A stretch of 62,454 bases of DNA, the filler included, from Hausera hauseri (lineage: Eukaryota): assembly GCA_046269625.1 (NCBI GenBank). It is 10 parts of 10 records of this genome, joined end to end, with 100 filler letters (N's around TTAATTAATTAA, not from the genome) between each part and the next. Parts side by side here need not be neighbours in the genome. Positions count along the whole stretch, not along the records: positions 4,348 to 10,312 come from JBJURY010161643.1; 9 more parts are not named here. One strand, 5' to 3'. Below are positions 1-62,454 of the stretch, piece by piece. Numbering within the stretch: the first letter of the stretch is position 1; each line of letters begins with the position of its first letter. The notes below the pieces were generated by a model, which ran no database searches, was not told the origin of the DNA, and was given only the letters and a program-made list of their open reading frames with translations. The position numbers and the translations under genes are program-made.

Positions 1-25
1 GATATAGATAGCCATATATTCTTTT

Positions 26-2045
26 TTATTTCGTATTAATCGAACTTTTCTTGGGATCACATCCCACAGGTACTAATGTCCAATCGCTGATAGTATCTCG
101 ATCTAAATCGGGAATTTCACCAGTCGATCGGAATTTTTGATATTGTTTCTTGAGTAACAATTTTACAGATTTGTCCACTGGGACTATGAGCTTTTCATTT
201 CTTTTAGACTGAAAGATTGGAGTGATATATCGTCCTGTTTTGGGATTCTCCCAGACGTAAGTGTTTTCATAGACTTCTCTTGCCGGTATAGTCTTGACGA
301 AAAACATTGCCTCTTTTATCTTTTGCGGACTATAGTATTCTGTCGTTACCAATATTCTAGGATAATCCTCCGTAGTGGCGTAATGTATATCGTCCGTGGA
401 GTTCTTCTTTCGTAATATATTTATTTCCGTTATTCGCTTCTTAGGTTTATCCGGTATTGGTTTAGTCTGTTTAGTCCTCTGTTGATCCGGTGTTTGCCAT
501 CGTTGGTTGCGTGGCTTTTTATTTTCGTGTCCACATTCCGGTTCCTGATCCTTCTCCATTTCTTTACTCTTTTTCTTAAATAAATAATCGAAACGGGAAG
601 TTTTTCTTTTTATCGTTTTCTCGATTTCATCTACTTTGTTTTTTTCTTTCTTTTTAATGCGCATTTTGTGAACTTCTGGTACCTTAACTTCGCTGTAGTT
701 CTCCGTCGGCTGGGTTGCGAAACTAGTACCGGGCTTTTCTTCGATTTGATGTTTATCCTCAGTCTTTTTGGGTTTTAATCCTTGGATGGTAATCTGGTAA
801 TTCCACTTTGGCGTAATCTCAACATTCCTCGGTGGGGAATAGGGCAGAAATGTTTTCTATATCGTATGCTAATATCTTTAAGTTCGGGAAAACTCCCTAA
901 GTTTTGCCCGGGATTACTGTGGGTCCACTCATGTTCCCACTTTAACCCGGCATTTATATCTCTTAAATACTGGGAACGTTGGCCGGCGGTCAGCAGTCGG
1001 CTTATTTTAATATATCCTCCACTCATCGCTTCTACCATTAACTTGAATCGGCCTTCCACGGTCGGTAGTAGATGACCATTTTTCTCTTTGACTTTAACTT
1101 CCATTTGTTACATTACAATTGGGTGAGTCTCTATCTCTGTCATTCCGGTTATGTGTATTACTGGTATGTTTAGTTTCTCTATCATTCTCTCTACTTGATA
1201 CTCCACTATGACGTATCCGTATAGCCAATGTGCCACTTCTTGCACTAATCTGGAATCTTTTCCGAGGATTAACTGTTTTCTTTTTATTCCGGTTATTTCT
1301 GCGTAAGTTTCTTGTACTTTTTTTCTGGGGTTAATGATTTTTGAATAGACTTCGGCCCCGTTTACTTCTCGTATTGATATTTTATTTGGAATATAATTTC
1401 CTTCGTCTCCTTCCCCATAATTTATCGCGACGATCCTGCTATTTCTGTCATCTGTTACTAATCTAAATGAGTGTAGATGTGCGTCTTGTTCCTCTTCAGT
1501 GGGCCTTTGTTTGAATTCTAAGGGCTCCAGTGGAGCGATTGTTGTTTCTTCTGCGCTTATCTCAACCATTAGTTTCACGGGTAAGGCGGCTATGCGAAAT
1601 TCCACCTTGTAGTTGTGGTCGCGAAAATCCTTTCTATTATATACGAATATGCTATATCTACATTGTCTCCCTTGAAATGAGTCCCATTTTCGTTTTTCAA
1701 CCTTTAATAGATTTCTCCTTCCGCTAAATGTATGAACAATTTCTGTTCTTTATTCGTTTGGTGCTGTGTGATCTGTTGTAATGGGTATGCTCTTGCATCC
1801 TTATCCTCTCTGCAAGCATATAAGTATATAGCTCTAGCTTTGTCAGTTGTCTCTTTTAAATTGTTTGGTATGTCGTTAACTTTTTTGTACTGGATGAAGT
1901 TTTGTCCTTGTAATTCCGTGTTGATCTGCCTATAAATAGCTTTGGAATTTGGGATCCGGACGGTCACTTATTGTTGCAAGAATCCGTCAATACTAAGTTG
2001 GCTCGTATTCATCTCTCCGTCGATACTAAGTCGGCTTGTATTCAT
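26..2045 (-). pseudogene. Long orphan ORF (~670 codons, broken by a few stops/frameshifts) in the 3' accessory region of the Gypsy family-2 element
   Basis: ORFs 1704-1967, 1108-1605, 775-1104 and 26-664 are co-oriented and abut. 1108-1605 and 775-1104 share a frame across one stop (IVM*QMEVK); 26-664 extends upstream after one frameshift. No recognisable domain. Confidence 0.5.
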
Positions 2046-2048
2046 CTT
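1984..2048. repeat. Two-unit ~33-bp tandem repeat (MNTSRLSIDGE/MNTSQLSIDGF on the minus strand)
   Basis: ccgtcaatactaagttggctcgtattcatct followed by ccgtcgatactaagtcggcttgtattcatct. Confidence 0.8.
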
Positions 2049-2164
2049 GATCTGGTTGCTTACCAATTTGAAAAAGCAAACATAAAGATTAATCTTAAAA
2101 CAAAGTGTGGTTTTAAACCAAAACCAATTCTTTGTTCGATGACAGAATAACCTGATCTGTAATT

Positions 2165-3570
2165 ATCAGGTTATTTTATCATATGTGTCTATAGGGTTTT
2201 TCAATTCCCTTAGTTCCCATTCTGAATTTTTAGGACGCTTAGGATAACAATTTCTGGTAACTAATCGAAAAATCGCAATTAACATAATGAGAACAAACGT
2301 TGATAGTACTGCGACGGATACAATCGGTAAGACGGTTAATCTTAACGGTGCTTGGGTAGTAATTTAGTTGTGGTTTCGTCGTCTTTATCCGCATATAAGT
2401 GCGGTTCTACATGAATTTCGTCTAATGTACGTAGTGTAATTGTCTGGTTTTGCTTATTCTTTGCATGCACTTGTACTATGTATTCAGATTGTTGTTTTAG
2501 TAAGTTGCACTGTGTTTGATAAGTATTTTTAATTAATGTTACAATTTGATTATTATATGTTGTTCGACAACTTATGTGTATATCGTAATTTTGTTTCTTT
2601 TCCACAAAGAACATGATTTTATACCGGTGCGTCGAATATTTGATAAGAACGTTTTCCAACTCTACTTCAGGTATGTTGTTTGCTGTAACAGTTCGAGTAG
2701 TGGGACTAACCTTAGTGGTCGACTCTTTGGTCATGGTTCCCTCTGAAATTTTCTAAATTTTATTTTCTGGATAGTAAATTCGGAGTTGTATTCTTGGTTT
2801 GTTAGGCCTTACTTCATATAAGTCAAATTTTATTTTGAATGCTTGGTTTACGGTTATCTTACAACATGGATGTTGCACGCCTGCGCGAATAGAACAATAT
2901 CCTATTTTCGGAGTTGGTCCCATTGTTGCTTCGAATGTGATACTGAATTCTCGGCTGATAGTTAGCTCGGTCCAAGCGTCTACATATATGCATTGTCTTG
3001 CCTTATTATCAGAGATTCTCTGAATATTCTCGTCTAATAACTTTATATCTGGGTTAGTAGATCGTAGCATTTCGTTAAGTTTTATTCAATGATGTCTGTT
3101 CCATGCAGGAATAACTAATTGAAATTGTGGTTTCGTTTAAATATAAACTGCTAATGAATCCGGTAGGTACATGCGGTAGGTAAGGTTATAAGTGCGTCCA
3201 AAATCTATGCCGCAACACTGGGTATATTCTTCAGGTTCAAAATCGCAATTCTTCGTTTCTTTTGATATTACGTCATGTAAGACAATTTGAAATCTTCCGA
3301 AATTGTGATGTGGCCTCCAAGCTTTAAATCCAACATATACGGAATTTGGCGAGTAATAATTTAATGTCTTGTTGTCTTTGGACTTCTTCAGGGGCTAATC
3401 CCTTCTTTTCTGGTTGGTTCCTTGCCTCTATTCCACTTTTCTGAATTTCGTATATATCTCCTAACGTAGATTTGTCGTGCCACCATTGAGTTTGTGTTCT
3501 TGGAATATAGGAAGCAATTAATTATAATGCTAAAACTATCTGAACATATGATATCGGTATAGCAACTATT
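2165..3570 (-). pseudogene. Degenerate type I membrane protein following the integrase: signal-like segment, Cys-containing ectodomain, FN3-like segment, TM helix, short tail
   Basis: Hydrophobic ISYVQIVLAL*LIASY at ~3560-3500; ORFs 2753-3070 and 2342-2734 (CNLLKQQSEYIVQVHAKN); after a frameshift LTVLPIVSVAVLSTFVLIMLIAIFRLV, then RNCYPKRPK at ~2340-2230. Confidence 0.55.
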
Positions 3571-4247
3571 GAGGAAGTTTTTGTCTCCCGTTGGCGTAGG
3601 TTGTAACGTTTGTTGGGCCGTACTCTGTCTTGACAACTCTCTGTACTGACATGACTTCTTCCTTTCCATTCTTGTTGATATATACTGTGGTTGGCGTAGC
3701 TCTGGTAACTTAGTATGGTCCATTGCCTGTACGAGTTAATTTTAATGAGGTGCCTTTCCTGCCTACTGGATAATGTACATAAACCCAATTTCCTTGTTCT
3801 AAATCGTGCGGTTTCGCTTTCTTATTATATTGCCTTTTAAACTGTTCTCGATATTCTTGGGATAACTCCTTAGCGATCTCCCAACATTTTTATAACCGTG
3901 TCTGTAGCACTTCTGCAAAATTCTGTTCTAAATCTGCGGAATTGACTGTGTATGGCGTCATTCCTAAATCCGTGGGTAACACGGCTTCACGTCCATACAT
4001 CATAAAAATGGTGTGAATCCTGTTGCCGGGTGTGGTGTAGTATTAATTGAAAATTGAGTTCCTTCTAAAAATTCGTCCCAATCTTTTTGGTCCTTTGCTA
4101 CTACTGTTGATAATATGCGTATAACGGTCGCATTCATCCGTTCTACCATTCATTACACTGAGGGTGATATGCGGTAGTTGCTAACCGTTCAATTTCAAAT
4201 ATCATGATAATCTTTTCGAATAGTTCGCTTGTGCAGTTTCTTCCTCG
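3570..4247 (-). mobile_element. Gypsy family-2 integrase, C-terminal half (degenerate)
   Basis: RGRNCTSELFEK..TTAYHPQC..VERMNATVIRILSTVVAKDQKDWDEFLEGTQF; clearly homologous at DNA level to 50460-50700; RPNKRYNLR motif. Confidence 0.9.
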
Positions 4248-4347
4248 NNNNNNNNNNNNNNNNNNNNNNNNNNNNNNNNNNNNNNNNNNNNTTAATTAAT
4301 TAANNNNNNNNNNNNNNNNNNNNNNNNNNNNNNNNNNNNNNNNNNNN
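4248..4347. other. Artificial contig linker (N44-TTAATTAATTAA-N44); also at 10313-10412, 17682-17781, 29511-29610, 33604-33703, 39656-39755, 45762-45861, 53366-53465, 57647-57746
   Basis: Identical 100-bp N-padded spacer with stops in all six frames. Confidence 0.98.
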
Positions 4348-7300
4348 ATTTCTATATGTAAATTACTGGCGTTGTGAATAAATCCGTGCACGCTAGATTT
4401 TATCAAATATTAAATTAACAATTCTGACTATAGAACAGTTTATTTCTTATTTACAAATTTATGAAAAAACATTCTATCGATTCTATCAATTTACATACAA
4501 AATCTAAAAAAGATTTGATGCTATTTTCTACATTCCACTTTGCTGTTGTCTTTTCGTCTGATATTTTCCAAGCATATTTTGGCTTCCTTACATCCTTGCT
4601 TAGTAGCAGTTGAAACAATCGTTTAATTTCCTTCTTTAATTTACAATTATTTTTGTTATTCAAAAGAATTTCCATGTTATATGCTGCTTGAGGATGGTTA
4701 TCCGTCTCGACTGTACGGCGTTGCAGTTTTGTTCATAATAAAGGCCCAAATTAAATTGAGCAGGTTGATAATTGATACTGTCAGCACAATTCCAGTAATA
4801 AAATGCATGTTAAATTTAGGTCACTAGCAGCTTTGCAGCCTTTCATATTAACATCGTGCGCAAAACTACAAATTTTGATAATCATTAATCTTTTCATGAA
4901 TGTCTAACACTTCTTCAACACAATTTGATTCATCAACATCATCATTATCATTAAATTCATTATTGCCAACCGCGGGCTCATCTTTATACTTAACTTAAAT
5001 GTTATCAGTAAGGTAACAGTTGTAATTAGTATCAATTTCTAAATGTGGTTCGGTATCAGGGTTTTCAAAAATCGCGTACTTTGCCATTCAAACTAAGTTG
5101 TTGTCTGAATCGCTTCCTGTATTGATGTAGATACCTTTATCGGAAATATTTGACATTATCAAAAATTCTTTGTAATTATATTTAAATGTTTCGTCCTTAT
5201 CTGGGTCAACATTGCTATGATTATCATTGATCTTCGCTAGAACAGTTTGTTAGACTGGTGGCGCCCGAGTCCGCGACACCACACTACCCCCTCCCTCGTA
5301 GCAGAAGTGAAGAAATAGAAAAAGACGGAAGAAGTGAAAAAGTGGAAGAAATAGTTTTATAAGCTATTGCGTCTTTGTATAGGCAAGGCGTTGAATCTTA
5401 TCGATATTTTGTTCTCTGCTGTATTTGCTGAAAGTGACTGTCTTGCGTTTTTTACCGTTTTGCTTGATTGTTTGCTGAGTTGGTTGGTAGAAAGTTAAAT
5501 TTTGATTTGCCATGTCAGTAGATTGAGAACTAGTCGGTATGTCGTTTAGCGTAGTTTTTTGTATTAATGCGGGTTTTGGAATAGCAGGTTGTCGTGAAGG
5601 TAGAACAGAAGGAGGATTGAAGGAGTCAAGGAAGATATGTGCAGAGTTAGTTGTTGGATCCGGTGTGTCATTAACGAAAAATGCAGGTTTTACGTTATAT
5701 ATGTGCAAATTTTGTTCTTTTTCGTTTTTGAGTATTGTAACTGTGTGTGATGTTAGATTGAGAACTTTATATGGTCCTAAGTAGTTCGATTGGAATCCGG
5801 AAGGTGAAGGATTTTTTATTCACACGAACTTTGCATTAAATAGTGAGTCAGGTAAGTATGATTTGTCACCATGCACTATTTTGCAGAAAGAATCCTGGCT
5901 TAATTGAACGAAGTTATTTTGTACAGACCTAATTGTTTCGTTAGATGGTGTGTTGTCCAAATCGGTGAGTTTAAAAAGTGCGCGAATTGTGTTACCGAAA
6001 GGCGCTTCAGCGGGTGAACAAAAGGTGGTAGTAGACGGCGTGTTGCGCCATCCAAGTAAAACAAAAGGGAGGATGGTTGTCAATTCTTATGAGTTTCGGC
6101 CAGGATTTTTAACAAGATCTTGAGAGTGCGATGAAAGCGTTCTAATAAGCTGTTCGAATTGGGATGATATGGCGTTGTGTTTACGTGGTTTATGCCTAGT
6201 CGATTAACTAAAGATTTGAATAGGTTCGATTTAAATTGGGGACCTTGGTCTGTAATTATATAGCGAGGAGAACCTAACCGGCTAATCCAAATCCTTATGA
6301 ATGCATTGGCAATCGAGTCTATACTGATGGAGTGCAAAGGGATGGCCTCAGGCCAACGAGACGTGCGGTTTATCATTGTTAAGATGAATTGGTGGCCGTT
6401 ATCGGAAGGTAACGGGCCAACAATATCTATGTGAACTGACTCAGAACGGGATGTACAGGGGAAATGAAGTAATGGTGGCTTAAGTTATTTAGCTACTTTG
6501 AAATTTTGGCAAGCTACGCACTGTCCAACCCAGCTGTTTGCGTCAGACCTCATCGATGGCCATGTTACGTGGCGTTTGATATGGCGGAATTTAGCCCTAA
6601 AACCTGGGTGATGCAAAGAATGAATGTGTTGAAATGCAGTTTGTTGGGGAGGAGGTGCCAAAATTGGTAAATGTTGTCCAGGTGTCGAAGTATCCATGGC
6701 TATTCCATCGATGATTTATACGGATTTGTATTGTTTCAAAATTTCATTGGAAGGTGGATTTTGGATTAACTGGTCCTTTGAGAAAATTGATGTGACGCTA
6801 ATTGCTTCAACTGACCGTGATACGAAATATGGCAAATTTTAAAGTTGAATGTTCAGAGATATGAGATATGGCGTTCTTGTCACAGTGATGGTTGTTTTAT
6901 GCTCATTATGTGAAAGAAGGTTTTGTGGTCCGTTTGAATAGTGAAGGAACGAGCGATAAGCAAATGTGAAAATTGTTTCACAGCTAAAACAATGGCCAGG
7001 AGTTCTCTATCGAAGGTTGAATAACGGCGTTCTTGTGGCTGCAGCTTGCGTGAAAAGAATTCTAACGGCTCGTTTATACCGTGAGATATTTGATGAAGAA
7101 CCGCTTCTACTGCTGTAGTTGATGCATCAGTTGTTAAAATGAGGTCAGAACCAGGTTTTGGATAAGCTAAAATCTCGATTGTTTTGAGTTTGTCGCGGAG
7201 TTCATCGAACTGGTTGACAAGTTCTGGTGTCCAATATATGAGCTTTTTCTTCGGCCTTGATCCTAGTGGAGCGAAAGGAGCAGTTTACTGTCTACAGTGT

Positions 7301-8696
7301 GGGATGTATTTATGGACAAAATGTAAAGTCCTAAGGAAACTACGCATATCAGTAGTGGTTTTGGGTAGCTCGATGTTTCGTAGCTGATGAATTTTGTCAG
7401 GCTGTGGACTGTGACCGTCAAGTGTCATGACATGGCCAAGGAAATTGACTTCTTTTGAAAGAAGGAACACTTAGAAAAGTTCACTTGCAAGTTGTAGTTG
7501 TGTAAACGTTGAAAAACAAGCCTGAGATTTTTTTCGTGTTGTTTTGGTGATGTCGATGCGACTAGTATATCATCGATATATGGATATGCAAATGGGAAAC
7601 CTGGAAAAACAGAGTCATTGTGTCGTTGAAAAGTTTGTGCTGTGTCCTTTAAACCGAACGGCATGAATGCGTATTCGAAAAGACCAAATGTGTTATTATG
7701 GCCGTTTTTTGGATGCCTTCGGGAGCTACCGGTATTTGGTGGTACGCTTTTTCGAGATCTATGGTCAAATAGATTTTTGTCTTGTGTAAGGAATGTAATA
7801 TATCCTTAATCAAAGGTAGAAAATAAGCGTTCATGGAAAAATGTTATTAAGTTGGCGATAATCGCCTCATGGATGGAATGTGACATCTTTTTTCGAGATG
7901 ACGTGGAGTGGTGATGCCCAAGGTGATTTCGAGCGTTTTGTTATGCCAGCTTGCTCGAATGCAGAGAATTTCGCTTGGACTGCCTATCGTCGGAGTGGTG
8001 AAAGTGGGCGGAGCTTTTGCCTAACGGGCCTAGGATTTTCTGTGATGATATAATGAAGCGTCGTGTTAGCTGGTCAAAATGCTGGGTCTTTTTTATTTAG
8101 TGAAAACAAGACTTAGTTAAATATTGTTGCATTTCCTGGCTAAGTGTAGTAAAGGCTGTTGTTGTTATGGCAATGAACAGATTGGATTTAGTGTGAAAAT
8201 TGACAGAAATTGAGTCGCTTAAATTGCCCTTGTCTGTGCCTTTTGTTCCTCTATTATTGGACTGAAACAAAAACGTTCGATTATTTATATTGGTATTAAT
8301 GTCGTTCTTATTTGCGTTGGTTGATGGTTCTGTTAATATCGATTTAATAGGCGAGATAGGTTGCATGATTGGTTTGTTATTTGCAGAGATCGGTTTTGTT
8401 GAACTGCTTTTAATGATCCGACGTTGTCTACAACCTACAAGGAGGTTGTAGAAAGATAAGAAATCAGATCCAAATATTGGAGATTGTGTGCCGGCAACGA
8501 TGAATGTCCAATTGAAAATGTCGAAGAATGGTGGTAAAGTAAATGAAACCTTAAAAGTGCTAAAAATGCGTAAAGCTTGACCGTTAGCTGTGTATAATTT
8601 AGTGTTAGATGGTAAGATGAATGGTGTTTTGATGGATGGTGGTAACAAAGAAACAGCAACCCCTGAGTCAATGAGAAAGTTGATTGGTTGATTGGG

Positions 8697-10100
8697 TTAG
8701 GATGTTAAGGAGGCTTTTAATGTGAAAACAGTGTAGGTACGGCTATTAGAATGAAGACATTTGCCTGTGCCAGTATGTGACAAAACATCTGGCGGCTTTG
8801 TCAGTTTTTTGGATAGAAAGATTTGGGGAGTCGGAAGAATTATGATGTAATTGGTTAAGTCGACTGGAAAACGTTCAACCGTTGATGCAGTTGCGGGCTT
8901 TATTGTTGAACCTATTATGGTAAATACAAACAATTTCGGATTTTTGAAAAGCTGGTGTAAAGAATGTACATTCCAAGCAACATTTGTTAAATTGGTCCTT
9001 GAATTTAGTGTGATAATAGCACACCATAGGTCGAGTAGGGACCCAGCGGATCTCGAATTTTGCAATAAAGCATGGCTATGATTGGGTGTGAATCGACCTT
9101 GTCGTGACATGGATAAATTGTCCAGTTTAGAAGTTAAAACAGAAATGGCTTGGTGTATTGCCGTGTTTTTAGCCCGGAGAGCGTTTATTTGGCTATTCAG
9201 CGCTACGATTTCTGCATTGGGTGGTGTCATAGACAGTTGTAATGTGGCTGTGACAATAGGAGTATGGTGTGTATTTAATATTTCATAGCTTTTATCAGCC
9301 AGTTGTGCTAACTTTTCTAACGTAGCTGTGTCTTCAACGACGGTTACTAAAGCGCGTATTTCTTTCGGCAACGATTGGGGGAAATATCTGCGCAAAAAAT
9401 CGGCATTGTTAGTCTGGTTCACTCCTAACTTCTTTAATTGGGTTAAAGATGTTTGTAAAAATTCTGATGGTTTCTGGTTTCTTATCGAATTATCATTGAA
9501 ATATTTTTGGATAATATTATTTAGAGAAGGTTCCGTGATTTTTAGGATCGAGCTAATGAGTGTTTTGTATGGGTCACCGCTTTGGAAAATTTCCGACAAG
9601 TTTGGAAGCTGCGACTTAATGTTGGAAGGCAAAAGTATAAACAACCTGTTTGCTTTTAGAAAAGAGTCGACAATATTATTCGACTTCAACCAAGCCGCAT
9701 GAAAGTACAACCACGTCCGGCTGGAATGTTGCTTGTCAACGAAGTACTCTACGCAAGGTAGATTTACAGTAGACGACGAAGGTTGAGGTGAATTTAGCGA
9801 TACACCTATAGTAGGAATGTCGGCAAAGTCTTGTTGGTCCTTAGAAGAGGCTTTTGGATCGGATCCACCTAAAAGACCGTAGTGTACAGTCAGTATAGGT
9901 GTTGAAGATGAGTGGCCTAAACGTGTTATAATATCGGATTGTCGGAGAAAAAGTCCATTAAAACTAAGGCGAAAAGTAGCAAAAGTTGTTTTTCGTTGTA
10001 ACTTGTCGAACAATTTTGCAATTGTTGCTGATTTATGAATGTAGTAAGTTTGTGTATTCTTGTTTTCGAATAAAAAGATAAGTGGGACGAAATTGTCACA
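8697..10100 (-). CDS. gag: Gag of copy A (capsid-like region and CHCC nucleocapsid region) with an N-terminal ubiquitin-like domain
   Basis: Open 534-codon frame; QKPSEFL..LRRYFPQSLPKEIRALV..LEKLAQLADK resembles CsRn1-clade gag; CHCC fingers lie in a shifted frame at ~8870-9030. Confidence 0.8.
   Translation of the reverse strand, partial: CDNFVPLIFLFENKNTQTYYIHKSATIAKLFDKLQRKTTFATFRLSFNGLFLRQSDIITRLGHSSSTPILTVHYGLLGGSDPKASSKDQQDFADIPTIGVSLNSPQPSSSTVNLPCVEYFVDKQHSSRTWLYFHAAWLKSNNIVDSFLKANRLFILLPSNIKSQLPNLSEIFQSGDPYKTLISSILKITEPSLNNIIQKYFNDNSIRNQKPSEFLQTSLTQLKKLGVNQTNNADFLRRYFPQSLPKEIRALVTVVEDTATLEKLAQLADKSYEILNTHHTPIVTATLQLSMTPPNAEIVALNSQINALRAKNTAIHQAISVLTSKLDNLSMSRQGRFTPNHSHALLQNSRSAGSLLDLWCAIITLNSRTNLTNVAWNVHSLHQLFKNPKLFVFTIIGSTIKPATASTVERFPVDLTNYIIILPTPQIFLSKKLTKPPDVLSHTGTGKCLHSNSRTYTVFTLKASLTS
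9864..10095 (-). other. Ubiquitin-like domain ending in LLGG, in frame with Gag
   Basis: LIFLFENKNTQTYYIHKSATIAKLFDKLQRKTTFATFRLSFNGLFLRQSDIITRLGHSSSTPILTVHYGLLGG aligns by eye with ubiquitin (SDTIENVKAKIQDK, RLIFAG, LHLVLRLRGG); ~75 aa. Confidence 0.75.
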
Positions 10101-11619
10101 GAAATCGGGTGTGCAGTATGCTGCATAAGACACGGGCGCGCCCAAATTCCCTTCGAGGTGACAACCGATCCGCTTAACCGGGGTTGTAACCGCCGGAAAA
10201 GACGCTCTGCGTTTCCAGCTCATTTGATGTATGACGTCGATTTCCTGTAACTTTGATAAATGTCTTTCCATAAATTTGTTCTGAATCGATTCATCCGGCA
10301 TATCTCTAACCGNNNNNNNNNNNNNNNNNNNNNNNNNNNNNNNNNNNNNNNNNNNNTTAATTAATTAANNNNNNNNNNNNNNNNNNNNNNNNNNNNNNNN
10401 NNNNNNNNNNNNGTTGGGCAATCCGACCAACAGTACCCAATTGTATTCATCATATTAGTATGAGAATTATATATGAGATTGATATGTAAAAAATCAAGTG
10501 CAGCTGTGTATGTGAAATTAAGGTATAATTTAACAGAGGCATATCGATAGTAGGTGATAACACGGGGTCTAGCCCAACCTTGGACTTCGGACCTCACTTG
10601 TCAAATCAAACAATACGGATCGAGCTTTTCAGATGGACACCTGGCTGCACGCGGTACGGGACAGCGTAGTGTTCCACTAGAGGAATATATCCGGTAGGGA
10701 CCGTGGTAAAAAATCATGAATTTTTCCCACGGTAGCGCATCACGCAAAACACATGATTAATAAATAATTAAGGAATGATAATGAATAAAAAATAGTAATA
10801 AAAAGATAAAATAATGAATGCAAAAAGTACTTGCATGTTAGATTGCTAATCCGTTCGAAATGATCTTACCGCCTGGTCAGAAGCACATGTCATATGTCGC
10901 GCATGTCATGGACTGAAATCGGTAGAGCTCGATGAGGGAAGAAAAATTTTATGGCGCGGCGAGAGTCAAAAATTTTACTGGACGGCGATAGAAGGAAAAG
11001 CAAAATAGGTAATGTTTTACGAGAAACGAGACACGAGTTATGAATTGCCCAATGTTTGGTGAAAATGTCAAGTCAATGTCAGTGAATTGAATGCGCACAA
11101 TTTCAATTTCGTCTGACCATGGGAACATGGGGAAAAATTGATGGGAAATTTTCAAACTCTACAAATTTCCCATTGTTCAAGTCTGCTGGTTGTGGAAATG
11201 GATTGAGCACGTAGCCCATCAGTAGTTTAGTATTTCATATTATAGCCGCCTCACGATCAGATCAATGGATCCGGGTGAAAATGCAACCGAGCGACCGACC
11301 GACCGAAAAAAACACATTGTTAAAAAGTCAAAATCATCATCATCATTATCTCTGTAAATGAGTTCGTTTTGTAGAAAAATCGTGAATTTTATTTTGTATG
11401 ACGAAGACGACGAACGCACAAATTACCACGAGCTTATAATTGAGTACTACAATTACTCACAAGGAGAATGATTGTGGTGGTAGTGGTGACAGTCTGCCTA
11501 CAAACTAATGAGTACCACCAAATGTGTAGCAGGGATATTGAAATGATATAACAACAGCAACAGCAATATAACAAGTTGTATATTTCAAAATCACAAAAAC
11601 AGTCTGTCTGTCTGTCCAT

Positions 11620-11984
11620 TCAAAATAGCGGAATACGTTCAGAATAATATATGTAATGTAAGCCACAATAGGCAGTAATGTCCACACAATTAGGTAAGTG
11701 GATGTTGATAATGAAGTCGATAATATTATTCACGATGATACGATTGTCTTTGAGTTTGAGAAACTAATGATGACGGGTAATAAATCCCGAGCAGATCGAA
11801 TACCTTGACGACGGTCGGATGTACGTACACCGCAAGCCAATGTTTACCCAGTAATGGTGAACTGTGTGTATTGACAATAAAGCCGCCAGTTTGTCATAAA
11901 CACATCGCGGAATTTCACGCCTAAGAGCCGTTTTCCATAGTTACTGAGTTCAGTTGAGCTAAACGTAAAACGTGATTTAATCAT
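11620..11984 (-). pseudogene. Adenain-like cysteine maturation protease (Polinton PRO)
   Basis: Manual translation FIVNTHSSPLLGKHWLAVYV..VFDLLG..YQHPLT*LCGHYCLLW retains H, D, Q and C catalytic-site motifs; stops and a frameshift; absent from the ORF track in this frame. Confidence 0.85.
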
Positions 11985-12048
11985 AATAGTAATAATGGTA
12001 ATAAATTTAATTATTGTACAAAGAGGAAGAAGAAGAAGAATGTTTTAT

Positions 12049-13263
12049 TTATGCAATGACGGTTCCGTTTTTCGTTATTTTAATATCGGCATCAAATACA
12101 CCGTAAATGTACATCACGGTAGACTGCTCCAACGCTTTAGCAAAGTGAACCTCCAGTCGCAGGTTTCTCTGCTGAGGTAATTTAGTCTGTTCAACGTCAT
12201 AATCTGGAGCCAGGACAAAGGTAAAGAATGCATAGGTGGACTTGAACAAATCCATCCATATGCGATTGTTGATATTTTTTGTTCAACAAACCCATGTTGC
12301 GCACAATACATTGCATATATGTGCAAACGTAATCACTAGACTCAAAGTCCTCTTTGTACGTCTCAACGAAATCCGCATTCCGACCCACATTGATGTGATT
12401 CACATTGCTATTGGTAAACGTTTCCGAATCAGTGGTAAAACTGCCCATTTGTTGAACAGTCGTTTGAAATGTAACGAGTACAAATTTCGGCAATCGCATG
12501 TAGCCAAACAGTGTGTCCTTGTACAACGTAATTGAACCTTTGGGTACGGTGTAAAAGAAGAGTTTTGTGCGTTGTACCGGGTAACAGGCATGTTGCGTTT
12601 CCAAGCCCAATTCATGTCCTATGAGCACAGATGGTTCTACCTTTATACGACGGACATATAATCGTGCCTCAGTAATTTTCAATATAGATTTGAGATTTGC
12701 AACGACGGTTTTCAAATAAAAGGCATTGTCACTGCGTTTGAGCCGAATAATGGCTTTAACACCGGGCAGGAAGTATTTCGGCTGATCGAAAAAGTCAAAG
12801 TACAGGGGTCCATTTATAGTAAATGCTTTTGATTCTGCCACACATGCCTAACGGTTTACTGCAATTTCGTCTATCCAATGGTTTTTGTCAAATGAGTATT
12901 TTTCGTGTCAGTACTGTAATTCGGAGCCGTTTCAATGAGTGCTTTGATAATGTATACAATGGTGTTGCTTTCGATTTTGACACTGTTTAGTGTCAGTGAA
13001 ACCTCCTGGAACAGTGTGAGGAAAAGGTAATTGGCAGTGAGAACCGTTAATGCTTCCTTTTTAAGAATGACTTTTACACAGAGTAGCGTATCGTTCAAAT
13101 TCAGGTATTCATTGTCCGATACCATAATGTTGAATTGAATGTAAATGTTATCGTCCGTTGAGACCAAATCAACGGGGTAGATTTCTTCAAATGCCGCATT
13201 GTCAATAACAACTTGTGGCGTGCCTTTGTCAAATATACACCATTCAGATTTTTCAGATGCCAT
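12049..13263 (-). pseudogene. Polinton double-jelly-roll major capsid protein
   Basis: KSEWCIFDKGTPQVVI..EIYP..IQF..EYLNLNDTLLCVK; NYLFLTLFQEV; GPLYFDFFDQPKYFLPGV..IRLKRS; EARLYVRRIKVEPSVLIGH; YAFFTFVLAPD..LRLEVHFAKAL; split into three ORFs. Confidence 0.9.
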
Positions 13264-13282
13264 TCGTCTGTCTATCTGTCTG

Positions 13283-13642
13283 TCAATCGAAAATCGTACG
13301 ACAACGACGTTTGTTTGTAGTTGATGAGCTCGATGATGCTCTACGGCGTATTCTCAAGAAACTGCCAGCGAATTGTTTTTTAACTGATTCAACGACTCCC
13401 GCTGCAGCGTTATTTATTTCTGACAAGGCGTGTTCCTTTAATGATGGTAAAATCGATTTGTTTTCATATAGTACATCCTGTGCTGTTTTTTCTGCCACGG
13501 TTCCAATACGTTTCAACACCCGAAATGCTAAACGTGCCAATGTACGCAACCACCCAGAGCTATACTGTTTACCAAAGAAATACAGCAGTTCACCGCCCTG
13601 CTGGTGTTTACTATAAATGGAAACTATTTCAGAATCAATCAT
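13283..13642 (-). CDS. Small basic Polinton core/membrane-lytic-type protein preceding the major capsid gene
   Basis: QQGG..YFFGKQYSSGWLRTLARLAF amphipathic N-terminus, Arg-rich C-terminus ending TIFD; position between penton and major capsid. Confidence 0.65.
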   Translation of the reverse strand: MIDSEIVSIYSKHQQGGELLYFFGKQYSSGWLRTLARLAFRVLKRIGTVAEKTAQDVLYENKSILPSLKEHALSEINNAAAGVVESVKKQFAGSFLRIRRRASSSSSTTNKRRCRTIFD

Positions 13643-13745
13643 GTTGTTGGATTTGACGAAAATGAAAAGTTAAACTGCTTCTGGTACCATACCGAAATTC
13701 AATAAGTTATTCTGAGTCACATCGGATATTCACTTCAACATTGTT
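13636..13745 (-). pseudogene. C-terminal remnant of Polinton minor capsid (penton) protein
   Basis: NVEVNIRCDSE*LIEFRYGTRSSLTFHFRQ matches the penton C-terminal pattern IEIxIRDxxGxxIxFxxGxxxxTLHFR. Confidence 0.65.
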
Positions 13746-14499
13746 TATAGATGTTGATGCCATAGGTAGGTATATTGGATTATCGAGCTTGACAGTGACA
13801 TTGTTGCGGTGCCCACAGCGGCCGGTGCCTTTGGCCCATTAGGTCGGGCACGGCCGGGCGTCCGCTGCCGCCGCGTCTCGCCCATAGGCGGGCCCTCGAT
13901 CTTCCGCCTCAAAAAATTCATGCGGAACATTCGTCAGATGAACTGCAGTTACAATAGAACTGTTCATGTCGATGCGTCCATTTTTACGGCATTCATTTAC
14001 TGCAGTTGATCAATTTTAATTGGAATAAAATGGTTCCGGTGAAGCGTTCAAATCTGTCTACTGCTGGCAAGAGACCGTCACGGTTAGACTCTAAATATCC
14101 TCCATCAAATCCAACCGCAGCTGATAAAAAGAACATTTGTAAGTCTAAGAAATCCAAAGATGGGAGTAAAAAATCTGAAAAGATCGAAAATGAAATGTGA
14201 TATAATATCGGACAATATCAAAAAATTAATGCGACTAGAATCGAAAAGTATTGAATCGAATGGACTGAAAATTGAAGTTAAACAAAAGCGACCTATTTTC
14301 AATGATTGTTTTAAATTTTCTAAAGTATATCCGTCATCTCCAAAATCATTGAATTCAAATCAGACAATCTACTCGATTCGCTTTGTCGGTCTAATTTGGT
14401 GTCGCTCAGTGTTGATAAGAAAATCACAATCCATACTAGCGTTGTTCAAACGTTGTCACCACTATGGTCCTGCACATCAGAATCCACGACACCGTCTGT

Positions 14500-14960
14500 A
14501 AAATCACATACATTCGCTGCAAACTTCAATTCGGATCAAGAACAGCGAAATTAACTATGGAAAGCTGGATTTAAGGGAAAGGCAAAGCCAAATTTAATGA
14601 AACAAGAAACTCACAGCATATCATTCGCCATTCAAATTTTATTCAAAATGATTGATGACGTTAGAATATCTCAAAATTCAGATCCGAACATGCAGACTAT
14701 CGGAAACAAATTGATACAAGTCATTACCGATGGTCTTCTGTATTATCGAAGTTTATCTGCAGAAAACCATCGTGAAGCATGGAATCCAATTATTGTCTGT
14801 GTTGTCCAAGTTATGCGGCACAAACATGACAAACGAGCGATTTAATAATGATTCCAAATATTTCTACCCGTTACTCCTCGATTTAATAATGTTAACGTCC
14901 TTACCCGTTCAAGTTAGAGTTTTTATAGAGGGTTTCTGATCCGATTTGGAAAATCGATAG
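14500..14960 (+). pseudogene. ARFGEF1: BIG1/BIG2 (ARFGEF, Sec7 family) C-terminal fragment
   Basis: [49 protein letters not shown] matches the BIG1 C-terminus as recalled. Confidence 0.85.
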
Positions 14961-15395
14961 CCAATTTGCAACACGCAATTTTAATGAACATCTCAGTGCC
15001 TTACTGTACATTCCAAAAGATGTAGCCATTGAAAATCATATCATCGACATTGCGTTACTAATACTATGATTTCACATGCACTTGTGATAGAGCACTTTTG
15101 ACGATTCTGAATAAGTACTATATGCGATTATATATAACCATAGCTTTGTTTTCTTTTCTAATTATTCAGAAATGTATTGTATTTTGAAAAGGTTTTCTAT
15201 GATTCGATTTTGGCAGTAATCCTTAGCCGATGTTCCGTATTTCCAATAAATATTTTGTTTCTGTTCAAGTTCGTATCTGTTTCTGAATTGGAATATTGGT
15301 AATGTTTTTCTATGATGTGCCGTGTTAAATATGTAAAGTGTTTTTTTGTTTAAATATTCAAAATAAATTTTTGTCAACTTTTGAAATTTATTAAC

Positions 15396-16620
15396 ATGAA
15401 GCTTTCGAATTTCTTTGATAATGTGATAACAAATCCTAAAGCCGTGGTCGGATCAAACAAAGATGGTGTAACACTTAATCGACTGAATGGTGACTATGAA
15501 ATGATGACTGGCAGCCAAATTCCAATTTATGAGTTGGGTTATGACTCTTGAAGAATTTATTCGTTCATTGTCAGATGTTTTTGTAATTCGATTGACCGGT
15601 GGACAGTTGCGGGTTTTAACATCCATAGTAATGAAAGTGAAAGTAATTTATCGCTTATTAAATTGATTGGGGAAACTCAACTAAGAAAATGCTTCCCATT
15701 AACAAGATGTAATAACAAGGATTTCAATTTTTTTCAAATAACTTCAGATCAGATGTTTTCAAACCACCACAAGAATATAACAGCCGAATATCAAGCTACA
15801 ACAGTTTGCAACGAATTAACAGCTTCGACAACTCAAAGTATTATGGGTTTTCTTCCACTAGCATCAAAAATCCATCTGATAAACCTTTTAGAGAAAATCG
15901 TGATCCAATTTCAAACGGCTATAATAATAACAACTCTTGTGACAAAGATGGTGATATTCACATAATAGTTCTCAGTGATAATGAAAGTGTTGATGATGTT
16001 ACAGCTACTATTTGTTCAATAGAAATTCAGACAGATAAATTTGAAATCCAACGCTTCCCTCGATTGTATGCATCTCCCAGTAGAATAGAATTTATTGGAA
16101 TGATTGCTGAATTAATGCTTGAATTTATGAATTTAAGATTAGATTCAATAAAACATTTTTCAATCTGTGGCGATCTGCATCATTATTTTACTTTGATGAC
16201 TGGGTACATTATCGATCCAACTGTGTTCAAATTATTTCTTATTGATGCTGTCACATCCGCAACAAACTGAAAGGTTTAAAAGCTTAGTTCAGATTGATGA
16301 CCGAAGTCAAAACATCTGTTGATTAAATTTAGCTCCAACATACTATACCAGAGTTTATGTTCCTGAAATTGAATTCGAAGAATCTGATTGTTTTATGGAC
16401 TTATTAGATATGGTTACCGACCATAATACTGTATGTGGTAAAATCTGTAATATTGATGGAATTAAACACAGAACAATGCGTTTACCGGAATCAATAAAAG
16501 AGCGAATGAAAATACAGCCATTCTGGTCATGAATTCCAGGAACGTTATGTATGGTTCAATTGCCAATGCAAATTATCAAGGCTAAAAATATTAATGTCAA
16601 TCGAACTAGAATCACCGTCG
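15396..16620 (+). pseudogene. TDRD7/TDRD5-like fragment: N-terminal LOTUS (OST-HTH) domain, possible Tudor remnant at ~16380-16600
   Basis: KAVVGSNKDGVTLNRLNGDYEMMTGSQIPIYELGYDS(fs)EEFIRSLSDV versus TDRD7 [48 protein letters not shown]; the Tudor call (IPGTLCMVQ) is weak. Confidence 0.7.
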
Positions 16621-16720
16621 GAAATTGGAAATAGGAAACTTGCCGAGATTATGAAAAACGAAAATCCCGGCACGAGAAAGCTGGGATCCGATTCCCGTCA
16701 ATTGAATTGAAATCTTGTTT

Positions 16721-17080
16721 TTGGACGACATTGGCCAAATGGGATTCGAAGGAATAAAACAATTGAATCTGATTCAGTCAATCGTGTTTGAAACGGCATA
16801 CGGTGCAAACTAAAACATGCTTGTCTGTGCACCGACTAGTCACGGGAAAACCAACATTGCAATGCTCACCATTTTGCATCAGATCAAACAGAACATATAG
16901 CCGGTTAAAAAATCAAATTGAACGAATTCAAAATCATTCGCGTTGCTCCGATGAAATGACACGGATAATCGGTGTTCGACTGAAAAAGTTAGATATTTCA
17001 GTTCGCGAATGCACGGGCGATATGCAGCTGTCCAAACAGGAGATCGCCAGTACGCAGATTATCCTCACGCCGACGATGGA
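16721..17080 (+). pseudogene. ASCC3: ASCC3/Slh1-like Ski2-family helicase fragment (Q motif, motif I, Ia/Ib)
   Basis: [52 protein letters not shown]...VRECTGDMQLSKQEIASTQII. Confidence 0.85.
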
Positions 17081-17383
17081 ATTAATGAAACTAAAGTACT
17101 AAATCAATCAAAATTGCCAAATAGTACATTAAATACGATGCAAGTGGATACTCGTCAATCCAGAGATATCAAACGTCAATAATCATTCCATGACAGTCGA
17201 CGAAGAAATGGTCCACCTATTGCCAGTCATTGAAATAAATTTCAAACATGCAAAATGATCCAATAGGACAATTCTTCAGTCGTTTCATTGCGGTGTCCGG
17301 CAATATTGAATAGTTCAAAACGAAGTCATCCTTACAATAATTATAAACGTTTTAATGCAAAGGCAGAAGACGACAATAAAACT

Positions 17384-17612
17384 ATGGAAAACTGGGTGAC
17401 AGTTTTTGGTTATTCATCAACCGAATCCCAATTGGTTCTATCATACCTTTCACAAATTGGTGTTATTCAAAAGAAATATATATCCAACACTGGCAACTGA
17501 ATGCATCTTCAATTTGAAGATCGAATGCACGCCGTCTTTACTAAATCGCGTAACGGACGGTTTTTGAACGGTAACCTAATAATCGGTGTTAAGCCGTGCA
17601 ACGATCCGAATT
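17384..17612 (+). pseudogene. NUP35: NUP35/Nup53 RRM-like (MPPN) domain fragment
   Basis: WVTVFGY..SNTGN*MHLQF..NGNLIIGVKPC; stop at the conserved Trp. Confidence 0.85.
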
Positions 17613-17781
17613 TTGGCGTTGATCATTGTGACATATCCACTTCAGGTACGCCTTCAAGGGGCAATGGATTAGTGTTACCAANNNNNNNNNNNNNNNNNNN
17701 NNNNNNNNNNNNNNNNNNNNNNNNNTTAATTAATTAANNNNNNNNNNNNNNNNNNNNNNNNNNNNNNNNNNNNNNNNNNNN

Positions 17782-20700
17782 ACATCACCCCCCGTGGCAA
17801 AGTGAAAACTATAAAGGGTAAAAGCGAAAGAGAAAAAAAACGTAAAACGGAAAAGTGTCTATGTCAGTAGGTCTTAGTGTGGACAAGACGTTGGGTGCCT
17901 TCTAATGATTTTTCTCTACTATACTTGCTGAATGTGACTGTGCGTGTTTTGTTTTTATGCTGTGTGTTTGTTTGCAGAGGTTGAGGTTGGGAAAAAAATT
18001 GTCGGATTTTGTTGTTAGTGTTTTGTCGTGCAAAGATGAGTCAGAATAAAGAGAAGGATAAAGTAAAGGAGAAAGAGAGATTGTTGAAGACGAAGGAGTG
18101 ATTAAAGGTGTAGTGGTTGGTAAAGGAAGACAGAGTGAAGTTGGAGTAGAAGTTGGAATTGAATTATGTGGGAGAGTGGAAGTGGAAGGTAAAACAGAAG
18201 TTGTAGTAGAGAGAGGAAAATGAATAGGTAAATAGGTAAAAAGAGGAGAAAGTTGTGAAGCGGAAGTGAAAGGAGTAAAATTTGATGTGTGTAGAGAAAG
18301 GGGGGAAGAAAGATCCGAAGATGAGGGAGGTGTGAAAAAAGAGGGACAGAGAGAGAGAAGACGGTGAAGAGGTACATGGCGAAAGAGAGCGAGGTTATGG
18401 AGAAGGCAAAAGAAAGTAGTTGGAGGGTGATGTTCAAGAGGTTGGAATGGTGAAAGGTGTAGATGGAGAGATTGGTGAAGTCGAAATGGTATTTGATGGA
18501 AAAAGTGCTGTAAAAGGAGAAAACAGGTTGTGAGGAGATGAAGGAGGTGGTGGAAGGCTTGAAGATGCAAAATCAAATGGGGAGAAGGAAGCTGAATTGT
18601 GAGAAGAAATTGAAGTGGAAGTTTTGGGAGAAAATGTAGGCGAAAGTGGGTTAAAGAATTGAGCAGAGATGGAAGGTAGATTGTTAGATTGCTGCGCGTC
18701 GTGTAAAGATGTTGGTAGTAAAGTGGTTTCTATAGGAGACGTGTCGTTAATGAAGAAGGCCGGTTTAGCATTATTGATATAAACGGTTACTTCTTTGTCG
18801 TCTTTGAGAATGATGATGTTGTGGGAGTACAAGCAAATTGCTTTGTAAGGGCCGACATACTAAGGTTGAAAGCCACACAGCGTCTGATTCTTTAGCCAAA
18901 CGAACTTGGCAGTGTATAAATCGTCGGGTATGTAAGGTTTGTTTGCGTGTAACAGTCTGTAAAATGAGTATTTGCTGATCTCAACGAAGTGTCTCTGTGC
19001 TGCTTGTATGGTTTTGTCTGCAGGATTATTGTCCAGCTCAATCAGCTCGCATAATGATCTGATGGAGGTGCCAAATAATGCTTCTGCAGGTGAACAGCCA
19101 GTAGAAGTTGATGGTGTGTTCCACCAGCCAAGCAGAACGTACGGAAGGAGTGTGGTCCAACTGCGATTGAACTCATCAAGAATTTTGAAAGACGTTTTCA
19201 TTGCTCGGTGAAAGCGTTCGAGGAGACCGTTCGATTGGGGATGATATGATGATGTATGAATGTGGTTAATTCCTAATCGATTGACAAGAGCTTTAAACAG
19301 GTTGGATTTGAATTGTGGACCTTAGTCCGAAATGATGTGGCGAGGTTATCCAAACTTGCTGATCCAAGTGCGGAAGAAAACGTCCGCGACTGTTTTTGTG
19401 TTAGTGCTCCGAAGCGGGCCAGCATGTGGCCATCGCGAGGAACGGTCCATCATTGTGAGAATAAACTAATGACCGTTGTATAAGGGTAATGGGCCTACTA
19501 GGTCAATGTGAACAGATTCGAAACGAGACGTGCAGGGAAAATAATATAGTGGTGGCTTTAGGTACTTAGTAACTTTGTATTTTTGGCATGTCACACACTG
19601 CCTAACCCATGCCTGCATGTCAGAGCGCATCGACGGCCATACTCCTTGGCGTTGTAAGAGGCGAAAAGTGGCCTTGGCACCGGGATGATGAAGCGAATGT
19701 ATACTGTGGAACGCTTCCTTTTGAAGCGACTCAAAAAGAATGATTTTGGGATTATTAGGTTTGGAAGTGTCAAAGGCCACATTGTCAGTGGTTTTGCAAG
19801 ATTTAAAAGATTTAAGGATGTCTGGAGGTGGCTGGTTTTCCTGAAGTTTGGACTAAGGAAAAATTGGTGTAAAATCAATGTAGCTGACCGATCGGGACAA
19901 GAAGTCAGCTACTAAATTGTAGACTAAGTTTAGATGTTTAATTTGAAAATTAAATGTTGATAAATACTATATTTGCCTCTCCTCACGTGGAGAAGGCGAT
20001 TTCATTGTGAGAATATGAAGTAAGGGCTTGTGATCCGTTTGTATGGTAAAGGTACGTGCAGTTAGGATATGTATGAATTGTTTTACGGCAAGGACCATTG
20101 CAAACAACTCGCGGTCAAAGGTGGAATATCTTTGCTCTTGTGCTGTGAATTTTCGAGAGAAGAATTCCAATGGTTCATGGGATCCATTTTTGACTTAATT
20201 GAGGACAGCACCTGCAGCTGTTGTGAATGCGTCGATGGTTAAGAAAAGTTCTGCATGGAAGTCTGGATAGTCCAGGATTTTTACAGTTTTCAAGTTACCT
20301 TTGAGACGATCGAAAGCATTGACTACATTGGCGGTTTATTTAATAGGCTGTTTTTTCTTGCCAGAGCTTAGTAATGCAAATGGGGCGGTTAGAGTGGAGC
20401 AATGCGGAACATACTTATGAATAAATTGCAAAGTTCCGAGGAAAGAACGCATCTTTGTGGATGTACGTGGTAGTTGCATGTTTTTGAGCTGAGTGATGCG
20501 ATCCTGCTGAGGTGAGTGTCCAGAGGAGCTAATAACGTGTCCTAGGAAATTGACCTTATGTTAAAAAAGGAGCATTTGGAGAAGTTAATTTGCAAATTGT
20601 TTTGGTGCAAGCGCTGGAAGATTAACCGCAAGTGTTTAGAGTGTTGATTGGGGGAAGATGAGGCAATTTATATGTCATCAATATAGGGATAGGCAAAGTC

Positions 20701-23364
20701 TAAGCCTGATAGGACTGTGTCGATATGCTTTTGGAAGGTCTGGGAAGCGCTACGGATTCCAAAAGGCATAAAGAGGTATTTGAAAAGGCCGAAAGGTGTA
20801 ATGACAGCGGTTTTCGGAATGTCTGATGGTGCCACCGGAATTTGGTGGTGTTTTTTGTAGATCAATGCAGGAAAAGACGGTTGCACCATGAAGCCTGTGA
20901 AGAATATCGTTGATTAATGGTAGAGTGTATGCATCCATTGTTGATATGGTGTTGAGTTTACGGTAATCACCGCATGGGCGAAAGGTGCCATCTTTTTTGG
21001 AACCACATGCAGTGGTGATGACCAGGCGGATTTGGATCTTCTGATTATGCCTGATTTTTCAAAGTCGAGAAACTCAGCCTTCACTGCCTGTCTGCGTCGA
21101 GGCGATAGCGGGCGGACCTTTTGCCGGATTGATTGTTGATGTGCATTTACGATGTGATGAAAGGTGGATTGAGATGGTACGAATGATTTGTCCTTTGCAA
21201 CAGACGCGTGCAGGAGGACGAAATATATTGCTGTAAATCAGAAGGCAACGATGACAAATTATCCAATGGTGTCGATGTATCGTGACTGGATGCAGTTGAG
21301 GTATGAGTTGTAGACAAGGTGTTGCGACTAGGTGGTATTTGGTGCAGGATGTTCGTGTTGAAGATGGTGTTGGCAGCTGTGCTATTAGTAATGGGTGCCA
21401 CGCAGTTGGCAATATCGCATTTGTCACCGTAATAAAAATTTATATATAATAAATGATTATAAAAATAATTCAAATCGGTAGTCGTTTTCTTTAGTATTGA
21501 CTTGCTGGACGCGATGGCCGGGGTGATCGTCGAAATGCTGCTTATTTGATTAAGATCATTTCCGCTCTTTAAGGAACATTGTTTGCAATCTACAAGTAAA
21601 TTGTAGTGGGGCAGAAAGTCTGAACCCAATATAGGTGTGTGTAACTTAGCTATTGTAAATTTCCATGTGAATGAGCTTGTAAAGTGTGGGAGGGTGAATG
21701 TTAATGTGGTAGCTCCAAAGATTTGTAAAGGTTCAACGGACGCAGTGAACAGTTGCTTTTGTAAAGTGTAATTTTGTTAAATGTGTTGTGTTTGTGGCAG
21801 TAGAGCGATTGCTGTGCCGGTGTCTATAAGAAAGTTTTTTTTCTTTGTTGAAGCGATGACTGCTGCTTCTAACGTGAATACAGCAAAAGAAATGTGTCGG
21901 CTATGTTTTTGCAGGTTGCTGCCTTTGCTAGGACTTGCCGCGTGTCCTAGAGGCGAAATTAGTTTTTTGTAGTTGGTGAGTTTGTCCTACTGTTTTGTGT
22001 AAGCTTATTGGTGTTCATCTTATTGTGTGTGTGCTGTAGGTACAGCCAAGTAGGCATTTGTGTGCTTTTGTGCCAAATTTTGAGTGGTAGATGCAAACGA
22101 TGTCGCTTGTATTGAAATTAGGGGAATGAAATTTACAACTGATGCAGCATTTCTGAGCATTGTTGCCAAATTTGCTATGATAATAGCAAATTAATGACCG
22201 CGCAGGCAAAGACGACAGTCTTTGACGTTGAATAAATGCATTAGGGGGAGCAGCCCTAGAAAAACCCCGTCGAGGTATTGTTAATGCGTTTAGTTTGTCG
22301 TTAATGTTGTTGATTGTTTTTTGAAATGTGCAATTTTCTGTGCGTAATTGCGTAATTTGTTGCATCAGCATTGCATTTTGTTTTTGTTGACCTGTTGTCA
22401 ATGGTGCAGAGATAATTGGTTTTGCATGTGACTGCAGTACTTCGTATGCCTTGTCTGCCAGTTTGGCTAGCTTGTCAAGAGCCGTGAAGTCCTCAACCAC
22501 AGTTAGCAAAGCTCGTATTTAAAGGGGCAATGCATTTAAGAAATAGCGACGAAAAAGCTGAGGACTGTGTTCAGAGGTTACGCCAAGGGTGTTGAGGTGA
22601 GACAAAGATGTGCGTAGGAATTCTGAAGGTTTCTGAAAACCAATGGCGTTGTCGTTAAAGAACCTTTGAATGATTAAATCGATTGAAGGCTTAGTAAGCT
22701 TGAGAACGGCATTATAGAGTTGGGTATTTGGGTCAGTATGCTGAAGAATATCGATTATACTGGTGATTTTAGTTTTGATGGAAGAGGCTGTTGGCTTTGG
22801 CTAAAGAGTCGACGACGTTTTGCAATTGGAGCCTAAATTGGTGCAGTTTTAGCCAATTTTGAGTAAAGTTTTGGCTATCAAGAAAATATTCGGTGCAGGA
22901 TAAATGAGTGTGGAGGGTATTTTGTGTAGGGATGTTGGAAGCGCTGTGTTTGGGTAAGTCAATGATGGGGATCTGTTGTTTAATGAGTTTGTCCGTGGTG
23001 TGAATTGTGGGTGACGAATCCATGCCACCACGGATACAGAAATGAATATGAATACAAATGTGGGTTGAGGAAGATTGTAGAGTTCCAGCGAGGGGTACTA
23101 GAGATCCGTTGTGTGCAAGGTAGAAATAAGAGAAATAGAGTAAGATAGAGATGATGTTATGAATGGTTGCAGTGTGTAAATGTAATGCTATGTATGTGTG
23201 TGTGTTTATTATTTAGAAAAAGAAAGATGGATAGGGGAGAGTAGTGTGCCCGGGGGCGTGTTGCGGGGCTGAAGCGAAAAGCTCAGTTTGATTCAATGGC
23301 GCAGGGTGGGCGGCCGGGACCTCAGCCTCGCAGCGACGGGTCCAAAATTGCGGGATAACCGATC
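17782..23364 (-). mobile_element. CsRn1-like Gypsy, copy B (full internal region, degenerate)
   Basis: IHFCIRGG-MDS before gag; two CHCC fingers; FLIDTG; PFGIRSASQTFQ, YIDDI; YSTFDRELFA; HIDLVGPLP; long S/P/T-rich IN tail; PPT GGGGGGTGA-TGT at the contig end. Confidence 0.92.
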
Positions 23365-23399
23365 TCTTACCTGTCTTACTATAGAGTACGTTCAAAACA

Positions 23400-23515
23400 G
23401 AAAAAAAAATGTTTCAGGATCAGGTCTGGAGCTAAAACTTTAGATAGATTGTGCATACTATGGAGACAAATCATCCTGTGGAGGCAATTGTCACTTCGTG
23501 ACATAGCAACTAAAA
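23400..23515 (-). pseudogene. HEAT-repeat fragment resembling the PP2A scaffold A subunit
   Basis: LVAMSRSDNCLHRMICLHSMHNLSKVLAPDLILKHF versus PPP2R1A [36 protein letters not shown]; short match. Confidence 0.5.
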
Positions 23516-23956
23516 TTCATAAGATATTAGCGGAATGTATGACAGGATTGTAATTAGGATCACTTACATGAGGCGATTTCTCGGGGTTCCGCTGTCCATG
23601 CCCGACTGTCGGATGGTTGATTTTTCAGAGGTGACAAGTCCAATCAACGGAAACATCAAAAGCTCGCCAGTTGTTTGGAATGGTCGAATCTGCTTTATGC
23701 TAATCCATTATTTAACTCGAGAACTGACCTTCATGAGACAAATTTGAACCATCTGTTTAGAAGATTGAGTGTTTGTTGATGATAATAAAATTTTGGAGAA
23801 CATTTAAAATATCATCCTCTAAAATTGGTGTTGGATAGCTTTGAATTATAATAAGTAGATTAGCATTTTATGTGCTATCACTTTCAATATGGATTGTTTT
23901 TTGTACTGGTTTCATAAAATCCGCCTTGAAAATTTCCATTCCATTCATCAATTTAT

Positions 23957-25560
23957 TTAAAATATTCGTTTCTTCATCAAATTATTATACAAAATAGAAG
24001 GGTCATTTTTCAGTGATTCAATTTGTTTCAATTTCATTATTTCTTCCATGACACCTAACAAATGAGACATTGATAATTTGGTATCATTGGGTTGTACGTC
24101 GGATAGATTTGATGTTGCGTTTTGGGTTTCGCTGTTGTTTACTGGTCGGTTACATTGAGAAACAGATTGACCGGAAATTTCTACAACAGCTTCCGTTGGT
24201 GTCTGTGATAGTGCACTATTTTTGTTTATTTTGCTAACATTTCTACTCTCACATTCATACATAAATTCATCATAATCGGAAACAATTAGTTCGTACACAT
24301 CCTCTGTGAATGTGTTGTTTGGTTGATCAGCTATAAACTCGTTTGGTATGTTTTCTTTATCGCTCACAGTTATTTCGTATTCATCATCAGTGCACGTATT
24401 TGTCGGTTGATTAACGATACGTTCGTTTGGAGTGTTTTGTTTGTCGTCGTCATCCAGGATAAACGGACTTGTTTCCGAAGTCATTGGTGACAACTGGGAA
24501 GTTCTAATTGCATTGTTCTCTTTGTCTTTTAGAACAATGCCCTTTGATTTATTGGACAAATTTTGTGAAATTTCGTTGTTGGTAATGTTTCTCAGTTTAT
24601 CATTATCAGTACATCTATTTGAGATGTTCATTCCATCTGCTGTTGTTGAATTACTCAATTCGTTGGCCATATTTTCTCCATATTTATTATGTGGTTCAAA
24701 AGAAAATTGAAGTGAAAAATATTTAAACATTTCCATAAGGTTAGGACGACTTCTATCTAACTTGCTGATAAATCGGTCAAAATCGATTTTTGTATACTCT
24801 TATTCATCTGTTTCTGAACATCTTTTACGTCAGCTGAAATAGCTTTAACGATATTCGAATATTTGAAACAACTCAGTTGATTAATGACTGTGTTACAACG
24901 AGGGCATCTTTTCTGAACGATTTCATCGTCACCTAGCACCAACTCCATGTAATGATCCATTGAAGTAACTTCAAAACTGTGATCACACGTCCATGACGTA
25001 TTAGACCTGGTGTTTTCTTCTTCCGTACCAGAAAATGTCTTTTATTTCCGGGTCGCATTTCAAGCAAATTAACCGGCAAGGTTCCCCGCAAAGTACGTAA
25101 CATTTAAATCGTTTATTATACCGACCACGATTGACCATTTTATTGTAGGAATCGTCAAAATATCCTCTATCGCACAATTCATAACATATTTTCGTACACT
25201 TAAGATGCTTACATTTCCAACGACATTTTTCCTGACATGGAACACATTCATCACCACAAACTTTGGGACGCCTGTTATAAAAGCATCAATAGTCGCATTT
25301 TTCCCAACGCGGTGGGCAATGTTGAGAGCATTTTGCTTTGCATACGTGTCCACAGATAAGTTGAGCTTCACAATTATTTCCACGAGTTTTATGAATTTAA
25401 GTGTTAAAGCACTCTCCACGTGTTCCAGAACATTCGTGTTCAAAGTCTAGTATGGCTTTTCATAGGCGTTTGCAAGTAATCTTTCGCAAATGACAGTAAT
25501 AGCCATCCACGTGACTGCATTTATTGCACCGCTTTTTGAATTTTTCCATACAGTCACCGA
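23957..25560 (-). pseudogene. ZNFX1-like C-terminal region (NF-X1-type zinc fingers) followed by a low-complexity tail
   Basis: LICGHVCKAKCSQHCPP..CGDECVPCQEKCRWKCKHLKCTKICYELCDR..CGEPC..CLKCDPE..CDHSFEVTSMDHYM..QKRCPRC. Confidence 0.75.
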
Positions 25561-26366
25561 ACTTCACTTTTCAAAGTTGATTGACATGATGTTGACCCAA
25601 ATGACCGAATCTGATATTTTTGTGGATTTTCAACATACCGCCCTGTGGATCCAATTGGTCCATGAACAATTTGAGTAAAGTCAATTTACGGGCACCATTT
25701 TCATCGATGATACACGCACGAATCTGGGAACTAACCTGGATTTCCAAATTCTTTATAACAGTCCGTTTGTCGTCGTGTCCGAAACAGACATTATCGGCCT
25801 GAATAGTGACCGTTTGCAAATTGCCACATTCCGGAAAATCAAATACGACTTTCTTCTCATGTTCTGGCATTTCTATGACCGGTAATCGTTCGAATAGTTT
25901 AATTTTACTTTGTACGAGACTGGCTGTTGTTGTATGATTCTGATTGTACACCATACACCGGAGAATTTAAACCTGTAGAACATTTAGCAGCTACAGAAAA
26001 AGTCAAATTTATCACCCAATTTCGTTGGTGCACGGAAATAGCCTTCGGTACATTCCAATGCACCAACAATGCATTTTTGAAATTTAGTAGCTTCCAATCT
26101 CTGCAATACATTGTGAGTAATGATATTTTCGTTCGCTTCGTCGTTCGCAAAAATTTTCAAAGTCAAAAGTTCATACTTTGCAAATCAAATTTATTTTACA
26201 ACATTTAAAAAGCTTTTTTGCGTTACACTGAGCTATCGCGCATTTTAAACAATCAACGTCATTTCATTAACTATAACATTTTACGTCATTTCATTAAATA
26301 TAACATTCGGGTCTTGTCTATGAAACCCCCCTCCCGCAACTGCTCCACGTCACAGTCCTCTTGTTA

Positions 26367-26700
26367 CTATAAATAATTACTCCACAAATCACAGATATCA
26401 TTGACGTAAAGAAACATGTTTTTTAAACTACCGCATAGCAAACAAAATTTGGTTATTAATTCATTTCGGTCAGCAGTCATTAGCTTCTGCGATTTTTGCA
26501 ACAATAAAGGGCTGTTAACATCAGAGAAAGAATCAATATAGAGAATATTACGACGATTGATATGGGAGCATTTTTGACATGAGATCACTTATTTGTGTGT
26601 AAAACGATTGTTGTGAGACATTCGAGTGCAGAACATATGCCCGATATACAGTTACACAATGAATATCCGTCAAGTAAAAACGAATCGTTAGGCTGATGAA
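26367..26700 (-). pseudogene. Possible RAD51-paralogue (RAD51D-like) remnant
   Basis: LLDG... and RNILYIDS..SPLLLQ resemble RAD51D LLDGG and NVLYVDS..ASRLLQ; Walker A not preserved. Confidence 0.25.
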
Positions 26701-26949
26701 AATAACAGTAATAAAAAACAAAACAATATTGAGTGTTATTCTGAATCCGTTGGAATTTAAAATCATTAAAATCGAAAGGAACAACTATGGAAGAATTAAA
26801 CAATATAAACGTTTTGCTAATTTGCATGAAATAACACCGTGTCCCAACAAATCGAAGAATATATATGGCAGTAAAATGGGATCCAGGAACTTGGTATTAT
26901 ACGATCTGAGTTTTGTCGAACAAAGATTTTTGAAATCCGTTTGAAAAGT

Positions 26950-27000
26950 AAGGTGTCATTTTAACATGTCATTTAAAGGTGTCATTTTTAGGTGTCATAT
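26950..27000. repeat. Short tandem GGTGTCATTT-type repeats (4 units)
   Basis: aggtgtcattttaacatgtcatttaaaggtgtcatttttaggtgtcat. Confidence 0.7.
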
Positions 27001-27010
27001 TCCCTAAGCA

Positions 27011-29510
27011 CTACATCACCCCTGTGGCAAAACGAAAACTATGAAGAGAAGAAAATAAATGGAGATTATAGGAGGCAAAAGGACGAGCTTATACCTCTTC
27101 GGTTTCGGTACGTGTTAGACGTTGGACTCCATCTATGAACTTCTTCCTACTGTAAGTGCTAAACGTCACATGACGTGATCTGTTAGATGTTGCTAGTGCC
27201 TGTGGGGTTGTCCGAGGGAAAGAAGCTGTGGATTTTGTGATATTTTGGGAGGATGTTTCATGAAAAGATGAAAATGGAGAAGAAATTGAAGAGTGAAGTG
27301 GGGCAAGCGAAAGAGGCGAAACTGGAGGTGGAAGCAAATCGTGCGATGATGGTGAAGTGAGTGGTGGGTGTGCAGGCGATGACGGCAAATTGAGTGGTGA
27401 ATGAACAGTGAACGATGACGGAAGTGAAAAGGATTGATTGTGACTCGATTGCTGCGACGGCTCAAAATTATCGAGGAAATTAGATAATGGCTCGCGGGAA
27501 GAGAAATTAGAGTCAGGATTTGAAACAAAGCTGTTATCCTTGTCATCATCATTAACGAAGAATGCTGGCTTGAGATTAGAGATATGTACATTTTGAGGTT
27601 TGTCTTTGCGTAAAATAGTAGCGGTGTGCGAACAAAGATTTAGTACTTTTTAAGGGCCAACGTATTGAGGCCGAAAACCAGACGGTGAAGGATCCTTCAG
27701 CCATACAAATTTGGCTGAGTATATGTCCTCTGAAATAAGATTTGTCTTTATTTATAAGACGGAAAAAGGCGTTTGAGTTTACCTCTTTAAAGTAGGACTG
27801 TGCTGCACGAATAACTTCATCTGATGGACTTTCATCCAGATTGGAGAGCTCAAATAGTGCACGAACTGGTGTCCCAAAGAGAGCTTCAGCCGGGGCACAA
27901 CCGGTGGTAGTGGATGGCGTGTTGTGCCAACCAAGTAGGACAAGAGGAAGAATCGAGGTCCAATTACGATTGTTCTTTGCCAGGATTTTTAAAGAAATCC
28001 TCATGGTGCGGTGAAATCTCTCAAGAAGACCATTTGCTTGGAGATGGTACGGCGTCGTATGGAAGTGGGCTATCCCCAAGTGCTTTACTAGAGATTTAAA
28101 AAGATTAGCTTCAAATTGTGGACCCTGGTCCGTTATAATGTAACGTGGTGAACCAAAACGACTGACCCATATCTTAATAAACGCATCTTCTATTGACTCA
28201 GTGTTGATTGATCAAAGCGGAACAGCTTTAGGCCAGCGGGAAGCATGATCCATAATGGATAAGATATATTAATAGCCGTTGTCGGATGGCAAAGGACCGA
28301 CAAGATCCAAATGTACAATGTCAAAACGGGAGGTGCAAGGGAAGTGGTAAAGTGGTGGTTTGAGGTATTTGTGGACCTTATATTGCTGGCATGCTGCACA
28401 TTCTTTGACCCAGATCTGTACATCTGTATGCATAGTTGACCATACAACGTGGCGTTGCAACAGGCAAAATGTGACTTTTGAACCCGGACGATGAAGAGAG
28501 TAAAAGTGATTGAAAGCTGTCTTTTGTAGCAATGGAGCAAGAATGATCTTCTTGTTGGTCGAGTTGGAAGTGTTATAAGCGATGCCATCGATGATTTCAA
28601 CAGATTTGAAAGCTTGGAGAATATCAGATGATGGCTGATTGCTTCTCAGGACTTCAGAGGAAAAAAGTAGCTGAACTGTAATTGAGTTAACCGACCGCGA
28701 AAGAAAATCCGCTACTAGATTTTCAGTGCCTGAAATATATTTCATGGAAAAAGTAAATGTCGACAGGTATGATATCTGTCGTTCTTGTCTGGGTGATGGC
28801 TGTTTCAAAGTCATTATATGAAGTAGCGGCTTGTGGTCGGTTTGAACGGTGAATCGACGAAAAAGAAGCAAGTGCTTGAAATGCTTTACCGCTACAACTA
28901 CAGCCAAGAGTTCACGGTCGAATGTGGAGTATCGGCTTTCCGATTGCGTGAGCTTTCGAGAATAGAACTCTAATGGTTCATCGATGCCATTGTATATTTA
29001 GTGTAATATTGCACCAGTTGCTGTGGTAGAGGCATCTGTAGTTAATATTAGTTTGGCGTTTGGTTTTAGAAAGACCAAGGTTTCCACAGTTTTCAGACCT
29101 TCACGAAGGCGATCAAATTGGTTTACTAGATCGGGAGTCCAATGGATTTATTGTCTTTTCTTCCCAGCTGAGAGGTGTGCAAACGGTGCCGTTAGTTCGG
29201 AGCAGTGTGGGACGTATTTGTGTACGAAATGAAATGTCCCTAGAAAACTCCTCTTATCGGTAGTTGTAGTTGGAAACATTACATTTTTTAATTGTTGTAA
29301 GCGATCAGGCTGGGGTGAATGCCCTTCAGGAGTAATTATGTTGCCTAGGAAGTTTACGTGTTTCTGGAAGAGATTGCATTTGTCGAAATTAATTTGCAGG
29401 TTACTGTGATGCAATCTGTGGAAAATAATTCTCAGATGCTCATGATGTTGTTTTATGGAGCTGGAAGCGACTAATATGTCATCTATGTATGGGTGAGCAA
29501 AATCAAGTCC
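27011..29510 (-). mobile_element. CsRn1-like Gypsy, copy C (3' half: RT end, RNase H, IN, tail, PPT)
   Basis: YIDDILVAS, TTDAS, TDHKPL, HLDLVGPLP, TDQGPQF, GLLERFHR; AGGGGTGA-TGT 3' boundary like copy B. Confidence 0.92.
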
Positions 29511-30580
29511 NNNNNNNNNNNNNNNNNNNNNNNNNNNNNNNNNNNNNNNNNNNNTTAATTAATTAANNNNNNNNNNNNNNNNNNNNNNNNNNNNNNNNNN
29601 NNNNNNNNNNGGGATTGGCTGAGCACTCATGGTCTTATGACAAAAATATTCATATAAATAACTTTTAAAACAAGTATTACTTTATATTCAGAAATATAAT
29701 TTGTTAGCTAACATTTTGATTTGTGATGCATGGCTCAATGCTCATCAGAACAGATATGACAAAAGTGACTGGTAAGAACTTGTCTTGTTACTAATGAACC
29801 AAAACAAGCTAAAATAAGATAATATAAAAGAAACCGAACTTGATAATGCTGGTGTAGAGTTTCTTAAATATAATAAATAACAATTATCAACAGCCTGTTT
29901 CAATAAGCTTATTCTTATTTATTATGTAATGTATTTCTGTGATAATTTGACGATTAGAGTAATAGTACTTCCATGAGATCATTCTGTTGTCTGTGTGTAA
30001 AATTTGCACTCATTGAATTTTGCAATGTTGTTTATTATAAACAGCGACAAGTTATAAAATGCCAATGCAAAGAAAAAATCTGCCAATTAGTCGCGCAGAA
30101 CATATACTAAAATTGTCCAACGAAATTAACAATAATCGTGTAGAAGCCTATGAAAATATGGAAATTCAGGTAATTGTCAGACGAAGCGGACGAAAACCAA
30201 CAGATAGCAAAAGATTGTTTGGCTCTGTAGACGTCAATAAAGGATAACAAGGCTCAACCACCGTGATGGATACAAAGCAGAGGTTTCTAGATTCTGACTT
30301 GTGTGATTTAGCACTTTTTATGTTCATTGAAAATGTTATGAGAATTAATTGCTTTGAACTTGCGTTATGTGACAGACTATATGAGTAATGTGACATTAGG
30401 CCATGCGATATTCCAGTCATATGCACCATAAGGCATGACACTGATGTGTAATTTCTTAAGATAAATCAAAATTTCATTAAACGTGCATGTTAAAAGGAGT
30501 TCTTGACAGGTTCAAAGTGTGCACTTGTAGACTAGAAGACCTACCTTTTACCATTAAGTACCAAGCTAGAAATGTCAGCA

Positions 30581-32960
30581 TTAACCCTGTTCATGCTTGA
30601 TCCTACAAAAACGTTTAGTATATTCGATTTATTTTTGCTGACATTTTTGCCGCCTGAAATAAGAACAAGCACACCAACTGGATCGCCTACTGACAAATCA
30701 ACTTTTCAAAACTCGTCATCACACAATTTATCACCAATTACCCAGAACGATTCAAAACAGATACTTGTAAGCACATCTGTGCTCGAAACGAACATTCCTC
30801 CTGCTGACCTATCCAGTTTATCAATAAACACATGAAGTACGCAGTCTATTTTCTGTCGATCATCTCGAGCCACCAACTGGTCAATAATAAATAATTTCAT
30901 TCAGCAACAAACCGCGGCAGATAATGTCTACCATCCCAAAGCATTTCAGCAACTACATACTGTTGATAACGCTCAACTTACTGAATACGCGTAGCCTGGA
31001 GATGGTCAGCAACTGCCATCAACGAATGACTCCTTGAACCGCAAGACAGCAAATAAAATGTCAAGTGGATGTAAAACTACTATAGTTAAAATGGGATACA
31101 TGCTGCTGCGTACAACAAGTCATTAAATGAAACCGAGCCAGTAGCACTTCACCAAGATGAGCCACAGCCTCCGCACCTGGTAGTGACAGTCAGCAATCTA
31201 AAAACTCAGACTCACAAGCCAGAGCCGCTGCGTCAGAAAAAGCAGTTTATAATTGTAAAGCTGCTAAAGCCACTACTATTAAACATCGACTCTATTCACA
31301 CGAGTTGCTGCTAAGAAGCCAGCATTCCATCTTCAGACAGTGAAGATGACAATCTATCATCTGAGAACGAGGAAGATGAAGTTAGAGAGCTAGTGAATAG
31401 GAATGAAAAGCTTCGGGCTTCTCGACCACAATCTCACATATCAAGCATAGCAGCATCCCCTGAAAACAAGCAGAAGGTTCAACGTTACACTTAGCATTAC
31501 AAAAAACTCAGTAGTCGTGTGGCAGGTGTTTCGTACATTCCACCACAGATTGATTCTAGTTAACACGATCCTGTGATTGATGAAGCAAAACCACCATTCA
31601 GTTATTGCAATTATTCTTTACTGATCAATTTTTCGAGATAATTGCCTGCCAATCATCTGCATTCAATACAAGTTAAACCAGAAAGACCAGCACACATTAG
31701 TATAAGATGTCGAGCGCTGCGCTGTAATATGCGTGTTTATGTCACTAGTGAGAATGACAAAAACCCGGCTTTACTAGTCGCCTGAGTTCAGAATGTCACA
31801 GATTGCTGAATACCTGATCTTAAATAGATTTGAGGAAATCAAGAGATTCTTGCATTTTAATGACAACCTAGCAAGTTCAGGTTGACGTGACAAGCTGTAA
31901 AAAATCCGACCGGTGGTTGATCAGCTGAGAAAATCATTCAGCAAGATCAAGGCTGAAGAAAGTTTGAGTGTTTATGAACAGATTATACCACTGAAAGGCT
32001 GAAGTTGTCTTTGTCATTACAACTCCAGGAAACCACACGTGTGGTTGTAACATATGGGTCTTGTGTGGTGTGGGTGGGCATGATTGTGAAGCTAGTGGCA
32101 AAGTTGTCATCAGATTAACACGAAAACTATCACCAGACATAAATCATAAACTGTTTTATAATAAGTATTTCACAAGTGTATCTTGCAAAGAAAAAATCTA
32201 GTCGATTGGAACTGTGAGACAAAATCGTTTGCCTCAACGTACATTGAAACCCGACTCAGTTCTTAAAATGCTTAGTCGTTGTGCAGTGCATGGGAAAGTT
32301 GTCATTATGGATGGTGTTGAAATGGCAGCTATCACGTGGTTTGATAACAGGGCAGTCAATCTAATTTCAACATTCACTGGATTTGAACCACTGACTGATG
32401 TTACATGGTGGAACTCAAAGACTAAAAGTCGCGAAAAGGTGACCTACCCAAATATAGTCGCTATGTTTAACGAGCACATAGGCGAAGTTTATCTAATGGA
32501 CTCATTGATTGGTTTGTATAGAATCAAAAGTCGATCGAAGAAGTGGTGGTATCATAGTCTATTATTTCATTTTATTGACATGGCTGTCGTCAATTCCTGG
32601 CTTCTGTATCGTTGATATGCAAACACAGCTAATGAGAGAAATGTTTCTCCATTGCGAAGTTCAATTCACATGTAGCAGAAATGCTATGTAGAGCAGAAAA
32701 TCAGTCACGACGTGATCGACCTCGTGGTGACAGTGATGTTGCACATGGCAGCACTGCGTCGCAGTCATCAAAGAAAACTACTGTGACTGGTAACACTTTC
32801 GAAGGGCTTTGCTATGATGGAGCAGGTCATCAGCCAAAAATGACTGATCGAAGAGGCAGATGCAGGCTGGACAGTTGCCACGGACAATCTCGTATAATTT
32901 GTCTGAATTTCAATGTTCACTTGTATTTTGAAAGATGATTACTTTATTATTTATCATGCT
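30581..32960 (+). mobile_element. Degenerate piggyBac (PGBD-type) transposon
   Basis: NRFEEIKRFLHFNDN, KIRPVVDQLR, SVYEQIIPLKG, GTVRQNRL, WFDNRAVNLIST, FIDMAVVNSWLLYR, Cys-rich end RGRCRLDSC..RIICLNFNVHL; candidate left end TTAA-CCCT at 30581; right end not found. Confidence 0.85.
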
Positions 32961-33750
32961 ATGTCGAAATAATGCAAACAGCTAACATTGTTATATTTTG
33001 AGACTGAAAGTACAATGGTTGTATTAAAGCTCTATTATTATTGAAATAATAGCAAACTTTTTACTCTTGCGTGCAATGCTTATTGTGAGGTACTTCTTGT
33101 GATCAGATGCTCTTTTGTTGTTGTATGTAGTTAAAGTGTATCGATGGTATTGTTAAAGATGGCATTATTTAGTACAGTATATTTCTAATGTTACATTGAT
33201 GATTGCATTTACAGCTGTTGATTGCATTATTGTTATTGATCCATGCAGAGTTTTAAGCTTCGATTAACGTTTGGTTAGCAAAAAGATACCAGTAACATTT
33301 TAGTAGACTTGCACTATTGTGTCATATTTACAACACGTGACAGAAATCACTTTCTGAAAAGATGTTGCATTCTATATTATTTTAACTTTTCTGTGACATT
33401 TATAAAGATGTCGTTTGTGGTGCATTATTAATCGTATTTTATGAAATGTTGGTGGGTGACAATTCCATGACTACCGTCTGCAAAAATTCACTTGCAACAC
33501 AGTTTTTATGCTGGGTTTGGCAAACATGTCAGTTATTAAGCATTGCTTTACAATATTCTGCATTTCCGATATAGTTATTTTATTGTGAAATAATTATTAA
33601 GTTNNNNNNNNNNNNNNNNNNNNNNNNNNNNNNNNNNNNNNNNNNNNTTAATTAATTAANNNNNNNNNNNNNNNNNNNNNNNNNNNNNNNNNNNNNNNNN
33701 NNNGCTCCAGTTTTATCTCGGTCCACGCGGTCCAAGATGATGGTTGTGCA

Positions 33751-36700
33751 TTGCCTCATACCCACGTTACTGTACCAGTAAAGTGCATGACGTTGGTGGT
33801 TGTCAGTGCCATGGAGCAATACTATGGCACCACAACGGTGCACAGTAAACGGGCCTGTGTATATTCCGGTTGCTCTATAGCTGATGATCAAATCAACTAT
33901 GAAAAATTTTATAATCACCACCATGGCCATTTAAAGCAGTTTAAGCGGTCAAAAAAACAAATATTAATAGACACCAAAAAGCAGCAGCAGCAGCAACCGC
34001 AGCAGTATTTCCTCAAAAAGTAGGAAACGTCAGGCATCAACAAGCCTTGACAAATACTTGCAAAACAACAGAAATTAAAAACAGCGGAAGGAGCTACAGG
34101 AACAAGAGCAACATGGGGAGGAGCTACGCATTACGGTCATGTACGATCTGAAAAAATCGTACGTGGATATAAAAGTGAACATGTCATCGAAAACAACAAC
34201 AACAACGCAATTGAGACATGTTCCATCCACTGTGCGAAACCAGTTGGAATCTGAAATGGACAAATTCCAACACAACTGCAAAGTTCAGTATTATGCACTT
34301 GCAGAATTTGGAAACGTGCAAGGTGACAGGAAACAATGGTACCTGTAACATCGAGCTGTACCATATACTGAGGATTTTATCGCTGAGATTGGCGAAAAGC
34401 TCGAGAAAATCGCCAATTACACGAAAAAGGGTAGCGGATGGCGAATTGTAAAGATTGTCACTCGGCTTCATCATTGCAAAGTCGAGTGACATGATTTGTT
34501 GGGGAGATCATTCATAGCGCCACCTGCAGCCCTAAAGCACTCTAAAACTGTAGTCAATGTTGAAAATAATAGCGACGAAGACTGTTTTCTTTACATTATT
34601 TTAGCCATATTAAAATATGACGAAGTGCCCAGAAATTGTGAAAATCGGTCAAAACAATATCGTCAGTATTTTTCCGAATTGGACTTTGATGAAAGCTGGA
34701 TGCCCATGAAACTTAAAACCATTCCGGCTTTTGAACGGCGTAATCCAACCTTTTCCGGTACAACTCAGTAAGAGATACCGGCAGATAAGGAAATTTACAA
34801 GAATCCTCACGTGGACATTATCGAAGTCTGAACCCGAATGGACGTCCAATATACCTGCTTCTGTTGGAGCAGGCAAAAAAAATTTATTACGTGGCCGTAA
34901 CAAATTTGGACACACTGCTGAACATTTTTCATAAATAGCTCATCCAAAAACAAATACGGTGAAAATGGTGCCCTATATGTTTGCATGGCTTGAGATCAGA
35001 AGCGATATGGGAAAAACGTAGCGCTATGCAGATGAAACGCATCGGGAACAACAATGTACGTCATGCTCGTCAAAAAGGAGCTGAGATTCAGCGACTGGTC
35101 GAAAACGGACAGTCCGGCATGTGGCCTATGTAGATATTGAAGCAATTCTACCGAGGCACAACGTATACGACCAAAAGCACATTCCAAACGCCGTCGGTAT
35201 GTTACTAATATCAATAAAGGCCACGGGACAACCGCAGTATTACGTATTCCATGGATTGAACTGCGTATGTGATTTCCTGCACCAGTTGGAAGCAATAGTG
35301 GAAGCGGAAATCGCACGGTGGTACAGTAACAACAGCACTAAGCCTTTGATCTGGACATACGAAGACGAACGCCTTACGTTTACAGTCACATAAATGCTAC
35401 CTGTGCCACAAAATATTACCATTCGATAAACAGGAACGGCTCGTACCTGATCACGACCACTTTACTGGACGATACACGGGAGCAGCATGCAATTCATGCA
35501 ATTTAGCACGGCATGTGCGGCTATTCCTGCCGGTGATCTTTCATAACTTCAGGGTTATGATTGTTACCATATTCTTAAATGGGCCATTAATGGATTTCCA
35601 CACTGGGAACTGTTCATAATCCCAACAACGATGGAGAGATACCTGTCTCTGTCGTCACGCATAAACCGGTTCCAGGTGTGATTCTTTGACTCATTACAGT
35701 TCTTCAATGAGTCTGTAGCAAAGCTGGCAAATGCCTTGCAGGATGTGCCGTTAACATCAACGCAGTTTCCGATGCATATTACACGTAGTAAAGGCATATT
35801 CCCGTATGACTGCTGTATCGTACGAGCGGCTTCAGACAACAGAGGAATTGCCGCCTCAGAGGCCCAGTATAACAGAAGATGAATATCGCAGAGCACAAGA
35901 ATCTTGGTCAGAACTCGGTTGCAGAAGCCTATTGGATTACATTCTCCAGTCTCTGAAACTGGACGTGTACTTGCTGGCCGACGTGTTTCAGACATTTGGG
36001 ACTAAGGCGTTGGCGGAGTTGAGCATCGGCTCTGATATCACTGGACCTGGACATTGAGCTGTTGCAAGACCCAGAAATGTACCGACTTTTTGATGTTGGT
36101 ATTCGTGGCGGCGTGACATTTGTCAACAAGCACCACGTAACCAGTGATGATAACACTGCATCACTGCTGTACATTGACATTAATTACCTGTATGGCTGGG
36201 CGCTTTCGCAACCCTTGCCGTACGGTTCATTTGAAGGGTTAACGGACAAGCAAGATCTGGAGGCACTTTTGGAAAATTTACCGAGAGCAGACACGACAGA
36301 AAACAGCTCATTCGGTTACCTGATGGAAGTTGATTTCGTTTTACCCGATGAGTTGCATGACGCTTTGGACCAATTGTCTGTCGCACCAATTAGCCAATAT
36401 CCGTTCGGCGGCTCAAAGGTGAAGAAACTCCTTATGACGCATGAACCGAAGCTGAATTACGTGGTACATTGGCGTCTGCTACAGCTCTACATGCAGCTCG
36501 GTGTACGCGTCACACAGCTGCATCGTGCAATCCGATTTGCTTAGGCTCCTATATTCAAGGCGTACATAGATGGAAATTCTGAGAAACGAGCAGAATCTTG
36601 TACAAAGTTCGATATGACTACTACAAGCTGAAAAACAATTCCCTTTACAGAAAACAGTGGAGAATCTGAAAAAGCAGCTCAATGTATGCCTATGCAATAG

Positions 36701-37402
36701 CGAAAAGCGGTTGGTCACTTACACGAGTAAGGCGCAGTTTCGGCGGTCAATGCACATTGCCGATCGATTGGTTTCAGTGTTGTTAAACCGAGAAGTCGTT
36801 CTGGACCGGCCAAGTTACATCGGACAAGTGGCATTGGAATGACTTGGCACGTTACCGGCAAATGTTCCACGGCTAAGAGATAAGTATCGTTGCCGGTGAC
36901 ACATACAGCTTTTTCCTTGAGCTGAAATACGTCAATCGCGACCAACTGCTCCGGCAAGTGATGGCAGATGGACTACTAGACACGTCCAATTAGGTGCACA
37001 ATCATCCGCTGTATAGGAACGCCATCACGAACAAAATCGGCTGCTTCAAGGATAAAAGCGAAGGCCGTGTTTAGTACCGAGAATGGATATTCCTGCGCCC
37101 TAAGTGCCACAGTCTCCTGACGGACTGTGGACCGAAAATGCGCGCAAAAGGCATTCAGCTGTCTTAGACGGAAATAAGCCACGGTGATTATTGCCGTATC
37201 TATGAAGCAGCATCAGAAGACGGAGTACGACGAGGAGGAGGAGGAGGACAATCAATGGCTGTGTGTCAAACGACCATACGATCGATTGATCAGCAGCTGT
37301 GTATACTATAACACAAAAATCGCTTTGTCATGTAATGATGATAAGCGAAAGTGGGTGGGGCGAAATAAGAGTTGAGCATATGGTTACTGGCGTTTGAAAT
37401 AA
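33751..37402 (+). pseudogene. Polinton protein-primed family B DNA polymerase with endonuclease VII-like domain (copy 1)
   Basis: KGSGW, VVNVEN..DCFLY, DHDHFTGRYTGAACNSCNL, FHNFRGYD, FDSLQF, KGIFPYD, DVYLLADVF, GIRGG, YIDINYLYGWALS, KLKNNSLY.KTVEN, DDKR; many frameshifts. Confidence 0.92.
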
Positions 37403-38079
37403 CACACAATGATTCCTTATGTGCTCTGACGATTCGAGGTAGACAGTTAGTCATTTGTACATTGTAACAATTACTGAAATCTTGTGATTTTTATTGTTGT
37501 TATGCCACAATAATGTATTTTTGTTGATCGGCTTTTCGTTCTGTTTTATAGTTATTTAATTTTCTTCATATTAAATGATGACTAAGAAAACGTTAGTTAT
37601 AATTAAATTTTAATACAGTATTAAGGAGTCAATTTAACACTATAAATGCAAATAAGTTTATCAAACATTAATCATAAATCACAAAATCACGTCAAATCAA
37701 ACTGAATTTTACCATTTTTCACATAGTGGATTTCACGAACATCATCTTGTTGCCTTTCAGCTTCAGTGTTAAGTAGCTTTTAGCTCCTTCGGCTGGCAAT
37801 GCTGCTGGTGCCTCTCCATTTGAACGCACAATGTTCCGCATATTGCCCTTGAGAAAAATGATTGTTTTCTTCATCGAAATTTATTGTCGTAGAGAGAGCG
37901 AGGGATGTAAAGAGACGGTGTGAAATTAAATTATGCCGCTATGTATAACTGTCTAACACGTTGTTTGTTTATATTACAAACGTGTCAACATTGAGTATTT
38001 ACATAGTCAATGTAACAAATTTCCTCAATAAACTCCACGAAGCTGTTGGGTTACACATTACAAAAGTCAATGTATTCAT

Positions 38080-38546
38080 TTATTCATAATAAATGTGCAC
38101 AATTTCCATTATAGCACATTTACATTCCAGACATTGGTGGGTTACTTTGGTGGAACACATTTGACAAACGAGATGGCCGCACATTAAGAATACCGTATCC
38201 ACTTTTCTTTGTTTACATAGTACACACATAAACTGACAGTCTTGTACTTTTTCCATTATGTTCTCTTTCAAATTCGTTAATTCACCGCGTAGTTTTCAAC
38301 AGTATTAAAGTAATTTGTATTATACAATCGGTGAATGTACATTTGATTTAACACAATAATTAGATTTTCTATACAGTTACAATCTGTTGCTGTCATCAAT
38401 GCTATTGACGCTAAATCTTTAAATCTAAAATAACCTGCTGCTCGCGCAATCAGCTCACTATCAAGTATTTACCACCATCATACCAAGTCGGAAATTGACA
38501 ATCCATCAAAATTTTGTAATTGCTTCAGTTGATTAACTATTTCCAT
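38080..38546 (-). pseudogene. IAP-type C3HC4 RING-finger ORF (probable Polinton accessory gene)
   Basis: CVLCKQRKVDTVFLMCGHLVCQMCSTKVTHQCLECKCAIMEIVHIY at the C-terminus. Confidence 0.75.
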
Positions 38547-38665
38547 GACGGTGATTGTTATTACTATAACTTACCCGTATTTATAGTTTTGAATTATTCA
38601 ACTGACCAATACGGTGGACCTTATTTACGGAAACAAAAATAGAAGAAACAGAGAAATACATTTAT

Positions 38666-39156
38666 TTATTTGCATGAAATATAGTCAATACAAAGCCGTA
38701 GATATTTTTAAGCACAATTCAGACCATGATCGCGATACGGACATATAATATTATCAGGTACCATCGCCAGCAAGCTATTCGATGTTATTGTTAAATACGT
38801 CGTCATTCGCAACTCGGGAAACTGTGAATGGAGTTGTGTAAATTTAGTCCGTCAATTTGATCTTTAATATAAAATATTGTATTTTCAATGTCAAAACTAT
38901 CACAAATGTCTCCCATAATACATGTCACACAGAAAATCGAATTGCCTTCATATCAATGAAGTACATGACGATGTCGAAAGAGAAATACGTTTGTAAATTT
39001 AGCCTTTTCCGTCAGGTTATTCCACACAACACCGGTCTTGAATACGTACACAAACGGTTTGAAAATGTTACTGGCACCCATAATGAATAATTCCTTTATT
39101 ATGTACCGGGTATTATCATCTTGGAAAGCTTCAATATCTATAAATCCTGTCGCCAT
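38666..39156 (-). pseudogene. DEDD/RNase H-fold-like accessory ORF of the type seen in invertebrate Polintons
   Basis: FIDIEAFQDDNTRYIIKEL..YVFK..W..L.EKAKFTN.FL.RH.H.L; C-terminal CPYRDHGLNCA. Confidence 0.55.
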
Positions 39157-39231
39157 TACCTATCATGTACAAAATCATTTTTTGTTTATAACACAAACAA
39201 AACAACTAACTATTATTATCGTCACAAATCA

Positions 39232-39655
39232 CTAAACATAGGCGGTTTTTCCTATATCACCAAAGCCAAATTCTTTCCGTTTATTTCGTGTTGTCGGTTC
39301 ATTGACACAAAACAGCCTCCATTGTTCCGGTGATATTACACTGAATTCCGCCTTCACACAGCAAAGAAAAACGATTTGTGCGATTGCATTGCCTTCCAAA
39401 AAAGCACACGGTTCGCCCGATTGGTTTTCCAGCAACACCTTAATTTCACCACGAAAGTCTGAATCAATGACGCCGTTCACAACCGTCATTCCAAGATTTG
39501 CCAATCCGCTTTTTGATAAAAGTTGAATAGCCAATCGAATCCCAGTCGTTATGCATTTCATTGTGCTATCCGGAATTATCGTATTGACATTGGAAAACAC
39601 ATTGTAGCCTGCACTGTTTGATCTAACACGTCTCGGTACAAAGGAATTTTTGTCT
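39232..39655 (-). pseudogene. dut: dUTPase (trimeric type), internally deleted
   Basis: TGIRL, SKSGLA, GVIDSDFRGEIKVLL, GNAIAQIV, R..GFG motifs. Confidence 0.9.
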
Positions 39656-39755
39656 NNNNNNNNNNNNNNNNNNNNNNNNNNNNNNNNNNNNNNNNNNNNT
39701 TAATTAATTAANNNNNNNNNNNNNNNNNNNNNNNNNNNNNNNNNNNNNNNNNNNN

Positions 39756-40560
39756 TTGTATGTAAACCCGTTTAATTTGATTTTGGTAATTTTCGCAGCC
39801 ATTGATAACGGAGGGCTGCTCTCCGGGGGATTATCTCCACCATTAATTCCGTGGCCTTGAACAAACAAACAGATTTTAACATTCATCCATACATCATGAC
39901 CCCTGGCAAGGCCCATCAAACCGAAGAAACAACAATAACAATTAACAATACTATTCACAGAACATTCAAGTACCTTCGACAATCCACAGACAATCAAATG
40001 TTCGTTGGTAGACGGACTCTTGATATCTAATAATTTGTAAAGATCGGTACTTTCTAAGACATTAATGCTCTCATCAATTAATTCAGGTCCTTTCTGCAGA
40101 TCTCTTCTCAAGTCAACTTTAGATTGGTTGCCTATATCCTTCTTGACATATCCGAATAACTGATGATTTACGGTTCTCAGTTTCAATATCTTCAGGTTAT
40201 AATCGCCCTTTTCAGTATCATCTTCCCGGTTAATGAGTGAGGAAGAACATTTAGATAGTTCCTTGTAAACTTGGATTTCGCTCCCATCGACACTACATAT
40301 AAATATATATCCAAATTTACTATCTCCAATAACGTTCGATTGTAATTGTATACAACGTTCTTGGGACAGAGTTTCACCTTCATATTTCTTCGGTCTTTTC
40401 CCAATTAAATCTTTACTCCCTCTCGGTGAGGTTCGAGATGCGTAAACTACAAATGTTTCCACGACGTTATGTGTATTTCTTTTTCCATCTTTCCCAATAT
40501 TTATAACGGATTCTGTTATTGTAGATTTTGTCTGTATCACGATTTTGTGATCAGACATTA
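39756..40560 (-). CDS. Uninterrupted orphan ORF (>260 codons), truncated at the contig end
   Basis: Open frame in a region where most coding remnants are broken; no motif recognised. Confidence 0.35.
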
Positions 40561-40949
40561 CCATTATTTTCAAGATTAAAAAAAAATTCAATTTGTCAAT
40601 TATTTTTTGTCAATTTCATCGTAGTTATATCGCCTTGGTAGTTTATATATTATATTTATGTATATGAATATATATGTATTTAACCTAAATCCGACACTCA
40701 AAGAGCGAAATTTATCGAAATTTTCTTTTCAATTTACTTCCCATTTTGCTGCTCATGTTATGTCAAAGTTGAAACCCATTTTGTTATTCATATTACGTTC
40801 CCTATACCTGGTATCTGATCTTCATTTTCCTTTTTGTCGTTCATGTTATGTCGAGGTGTTATTTATTCCTAATTAATTTTGAATCCATCCTTCATTTCTG
40901 GATACAACCCAATTTCAACTTTCTTTTCGGTCGGTAAATATTCAACTCT

Positions 40950-42127
40950 CTTTACCATATTTATTCAAATGACGGAATTTTCATAACTGTGTCTGAATAA
41001 TTATACTATACACATTCCGCTGAGTAGTATCCAACTTCGAAGTGAATCGAAAACCTTGTCCACTTGACAGATGTTTTACCAGTTCAATTTCATCGATATT
41101 GCAAAATTCCTTTTGTATTTCTTCATAGAGTTTTATTCGTTTCGACAAACGAATGGGTTTGACCATTTCGGAGTTGACAATAACTTGTTCGATATGGTTC
41201 GGGCACATCTAGCGTTCGACTTGTGGAGGTAATTGGACGATCGGCAGATCGAGACAGTCCAAAAGAAATTAAAAGGACAGTAATCACATTGTATCAGAGT
41301 TCTTTAGAAGCACATCCTGGAACATTCAGAACACGTAACGACTAGACGAGGCACAGCGTCATTCTCAATAGAATTAATAGATTTCACTTTCATCTCTGCG
41401 TGTGTTTTGATCGAATTTGATAATTTTATTTCAGGTATCCGATTTTTCGGAAATTCAAACTCTTTCGGATTAATACTTGAACAGCGTCTCGGAGATTTTG
41501 TAATGCAATTAAGTGTTTATTGGAAAACGAATCCGACGTCTTCATTCGTTTACTTGGGATATCTTCGGACACTTCAGCCGTAATTTAAGATGACACCGAA
41601 CTGCCACTATTGGTCAATTTTTACCGACATCAATGTTGCCCTACAGCCATTTCCAAATGTACCAGCATCGTTTTTACTGGTAACACTTCTAATTGAACAC
41701 TTATCATCCGTTTCCTTCATTATTGCTGTGCGACGATTATAGTACCAAACACCCACCGGTGCATCTTCGTTATCAATCGATGGATCGAGACCCTAAATGG
41801 AAACTGGCTAGACATCTGTCACAACCCAATCGTTCGCCCTCTGACGTAATACAATTATCACAGTAATTATGAGAATTCGTTTTCTCTAACCAGAACTATT
41901 ACTTTTCATCACTCGTCCCCATCATCATTGGCAAATCTTGTCCATTATGACTAGAAAAGTTATTGCTTAACAAATCATTACCACTCGTCAATGCATGAAG
42001 TGATTTCAAATGAAATTTTCCCGGATCTTGTACTCCCAGTCGTTTCCACCGATGGCGGTTTAAATCTCCGTTGAATATCGTCGATGAGACTTTCCGATTT
42101 GGACAAATCTATCTCGAATGTTGTCAT
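40950..42127 (-). pseudogene. PHF12: PHF12 (Pf1)-like double PHD-finger gene fragment
   Basis: MTTFEIDLSKSESLIDDIQRRFKPP; NSHNYCDNC..GCDRCLASFHL..LDP..PVGVW; NPKEFEFP; CSECSRMC..LIQCDYCP..DCLD..MCPNHIEQ. Confidence 0.85.
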
Positions 42128-42239
42128 ATAGAGATAGAAATATTCATGCAATTATAAAACAATGACGACTGTCTACATCTTACTACTCTCGGCGAACTAT
42201 GATTATCGTCGTCTCTCAGTCGTCTGAACCCCGCCAGGG

Positions 42240-42438
42240 GTCATGCATCCATTATTTTACGCATTCTATTTTTATATCACGCACATTCATTCAACCAACA
42301 TGACCACCTATTTATACACATTCACACACATATATACACTATATATTTATATATACACTATATACATCTTATGCATCCCCTATACCTCTTCTGTTGAAAG
42401 TCGACCGGATTCCCCAACTAGTCAATCTGGTTCCAACA
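42240..42438 (-). repeat. LTR fragment (third family); second copy at 45862-46079
   Basis: Shared catcccctatacctct..gttgaa..tcgaccggattccccaacta..ggttc; begins TG on the minus strand, preceded by AGGGG at ~42439. Confidence 0.65.
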
Positions 42439-43229
42439 CCCCTAGTAGTCGAGAATAAGAAAGTTCGATTGGATTGGTCAAAAATATTAGATAAAAATGT
42501 TTTGAAAGATAAATATAATTTACAGAGGAAACCTACGATGAATGTTAATAAAACGAAAGAGAAAGTTATCGAACGGTATCCGATCAACGAATTTGCAAAG
42601 AGAGAAGAGGATATCACGCTAAGTGGAGATAAAATAAAGCTGAAAGTTGTTGCACAAGATCAAGTGACCTACATGACAAGGCAAGTGTTAGTTGATGTGA
42701 TATGTTACGTTAATATTAAAATTTACCGTCACTGTTTCCCCCTTGTTTCCGTGGGTGTCGTTGGGGGTTGTATGTTTGATAAACTCAGAATGTTTGAGTT
42801 GATGCAAGTATTTAATGGTGGAATTATTCCCCTGCGGAGAGACACCGCGATAACAACGGTCGAGTATGCATGTCAAGTTAAACTTAATGTTTTTTCATAT
42901 GAGTATATCTTGGATAAGGGATATAGGGGATTTATGGGGATATATAAATTGATCTTCATGATGTTAAAACCGAGTTTCAGAAGAGACAGGAGTGATCGTG
43001 AGGTGAACGTCTGTGTGATACGTGTTCTAATAGAAAAGGAAGGGGATTTCGCGGGTAACACACAAAATTTTACAATTAAAGTGTGTTGTTTGACTCGGGA
43101 TCCTTTAATGAGGAATAATGAGAATTCAAATGGGCCCAGGGAGGAAATGATGAAAATTGCGTCAAGGGAAGAATTTTACGACGGATTGGTGGGTTGTTGT
43201 AAAAGAGATATGTACAATATATTCTATCA

Positions 43230-43445
43230 TTTCAATATAAAACATCCAGCATGGTACCTTTTATTGTTACTTCGTCCTGTTTTGCTATTGCCAATAGTGA
43301 TATATATCTGCTAAACTGGTCTATGATGGCCAATATGTATTTTTTCTTCCAGGTTTCTTTTAACGGTCCGCAAATGTCAATGTAATTCTTCTCGAATGAT
43401 TCGTTCGCAGTTAGTCTCAGGATCTCTTCATTCGTATATAGGCTG
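43230..43445 (-). mobile_element. Gypsy integrase core fragment
   Basis: ESFEKNYIDICGPLKETWKKKYILAIIDQFSRYISL. Confidence 0.75.
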
Positions 43446-43760
43446 TTTATTGATTTAACTTTGAATTGAATTTAAACATTAATATTCGTTTAAATTCCTC
43501 CTCACACAGCGCACACGCATTCATCACATGATTGTTGTTGATAACAAAAATTCTTCATTGTTTTCACGTTTTTCATGTCTTCATGTTTTATTTACTTGTG
43601 ATTCTAATTTATTTTATGATATTGCATTAAATTAAACATTTTGATACACGAATACAACAAATAAACAGTTCGTCACATTATGTTCTTGTATAATAATACC
43701 GCAAATTTTAATGTGTATCACTAACAACAATTCAAAACAACACATTTGGATATTTTCGTC

Positions 43761-44036
43761 ACTTGTTCGTTTCTCCTTCACCATATTTAAGATTTTTGAA
43801 CTTTGACAAAATTTTCGTTCATTTTCTCAAGTTAATGTTCTTTTATTATTCGATTTTTAGTGGGTTTTTATGTTCTGTCAAACTAAATTGCATTGTTATT
43901 AAAATCGCATATTTTCACTCATGGACATGACTAAGCACAGACTATAGACCAAATATTCTATTCAGCTCGAGAAGAGGTAATGAAAATTTGCCAAAGTTCA
44001 AAATTTCTAAACATAGTGGGGGAGATTTGAACAAGT
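43761..44036. repeat. Degenerate ~57-bp inverted repeat pair (MITE-like)
   Basis: The reverse complement of 43761-43818 matches 43980-44036 (aaagttcaaaa..taaa.at.gtg..ggaga...gaacaagt). Confidence 0.65.
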
Positions 44037-44159
44037 TTCTCTATACCGTATAAATAAAATATTCGTCGTTGTAACAAGTTGTGACCACTGTAAACGTAAA
44101 ATGGAATTTATAATAAAATCAGACTCATAACCCTAACATCACCGGAACACGGTTCACTC

Positions 44160-44628
44160 ACTCTAATATGTCAAGTTCCTCTTCACTTTGTTTTAATTGT
44201 AATTCTTGCTTAGCGATAACCAAATTGGCACAGTCCTGACACATAGGATGATCTATTGCACTTCGACCACTCATATACTTGAATATGGCATTAGCAACCT
44301 TAAAACCGTTGATATTCATCATCCCCGTTAACAACTGAAGAAACCTGGATCCTTCTTGAAAAGTCAGAAGCAGTTCCCATTATCGATGTGTCAGGTAAGA
44401 CGTCGATAATACTGTGCGATTCATGAGTTTGTGTAACTGGAATTATAATGTCCGATATATCATTTATTATTGCCTCGTCAGTAGGAGGTTCTGAATATGG
44501 AAAACTAACACATAAAATATATATTTGCGATGCAAATATATACCCATCAAATCAATAATACCATCCGTGTTTAATGGATTAGAACACCTTTTACAAGTCA
44601 TTAAAACTCTCGATGGTACTGTTTCCAT
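44160..44628 (-). pseudogene. BECN1: Beclin-1/Atg6 N-terminal fragment with a ~53-bp GT-AG intron
   Basis: MTCKRCSNPLNTD; KVANAIFKYMSGRSAIDHPMCQDCANLVI..QLKQSEEE; intron 44491-44543; one frameshift. Confidence 0.8.
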
Positions 44629-44951
44629 TGGTCTACAATAAAAATAAAAGAATAAATAAATGTATTGGCGCAAAATGTCATTTGGAAACATTACTTAACA
44701 ACACAAAGAAACCATATAAGACAAAACAAGACAAAATGAAAAGATCAAACGCATTTATCATCTTTATTTCAAAAAAAAAGAATGAAATGAAATTTCAAAA
44801 GCAATACAACAGTACCAATATACAATTGAAACATTGTGACAATACTCAGTAGTAATCACGACGAGGATTGTTCTAAAAGGAAACTTCATTAGAAATACAT
44901 TTCATTAATGAACAATAAAGTATAGATGAACCGGGAATACGTCAATAGTCA

Positions 44952-45734
44952 TCAAATTCCCAGTAGAAAGGTAATTTTGTAACATGTGTCCCCTAAAAAA
45001 GTTTTCAAAAAAGTGTTCCAATTCTTAAAATAAATTGACGGAATGGTTTTTGATTTCTGTTTGATTCTTCGTACAAGTTGCTGTTCATTTTCGGCGGTCC
45101 AGCCATTTTCGTACACCTTAAACTTAAAGTGGGTCCAGAAGGGCTCAATTGCGCGGATCTGTGCTGCACAAAATGGAATTTTCTCTTTGGGATTGAATGG
45201 TCTTTTTTTGCTTTCCAACCACTCGAATGTGGCACAGGCATAGTGACACGAGGTTAGGTCAGGCCAAAAGATGTAATGTCTTCTGGGATAGACAATGGAG
45301 AGAAATGGTGATAAATGCTTTTTTAACCATCCATTCACGTAAATTGTAGAATTGAGAGCAAGTGAATTGGACTTGCGAATCAACAAAGAAAAAATTCCAC
45401 GCTTGGAAACGGCAGCCCAAACTAAGATTTTGTGGCTGTTTTTATCTGCTGCTGAGATGTACAAGCCTTCTTGCTGAGATCCAGTTAGAGTAAAATAGGA
45501 TTCATCATCTAACACAAGGCCGGTCCTTGAGTGTTCAACGACAAAATCCTTCAGAACTTGAATGCGCTCATCTTGACGAATGCGCTGGTCAGGTGTCAAT
45601 TTTGGAGCCTCTACGTTTTCTATAGATGATTTTCTCTTTCTGAAGTAATCTCGACGCATGTGTCTTGGAAAGATTAAATTTCCTTCCAAGCTTTCGAAGG
45701 TTTTGGCCTGTCTTTCCAATTGCAGCAGAAACAA
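44952..45734 (-). mobile_element. IS630-Tc1-mariner transposase, DD37E type (degenerate)
   Basis: LDDESYF, FWPDLTSCHY, QIRAIEPFW; 37 residues counted between the second D and the E. Confidence 0.88.
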
Positions 45735-45861
45735 GGCGTTTACAACGGCTTTCAGGCATTTNNNNNNNNNNNNNNNNNNNNNNNNNNNNNNNNNNNNNNN
45801 NNNNNTTAATTAATTAANNNNNNNNNNNNNNNNNNNNNNNNNNNNNNNNNNNNNNNNNNNN

Positions 45862-46079
45862 TTATTTACACACTCTTTCAACAATTTAACCTATAACAAC
45901 CCGATTTTTAACAACCAGTACACACAGTGCAACCAACTATGAACCCACATATTTATAAACATACATACACACATATATACACTATATATAGTTTTATATA
46001 ATTACATTATATACATCCCCTATACCTCTCGCGTTGAAGTTCGACCGGATTCCCCAACTATACAGTCGGGTTCTAGCAG
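45862..46079 (-). repeat. LTR fragment (same family as 42240-42438) abutting and truncating the glycoprotein ORF
   Basis: Similarity to 42300-42438; TG start on the minus strand at ~46079. Confidence 0.6.
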
Positions 46080-47020
46080 ATGTGCTTAGAATATGCGATG
46101 TAGTAATGTATGCCACTAATTACGAAGCGTTCTTCGTACTTGAGACTGAGACAAACGCCAAAACATTCAAGTTCGAGTGTCAAGNNNNNNNNNNATTGAG
46201 GATTATTTGAAAAATACCTACGACTATTTCTACTACAAAGGGTAGGTCGGAATTACTGAATTATACCACAAAATGATAACGAACGACTGCAAACTAGACT
46301 TAGAAGTCATGAGAACTAAACTGGCTTTAATATATGCCAATCCCGAGCTAGCGTCAGCAATAAATCCGATGAAAAAAGGCATTTTTGGTGAAGTAACCTG
46401 AGAAGTTTTACTGACTTATGAACGCGAGAAAAAAGATGTACCCATTAATGTGGAAGAGAACAGATGCATACGAGAACTTCCGGTAATATATCAGGACACA
46501 CTGAGATTAGTAACGCCAATTACTAGAGTGTTACTGGCAGATAGGTGGGATAATTACGCCGCCCCCCAAGTTAACAGGAACAAATTTAGTAAAAGGAATA
46601 ACTGATGATAAGTTTTCAGGTACTGCGGCGAAAGGTATTTACCGACCAAAAGAAGTGGAAGCATTTATACAATTTCTCGCTTTCCTACACCAGCGCACAC
46701 ATGAAATAAACAGAATTATGCATACGATACTAGAGGATTTACGTTATCAAGCGAAATGGAAATTGTTACTTGGTGTTAACTACTATCAAAGGGTGACTAC
46801 CGAAATATTGTATAAAATTTGGGAAAGGTTTCTAATATTCAAACAGGCCGCATTAGGATTTCTAGCCATATATTTTTAATTCAAGTGGTTAAAGCGATAA
46901 TACAGGAGATTATAATCGGATATGAGATATTCACTTTGATATGATTCTTATGTAAGATTTTAACAGCTACTAACACACCTTTGGGCAAGTTCTTAAAGGC
47001 GTACGAAGAAAATAGGTGGA
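46080..47020 (+). pseudogene. env: Chuvirus-like (class III, gB-type) envelope glycoprotein, C-terminal half
   Basis: ICDVVMYATNYEAFFVLE..LYHKMITNDCKLDLEVMRTKLALIYANPELA..GIFGEVT*EVLLTYE..V.INVEENRCIRELPVIY..LVTPITRVL..AKGIY..KIWERFLIF..GFLAIYF..VVKAII..IIGY follows the recalled chuvirus G motif order; mostly absent from the ORF track. Confidence 0.8.
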
Positions 47021-47617
47021 AGATGGATGTGGAACAACATGTTGGCTTCCATAATCGGAAACGTAAAAGGAGACACATATTTAGTTATATGTGCAAATTC
47101 ATAAATGTCAATACGCGAAGAGATAACTCTGACGATGATGAGCCTAAAGGAGGAGACGCCGTGTCAAGGATAAATAGGCGCAAAAACTACTCCGTTATAA
47201 AACCACTCTTACCAATATTACCGCCAACTGCACCTATATATGAAGACTTTGACAAACAATCTCTGAGTTCATATCAAACGGATATCTATAGAAAACTGTT
47301 CAGCCTTGAAAATCCCTATGAAGGAACAAAACACTACTGTATATTGCGTAAAGTCTGCCCCATATTGTCATTCAGCAGTGGACTATCACGGTATAATTTA
47401 CTTTCCTAGAATACCTAGGCCGAATAAAATACGATCAACATTCTCAAGAGACCAGGAGATGCATAATTTCAGGGACCCAGAAATACAGCCGCCAGTTGGA
47501 AATCTGTAAACGAGAAACGTCAATTGCACGAACAATAAACTGTATCTAAATGGAGAGATAAGACAGCTAATCGACCAGCCGGTCGCAACCACTGAAGTTA
47601 GAATAAACGGCTATAAG

Positions 47618-50600
47618 GTGTCAACGATTCAATGTTCAAAAATGGCACCAAATCACTATGGTACTGTAGTCGAAGGTAGACCATTCGCGAAAATTCAGTT
47701 GGAAGATTGTGAAGTCCTCGCGTTAATAGACACGGGATCCGAGATATCCCTGATTAAGCACGACTCAATACCGCAGTTTCTAAGGAAACCACTATATCCA
47801 CCTCCAACAACAGATCCATGAAGTATTGAAGCTTTTGGACAGTCATCGAAAAGCAAATTCCGATGTAAGCCAGAAATTCACATAATAGGACAATCATTTC
47901 ATCACGAATTTTCAGTAATAGAACAGTTAACAGACGATGTAGTCTTAAGATGTGATCTGTTGAAACAATTACCCAATATAGCAATAGACTACCGTGCAGG
48001 GGAATTAATACAGCTCGGTCCGATAAAGGGAGTTAAAACCACCAAAGATAGGTAATTCGGAGAAATATGGATTCCAGTGAACGAGAACATTCCGCCGAGA
48101 ACCGAGGTATTAATATATGCTCAGATAAGTCAAGACGACGACCAACCGGTGTATTTTGAACCGAAGGAATCATGAAACCAAAGTATCGTACTCAGTAACG
48201 TATTAACAAGAGTATCGACTGGCCGTGTACCCATTAGAATAGCTAATAATTCACTTACCCGATCAAACTGTATGCCAATACAACTTTGGGATATACGTAT
48301 AGAGTATCGTCAATAATTATTGAAGAAAAACCTTACAAATGTGCCAAGTTCCCACCCCATGTTGAAACTAAATTTTCGTCAGAAACATACTGTCTATTTT
48401 ACGAATTGCCTTGTCATTATTGCTCAGTCATCGCAAAAGACAAAGGAGACATTGGCAGAGTAAAAGCCTTGAGTCTAGCAATTCCATATAAGAAAAAGCC
48501 TGGCTCCGAAATGGTATCCTCCTCCGCATTCATGATGTCGGACGTAACAAAGGAAGTTGAACGTATGTTAAAGTCCGACATAATCAGACCAAGCTGTAGA
48601 TCTTGGTACTCACCTATACTCATGGTCAAAAGAAAAGGTACTACAAAGCATCAATTTTGTATCGATTATCGAGCGTTAAACACACTTATGATGATAGATT
48701 CCTTTTCTTTGCCATCAGTAAAAGAAGCCCTCGATAGATTTGCTGGAGCTAAATGGTATACTACGCTCAATCTGCAATCCGGATATTGGCAAGTGCAAAT
48801 ACAAGAAGACGATCTCTACAAAACTGCGTATAAAACACACGACGTGTATACGAATTTAATGTCATGCCATTCGGGATAACTACTGGACCCACTATTTTTA
48901 CTCGAATAATGAACAAGATGCTAATGGGATTGGAACATGCGTTCGCATATCTGGACGACGTAATGATTGCATCGAAGACAGAAGAAGAACATTTAAAAGA
49001 TAGTGAAGACACGCTTATGAGAGTTGAGCAAGCTGGATTGAAATTGAATACCAAGAAATGTAAATAAGCTCAAAACGCTGTATCTTATATTGAACATATA
49101 GTTGGAGAAGGAGGATCGAAACCCGATAAATCATTATTAAGTAAGATATCGAATTGTATGGAACCCCAGAACCAAAAAGAGTTGAGACATTGGTTAGGTT
49201 TATGTTGTTATTACGCCACTAATATATCAGATAATTCAAAAATAAATGCACCTTTGTATCGTTTACTTAAAAGTCAATTAAATGGAAATGGACGGACGTA
49301 GAACAAAAAGCATTCGACGAAATGAATAAAATGTTAACCACCGAACCCGTTTTAAGATAACCTGATTTTCACCTACAGTTTATAATTAAAACGGATGCCA
49401 GCAAAGAAGGCATTGGATATGAGTTAGCACAGAAACGATAGGATTAAGAACTAGAACACTCAATCATATACGGTGGACGATCACTAAAGAAGGCTAAAAA
49501 GAATCATTCGGTCACGGAATTTGAAACGTTGGCTGTGAAAGAAGCCGTACGACACTTTTACGTATACGACTACGGACAAAAAATTATAATTATTACGGAT
49601 CACAAAGCAGTTAAAACTTTGAAAGGTAGGGCAAACAACCCAACATGTAGACTCAACCGATGGATCGAAGAGATCTCAAGGCATAACATTAAATTTCAAT
49701 ACAAAGCCGGAAGCAAACATGTTGATTCTGCTGCACTATCAAGGCTTAAAACTAAAACAAACACAGTTACTGTAATGAGAAAAGCTCAGCTCGAAGAACT
49801 AGTAGACAGACAACGAGCTTTCACATTGGATAAAGCAATTAAAATTTCTGCTGAACAAAGGAAGGACAAATTATACAACAAATCGTTGAGTTTGTCGAAA
49901 AGGATATAACACCGAAAGGACACAAATTACGGAAACATTTGCAAAAACATGGTCACATATATTCCATAAGAGGAGACACGGGCCATGATAATGTACTGTA
50001 TTATGAGCGGAAAGGACGGAAGTTGGTAGTGATACCAAAAGGATTACGCACGAGAATACTAATGGACGAACATGACATATACTTAGCGGGACACATGTCG
50101 TGGATGAAGACACTAGAAAAAATATTCAATAAATATTACTGGCCGAGCGTGTACATTGATGTGAGAAATTGCGTGAACGCTTGCGAAGTATGCGCAACCA
50201 AATAGAAGAAAATGAAAAACTATATTCCCGAATTTAAACCGATAAATGTGCCAGACAGACCGATGCAATCAATATCCATGGATATCGTAGGGCCGTTGCC
50301 TACAACACGCAAAAACAATAAATACATTCTGACATGTATAAATCGATTAACTCATTTTGTCGAACTAATGGCCCTAATGGACCAAAGGGCAGAGACTTTG
50401 GCAGAAGCTGGGATAAGGAAAATGATCTTTAAATACGGACCCCCAAAGCCAATTTTGACAGACCGAGGAAGAAACTTTACGAGTGAACTAATCGAAAAAA
50501 TTACCAGAATATTCGAAATTGAAGGACTAACGACGACAGCTTATCACTCTCAATTTAACGGTATGGTTGAACGAATGAACGCGACAGTGATACGAATCTT

Positions 50601-51030
50601 GTCAACCGTTGTGGCGAAAGATCAAAAGGATTGGGATAAATTTTTAGAAGGAACGTAATTTGTCATAAACACTACAGCACATCCTGCAACATGTCTTTTT
50701 GATGTAGGTATGATATCCTATTCAGTGAACACAGAAGATGTCGAGCAAAACTTTGTCGAAGAATTACAGTCGAAACTACAGCAATGTTGGAAAATAGCCA
50801 AGAAGTTATCTAAAGAATACCAGGGATAATTTAAAAAGCAATACGACAAAAAAGCTAAACGGCACGCAAGGTACATCTCTGAAACTCACTCGGACGGGCA
50901 GAGGACCTTACGAAGTTATCAGAACCACACTGACTACAGTTTATATTAATAAAAATGGCAAAGAAGAGGTCGTATCAATATATAGAGTAGTTAAAACGGA
51001 AATAAGGCCAAATAAACGCTACAATCTGCG
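47618..51030 (+). mobile_element. pol: Gypsy family-2 pol (PR, spacer, RT, RNase H, IN), degenerate
   Basis: ALIDTGSEISLI; FCIDYRALN, LNLQSGYWQV, MPFG, YLDDVMI; IKTDAS, ITDHKA; H..AGH..C..C zinc finger; SMDIVGPLP, LTDRGRNF, GMVERMN; GPY. Confidence 0.93.
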
Positions 51031-51074
51031 TTTGGGTAAGGGAAATCCAAGTCAAACCAAGAAAGAAAAGAAGA

Positions 51075-51640
51075 CGTCATTGATAGTAACCAGACCGATA
51101 TCATATTCACAAATAATTCTTGCACTATCGCTAATCGCTTCGTATATACCAAAGGTAAAAACACAATGGACAATGGATTTAGTAGAAGATATCCACGGAG
51201 TTATGCCACATCTCCCAACTGAAAAAGAACAACATGCAGAAAGACAGAAAGACATACAGAATTTGCAGTCACTCAGAGTCTACGATATGAATTGGATCAA
51301 ACCCTGTGCCTGGTTTAAGGAAAGCGAATTTGTTAAGAACCACGTAAAATTTGGACAATAAGTATTGTACCCAAAAATACTGTCGGTACTGTTTAGAAAC
51401 GTGGACCTAAAAAATGAGAAAACGGCCTAATCAATATGTATAGCGGAAGCTGCCAGACTAAGATATTTCTCCAATGGAGAAAGTAAAAAGATAGTTGAGA
51501 TGTTTCCCAAAAAACCTACCACTATTAACCATTTTGACCCGCGATCTCCACGAGATGAATCAGATTCAGAAGCGGACATACGCTGACGAATGAACCGTTT
51601 ACGCGTCACCTATTCTGATGCAATGGGCACATCTAAGAGT
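51075..51640 (+). pseudogene. Post-integrase extension starting with a signal-like hydrophobic segment (short version of the contig-1 cargo)
   Basis: TSLIVTRPISYSQIILALSLIASYIPKVKTQW in frame after RPNKRYNLR; homologous to 3600-3480. Confidence 0.55.
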
Positions 51641-51659
51641 GCCGTTCAGGGAGGATAAA

Positions 51660-52380
51660 TGTTACAAAATGGACGATTGCGAAATACCGTGTACAAGTTT
51701 GTAAATGAATAGAAACGAAAGCGAAACTTAAAGTGAAAATTGAAAGTGAATTAATAAACAAATTTCAATTAGAAATCGACTAATTCATTGAATTGTTCTG
51801 GAAAAATACAGAAATTTACTGAAAATTGACACACCAAAACAACTAACTACCTGTAGTTAATCAGAACTAACCAATGTAAAATGAGAAAAGTCCAGAGAAA
51901 ATTAAAGAAAATCTCTACCAGGAAAATCCTGCCTACAAGTGACTATGCAAATGCTATGGCACAGTCTCCAGTTGTAGTTGTGAATGGACTCTTGTAATTT
52001 CTGAAATTGATTGTTGAAAAGAAGACTTGTAATCGGACCTACTAATCGATTTGATCGTGTTGATTGTCAGATATTATTTTATCGGTATTTTTTTCTTATT
52101 GTCAAAACAATTTATGTCCTTAAAATTCTTAATAGTTTCCGTCTCTCCTTACGAGGGACTAGTATCACAATAAGTGTTTAAAATTCATATTAAAATCTAT
52201 AGCTAAGTCGAGATTTTCGAAAATTCGCAAGCAACCGCACGCAGCACACGAAATATAAAATCAGTGCAAACATTCTAACGAGAACGTTAGAACTTATCTG
52301 CTAAATATGTATAAACTTTCAACAAGTTTCAATATTGTTATAGTTGGATGTTGGATAGGGCCCACATTCAACTACTAACG
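51660..52380 (+). repeat. Putative ~720-bp LTR of Gypsy family 2
   Basis: Starts TGTTAC right after the purine tract AGGGAGGATAAA (51648-51659); ends ..ACTAAC just before the PBS; no second copy in the window. Confidence 0.7.
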
Positions 52381-52382
52381 TT

Positions 52383-52399
52383 TGGCGACGCTAGCAGAA
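52383..52399 (+). promoter_or_regulatory. Primer-binding site, resembling the tRNA-Arg type
   Basis: TGGCGACGCTAGCAGAA between the LTR end and gag; tRNA identity is tentative. Confidence 0.65.
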
Positions 52400-52618
52400 T
52401 AATTTGTAGTTGCTAGACTTTGAATCTTAGTGAAAAGTAACGACATATTAGCGATCAGCGCTACCACATCGAATAATAGATTATAGAATTATCTGAGACA
52501 AATTTAGTTAATATTGAACGTATTGTTTTGAACGCTGCTGAACAACCTATAGAATTTAAAGTTTCTGAGGATTAGAACTCGTAAGTTAATTAAGCAAAAT
52601 TTAATAAACGTTGAAAAC

Positions 52619-53365
52619 ATGGTCGAAAATCAAGTTGTAGCACAGAAGCTGGACATGTTTACATTTCAATCTCGGAATCTGCCGGCGTACGACGGAGACC
52701 CAAACGGACTTAATGGAATTTTGCTAACTTATAAGCTGCACGCAGAAGGTGCTGGACTCGCATCTAACGTAATGATTAAACATTTTTTACTATATTTGAA
52801 GAATTTGGCCGCTGATGTCTATAGTGAACTCACTGATGACGGAAAGAAAACTTGGTCTTTCCTGGTAGGAGCCTTAAACCGAAAATTATTGCCGACGGCA
52901 ACTCCGCAACAAAAGCTCATAGACTTTTAGAATGGGGTGCAACAGAAAGGTGAATCGATAACCCGGTTTGCATTTGCATTAAAGAAACTTGCTAATAGCT
53001 ATGTGAATACTTTAAGAATAGCAAAAATAGATAAGGCTAAAAGTGACTCAGAGAATAAAGCCACAGAGAAGGCAATCCCTCCAGATTTGGACGCCATGAT
53101 AATGAAGCAGTTAATAAATGGCATTTGGTCTAGAGATATAGCGAAACAGCTGATTTTAGCACGATCAGAAAATTTTGACAAAACCCTGCAGTTATCTTAA
53201 CATTTAGAATTGGCACTGGACAGATATGCAAGAAACAATGATAGAAACGATAGAAACAATGATCGAAATGATTGTAATGATAGAAATCGTAATGATAATC
53301 ACGGAAGAAGTGATAGGCAATTTAATCGAAATTATGGACATAGAAATCAGAATGGTAATAATGAC
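52619..53365 (+). pseudogene. gag: Ty3/Gypsy gag (capsid) with an NDR-repeat tail, truncated by the contig end
   Basis: LPAYDGDP..LYLKNLAADVY..TW..L..AL..K; QQKGESITRFAFALKKLA; QLINGI. Confidence 0.85.
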
Positions 53366-53499
53366 NNNNNNNNNNNNNNNNNNNNNNNNNNNNNNNNNNN
53401 NNNNNNNNNTTAATTAATTAANNNNNNNNNNNNNNNNNNNNNNNNNNNNNNNNNNNNNNNNNNNNGAACCAAAGCTCTCTGATTCGTCCTCTACTCCTA

Positions 53500-54316
53500 T
53501 TGGCTTACTTCCTTCCCCCCGATGACGTGTCCTCTTCCCATTCGACAGTTTCACTTCCCCGCGATGACGTGTTCTCCTCCTATTGGCTTCCCTCTTTCCC
53601 TGGGGGGGTTTGGTGTGAACTCCTCCCTTCCAGCTACTTATGTGGTTCTTTTCATGGTCCAGCCAAGTTTTGGGGCTTCCCCTTTCTTACAGATGGTTCA
53701 AGTAACATTATATAATAGCCTTCCCTTATTGTATGAGGTCTAAGTTTTTTGTCATACTGATTTCTGTATTGTTTCTGATAATCTAAAGTTAATAACTGAG
53801 CCAGTACCCATGCTTTGGGCAAACTTTCTTTTAGATATTCGACGTAGTTAAGTTTATAAGTCCTTAATGATTCATCAAGAATCCTCTCCAAATCTCTTGG
53901 CAATAATATTCCTTCCATTCATTAAAAAGGGTGGTAGTTGTGTGGCTGAATGTGGTGCTGTTCTTAAACCAAACATGCAAGCGGGGCTATATGAATCCCT
54001 ATCGTCTTATCTATCATTTGTAACTGTTGCTAAAATTGATAGTAACGGACCATTAAGTTTTTGGATCATACCATAACAACATGGGTGGTACGCTACTGTC
54101 TTAAGCTTATACATGAAAAACAATCTGCATCCGTCTGAAAACTTTTTTAACAAATTCTGTACCCGGATCCGTTAGAGTTTTCTTCAGCCTCCATATCAAA
54201 ACAATTCCCTCTATGAATAGTGCGTCTACCGAGAATGCTGACTTATCTGCCGTAGGAAAAGCTTCAGGGAACCTTGTTAAATAATCAACAAAAACCAAAA
54301 TATATTGATTGATCAA
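53500..54316 (-). mobile_element. Integrase fragment of another Gypsy family
   Basis: YILVFVDYLTRFPEAFP, LTDPGTEF, AYHP, YRNQYDKK, LAGP. Confidence 0.8.
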
Positions 54317-54319
54317 ATA

Positions 54320-57300
54320 TGCTTTACGACAAAACTAAATGTAGATAGGTACGATATCTGTCCTTCCTACCTCGGTGATGGCTGTTTCAATGACATGATA
54401 TGCAACAGGGGCTTGTGGTCGGTTTGGATGACAAATGGACGAGATAGGATAAGATGCTTGAAATGTTTTACTGCCAGAACTATGGTTCACAGTAAAGTGT
54501 TAAATAATGGCTTTCTGGTTGTCTGAGTTTTCGAGAGTAAAATTCTAAGCATTTGTTGACGCCGTTGGAAATCTGGTGTAGTATTGCACAAGTAGCTGTA
54601 GTCGGGTTTTGGATAGGCCAGTGTTTCGACGGTTTGTAGGCCTTTGCGTAAGTGTTTGAATTTGATGACTAAATTGGGAATCCACTGGATTAACTGCATT
54701 TTCCTCCCGAATGAGAGATATGCGAAAGGTGCTGTAAGCTCAGAGTAATGCGGTGCATTTTTATTGACGAAATGTGGTGTGCCTAGATAACTCCTCATAT
54801 CTGTAGTGGTCGCTGGTAGTTACATTTTTCAATTGCTGTAGTCGATCAGGATGTAGAGAATAGCCGTGAGGAGCAATGATGTGGACTAAGAAATTGACAC
54901 GTTTTAAAAAGAAGTTGCACTTGGAGAAGTTAACTTGTAAGTTGCTATGATGTAGTCTGTGAAAAATAAGTCGGATATGTTCATAGTGTTGTTTGACGGA
55001 GTTGGAGGCAACTAATATGTCATTAATGTACGGATCCGCAAAATCAAGGCCTGAGAGAACCGTGTTGACGTGACATTGAAAAGTTTGGGCTGCCTTACGT
55101 AAATGGAATGACATAAAGATTTATGCGTAAAGGCCGAATGGAGTGATGACAGCAGTCTTTGGAATGTCACAGGGTACAACGGGAATTTCATGATAGGTTT
55201 TGTGCAAATCTATTGTGGAATACGTATTGCTGTTGTTAAGACTGTGCAGGAAGTCCTTTGTAAACGGTGATGGGTAAGCATCCATGATGGTTAGATTGTT
55301 TTCTTGACGGTGGTTGTCATATGGTTAAAAAATACAATCCTTTTGCTACTACGTGTAATGATGAGGCCCATGGTGATTTTGACCTCCGAACGATACCAGA
55401 TTTTTCGAGTTTGTTAAACTCTGATTCCACGACTTTTCATCTACAAGGAGATAATGGTATCACCTTTTTTCTGATAGGTCTTTGATGTTGGGCGACTATG
55501 TGGTGATAAGTTGTTGATGGGGCTTAAAACTAGAGTCCTTTTTGAATATGCGAGAACAAGAAGAAATTATGTAGCATTTGAGATTGGAATCTAGCGATGA
55601 AAATGATTGAGGCGGTTGCTGTGATTGGCGAAGAACGACCGACATCGCTACCATGAATATTTAGTTTAGCCGACTGTTTCAAAATCGACTTGGATATGTT
55701 AGATGTAATAGAAAAAGTAGATAAATTACTAAATGTATCGTTATCAACCGAAGAATATTTTGTCTAATTCACACATGAGATAGCAGATAAAAACAACGAA
55801 GTGCCTGTTGGTCTGTTTGATAGACAACTGTTAACATTTACGACGGAGTTTCTGCGTAGTAAACAGCCATACTTGCAATCAACTAGCGGATGTTGTGCGG
55901 CCAAAATGTCTGAGCCGATTATGGGCGATTTAATACTGTCCACGCGGAATTTCCAAAAAGAATGTCTAATGAGTTTAAATATGTAAAAATCAGTTCCGTG
56001 GTACCTTCAATGCGCAAAGGTTGACCGCTGACAGTGAAAAGCAATGGAGAAGAAACTGCAATGGATGTAGAGACGAAGGACAAAGGAAGGGGTGAAGAAG
56101 CAGCTCCTGAATCGATAAGAAAATCTATATGTGAAGCATTGGTAGAGAACAATGCAGCTTTTAACAGAAAAACTGCGAAGGCAGTGTTAATGCGGCCAGA
56201 ATTATGAGTGGTATTGCCTATTCCAGAATGTGCCGTGGCATCTAGCGGCGTTTTTAGCTTTTTGAAGATTGTGGAGAAAAGAATGTGAGTGATAAGAAGG
56301 AGGAGGATGAGAAGAGGACGAAGAAAAACTGAAGTAGTTTTTGTAGTGTTTACATCTCGGCACACACGATCGGGCTCGAGACAGAAAATTTGTGTGATAC
56401 ATGCAGATAGGGCTTTCTACCGCAAAACGCTTGTCATAAAATATGCAGCCAAAGAGACATTTCTGTGCGTCTCTGCGAAATTTATTGTGATAAAAATACA
56501 TCATTCGTCCTCCCGGAGATTACTTAGTTGGGCCATGATGGTTAAAACTGAATGTTGTAGAGTATTTTATTGTTTCTGATTAATTGTACCTGCTGTGCGA
56601 AAACAGTTGTAATTTGTAAAATTTCAAAACCTTTATCACCCAGTAAAGCAGGTTCGTTGACGAAAGTAAGGAGTGCCCTGAAGGAAGTGGGCAAAGAGGA
56701 GAGGAAATAACGACGATGGAAATATGTATTGTTGGTGGGAGTAACGCCAAGAGCACTTAGCTGTGAAATAGGGGTACGCAGAAAGTCAGAAAATTTTTAA
56801 ATGCATGTAAGGTGCTAGTTAAAGCATTTCTGTATTATATTATCAATCTACTGCTCGGTAGCATGAAGAACAGATTCATAAAGCATGTCGTATGGTGTTG
56901 AAGACGTAAAATATCAGCAAGATTATTGATGTGATGCTTGATATTTGCTGGAAGAAGTAACAAGCTGTTGGCGCGCAAGAAAGAATCGGCAATATGATTG
57001 GCTTTAAGCCATTGTAAATGGAACTGAAGCTACGTGCGGCTTGAATTAGTTTTATCGAGGAAGAACTCTGTGCAAGGAAGGTTAGGAGAAGCAGATGGTG
57101 TAAAGTCAGCAGGGCGACATCCAGATCTGATTTTGATGGAATTTTCTGAAGAAGGATCAGGGTCTTAACCTCCCCGAATATGAAAGTAAAGGGTGAAATG
57201 AATGATCGGAGAAGCGAAGGAAGAAAGTGAGTCAGAAAAATGTAGAACAGAACCGTAGTGCCACAGATAAAATTCGAAAGTGTGTAGAGAAGAAGATAGA

Positions 57301-57493
57301 GAAGTATAAAAGGTGTATGCAATGTCTGTGTTTCTAGTGTGTATGGTAGAGATGTGTGTATTATTTTTATAAACAAAAGAAAGGGGTTGAAGAGTTCCAG
57401 GGGCGTGTTGGGGCGCTGGGCGCGGGTGCACCCAGGTTTCCGGCCAGGCGATGTTCGAGCCGCATAGCCTCGAGGCAGTCGCCAAAACCGATC
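54320..57493 (-). mobile_element. CsRn1-like Gypsy, copy D (5' half: Ubl-gag, PR, RT, part of RNase H)
   Basis: HFTLYFHIRGG*DP; two CHCC-like fingers; FLIDSGAASS; AAQTFQ, YINDILVAS; TDHKPL. Confidence 0.9.
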
Positions 57494-58439
57494 CTTGATG
57501 GCCAATGTTCATCGCAGACCGGTCAAGTGCTTCGTATATGTCAATAAGTTCAAAGAGTCGTGGATGTTTAATTAACCACACTTTATATTTCGAATAACCA
57601 TAGAAAGAATCGGTATAAAAGGTATTGTGAATTTGGTTATTCTAATNNNNNNNNNNNNNNNNNNNNNNNNNNNNNNNNNNNNNNNNNNNNTTAATTAATT
57701 AANNNNNNNNNNNNNNNNNNNNNNNNNNNNNNNNNNNNNNNNNNNNCTTTCAACAAATTATAAATATAATTTTTTTTCAACTTATTTTTCGTCATAAACG
57801 AATAATGAATAGCTACAAATCTAAATATCAATGTAATGTACATAGCAAATAAGTACCAATGAGTTTTGCGCAGATAATTCACCCGATCTTTTTAGAAAAT
57901 TCCAGAAACTCAGCCCAGGCATCTCGTTTTAATGAAATCAAAATACGCGATTAATTCGTACGCGATTAAAATCGCACTAAGAAACCCTGAAATCACATTT
58001 TTGGTACCTCCATCGATAATTCGAGGTAGTTCCATATTAAAATTTCGGACAGTCTCAGCATCGGTTGAGGCCTGTTCTCATTCAAATTTTATATTGTGTA
58101 ATGAGTACCTTTTAAACTTTAGAACCACCCTTTACTTGCAGTAAATCAATGATTTTGTTGCTCTGAAGATGAATGGTGAGTTCATTTTAAATACTCGTAG
58201 AATTTAAGTGTTTTATGTTTTATAAGATTTCCGCACACAGGGATCTTTTTGGCTATTCAGTCTTTCAACCAGTTCATCAGAGCTCGTTCCATTTTAACCA
58301 TATTTACATGCTGTGCATGAGTCACGCGCTTCACACCTGACGGGCAACCACTTGCAAGTTTTTTTTTCGTTTTATTTTATAGCCCGAATTGTAGATTCAT
58401 TTAAATTAAACGATTTTGCTATAGAGGATATTTTTTTGC

Positions 58440-59110
58440 ATTGAGCACTATCGATCGGTAATGTGCTAGATGACGGTGCCGTTAGGCACCGTTGCTATGC
58501 ACATTTTTGCACATTTCACAAATCGATAGCTGCATGTTACACAATTGATCGAATCGATCGGGACAAAGTTGTAATCGATAGTGCACATTAGTGCACATCG
58601 ACTGGTACACAGCACAGGTGTACTGCACATATGCAAGTGTGCAAAAATCAATAATATCGGATTTCCCATATTTCCAATATTGATGATTAGCACATGCCGC
58701 CGGGTGCAATTGAGTGCAAAATCGATGTACTATATGAATGTGCAATTAAAATTTAAATCGATCCCGTGCATTTCGAATAATATTGATCCAAAGTGCAACT
58801 GATGCAGACTTCTCATAGTTTTTTAGGTCCTAAGGAGTCAATTCGATACCACATTTAGTGGGGACAGATAGGAAGTGCCACATTGTAACCCGGGTCTTTA
58901 ATCTTAGATTTCCGAAATTCGGTGCACAACTCAAATAAATATCGATTTTCAGTGATTAGTATCGATTATCTTGACACTCAGACTTTTTGAGAAATCTGAG
59001 AGTGCCAGTCGATATCCCATGTCTTAATGCATCTATATAGCACTTCTCAGATATGTTACATGTGCAAGTGTGCTTTAATCAATAATAACGGTTTCCCGAT
59101 AAAACCTTTG
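58440..59110. repeat. Non-coding segment rich in ATCGAT/TGCA palindromes with a ~40-bp direct repeat (58628 and 59059)
   Basis: cat.tgcaagtgtgc...aatcaataat..cgg.tttccc occurs twice; many ATCGAT sites. Confidence 0.45.
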
Positions 59111-59911
59111 AAGTTGATTTTAGCACACAAGCAAGTGGAAATCGAAAAATGTAAAAGCGTACACAGAAACTAACGTGCTATATCCGATTAGGACGTCAGA
59201 TATTCCAAAACTCGAATACAAGTCGAACTTTTCGAATAATTGATTTTCTATTCGAAAAGAAGCAAAAATCAAAAAATCTAAAAGCGTACAGGGATAGAAA
59301 ACCATATATGCAGAATCTGAATATGATGTCAGATATTCGAAAAGAGGCTTAAATAAAAAAGCCGATTTTTCGATCGCATTCGAATATTCCAATACTACCA
59401 TCGGATTCCCCATGTCCGAGAACCTTTGTAGACCAAAAATAGAGTGTGCAAAATGTTTGAAACAATCTCGAAATGAATAAAACATTGAAAATTCGATAAT
59501 ATTCGGTCCAAAATAAATTACTGGAACAATCTAATCACTCCATTCGATTGCCCATATATGAAAACCTATAAGCAAATTGGTGCCCAAGTGCATTTAATTT
59601 ATTTGATGCATTAAAACAAAGTGTTCTAGAATATTCGAAATTATGGATTTAAAAAATCCATAAATGAGTCACTATGCTTTGATATGGCTACGTTTCATTA
59701 TTTCCAAAATCACTTCCACGAATGGTGAGATTTTTATTTGTGCCTTTGAAATAATTGGTTGATTTTTAGATGTGCAATCTATACAAACATTGCTTGGCTT
59801 AAATCCACGAGCCTGAAAATTGCCACATTACGCAGAAATAGCACAGCCATCTTTACAACAGGGCTGAGTATTTTATATGCCCTACATGTGAGGTAGTGTG
59901 CCAGACCAAAT

Positions 59912-62454
59912 ATGAAGACTTACAATGCCCATAAACAACTGATTTCCTTCACCAAGTCGAGAAAACAAATATTCAATACCACTATGCCAATAATGACTTC
60001 AATGCCTAAGCAAAATCAAAGATGCAGTTTATACGTGTATTGCAGATGTGCAATACACAACCATGAGAACTATCATAATACTATGAGGAGCTATTATGGA
60101 TACAAATTCAATAGGATACTCTTATATTTTCCCAGGATATGAGGCTGTATGTGATGGAGAATATATGCAGTTTTACCATGATCATATTGCCCATTTGACA
60201 GACTTCAAGTCAAAGTCAAAGCATGTCATCTTTAATGAGCATCAGCCTGCTTTGGCAGCACAGCCTGGTTTGGCAGCACAACCATTTGTACAGATTGCTT
60301 CATCAGCAAAGCCAGTTGTTCATCCTGCTTTGGCAGCAAGTCTCCATGCAGGACGCACAGTAGCAGCAACAGATTCTCCATCAAAAAGCCCAAGACAGCG
60401 GCCAGTTGATGCGGCAGCATTAAAGAGAAAATGCCGCAGATGTTATTGATGCAACTGGCCAAACAACCCTCCAATATTTCCTCATACACAAAGGACGAGA
60501 TAGAGGGGATTTTAAAGGACAACATGCGGAGCTCAAAGCCCTTAAGGTGAATATGAAACTGGAGGCCACATACATCAATATTGATGGCGAACAATCCAAT
60601 AACGTCTTCAAGACCAAAAATAGACCCATATTGGGACACCAATATAGCAGAATGGATGCAAAAGGCGCACGAGAAGCTGATCCATGAGGCTGACGCGAGC
60701 CAGAATAAGAAGAGCGGATGGATTCTGGCAACCATCAAGAGATTGCTTGTATATGTGCACACGTACTCTCCCATGCGGGGCAGTTCATATGTTCAGCTCC
60801 CTGATTGGATCGCTAATAAAAAGTATGTACCAATGTCCATAATAGCGACAACATATGTTTAATGTATGCCTTTCTATCAAAACGGCATACCAATATGATG
60901 AGCTCTCATGTATGCCAAAGGACTGACAGTGAACCATATCTATTCAGGGGTTCGGGCACAGCAGCTCATTTCGTGAAACGACTTGAAGACATGGCTCATA
61001 TGATTGGAGACATGCAGCAGCAACATAAGGATACAATGAGTATGTCGAAGCAGCAAGAATTGCGCAAGGCAACAGCATGTTGTGCTCCAAATCATTCACT
61101 AAGGAGAATTATAAAGTTAGGGATCATTGCCATTTTACAGGTAAATATCGGGGCGTGTCATGCAACAACTGCAATCTACGTTGCAAAGCATGTACATATG
61201 TGCCTGTAGTGTTCCATAATATCAGTGGCTACGATTCCTATTTCATTGTTCGGGAACGGGGCTGCATCAAAGGAAACATTGATGTGATCCCTAATAATGA
61301 GGAAAAATACATCACATTTACCAAGCATGTTGGGAAAATCAGGCTTCGCTTCATAGACAGTTTTCGTTGCATGTCGTCTTCACTTGACAGTTTAGTGAAG
61401 AACCTCTCTGCAGCAAAATTCAAAGACACGAAGTGGTTCTTTCCCACTGCATTTGACCTCGAAAAGAGGAAAGGCGTGTTTCCCTATGACTATATAACTT
61501 CATGGAAAACACTGGATGAGACCTCATTGCCGGCCAAGAAGGAGTTTTACAATATCCGCTCTGATTGAAATATCAATGATGAGGGCTACCAGCATGCTCA
61601 GAACGTCTGACATGCATTCCAATGCAGAACATTAGGAGAATATAGCGACATATACCTCAAGACGAACGTGCTGCTTCTGGCGGATATCTTTGAGAGTTTA
61701 GGGGATGTTACGATAAAGAACCATGCATTAAATCTGGCTCATTTCTTTACGGCTCCAGGGATGAGTTGGCAGCTATGCTGTGATATACAGGTGTCAGGCT
61801 GCAGATCATAAAGGATTACGACATGATCCTCATTATCGAGAGAGACATTAGAGGTGGAATATGCCAGGACATTCACCTGTATAGCGAGGCCAACAACATG
61901 TATATGGCCCAGTATGATCCATCCAAGTAATCCTAATATATATCATAGCTGGATGCCAACAACTTGTATGGATAAGCAATGAGCGGCCCAATGACATATG
62001 ATAACTTTAAGTGGATCGAGCATCCTAAAAACATCCCTATACTGAACCTGGATCCCACTGGAGATACGGGCTATATACTGGACGTAGATATGGAATATCC
62101 GGCTTCTATCCACACAAGGCATGAGCAGCTGCCTTTTCTCCCTGAGAGCAAGCCTCCGCCCCGTGGAAAGCATAGAAAGCTGCTCTGCCATCTGGATAAT
62201 AGGGAGAGCTATGTAGTCCACTATATAAATCTCCAGCAGGCGGTCAGGAATGGACTCCGCATTACTAAGATCCATAGAGCCCTGCAGTTCAGCCAGTCCA
62301 TGTAGCTGCAGTTACACATAGACCTCAATACGAAGCTGCGGACTAATGCCAAGAACGACGTTGAGAAGGACTAATTTAAGCTGTACAACAACAGCGTTTT
62401 TGGCAAGACCATGGAGAATATCCGCAACAGGATCAACATCGAACTGGTCTCTGA
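59912..62454 (+). pseudogene. Polinton protein-primed PolB with endonuclease VII-like domain (copy 2), running off the window end
   Basis: KSGW..SPMRGSSYVQLPDWI; VRDHCHFTGKYRGVSCNNCNL; VVFHNISGYD; RFIDSF; RKGVFPYDY; IRGG; LDANNLYG; KLYNNSVFGKTMENIR. Confidence 0.93.

What the first reader, a model, noticed from the sequence alone, without database searches (positions are those of the whole stretch)
9864..10095. Ubiquitin-like domain fused to the N-terminus of Gag, with a conserved di-glycine junction in three diverged copies
Seen: ~75 codons ahead of the capsid-like region end in VHYGLLGG|SDP (copy A, GG at 9864-9869), IHFCIRGG|MDS (copy B, 23024-23029) and LYFHIRGG|*DP (copy D, 57168-57173). 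Each has an F-x-L-x-[FH]-[NY]-G strand (FRLSFNG, FYLAHNG, FYLWHYG) where ubiquitin has RLIFAG. The copies are otherwise very divergent here. Known: Ub/Ubl-GG fusions such as UBA52, FAU and SDE2 are cut by host deubiquitinases, and pestiviruses use captured ubiquitin as a processing signal. Inference: this Gypsy lineage may use a host DUB/Ubl protease to mature Gag, possibly releasing a free Ubl-GG that could be conjugated or act as a decoy. I do not know of this architecture in LTR retrotransposons, but could not search for it.
Basis: partly seen in the sequence, partly recalled or inferred. Interest (0 to 1): 0.92.

Follow-up and report, generated by a model that had tools for sequence, protein, structure and literature searches.

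The report
Ubiquitin-derived cleavage module before Gag
A lineage of gypsy-type jumping genes carries a diverged copy of the cell's ubiquitin directly in front of its capsid (Gag) protein, always ending in the two glycines after which cellular enzymes cut, so these elements probably borrow a host enzyme to free their capsid protein.

Summary
On the minus strand, window 9864-10094 encodes a 77-residue beta-grasp domain ending in LLGG, followed by Ser-Asp, a disordered linker and a helical capsid-like Gag. Downstream lie decayed protease, RT, RNase H and integrase of a Ty3/gypsy element whose Gag has the CHCC (CsRn1-clade) zinc knuckle.

The window's domain is too diverged for Pfam. It scores 33-37 bits against a profile of relatives' domains, and that profile hits ubiquitin itself end to end, even without the near-canonical members.

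Of 167 related Gag proteins, 49 hold the domain (46 distinct). All 46 end in GG in register, 45 have Leu or Ile at P4, and none has Pro after the GG. The tail is the best-conserved part, while the Ile44 patch is lost. Three relatives carry near-canonical ubiquitin at the same junction, nested among diverged ones, which suggests recapture.

Most likely a host deubiquitinase-type protease cuts after GG. This is inferred, not shown.

No copy has Met at its start, and the frame stays open upstream. It therefore looks like an internal spacer (leader, Ubl, cut, Gag), as in cytopathic pestiviruses. I found no earlier description.

The parts
10095..10312 (-). Leader upstream of the Ubl. It is open in the Gag frame up to the piece's edge (72 codons) and has in-frame ATGs at 10301, 10271 and 10220.
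   Evidence: 0 stops in frame against 1 and 4 in the other frames. It is not conserved with P0001 (HMMER alignments start at residue 71). AF2 gives pLDDT below 50.
9864..10094 (-). Ubiquitin-derived beta-grasp (Ubl) domain, residues 70-146 of the ORF.
   Evidence: AF2 pLDDT 83-92 with strand-strand-helix-strand-strand-3(10)-strand order. Foldseek against PDB gives TM about 0.8 and rmsd about 2 A to ubiquitin, SUMO1 and ISG15. Scores 33-37 bits against the family Ubl HMM. The family profile matches ubiquitin residues 2-76.
9864..9875 (-). Tail L-L-G-G (P4-P1), the putative scissile site after Gly146.
   Evidence: GG is present in 46 of 46 distinct family domains and P4 is Leu or Ile in 45 of 46. 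G145 and G146 are invariant columns in A1 and A2.
9858..9863 (-). P1'-P2' Ser-Asp, the predicted new N-terminus of Gag.
   Evidence: P1' is Ser in 25 of 46 and never Pro. P2' is Asp in 22 of 46.
9747..9857 (-). Disordered linker between the Ubl and the capsid-like domain. It holds no in-frame Met.
   Evidence: AF2 pLDDT below 50 for residues 150-177. Linker length is 15-49 residues in relatives.
9270..9746 (-). Helical capsid-like Gag domain (residues about 186-344). The matching part of relatives hits Pfam DUF7041.
   Evidence: AF2 pLDDT above 90 with 9 helices. There are 223 homologs at E<=1e-3. DUF7041 is found in 19 of 33 relatives, but not in the window's own sequence.
9099..9215 (-). Long single helix (residues 363-401) after the capsid-like domain.
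8875..9027 (-). Two CHCC (CX2HX9CX3C) zinc knuckles of Gag, read in a different frame from the upstream Gag (frame change near 9030). The second knuckle ends in a stop where the last Cys is expected.
   Evidence: The motif and spacing are as defined for the CsRn1 clade in PMC2582038. Relatives have both knuckles in frame.
8661..8669 (-). Protease active-site D-S-G.
   Evidence: read directly. No Pfam hit for the fragment.
7428..7834 (-). Reverse transcriptase fragments (RVT_1) in two frames.
6883..7284 (-). RNase H domain (RT_RNaseH_2 / RT_RNaseH), Ty3/gypsy type.
   Evidence: E 9e-29.
6083..6697 (-). Integrase: H2C2 zinc domain (6488-6697) and catalytic core (6083-6376), split by frame changes.
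5284..5294 (-). Polypurine-tract-like GAGGGAGGGGG after the integrase, a possible start of the 3' LTR.
   Evidence: A similar arrangement follows pol in L002. Not verified: no LTR pair lies inside the piece.

Best explanation
The window holds a decayed Ty3/gypsy (Metaviridae-type) LTR retrotransposon of the CHCC-Gag (CsRn1-like) kind. Its gag ORF contains a ubiquitin-derived beta-grasp domain between a variable, unconstrained upstream leader and the capsid-like Gag.

The domain keeps the ubiquitin fold and, above all, the ubiquitin tail [R/K]-[L/I]-x-G-G, followed by a small or acidic pair (mostly Ser-Asp, never Pro).

Proposed mechanism:
1. Translation starts somewhere upstream of the domain.
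2. A host deubiquitinase or Ubl-specific protease recognises the fold plus the LxGG tail and cuts after the second Gly.
3. This removes whatever was translated upstream and gives Gag a defined N-terminus, mostly Ser.

The topology is X-Ub|protein, as in cytopathic pestiviruses (NS2-Ub|NS3) and cellular ubiquitin-fusion genes. In purpose it resembles the 2A peptides at the N-terminus of non-LTR retrotransposon ORFs.

Shown: fold, homology to ubiquitin, GG and LxGG invariance, purifying selection on the domain, its position, and the element type. Inferred: that cleavage occurs, that a host enzyme does it, and what the released leader-Ubl does.
For: Fold: AF2 pLDDT 83-92 over residues 71-140 with the beta-grasp order of elements. 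Foldseek TM about 0.8 and rmsd about 2 A to ubiquitin, SUMO and ISG15, and to the ubiquitin inserts of BVDV polyproteins and to baculovirus v-ubi.

Homology:
- The window's domain scores 33-37 bits against the relatives' HMM, with 0 of 2000 shuffles reaching that.
- The profile of 33 relatives matches ubiquitin at 51 bits per repeat, positions 2-76.
- A profile without any near-canonical or Pfam-positive member still hits mono-ubiquitin at E 2.9e-6, with GG on G75-G76.
- 12 of 33 relatives hit Pfam PF00240, best E 3.7e-23.

Cleavage signature:
- GG is present in 46 of 46 distinct domains found with an HMM that excluded the last four columns.
- P4 is Leu or Ile in 45 of 46, and P1' is never Pro.
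- In the 33-row alignment A1, the R72 position is Arg or Lys in 25 of 33 and the L73 position is Leu or Ile in 32 of 33.
- In that same alignment the Ile44 position is mostly Ser, Thr or Cys, and mean column identity is 14%.

Translation:
- dN/dS between L001 and L002 is 0.23 for the domain, 0.10 for the capsid-like part and about 0.9 for the 36 codons just upstream.
- In the window no in-frame Met lies between the GG and the capsid-like domain. The same holds in 31 of 46 relatives.

Recurrence: near-canonical ubiquitin sits at the same junction in P0051, P0136 and P0153, nested among diverged domains on the Gag tree.

Element type: RVT_1, RT_RNaseH_2, Integrase_H2C2 and rve, plus the CHCC knuckle.
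Against: - No experiment or proteomic datum shows cleavage.
- The window's own tail is Y-G-L-L-G-G. It lacks Arg72 and Arg74, and the Ile44 patch is gone, and many ubiquitin-specific proteases use these features. A dedicated or tail-only protease would therefore be needed.
- The start codon is unknown, so the upstream partner of the cleavage is undefined.
- The window's copy is decayed (frame changes and stops in gag's 3' part and in pol), so it is probably not expressed as a working element.
- All relatives come from unnamed metagenome or ENA contigs, so the host taxa are unknown.
- The representatives may be the longest members of their clusters, which would inflate the apparent upstream ORF lengths.
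Confidence: 0.65

Rival explanations
1. The domain is not cut. It stays on Gag as a cis-acting Ubl domain, for example to dock on the proteasome, ESCRT or autophagy receptors, or to help particle assembly, as the UBL domains of Ddi1, Rad23 or ubiquilins do.
For: The fold is conserved under purifying selection. This reading needs no unknown protease. From general knowledge, ubiquitin fused to retroviral Gag can substitute for late-domain function.
Against: Uncleaved UBL domains generally do not keep a C-terminal GG (general knowledge of UBL-domain proteins). Here the GG and the LxGG tail are the most conserved part, and Pro is avoided at P1'. The Ile44 receptor-binding patch is not kept. A disordered linker of 15-49 residues follows the GG.
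Confidence: 0.15
2. Cleavage occurs, but the selected product is the released (leader-)Ubl-GG. It would then be conjugated to targets, or would act as a decoy for host E1 enzymes, DUBs or ubiquitin receptors. Freeing Gag would be secondary.
For: An exposed GG would result. The R72 position is basic in 25 of 33. Near-canonical copies end in LRLRGG.
Against: The surface used by the ubiquitin machinery (L8, I44, H68, V70) is not conserved. The window has Gly at position 72. The domain evolves faster than Gag, at 24-48% against 58-66% identity in the same pairs, which is unlike a modifier with conserved partners. The domain also carries a variable N-terminal extension.
Confidence: 0.1
3. The junction is cut by the element's own aspartic protease, or co-translationally, and not by a host enzyme. 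On this view the ubiquitin fold is only a folding or solubility cap.
For: LTR elements process Gag and Pol with their own protease. A DSG protease is encoded.
Against: From general knowledge, retropepsin sites are hydrophobic and are not Gly-Gly. An [L/I]xGG tail on a beta-grasp fold is the substrate signature of DUBs and Ubl proteases. Recapture of host ubiquitin at the same place fits use of the host's ubiquitin-processing enzymes.
Confidence: 0.05
4. It is chance similarity or an annotation artefact: an untranslated 5' leader that happens to be open.
For: The window's sequence alone gives only a sub-threshold Pfam hint (TBK1_ULD, E 0.036) and no PDB hit.
Against: all contradict it.
Confidence: 0.01

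Closest known systems
Ubiquitin insertions in cytopathic pestiviruses (BVDV NS2-Ub-NS3)
   Same: Host ubiquitin is captured into a polyprotein directly upstream of the protein to be freed, and the cut after GG is made by host ubiquitin C-terminal hydrolases. The topology is X-Ub|protein. BVDV polyprotein fragments with the ubiquitin insert are among the structural matches of the model.
   Different: In pestiviruses these are sporadic, recent recombinants with nearly unchanged ubiquitin. Here the module is an old, fixed part of a retrotransposon lineage. It has diverged beyond Pfam detection in many copies and precedes a structural protein (Gag), not a protease or helicase.
Cellular ubiquitin and Ubl fusion genes (UBA52, RPS27A, polyubiquitin, FAU/FUBI-eS30)
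   Same: A beta-grasp domain ending in GG is fused in frame to a downstream protein and removed by DUBs. The family profile matches Ub-eS31 and Ub-eL40 fusions across the junction. FUBI is a precedent for a strongly diverged Ubl that is still cut after GG (general knowledge).
   Different: In those genes the ubiquitin starts at Met1. Here no copy has Met at that column, and an open leader or ORF precedes the domain. The downstream partner is a retroelement capsid.
2A peptides at the N-terminus of non-LTR retrotransposon ORFs (PMC3708506, PMC3894237)
   Same: A short module near the start of a retroelement's ORF separates the element's protein from whatever is translated upstream, without using the element's own protease.
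   Different: 2A works by ribosome skipping, is 18-30 residues long and needs no enzyme. The module here is a folded 76-residue domain that would need a host protease. It also occurs in an LTR element, not a non-LTR one.
CsRn1-clade Ty3/gypsy elements (CsRn1, PwRn1, AgCR, Boudicca; PMC2582038)
   Same: Gag carries the CX2HX9CX3C (CHCC) signature, pol order is PR-RT-RH-IN, and gag and pol are either fused or overlap by a frameshift (L002).
   Different: That paper does not mention a ubiquitin-like domain (0 occurrences). It states that no cellular homolog of the Gag was found. The clade's tRNA-Trp primer site was not found here. I could not check whether the named members carry the module.
Ddi1/DDI2 (UBL plus retropepsin-like domain)
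   Same: A ubiquitin-like domain is combined with a retroelement-type protein.
   Different: In Ddi1 the UBL is a permanent, uncut domain without a conserved GG and is joined to a protease domain in a host gene (general knowledge). It is not a capsid fusion in a mobile element.

Membership tests
Ubiquitin family (Pfam PF00240; beta-grasp Ubl) | Beta-grasp fold | tested here: met
   AF2 pLDDT 83-92. Foldseek TM about 0.8 and rmsd about 2 A to ubiquitin, SUMO1 and ISG15.
Ubiquitin family (Pfam PF00240; beta-grasp Ubl) | Significant sequence match of the window's own domain to the family model | tested here: not met
   Pfam gives only TBK1_ULD at E 0.036, below the cut-off, and there is no PDB phmmer hit. 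Against the two near-canonical relatives alone the score is 6.4 bits.
Ubiquitin family (Pfam PF00240; beta-grasp Ubl) | Homology through intermediate sequences (profile) | tested here: met
   The window scores 33-37 bits against the relatives' HMM. The relatives' profiles match ubiquitin 2-76 at 51 bits, and at E 2.9e-6 without near-canonical members. 12 of 33 relatives pass or approach PF00240.
Ubiquitin family (Pfam PF00240; beta-grasp Ubl) | C-terminal Gly-Gly aligned with G75-G76 | tested here: met
   Present in 46 of 46.
Ubiquitin proper (conjugatable modifier) | Arg72 for E1 recognition and the L8/I44/H68/V70 patch | tested here: not met
   The window has Gly72, Glu8, Ser44, Thr68 and His70. 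Across the family the Ile44 position is mostly Ser, Thr or Cys. Numbering is anchored on P0051 and on the PDB alignment.
Ubiquitin-fusion processing signal (as in UBA52 and pestivirus Ub inserts) | Ub or Ubl ending in GG directly upstream of the protein to be released, with a non-Pro P1' | tested here: met
Ubiquitin-fusion processing signal (as in UBA52 and pestivirus Ub inserts) | Cleavage after GG by a host DUB or Ubl protease | not testable with these tools
   Needs expression or proteomics.
Ty3/gypsy (Metaviridae) LTR retrotransposon | Gag followed by PR, RT, RNase H and IN in that order, with matching Pfam domains | tested here: met
   Window. The intact relative L002 has RVT_1, RT_RNaseH_2, Integrase_H2C2 and rve.
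Ty3/gypsy (Metaviridae) LTR retrotransposon | Flanking LTRs, primer binding site, polypurine tract | tested here: inconclusive
   There is no LTR pair in the piece or in L002. The 5' end lies beyond the piece's edge. Only a PPT-like tract was seen.
CsRn1 clade of Ty3/gypsy | CHCC Gag signature CX2HX9CX3C | tested here: met
   The window's first knuckle is at 8968-9021(-) in a shifted frame, and the second is truncated by a stop. Relatives have two intact knuckles. The definition comes from PMC2582038.
CsRn1 clade of Ty3/gypsy | tRNA-Trp primer binding site | tested here: inconclusive
   Pattern matches are no better than chance in the window and in L002. The relevant region may lie outside the piece.
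CsRn1 clade of Ty3/gypsy | Placement in the clade on an RT/RH/IN tree with named members | not tested
   No named reference sequences were available in the tools.
Pfam DUF7041 (PF23055) Gag-like domain | Match to the family model | tested here: not met
   The window's Gag has 0 Pfam families. 19 of 33 relatives match, best E 1.3e-31, so the window is a diverged relative.

The most novel reading that the evidence does not exclude
The ubiquitin module is a general 'liberator'. It lets this retrotransposon lineage express Gag from any upstream in-frame translation: its own unconstrained leader, accessory ORFs, or host ORFs and captured host gene fragments.

This is possible because a host DUB always trims Gag to the same N-terminus. 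The module decays quickly and is renewed from time to time by recapturing host ubiquitin at the same junction. That would make host deubiquitination an obligatory, and exploitable, step of the element's life cycle.
Probability: 0.3. Interest if true: 0.9.

Novelty: new variant of a known kind. Interest (0 to 1): 0.78.

Why it matters
If the cut occurs, a widespread group of animal LTR retrotransposons depends on host deubiquitinating enzymes to mature its capsid protein. That host dependency has not been described for LTR elements.

- It gives a clean, testable link between transposon biology and the ubiquitin system.
- It explains where the 'extra' N-terminal part of these Gag ORFs comes from.
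- It corrects how such gag genes should be annotated, because the start is upstream of the module and the mature Gag begins after the GG.
- It supplies a natural series of ubiquitin-like domains that have lost almost everything except the fold and the LxGG tail. This is useful for asking what a processing protease minimally needs.
- The apparent repeated recapture of host ubiquitin is a rare case of a mobile element renewing a borrowed host part.

Tried and rejected
- Single-sequence searches of the window's domain found nothing usable (Pfam and PDB phmmer).
- The word-indexed protein search with the whole ORF found nothing. The exhaustive HMMER search was needed.
A narrower alignment gave 3 metagenome loci.
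- Two scans of viral contigs found no relative.
- Searches for LTR pairs and for a tRNA-Trp primer site in the piece and in L002 gave nothing above chance. A PBS-like motif near 10132-10143 was considered and dropped.
- I considered that a spliced leader or a splice acceptor just upstream of the domain supplies the start codon. The one good acceptor-like site in L002 is out of frame, so this was not pursued.
- I considered an out-of-frame ATG at 10126 (66-codon ORF). Its translation does not match relatives, so it was rejected.
- Upstream regions were compared all against all. Only P0017 and P0021 are related, so there is no conserved 'pre-Ubl' protein family.
- A codon-usage score for the upstream regions was only weakly informative.
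- One tree script did not return. It was rerun with FastTree.
Full report
**What is in the window**

The finding lies on the minus strand. The piece 4348-10312 holds one decayed LTR-type retroelement, read from high to low coordinates.

- A 534-codon ORF runs from 10301 to 8697.
- Downstream, in changing frames, lie:
  - a protease D-S-G motif (8661-8669);
  - reverse transcriptase fragments (7428-7834, RVT_1);
  - an RNase H domain (6883-7284, RT_RNaseH_2, E 9e-29);
  - an integrase zinc domain (6488-6697) and catalytic core (6083-6376).
- The Gag frame changes near 9030. Beyond that point a second frame carries two knuckles of the form CX2HX9CX3C. The second knuckle ends in a stop where its last Cys is expected.
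- That CHCC spacing is the published signature of the CsRn1 clade of Ty3/gypsy elements, known from trematodes and insects (PMC2582038).
- No LTR pair lies inside the piece. The 5' end of the element lies beyond the piece's edge.
- The + strand has no ORF of 50 codons or more over 9864-10095.

**Checking the observation**

- The sequence ...ILTVHYGLLGG|SDP is there, with the GG at 9869-9864.
- The correct in-frame range is 9864-10094. Range 9864-10095 is off by one base.
- Taken alone, the 77 residues give only a sub-threshold Pfam hint (TBK1 ubiquitin-like domain, E 0.036) and no PDB sequence hit.

**Relatives**

- The word-indexed search found nothing.
- The exhaustive HMMER search with residues 1-424 found 223 proteins at E<=1e-3. 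The best is 46% identical.
- A second search, seeded with the Gag part of one relative, added 14 more.
- All are unnamed proteins from ENA or JGI assemblies, so the host species are unknown.
- Every relative that reaches far enough upstream shows a roughly 75-residue segment ending in GG just before the capsid-like part.
- To avoid choosing by eye, I built an HMM of the segment without its last four columns and searched all 167 proteins.
  - 49 contain the domain, giving 46 distinct sequences.
  - All 46 have GG in register.
  - P4 is Leu or Ile in 45.
  - P1' is Ser 25, Met 5, Asn 5, Gly 3, Thr 3, Ala 2, and Asp, Val and Gln 1 each. It is never Pro.
  - P2' is Asp in 22.
- In the 33-row alignment the two glycines are invariant, as conserved as the core Trp of Gag, while mean column identity is 14%.
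- Eight relatives with long N-termini but no such domain belong to a more distant Gag type.
- Many others start close to the capsid-like part. These may be truncated ORF calls or elements without the module, and I cannot tell which.

**Is it ubiquitin-like?**

Sequence:
- Twelve of 33 relatives hit Pfam ubiquitin (best E 3.7e-23). Three of them, P0051, P0136 and P0153, are near-canonical ubiquitin.
- The window's domain scores 36.6 bits against an HMM of the others' domains, or 33.4 without its two close relatives. The best of 2000 shuffles scored 14.6.
- The family profile matches ubiquitin chains in the PDB at 51 bits per repeat, covering ubiquitin residues 2-76 with GG on G75-G76.
- A profile rebuilt without any near-canonical or Pfam-positive member still hits mono-ubiquitin (E 2.9e-6) and ISG15. 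The result therefore does not depend on the near-canonical members.

Structure:
- AlphaFold2 on the alignment gives pLDDT 83-92 for residues 71-140, with the strand-strand-helix-strand-strand-3(10)-strand order.
- Residues 1-63 and 147-180 are disordered. A confident helical domain covers 195-344.
- Foldseek finds ubiquitin, SUMO1 and ISG15 at TM about 0.8 and rmsd about 2 A.
- In the viral library it finds the ubiquitin inserts of BVDV polyproteins and baculovirus v-ubi, but no retroviral or metaviral Gag.

**What is conserved inside the domain**

Numbering follows ubiquitin, anchored on P0051 and on the alignment. The ubiquitin letters typed served only as row labels.

- The hydrophobic core is kept (positions 23, 26, 30, 43, 50, 56, 59, 61, 67).
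- The tail is the best-conserved part: position 72 is Arg or Lys in 25 of 33, position 73 is Leu or Ile in 32 of 33, and positions 75 and 76 are Gly in 33 of 33.
- The Ile44 position is mostly Ser, Thr or Cys. The L8/H68/V70 surface is not kept.
- The window's copy reads E8, R42, L43, S44, T68, H70, G72, L73, L74, G75, G76.
- This pattern fits selection for a fold plus a scissile tail. It does not fit selection for binding ubiquitin receptors or for E1 activation.

**Is it translated?**

- Between the two metagenome loci L001 and L002, dN/dS is 0.23 for the domain, 0.10 for the capsid-like part and about 0.9 for the 36 alignable codons just upstream. Synonymous sites are near saturation.
- In the window there is no in-frame Met between the GG and the capsid-like domain. 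The only in-frame ATGs ahead of the capsid lie upstream of the domain.
- The same holds in 31 of 46 relatives. In 5 the residue right after GG is Met.

**The correction: the domain is internal, not N-terminal**

- No relative has Met in the column of ubiquitin Met1. Near-canonical copies read Phe, Ile or Arg there.
- The frame stays open upstream:
  - 72 codons up to the edge of my piece (0 stops against 1 and 4 in the other frames);
  - 334 codons in L002 (0 against 10 and 24);
  - 845 codons in L001 (0 against 37 and 49).
- L002 is an intact relative. Its gag ORF is followed by a 1115-codon pol ORF, and its first kilobase shows no similarity to the sequence after its polypurine-like tract.
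- Two relatives that are 86% identical from the domain onward lose all similarity just upstream of it.
- Upstream parts are unrelated between lineages, apart from one pair.
- Some upstream parts contain in-frame fragments of host genes: cohesin SCC3 in P0014 (read as one contiguous ORF in L001), Rrp44 plus CNOT1 in P0002, and histone H2A in P0009.
- Cluster representatives may be the longest members, which would exaggerate these lengths.
- Where translation starts remains unexplained.

**An unexpected pattern: renewal of the module**

- On a quick FastTree tree of the Gag parts, the three near-canonical ubiquitin modules are nested inside a 20-member clade whose other members have strongly diverged domains. 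They fall in at least two places.
- P0153 and P0154 share 75% identity in Gag, but their domains align over only 28 residues. P0051 and P0030 share 63% in Gag and 24% in the domain.
- Among diverged domains, identity is 38-48% where Gag is 58-66%.
- The simplest reading is that the module evolves faster than Gag and has been replaced by fresh host ubiquitin at the same junction more than once. Recombination between elements is an alternative.
- This rests on a fast tree and on protein data only.

**Mechanism**

The best-supported model is a ubiquitin-derived processing module:

1. Translation begins upstream.
2. A host deubiquitinase or Ubl-specific protease recognises the beta-grasp fold and the [L/I]xGG tail and cuts after the second Gly.
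3. The variable upstream part is discarded, and Gag starts at a defined residue, mostly Ser.

- Under established N-degron rules, 39 of 46 predicted new N-termini (Ser, Met, Gly, Thr, Ala, Val) are stabilising. This is an inference.
- The fold, homology, tail conservation, position and selection are shown. The cut, the enzyme and the fate of the released piece are inferred.
- I put about 0.65 on cleavage by a host enzyme.
- Rivals:
  - an uncut cis-acting Ubl domain (0.15), disfavoured by the GG and LxGG conservation and the loss of the receptor patch;
  - conjugation or decoy use of the released piece as the main function (0.10), disfavoured by the same surface loss and the fast evolution;
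  - cleavage by the element's own protease (0.05);
  - chance (0.01).

**Comparison with known systems**

- In topology it works like the ubiquitin inserts of cytopathic pestiviruses (X-Ub|NS3) and like cellular ubiquitin-fusion genes.
- In purpose it resembles the 2A peptides at the start of non-LTR retrotransposon ORFs (PMC3708506, PMC3894237).
- It is a member of the ubiquitin superfamily by fold and by profile, but the window's own sequence does not meet the Pfam model.
- The element fits Ty3/gypsy by domain order and fits the CsRn1 clade by the CHCC signature. The clade's tRNA-Trp primer site was not found, and no tree with named members could be made.

**Novelty**

- Ten full-text searches found no description of a ubiquitin-like domain in a retrotransposon Gag.
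- The CsRn1-clade paper does not mention ubiquitin. It states that no cellular homolog of that Gag was detected.
- Repbase and GyDB could not be searched, so an unpublished database note cannot be excluded.
- I rate it a new variant of a known kind: ubiquitin-fusion processing, newly seen as a fixed feature of an LTR retrotransposon lineage.

**Housekeeping**

- No contig looked human.
- No spliced model was used.
Breaks are described only by position.

Noticed in passing
P0051, P0136, P0153 (relatives; no window coordinates): Near-canonical ubiquitin (Pfam E about 1e-22, tail LRLRGG) sits at the same junction as the diverged domains. These proteins are nested among diverged-domain elements on the Gag tree. 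This looks like repeated replacement by host ubiquitin.
   Followed up: partly
L001:147-2690, and P0002 and P0009 upstream parts: In-frame fragments of host genes lie upstream of the module: cohesin SCC3 HEAT, Rrp44 CSD1 plus CNOT1, and histone H2A. In L001 this forms one contiguous 1299-codon ORF.
   Followed up: partly
L002:92-281: An 85-nt tandem repeat (95% identical units) lies in frame with Ubl-Gag, about 770-960 nt upstream of the domain. Each unit begins with ATG. The first Met aligns with a Met in P0017.
   Followed up: partly
window 8875-9030 (-): The Gag frame changes near 9030. The second CHCC knuckle (8875-8928) ends in a stop where the last Cys is expected. Pol is broken by several frame changes and stops, so the copy is decayed even though the Ubl-capsid part is intact.
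   Followed up: yes
window 5270-5294 (-); L002:5838-5866: A polypurine-like tract (GAGGGAGGGGG) is followed by TAGTGTGGTGTCGCGG. L002 has a similar AAGGGGGC TGATGTGGTGACCGC after pol. This may be the 3' LTR start, but no matching 5' copy was seen.
   Followed up: partly
window 9926-10126 (-): A 66-codon ORF starting with ATG lies in another frame and overlaps the Ubl. Its translation does not resemble any relative, so it is probably meaningless.
   Followed up: yes
window 4453-4478 (+) and 10255-10279 (-): A 26-nt inverted match (88%) links the far 3' flank and the leader. It is of borderline significance (E 0.03 within the piece).
   Followed up: no
window 5348-10312: The element shows a strong strand asymmetry. 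The sense strand is G-poor (A 0.33, C 0.24, G 0.15, T 0.28), and GC skew on the + strand is 0.2-0.4 across the whole coding part, dropping to about zero in the flank 4348-5347.
   Followed up: no
P0001, P0025, P0027, P0063, P0131: In 5 of 46 domains the residue right after GG is Met. This may be a relic of the original Gag start codon, or an alternative start that bypasses the module.
   Followed up: no

Follow-up and report, generated by a model that had tools for sequence, protein, structure and literature searches.

Does an envelope gene stand ahead of pol within a single retroelement, or have two unrelated elements been joined? The question is raised by a contig of Hausera hauseri (JBJURY010010788.1, assembly GCA_046269625.1), which occupies positions 45,862 to 53,365 of the 62,454-nucleotide stretch of DNA that we analysed (the window, whose numbering is used throughout). 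The initial annotation had read this locus as a gag-env-pol or Env-Pol polyprotein layout. We find that the env-before-pol order is real, but that this rare arrangement has already been published, and that the window copy is very probably a dead, 5'-truncated Ty3/gypsy GAG-ENV-POL errantivirus with a chuvirus/gB-type env, of the kind reported from Schmidtea. Because the gene order is already known, the copy is mainly one further dead member.

Glycoprotein homology starts at 46079, the first base past a foreign repeat (45862..46078, + strand) that is LTR-like by its CA end, lies outside this element and sits where the N-terminal half of env should be; in a self-comparison the repeat matches 42269-42438 (77% identity over 176 nt). 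What is left of the ectodomain is the broken C-terminal half of a class III (chuvirus/gB-type) fusion protein (46079..46828, +), with domains I-II mostly absent. The proposed class III C-terminal half with its membrane region held up well: Pfam Monjiviricetes_fusion (PF24664) matches 46195-46599 above the cut-off (E 2.8e-8) and 46514-46876 below it (E 6e-5), the relatives' profile carries the match weakly back to 46079, tblastn aligns the window env with residues 696-807 of the relative P0007 at 44% identity, and a membrane anchor starting near 46829 is followed by an amphipathic segment (46829..47000, +; tblastn colinearity to 46894). Next come the env tail and Env-protease linker (47001..47674, +), with PTAP at 47224-47235 and a stop at 47507, and then the LIDTGS protease that had also been proposed, a retropepsin recognised as Pfam RVP on the same strand as env (47675-47972, E 6.3e-6; stop at 47819). 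The claim that no LTR, PBS or capsid domain separates env from protease agrees with the scans: comparing the contig with the window revealed no repeats there, the patterns scanned gave no PBS-like match, and the linker pieces contained no capsid or zinc-knuckle Pfam family. Farther along lie a reverse transcriptase with YLDD at 48948 (48418..49271; Pfam RVT_1), an RNase H (49289..49747; Pfam RT_RNaseH, E 7e-16) and an integrase with H2C2 finger, core and GPY-type motif (49993..50910; Pfam Integrase_H2C2 and rve), each of them broken. Env through integrase are all on the + strand, no contig spacer falls within 45862-53365, and the lone gap in this interval is a run of 10 Ns at 46185-46194. By tblastn, the env-to-integrase order is colinear with the chains of env-first relatives.

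The fold class of the glycoprotein is apparent in one of these relatives. In a fold search, the model of P0015 (pLDDT 70) matched chuvirus G of Tacheng tick virus 4 (E 5e-40, 20% identity) and herpes gB of VZV and HSV (E about 1e-12), with whole-chain TM-scores that are low (0.25-0.47), as expected for a flexible monomer model. The P0015 sequence retrieved no glycoprotein from the PDB; its first 80 residues gave weak matches to the Bcl-2 family and nothing else came up. P0015 has the class III fold in common with chuvirus G and herpesvirus gB; those two are encoded as free-standing genes, whereas here the glycoprotein is embedded within the chain of a retroelement.

The evidence on gene order comes from 43 retrieved proteins with a glycoprotein match. 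Fourteen of them extend 100 or more residues beyond the glycoprotein, and all 14 have a protease there in the same chain; seven of these long chains reach integrase, and eight carry CCHC (Gag) knuckles upstream of the glycoprotein. Another 28 of the 43 proteins stop less than 100 residues past their glycoprotein match, so that separate env ORFs could hide among them, and one of these 28, P0045, has RT-RH ahead of its glycoprotein half. As their sequences show, the intact relatives encode in one frame Gag, a signal segment, the gB ectodomain, its anchor, the linker, PR, RT, RH, IN, a second signal segment, a second ectodomain, another anchor and a tail. Both the gag-env-pol order and the Env-Pol single chain are thus borne out by the relatives' proteins, in which the glycoprotein lies between Gag and PR; gag directly before PR, the arrangement that would have pointed to two joined elements, was not what we found. 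Scans of the prokaryotic genome collection yielded no intact copy at the DNA level. A continuous gag-env-pro-pol ORF is reported for non-canonical nematode ERVs (Sacco et al., 2022). Since 14 of 14 long relatives carry the protease behind the glycoprotein in the same chain, the env-pol junction is not a deletion join.

It is the pol half and the linker that give a chance join, in which the 3' env of a neighbouring gag-pol-env element was brought by deletion onto an unrelated pol, what support it has. Pol is of Ty3/gypsy type (PR-RT-RH-IN, from the Pfam scan of the window pieces and tblastn colinearity), and BEL-type Pfam families were found neither on the window pieces nor on the 14 env-first relatives. 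The window RT is 38-46% identical to env-first relatives, and env-first chains hold the top 5, 7 and 4 places for the RT and IN pieces. For the RNase H piece the top scores go to env-less Pols, as a chance join would have it, and the linker shows no tblastn similarity to the relatives' linkers, which counts in the same direction. An integrase-based search returned 22 matches at 32-40% identity, none with the glycoprotein family; it was limited to proteins of 469-2000 residues, hence blind to long env-first chains, and serves as a comparison set only. The env tree nests the window among env-first relatives (split support 94/91). In the unconstrained Pol tree, built from unnamed database proteins only, the window forms a long, unsupported branch that falls outside the clade of env-first chains. 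Monophyly of the window Pol with the env-first chains is not rejected (delta lnL 0.9, p-AU 0.56). A chance join is nevertheless very improbable: every long member of the clade to which the env belongs carries PR after it, pol runs on into the family's signal-like segment and then into a candidate PPT and LTR instead of an env, and a gag of the env-first family lies downstream.

How far the single chain extends to the window copy is obscured by its decay. Frame changes occur near 46545, near 46877 (the env reading resumes in a second frame from 46879) and somewhere within 47270-47409, in-frame stops lie at 46243, 46399, 46942, 47507 and 47819, and the conserved parts of env, RT and RH are among those hit by frame changes. 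The expectation that the frames would join after a few repairs was too generous for this copy, whose lesions exceed a few; continuity is seen in the relatives. Because stops, frame changes and the replaced N-terminal half mark the window copy as dead, an Env-Pol fusion in it would follow from the relatives only. The frame change within 47270-47409 may be a lesion or a natural boundary, and the sequence alone is compatible with both. If it were a boundary, env would still precede pol, but Env would end at its own stop (47407) and Pol would be made separately, through +1 frameshifting, splicing or internal initiation. The overlap is suited to this: the env-tail frame ends at 47407 and the protease frame is open from 47270, which leaves 140 nt (47270-47407) in common, and the protease frame offers ATGs at 47318, 47459 and 47642. 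P0015, moreover, ends about 30 residues beyond its anchor helix, and ENV-POL gaps of up to 2000 nt were permitted in the published survey of such elements (Chary and Hayashi, eLife 2026, PMC13524379). We consider separate Env and Pol products unlikely all the same, given that the closest relative, P0007, and 13 others run continuously from glycoprotein to protease. In a copy riddled with lesions, also in conserved env, RT and RH, one further frame change is to be expected.

The linker itself counts against the main reading, since it holds a frame change and a stop and is long. From the anchor start near 46829 to the catalytic D of LIDTGS (47729) it spans 900 nt, that is 300 codons, as against 128-388 in the relatives, and only two of the 14 are longer; measured past the anchor and amphipathic tail it comes to about 230 codons, not the 200 or so first estimated. 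The CPYCH noted in it occurs in no single frame of the actual sequence and arises only in the repaired reading, and we rejected it as a nucleocapsid-like knuckle on this ground and for want of CCHC spacing. The Env-protease linkers are enriched in late-domain-like motifs, chiefly YPxL: YPx[L/I] occurs in the linkers of eight of the 14 relatives (0.15 expected by shuffling), counts that are not independent owing to the relatives' common ancestry. The PTAP proposed as a late domain is indeed present at 47224 (0.0013 by shuffle, a post hoc figure), but it is not the conserved motif, since P[TS]AP is found in two of 14 linkers, both from close kin; the window's own linker has no YPxL.

Behind integrase, the relatives point to a second membrane protein. 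At the threshold used, five of six full-length chains have four hydrophobic membrane segments; the remaining chain has three, and its first segment shows in the other scan. The interval from ectodomain to PR holds a single membrane segment, which fits the earlier suggestion that Pol would sit on the cytoplasmic side. At 51098..51658 (+) the window copy retains a signal-like segment (51098-51151) and a short piece of the second membrane protein, whose anchor is missing. The segment falls below the hydropathy threshold and was therefore assigned by position and homology: 51098..51658 is 44% identical to a sister copy on a different contig (1-4247), which continues into an anchor. This broken sister (2168..4247, - strand) comprises the integrase end, a signal-like segment, a Cys-containing ectodomain, an anchor (about 2345-2261) and a tail; it shares 65% nucleotide identity with the main copy over 655 nt and weakly matches the second ectodomain of P0047 (E 7e-5 in a 10-sequence set). 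Second ectodomains of different relatives have hardly any similarity to one another, and a search of 7171 candidates (30-2034 residues) gave no homologues at E 0.01. Atlas leads with scores of 0.88 and 0.89 suggest that this ectodomain is possibly fibronectin-III-like; the Pfam fn3 family had no match on whole chains, and a single-sequence model (pLDDT 33) was unusable.

Between 51648 and 52400 (+) we read a putative polypurine tract (51648-51659), a candidate LTR (51660-52380) that starts with TG and has near-inverted ends, and a primer-binding-like site (52383-52400). A strict purine-tract pattern did not return 51648-51659, the window contains no second LTR copy, a tRNA scan of it found no tRNA genes, and the primer 9-mer does not appear in the PBS table of PMC13524379. 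We also considered Troyka, described in PMC12440569 as having CG...CG ends, and rejected it because the candidate LTR begins with TG. After this site comes a same-family gag (52619..53365, +), a capsid part and then an N/R-rich stretch, cut short by the contig end. It has no Pfam match, and among 65 stored proteins it matches five at E<0.05, all of them env-first relatives (best E 8e-10). This gag may open a tandem copy or a permuted element. The contig runs from the env half through pol to a lone LTR candidate, a PBS-like site and gag, where it ends; a circularly permuted element (a one-LTR circle opened in env) or a true env-pol-gag element would give this order, in place of tandem copies sharing an LTR. 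Such an arrangement is the least probable of those considered here: in the single chain of the relatives gag precedes env, so that env-pol-gag cannot be the order of the family, and the foreign repeat that cuts env explains the 5' end without permutation.

The truncated GAG-ENV-POL element has counterparts in print. According to PMC13524379, GAG-ENV-POL gB errantiviruses are known from nematodes, bryozoans and flatworms, with up to 215 near-identical copies of env-carrying planarian elements, and Sacco et al. 2022 (J Gen Virol, doi 10.1099/jgv.0.001739) is cited there for nematode ERVs with env and pol flipped. The Schmidtea mediterranea errantiviruses 1-6 (C1a type) in that source have a Ty3/gypsy pol and a gB-type env between gag and pol. 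The window copy has such a pol behind such an env, any gag ahead of the env being lost with the 5' end, and differs in being dead and divergent (about 40% in Pol to its best relatives). By eye only, the Smed sequences in its supplement, a file of domains I-II only that gave no motif matches, resemble P0007 and P0047, and their ends resemble window 46079-46140, whereas its nematode domain I-II sequences are unlike these relatives. The main text mentions ectodomains flanked by two transmembrane domains, its 'transmembrane' passages concern the env ectodomain only, and the words 'polyprotein', 'fused', 'single ORF', 'fibronectin', 'late domain' and 'ESCRT' are absent from it. An alternation of four segments, with Gag and Pol inside and Env and the second ectodomain outside, did not turn up in the searchable part of the print literature. 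Anakin (Dezordi et al. 2020, PMC7642597) is also an LTR element with a chuvirus-like glycoprotein, but it is a mosquito BEL-Pao element, whereas the window pol has gypsy-type Pfam families and none of BEL-Pao.

The relatives' anatomy suggests how such a chain might work. It would be threaded four times through the ER membrane, as in a flavivirus polyprotein, and host signal peptidase could free the N-termini of both ectodomains. The first signal segment would keep Gag tethered, and Pol would hang from the fusogen's cytoplasmic tail until released by the protease of the element. Gag, Env and Pol would in this way arrive where budding takes place in a 1:1:1 ratio, without frameshifting or splicing; in retroviruses, Env comes from a separate spliced message and little Pol is made relative to Gag. 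Recruitment of ESCRT for budding may fall to the late-domain-like motifs of the linker. gB-type fusogens often depend on a partner protein, and the second membrane protein could serve attachment in that role. We tentatively propose, at somewhat less than even odds, a two-glycoprotein element whose four-pass polyprotein places Gag inside, gB outside, Pol inside and a fast-evolving, often fibronectin-III-like attachment protein outside, is cut by signal peptidase and by the element's protease, present in one to four copies, and bears its late domains on the Env-Pol linker, not on Gag. The interest lies in this anatomy of the relatives, in which a class III fusogen and a second membrane protein are seemingly made together with Gag and Pol at 1:1:1:1, membrane topology doing the sorting. 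If true, a reverse-transcribing element would combine flavivirus-like expression with a herpes-like division of labour between fusion and attachment. This would represent another route to an enveloped reverse-transcribing particle and would hint at how a captured gB-type fusogen acquires a receptor-binding partner.

The env-pol element lies on the contig spanning 45862-53365, one of ten short contigs that blocks of N spacer separate in the window. On its plus strand, Pfam places a fusion glycoprotein (PF24664) at 46195-46599 (E 2.8e-8), a second piece of the same family at 46514-46876 (E 6e-5, below the curated cut-off) and a retropepsin at 47675-47972, followed downstream by reverse transcriptase (RT), RNase H, integrase finger and integrase core, all in the same orientation. 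This order, running from 46195 to 47972, confirms the initial annotation's placement of env upstream of the protease on one strand. The env membrane anchor starts at 46829 (+), 900 nt before the catalytic aspartate of the protease at 47729 (+). Between anchor and protease, self-comparison found no repeat, a pattern scan no PBS-like pattern and Pfam no capsid family, in agreement with the absence of LTR, PBS and capsid described there; the CPYCH motif also claimed for this linker is present in no single frame.

This main copy is dead. The N-terminal half of env has been swapped for a repeat ending at 46078, the reading frame shifts at about 46545 and 46877 and again within 47270-47409, and five in-frame stops lie upstream of 48000. 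The repeat (45906-46078) recurs at 42269-42438 with 77% identity and a CA terminus in both copies; it looks like the end of another element's LTR. At 42304-43314, the second repeat copy continues into an open frame of 336 codons with no Pfam match.

The gene order is decided by the element's protein relatives. Searching 1.84 billion representative proteins with the piece 46195-46599 returned 40 matches, and a second search with the env-protease part of the best match (length range 1444-4598 residues) returned 6, 3 of them new. Among these 43 relatives, 14 carry glycoprotein then protease in one chain (the env-first chains), 28 stop less than 100 residues past the glycoprotein match, and 1 is spurious; none runs at least 100 residues beyond the glycoprotein without a protease. 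Protein libraries list ORFs, so any element whose env is an ORF of its own would be concealed among the 28. The sole opposite case is P0045, binned by script with the 28, in which RT-RNase H stands ahead of a glycoprotein half. Pfam scanning, which took in 21 of the 40 first-search relatives and all 3 new ones, reached integrase in 7 of the 14 env-first chains; CCHC knuckles precede the glycoprotein in 8. Between env and integrase the main copy keeps colinearity with these chains, and it shares 44% identity in env with P0007. The earlier reading of env before pol in one chain is largely right. The nearest relative, P0007, is assigned by its source to a bacterial metagenome-assembled genome, in whose bin it is most likely a eukaryotic contaminant.

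For the glycoprotein fold, we modeled the relative P0015 in place of the window fragment, using a 22-sequence alignment (pLDDT 70, pTM 0.39). The model best matches chuvirus glycoproteins (E 5e-40) and, among solved structures, herpesvirus gB (E 1e-12). Just ahead of the glycoprotein signal, P0015 residues 9-80 give a weak Bcl-2-like match (Pfam E 1e-3, below cut-off; PDB E ~0.01); the N-terminus of P0008 is similar on visual inspection. An anti-apoptotic domain may have been captured here, between Gag and Env.

Could env have been joined by chance to an unrelated pol? The env tree, built on 227 columns from two env pieces, holds 30 sequences: the main copy, the 14 env-first chains and 15 of the 28 short relatives. 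Here the main copy adjoins P0007 in a group (support 94/91) that joins env-first chains with three relatives whose chains stop at env or shortly past it. In a comparison set of 8 env-first and 22 env-less Pols, the main copy's RT pieces and its integrase score highest with env-first chains, but its RNase H does not. In a partitioned pol tree of the 8 env-first and those 15 of the 22 env-less Pols that have RT, the main copy has a long branch that falls, without support, outside the env-first clade. Constraining it with the six core env-first chains costs 0.9 log units (p-AU 0.56), and with all eight 15.8 log units (p-AU 0.14); neither grouping is rejected, on few replicates. The pol signal for kinship is weaker than that of env. 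Of 65 stored proteins, five match the gag at 52619, and every one is an env-first chain. Taken together, the env tree, pol scores, constraint tests and downstream gag disfavor a chance join.

This gag follows a PBS-like site at 52383. Further upstream, a purine run (51648-51659) directly precedes a TG at 51660, a candidate LTR start. No second LTR copy was found within the window for comparison, so the 51660 region remains a candidate for an LTR shared between tandem copies. Other contigs carry further retroelement and transposase remnants, which points to a eukaryote, probably an invertebrate, as the source. Four copies of another LTR family (5364-10312, 18434-23212, 27089-29510 and 54315-57641 (-)) have gag directly ahead of the protease and no glycoprotein match. 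There are also a piggyBac-type transposase piece at 32202-32615 (+; Pfam DDE_Tnp_1_7), a Tc1/mariner-like piece at 44952-45761 (-; by eye, no Pfam match) and a dUTPase at 39232-39654 (-; Pfam E 7e-16). Two ORFs without Pfam matches, 12197-13353 (-) and 36023-36544 (+), resemble a Polinton/adintovirus capsid and a piece of protein-primed DNA polymerase.

Hydrophobicity was scanned in 13 of the 14 env-first chains, six of which extend well past integrase. The six long chains have four segments, located ahead of the ectodomain, at its end, behind integrase and near the C-terminus; five pass the threshold at all four places, the first segment of P0007 was seen in another scan, and the last segment of P0027 is marginal. 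Small residues and the ectodomain start come after the first segment, as read from the scanned sequences, and this junction appears to resemble a signal-peptidase site. Only a single hydrophobic segment lies between ectodomain and protease. The simplest topology would place Gag inside, gB outside, Pol inside, a second ectodomain outside and the tail inside. Pol would then be made on the cytoplasmic tail of the fusogen, and the protease of the chain would release it. Two to four protease-like domains occur in 7 of the 14 env-first chains; such multiples are listed for P0008, P0009, P0010, P0011, P0014, P0032, P0047 and P0048, with one even behind integrase in P0010 and P0048, and with C2H2-like fingers nearby, by eye, in P0009 and P0010.

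In the five chains examined, the second ectodomain exposes 100-265 residues, contains 4-7 cysteines and has 1-4 glycosylation sequons; among relatives it is highly divergent. Fibronectin-III leads for two relatives fell below the 0.9 mark and had no Pfam confirmation, a homologue search was empty, and a single-sequence structure model gave no usable fold. P0048 and P0049 carry a different, shorter cysteine-rich domain at this place. The main copy retains only the signal-like start of this protein; a sister copy of the same family (4247-2168, -), itself broken, keeps signal, ectodomain, anchor and tail. Beyond the sister copy lie two ORFs, 1749-1108 and 856-26, with no Pfam match. The second membrane protein may serve attachment.

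The Env-protease linkers contain short motifs that match the ALIX, Tsg101 and Nedd4 consensus sequences. YPx[L/I] is present in 8 of the 14 linkers, where shuffling predicts 0.15, and the 28,485 residues elsewhere hold 2 further cases; P[TS]AP and PPxY are each present in 2 of the 14, against shuffling expectations of 0.05 and 0.43. These counts are not independent across relatives. The PTAP motif pointed out initially is present in the main-copy linker at 47224 (+). Since the counts are dependent, YPx[L/I] might mark a cleavage region instead of a late domain, and the main-copy linker lacks YPxL, ESCRT-mediated budding through these motifs is plausible and unproven.

The env-before-pol layout itself is already published. 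Sacco et al. 2022 reportedly described a continuous gag-env-pro-pol ORF. In its accessible text, a later study (PMC13524379) reports GAG-ENV-POL gB elements from Nematoda, Bryozoa and Platyhelminthes, with credit given to Sacco et al. 2022. By eye, its planarian (Schmidtea) elements have the domain I-II pattern common to the window's relatives, unlike its nematode and bryozoan elements; Anakin (PMC7642597) is BEL-Pao. The post-integrase membrane protein, four-pass topology and linker late domains are unmentioned in the accessible text of PMC13524379, in its preprint and in literature searches, which cover subscription papers poorly; these points may be treated in the figures of PMC13524379 or by Sacco et al. 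Beyond the published layout, these relatives apparently encode one four-pass polyprotein that includes a second glycoprotein.
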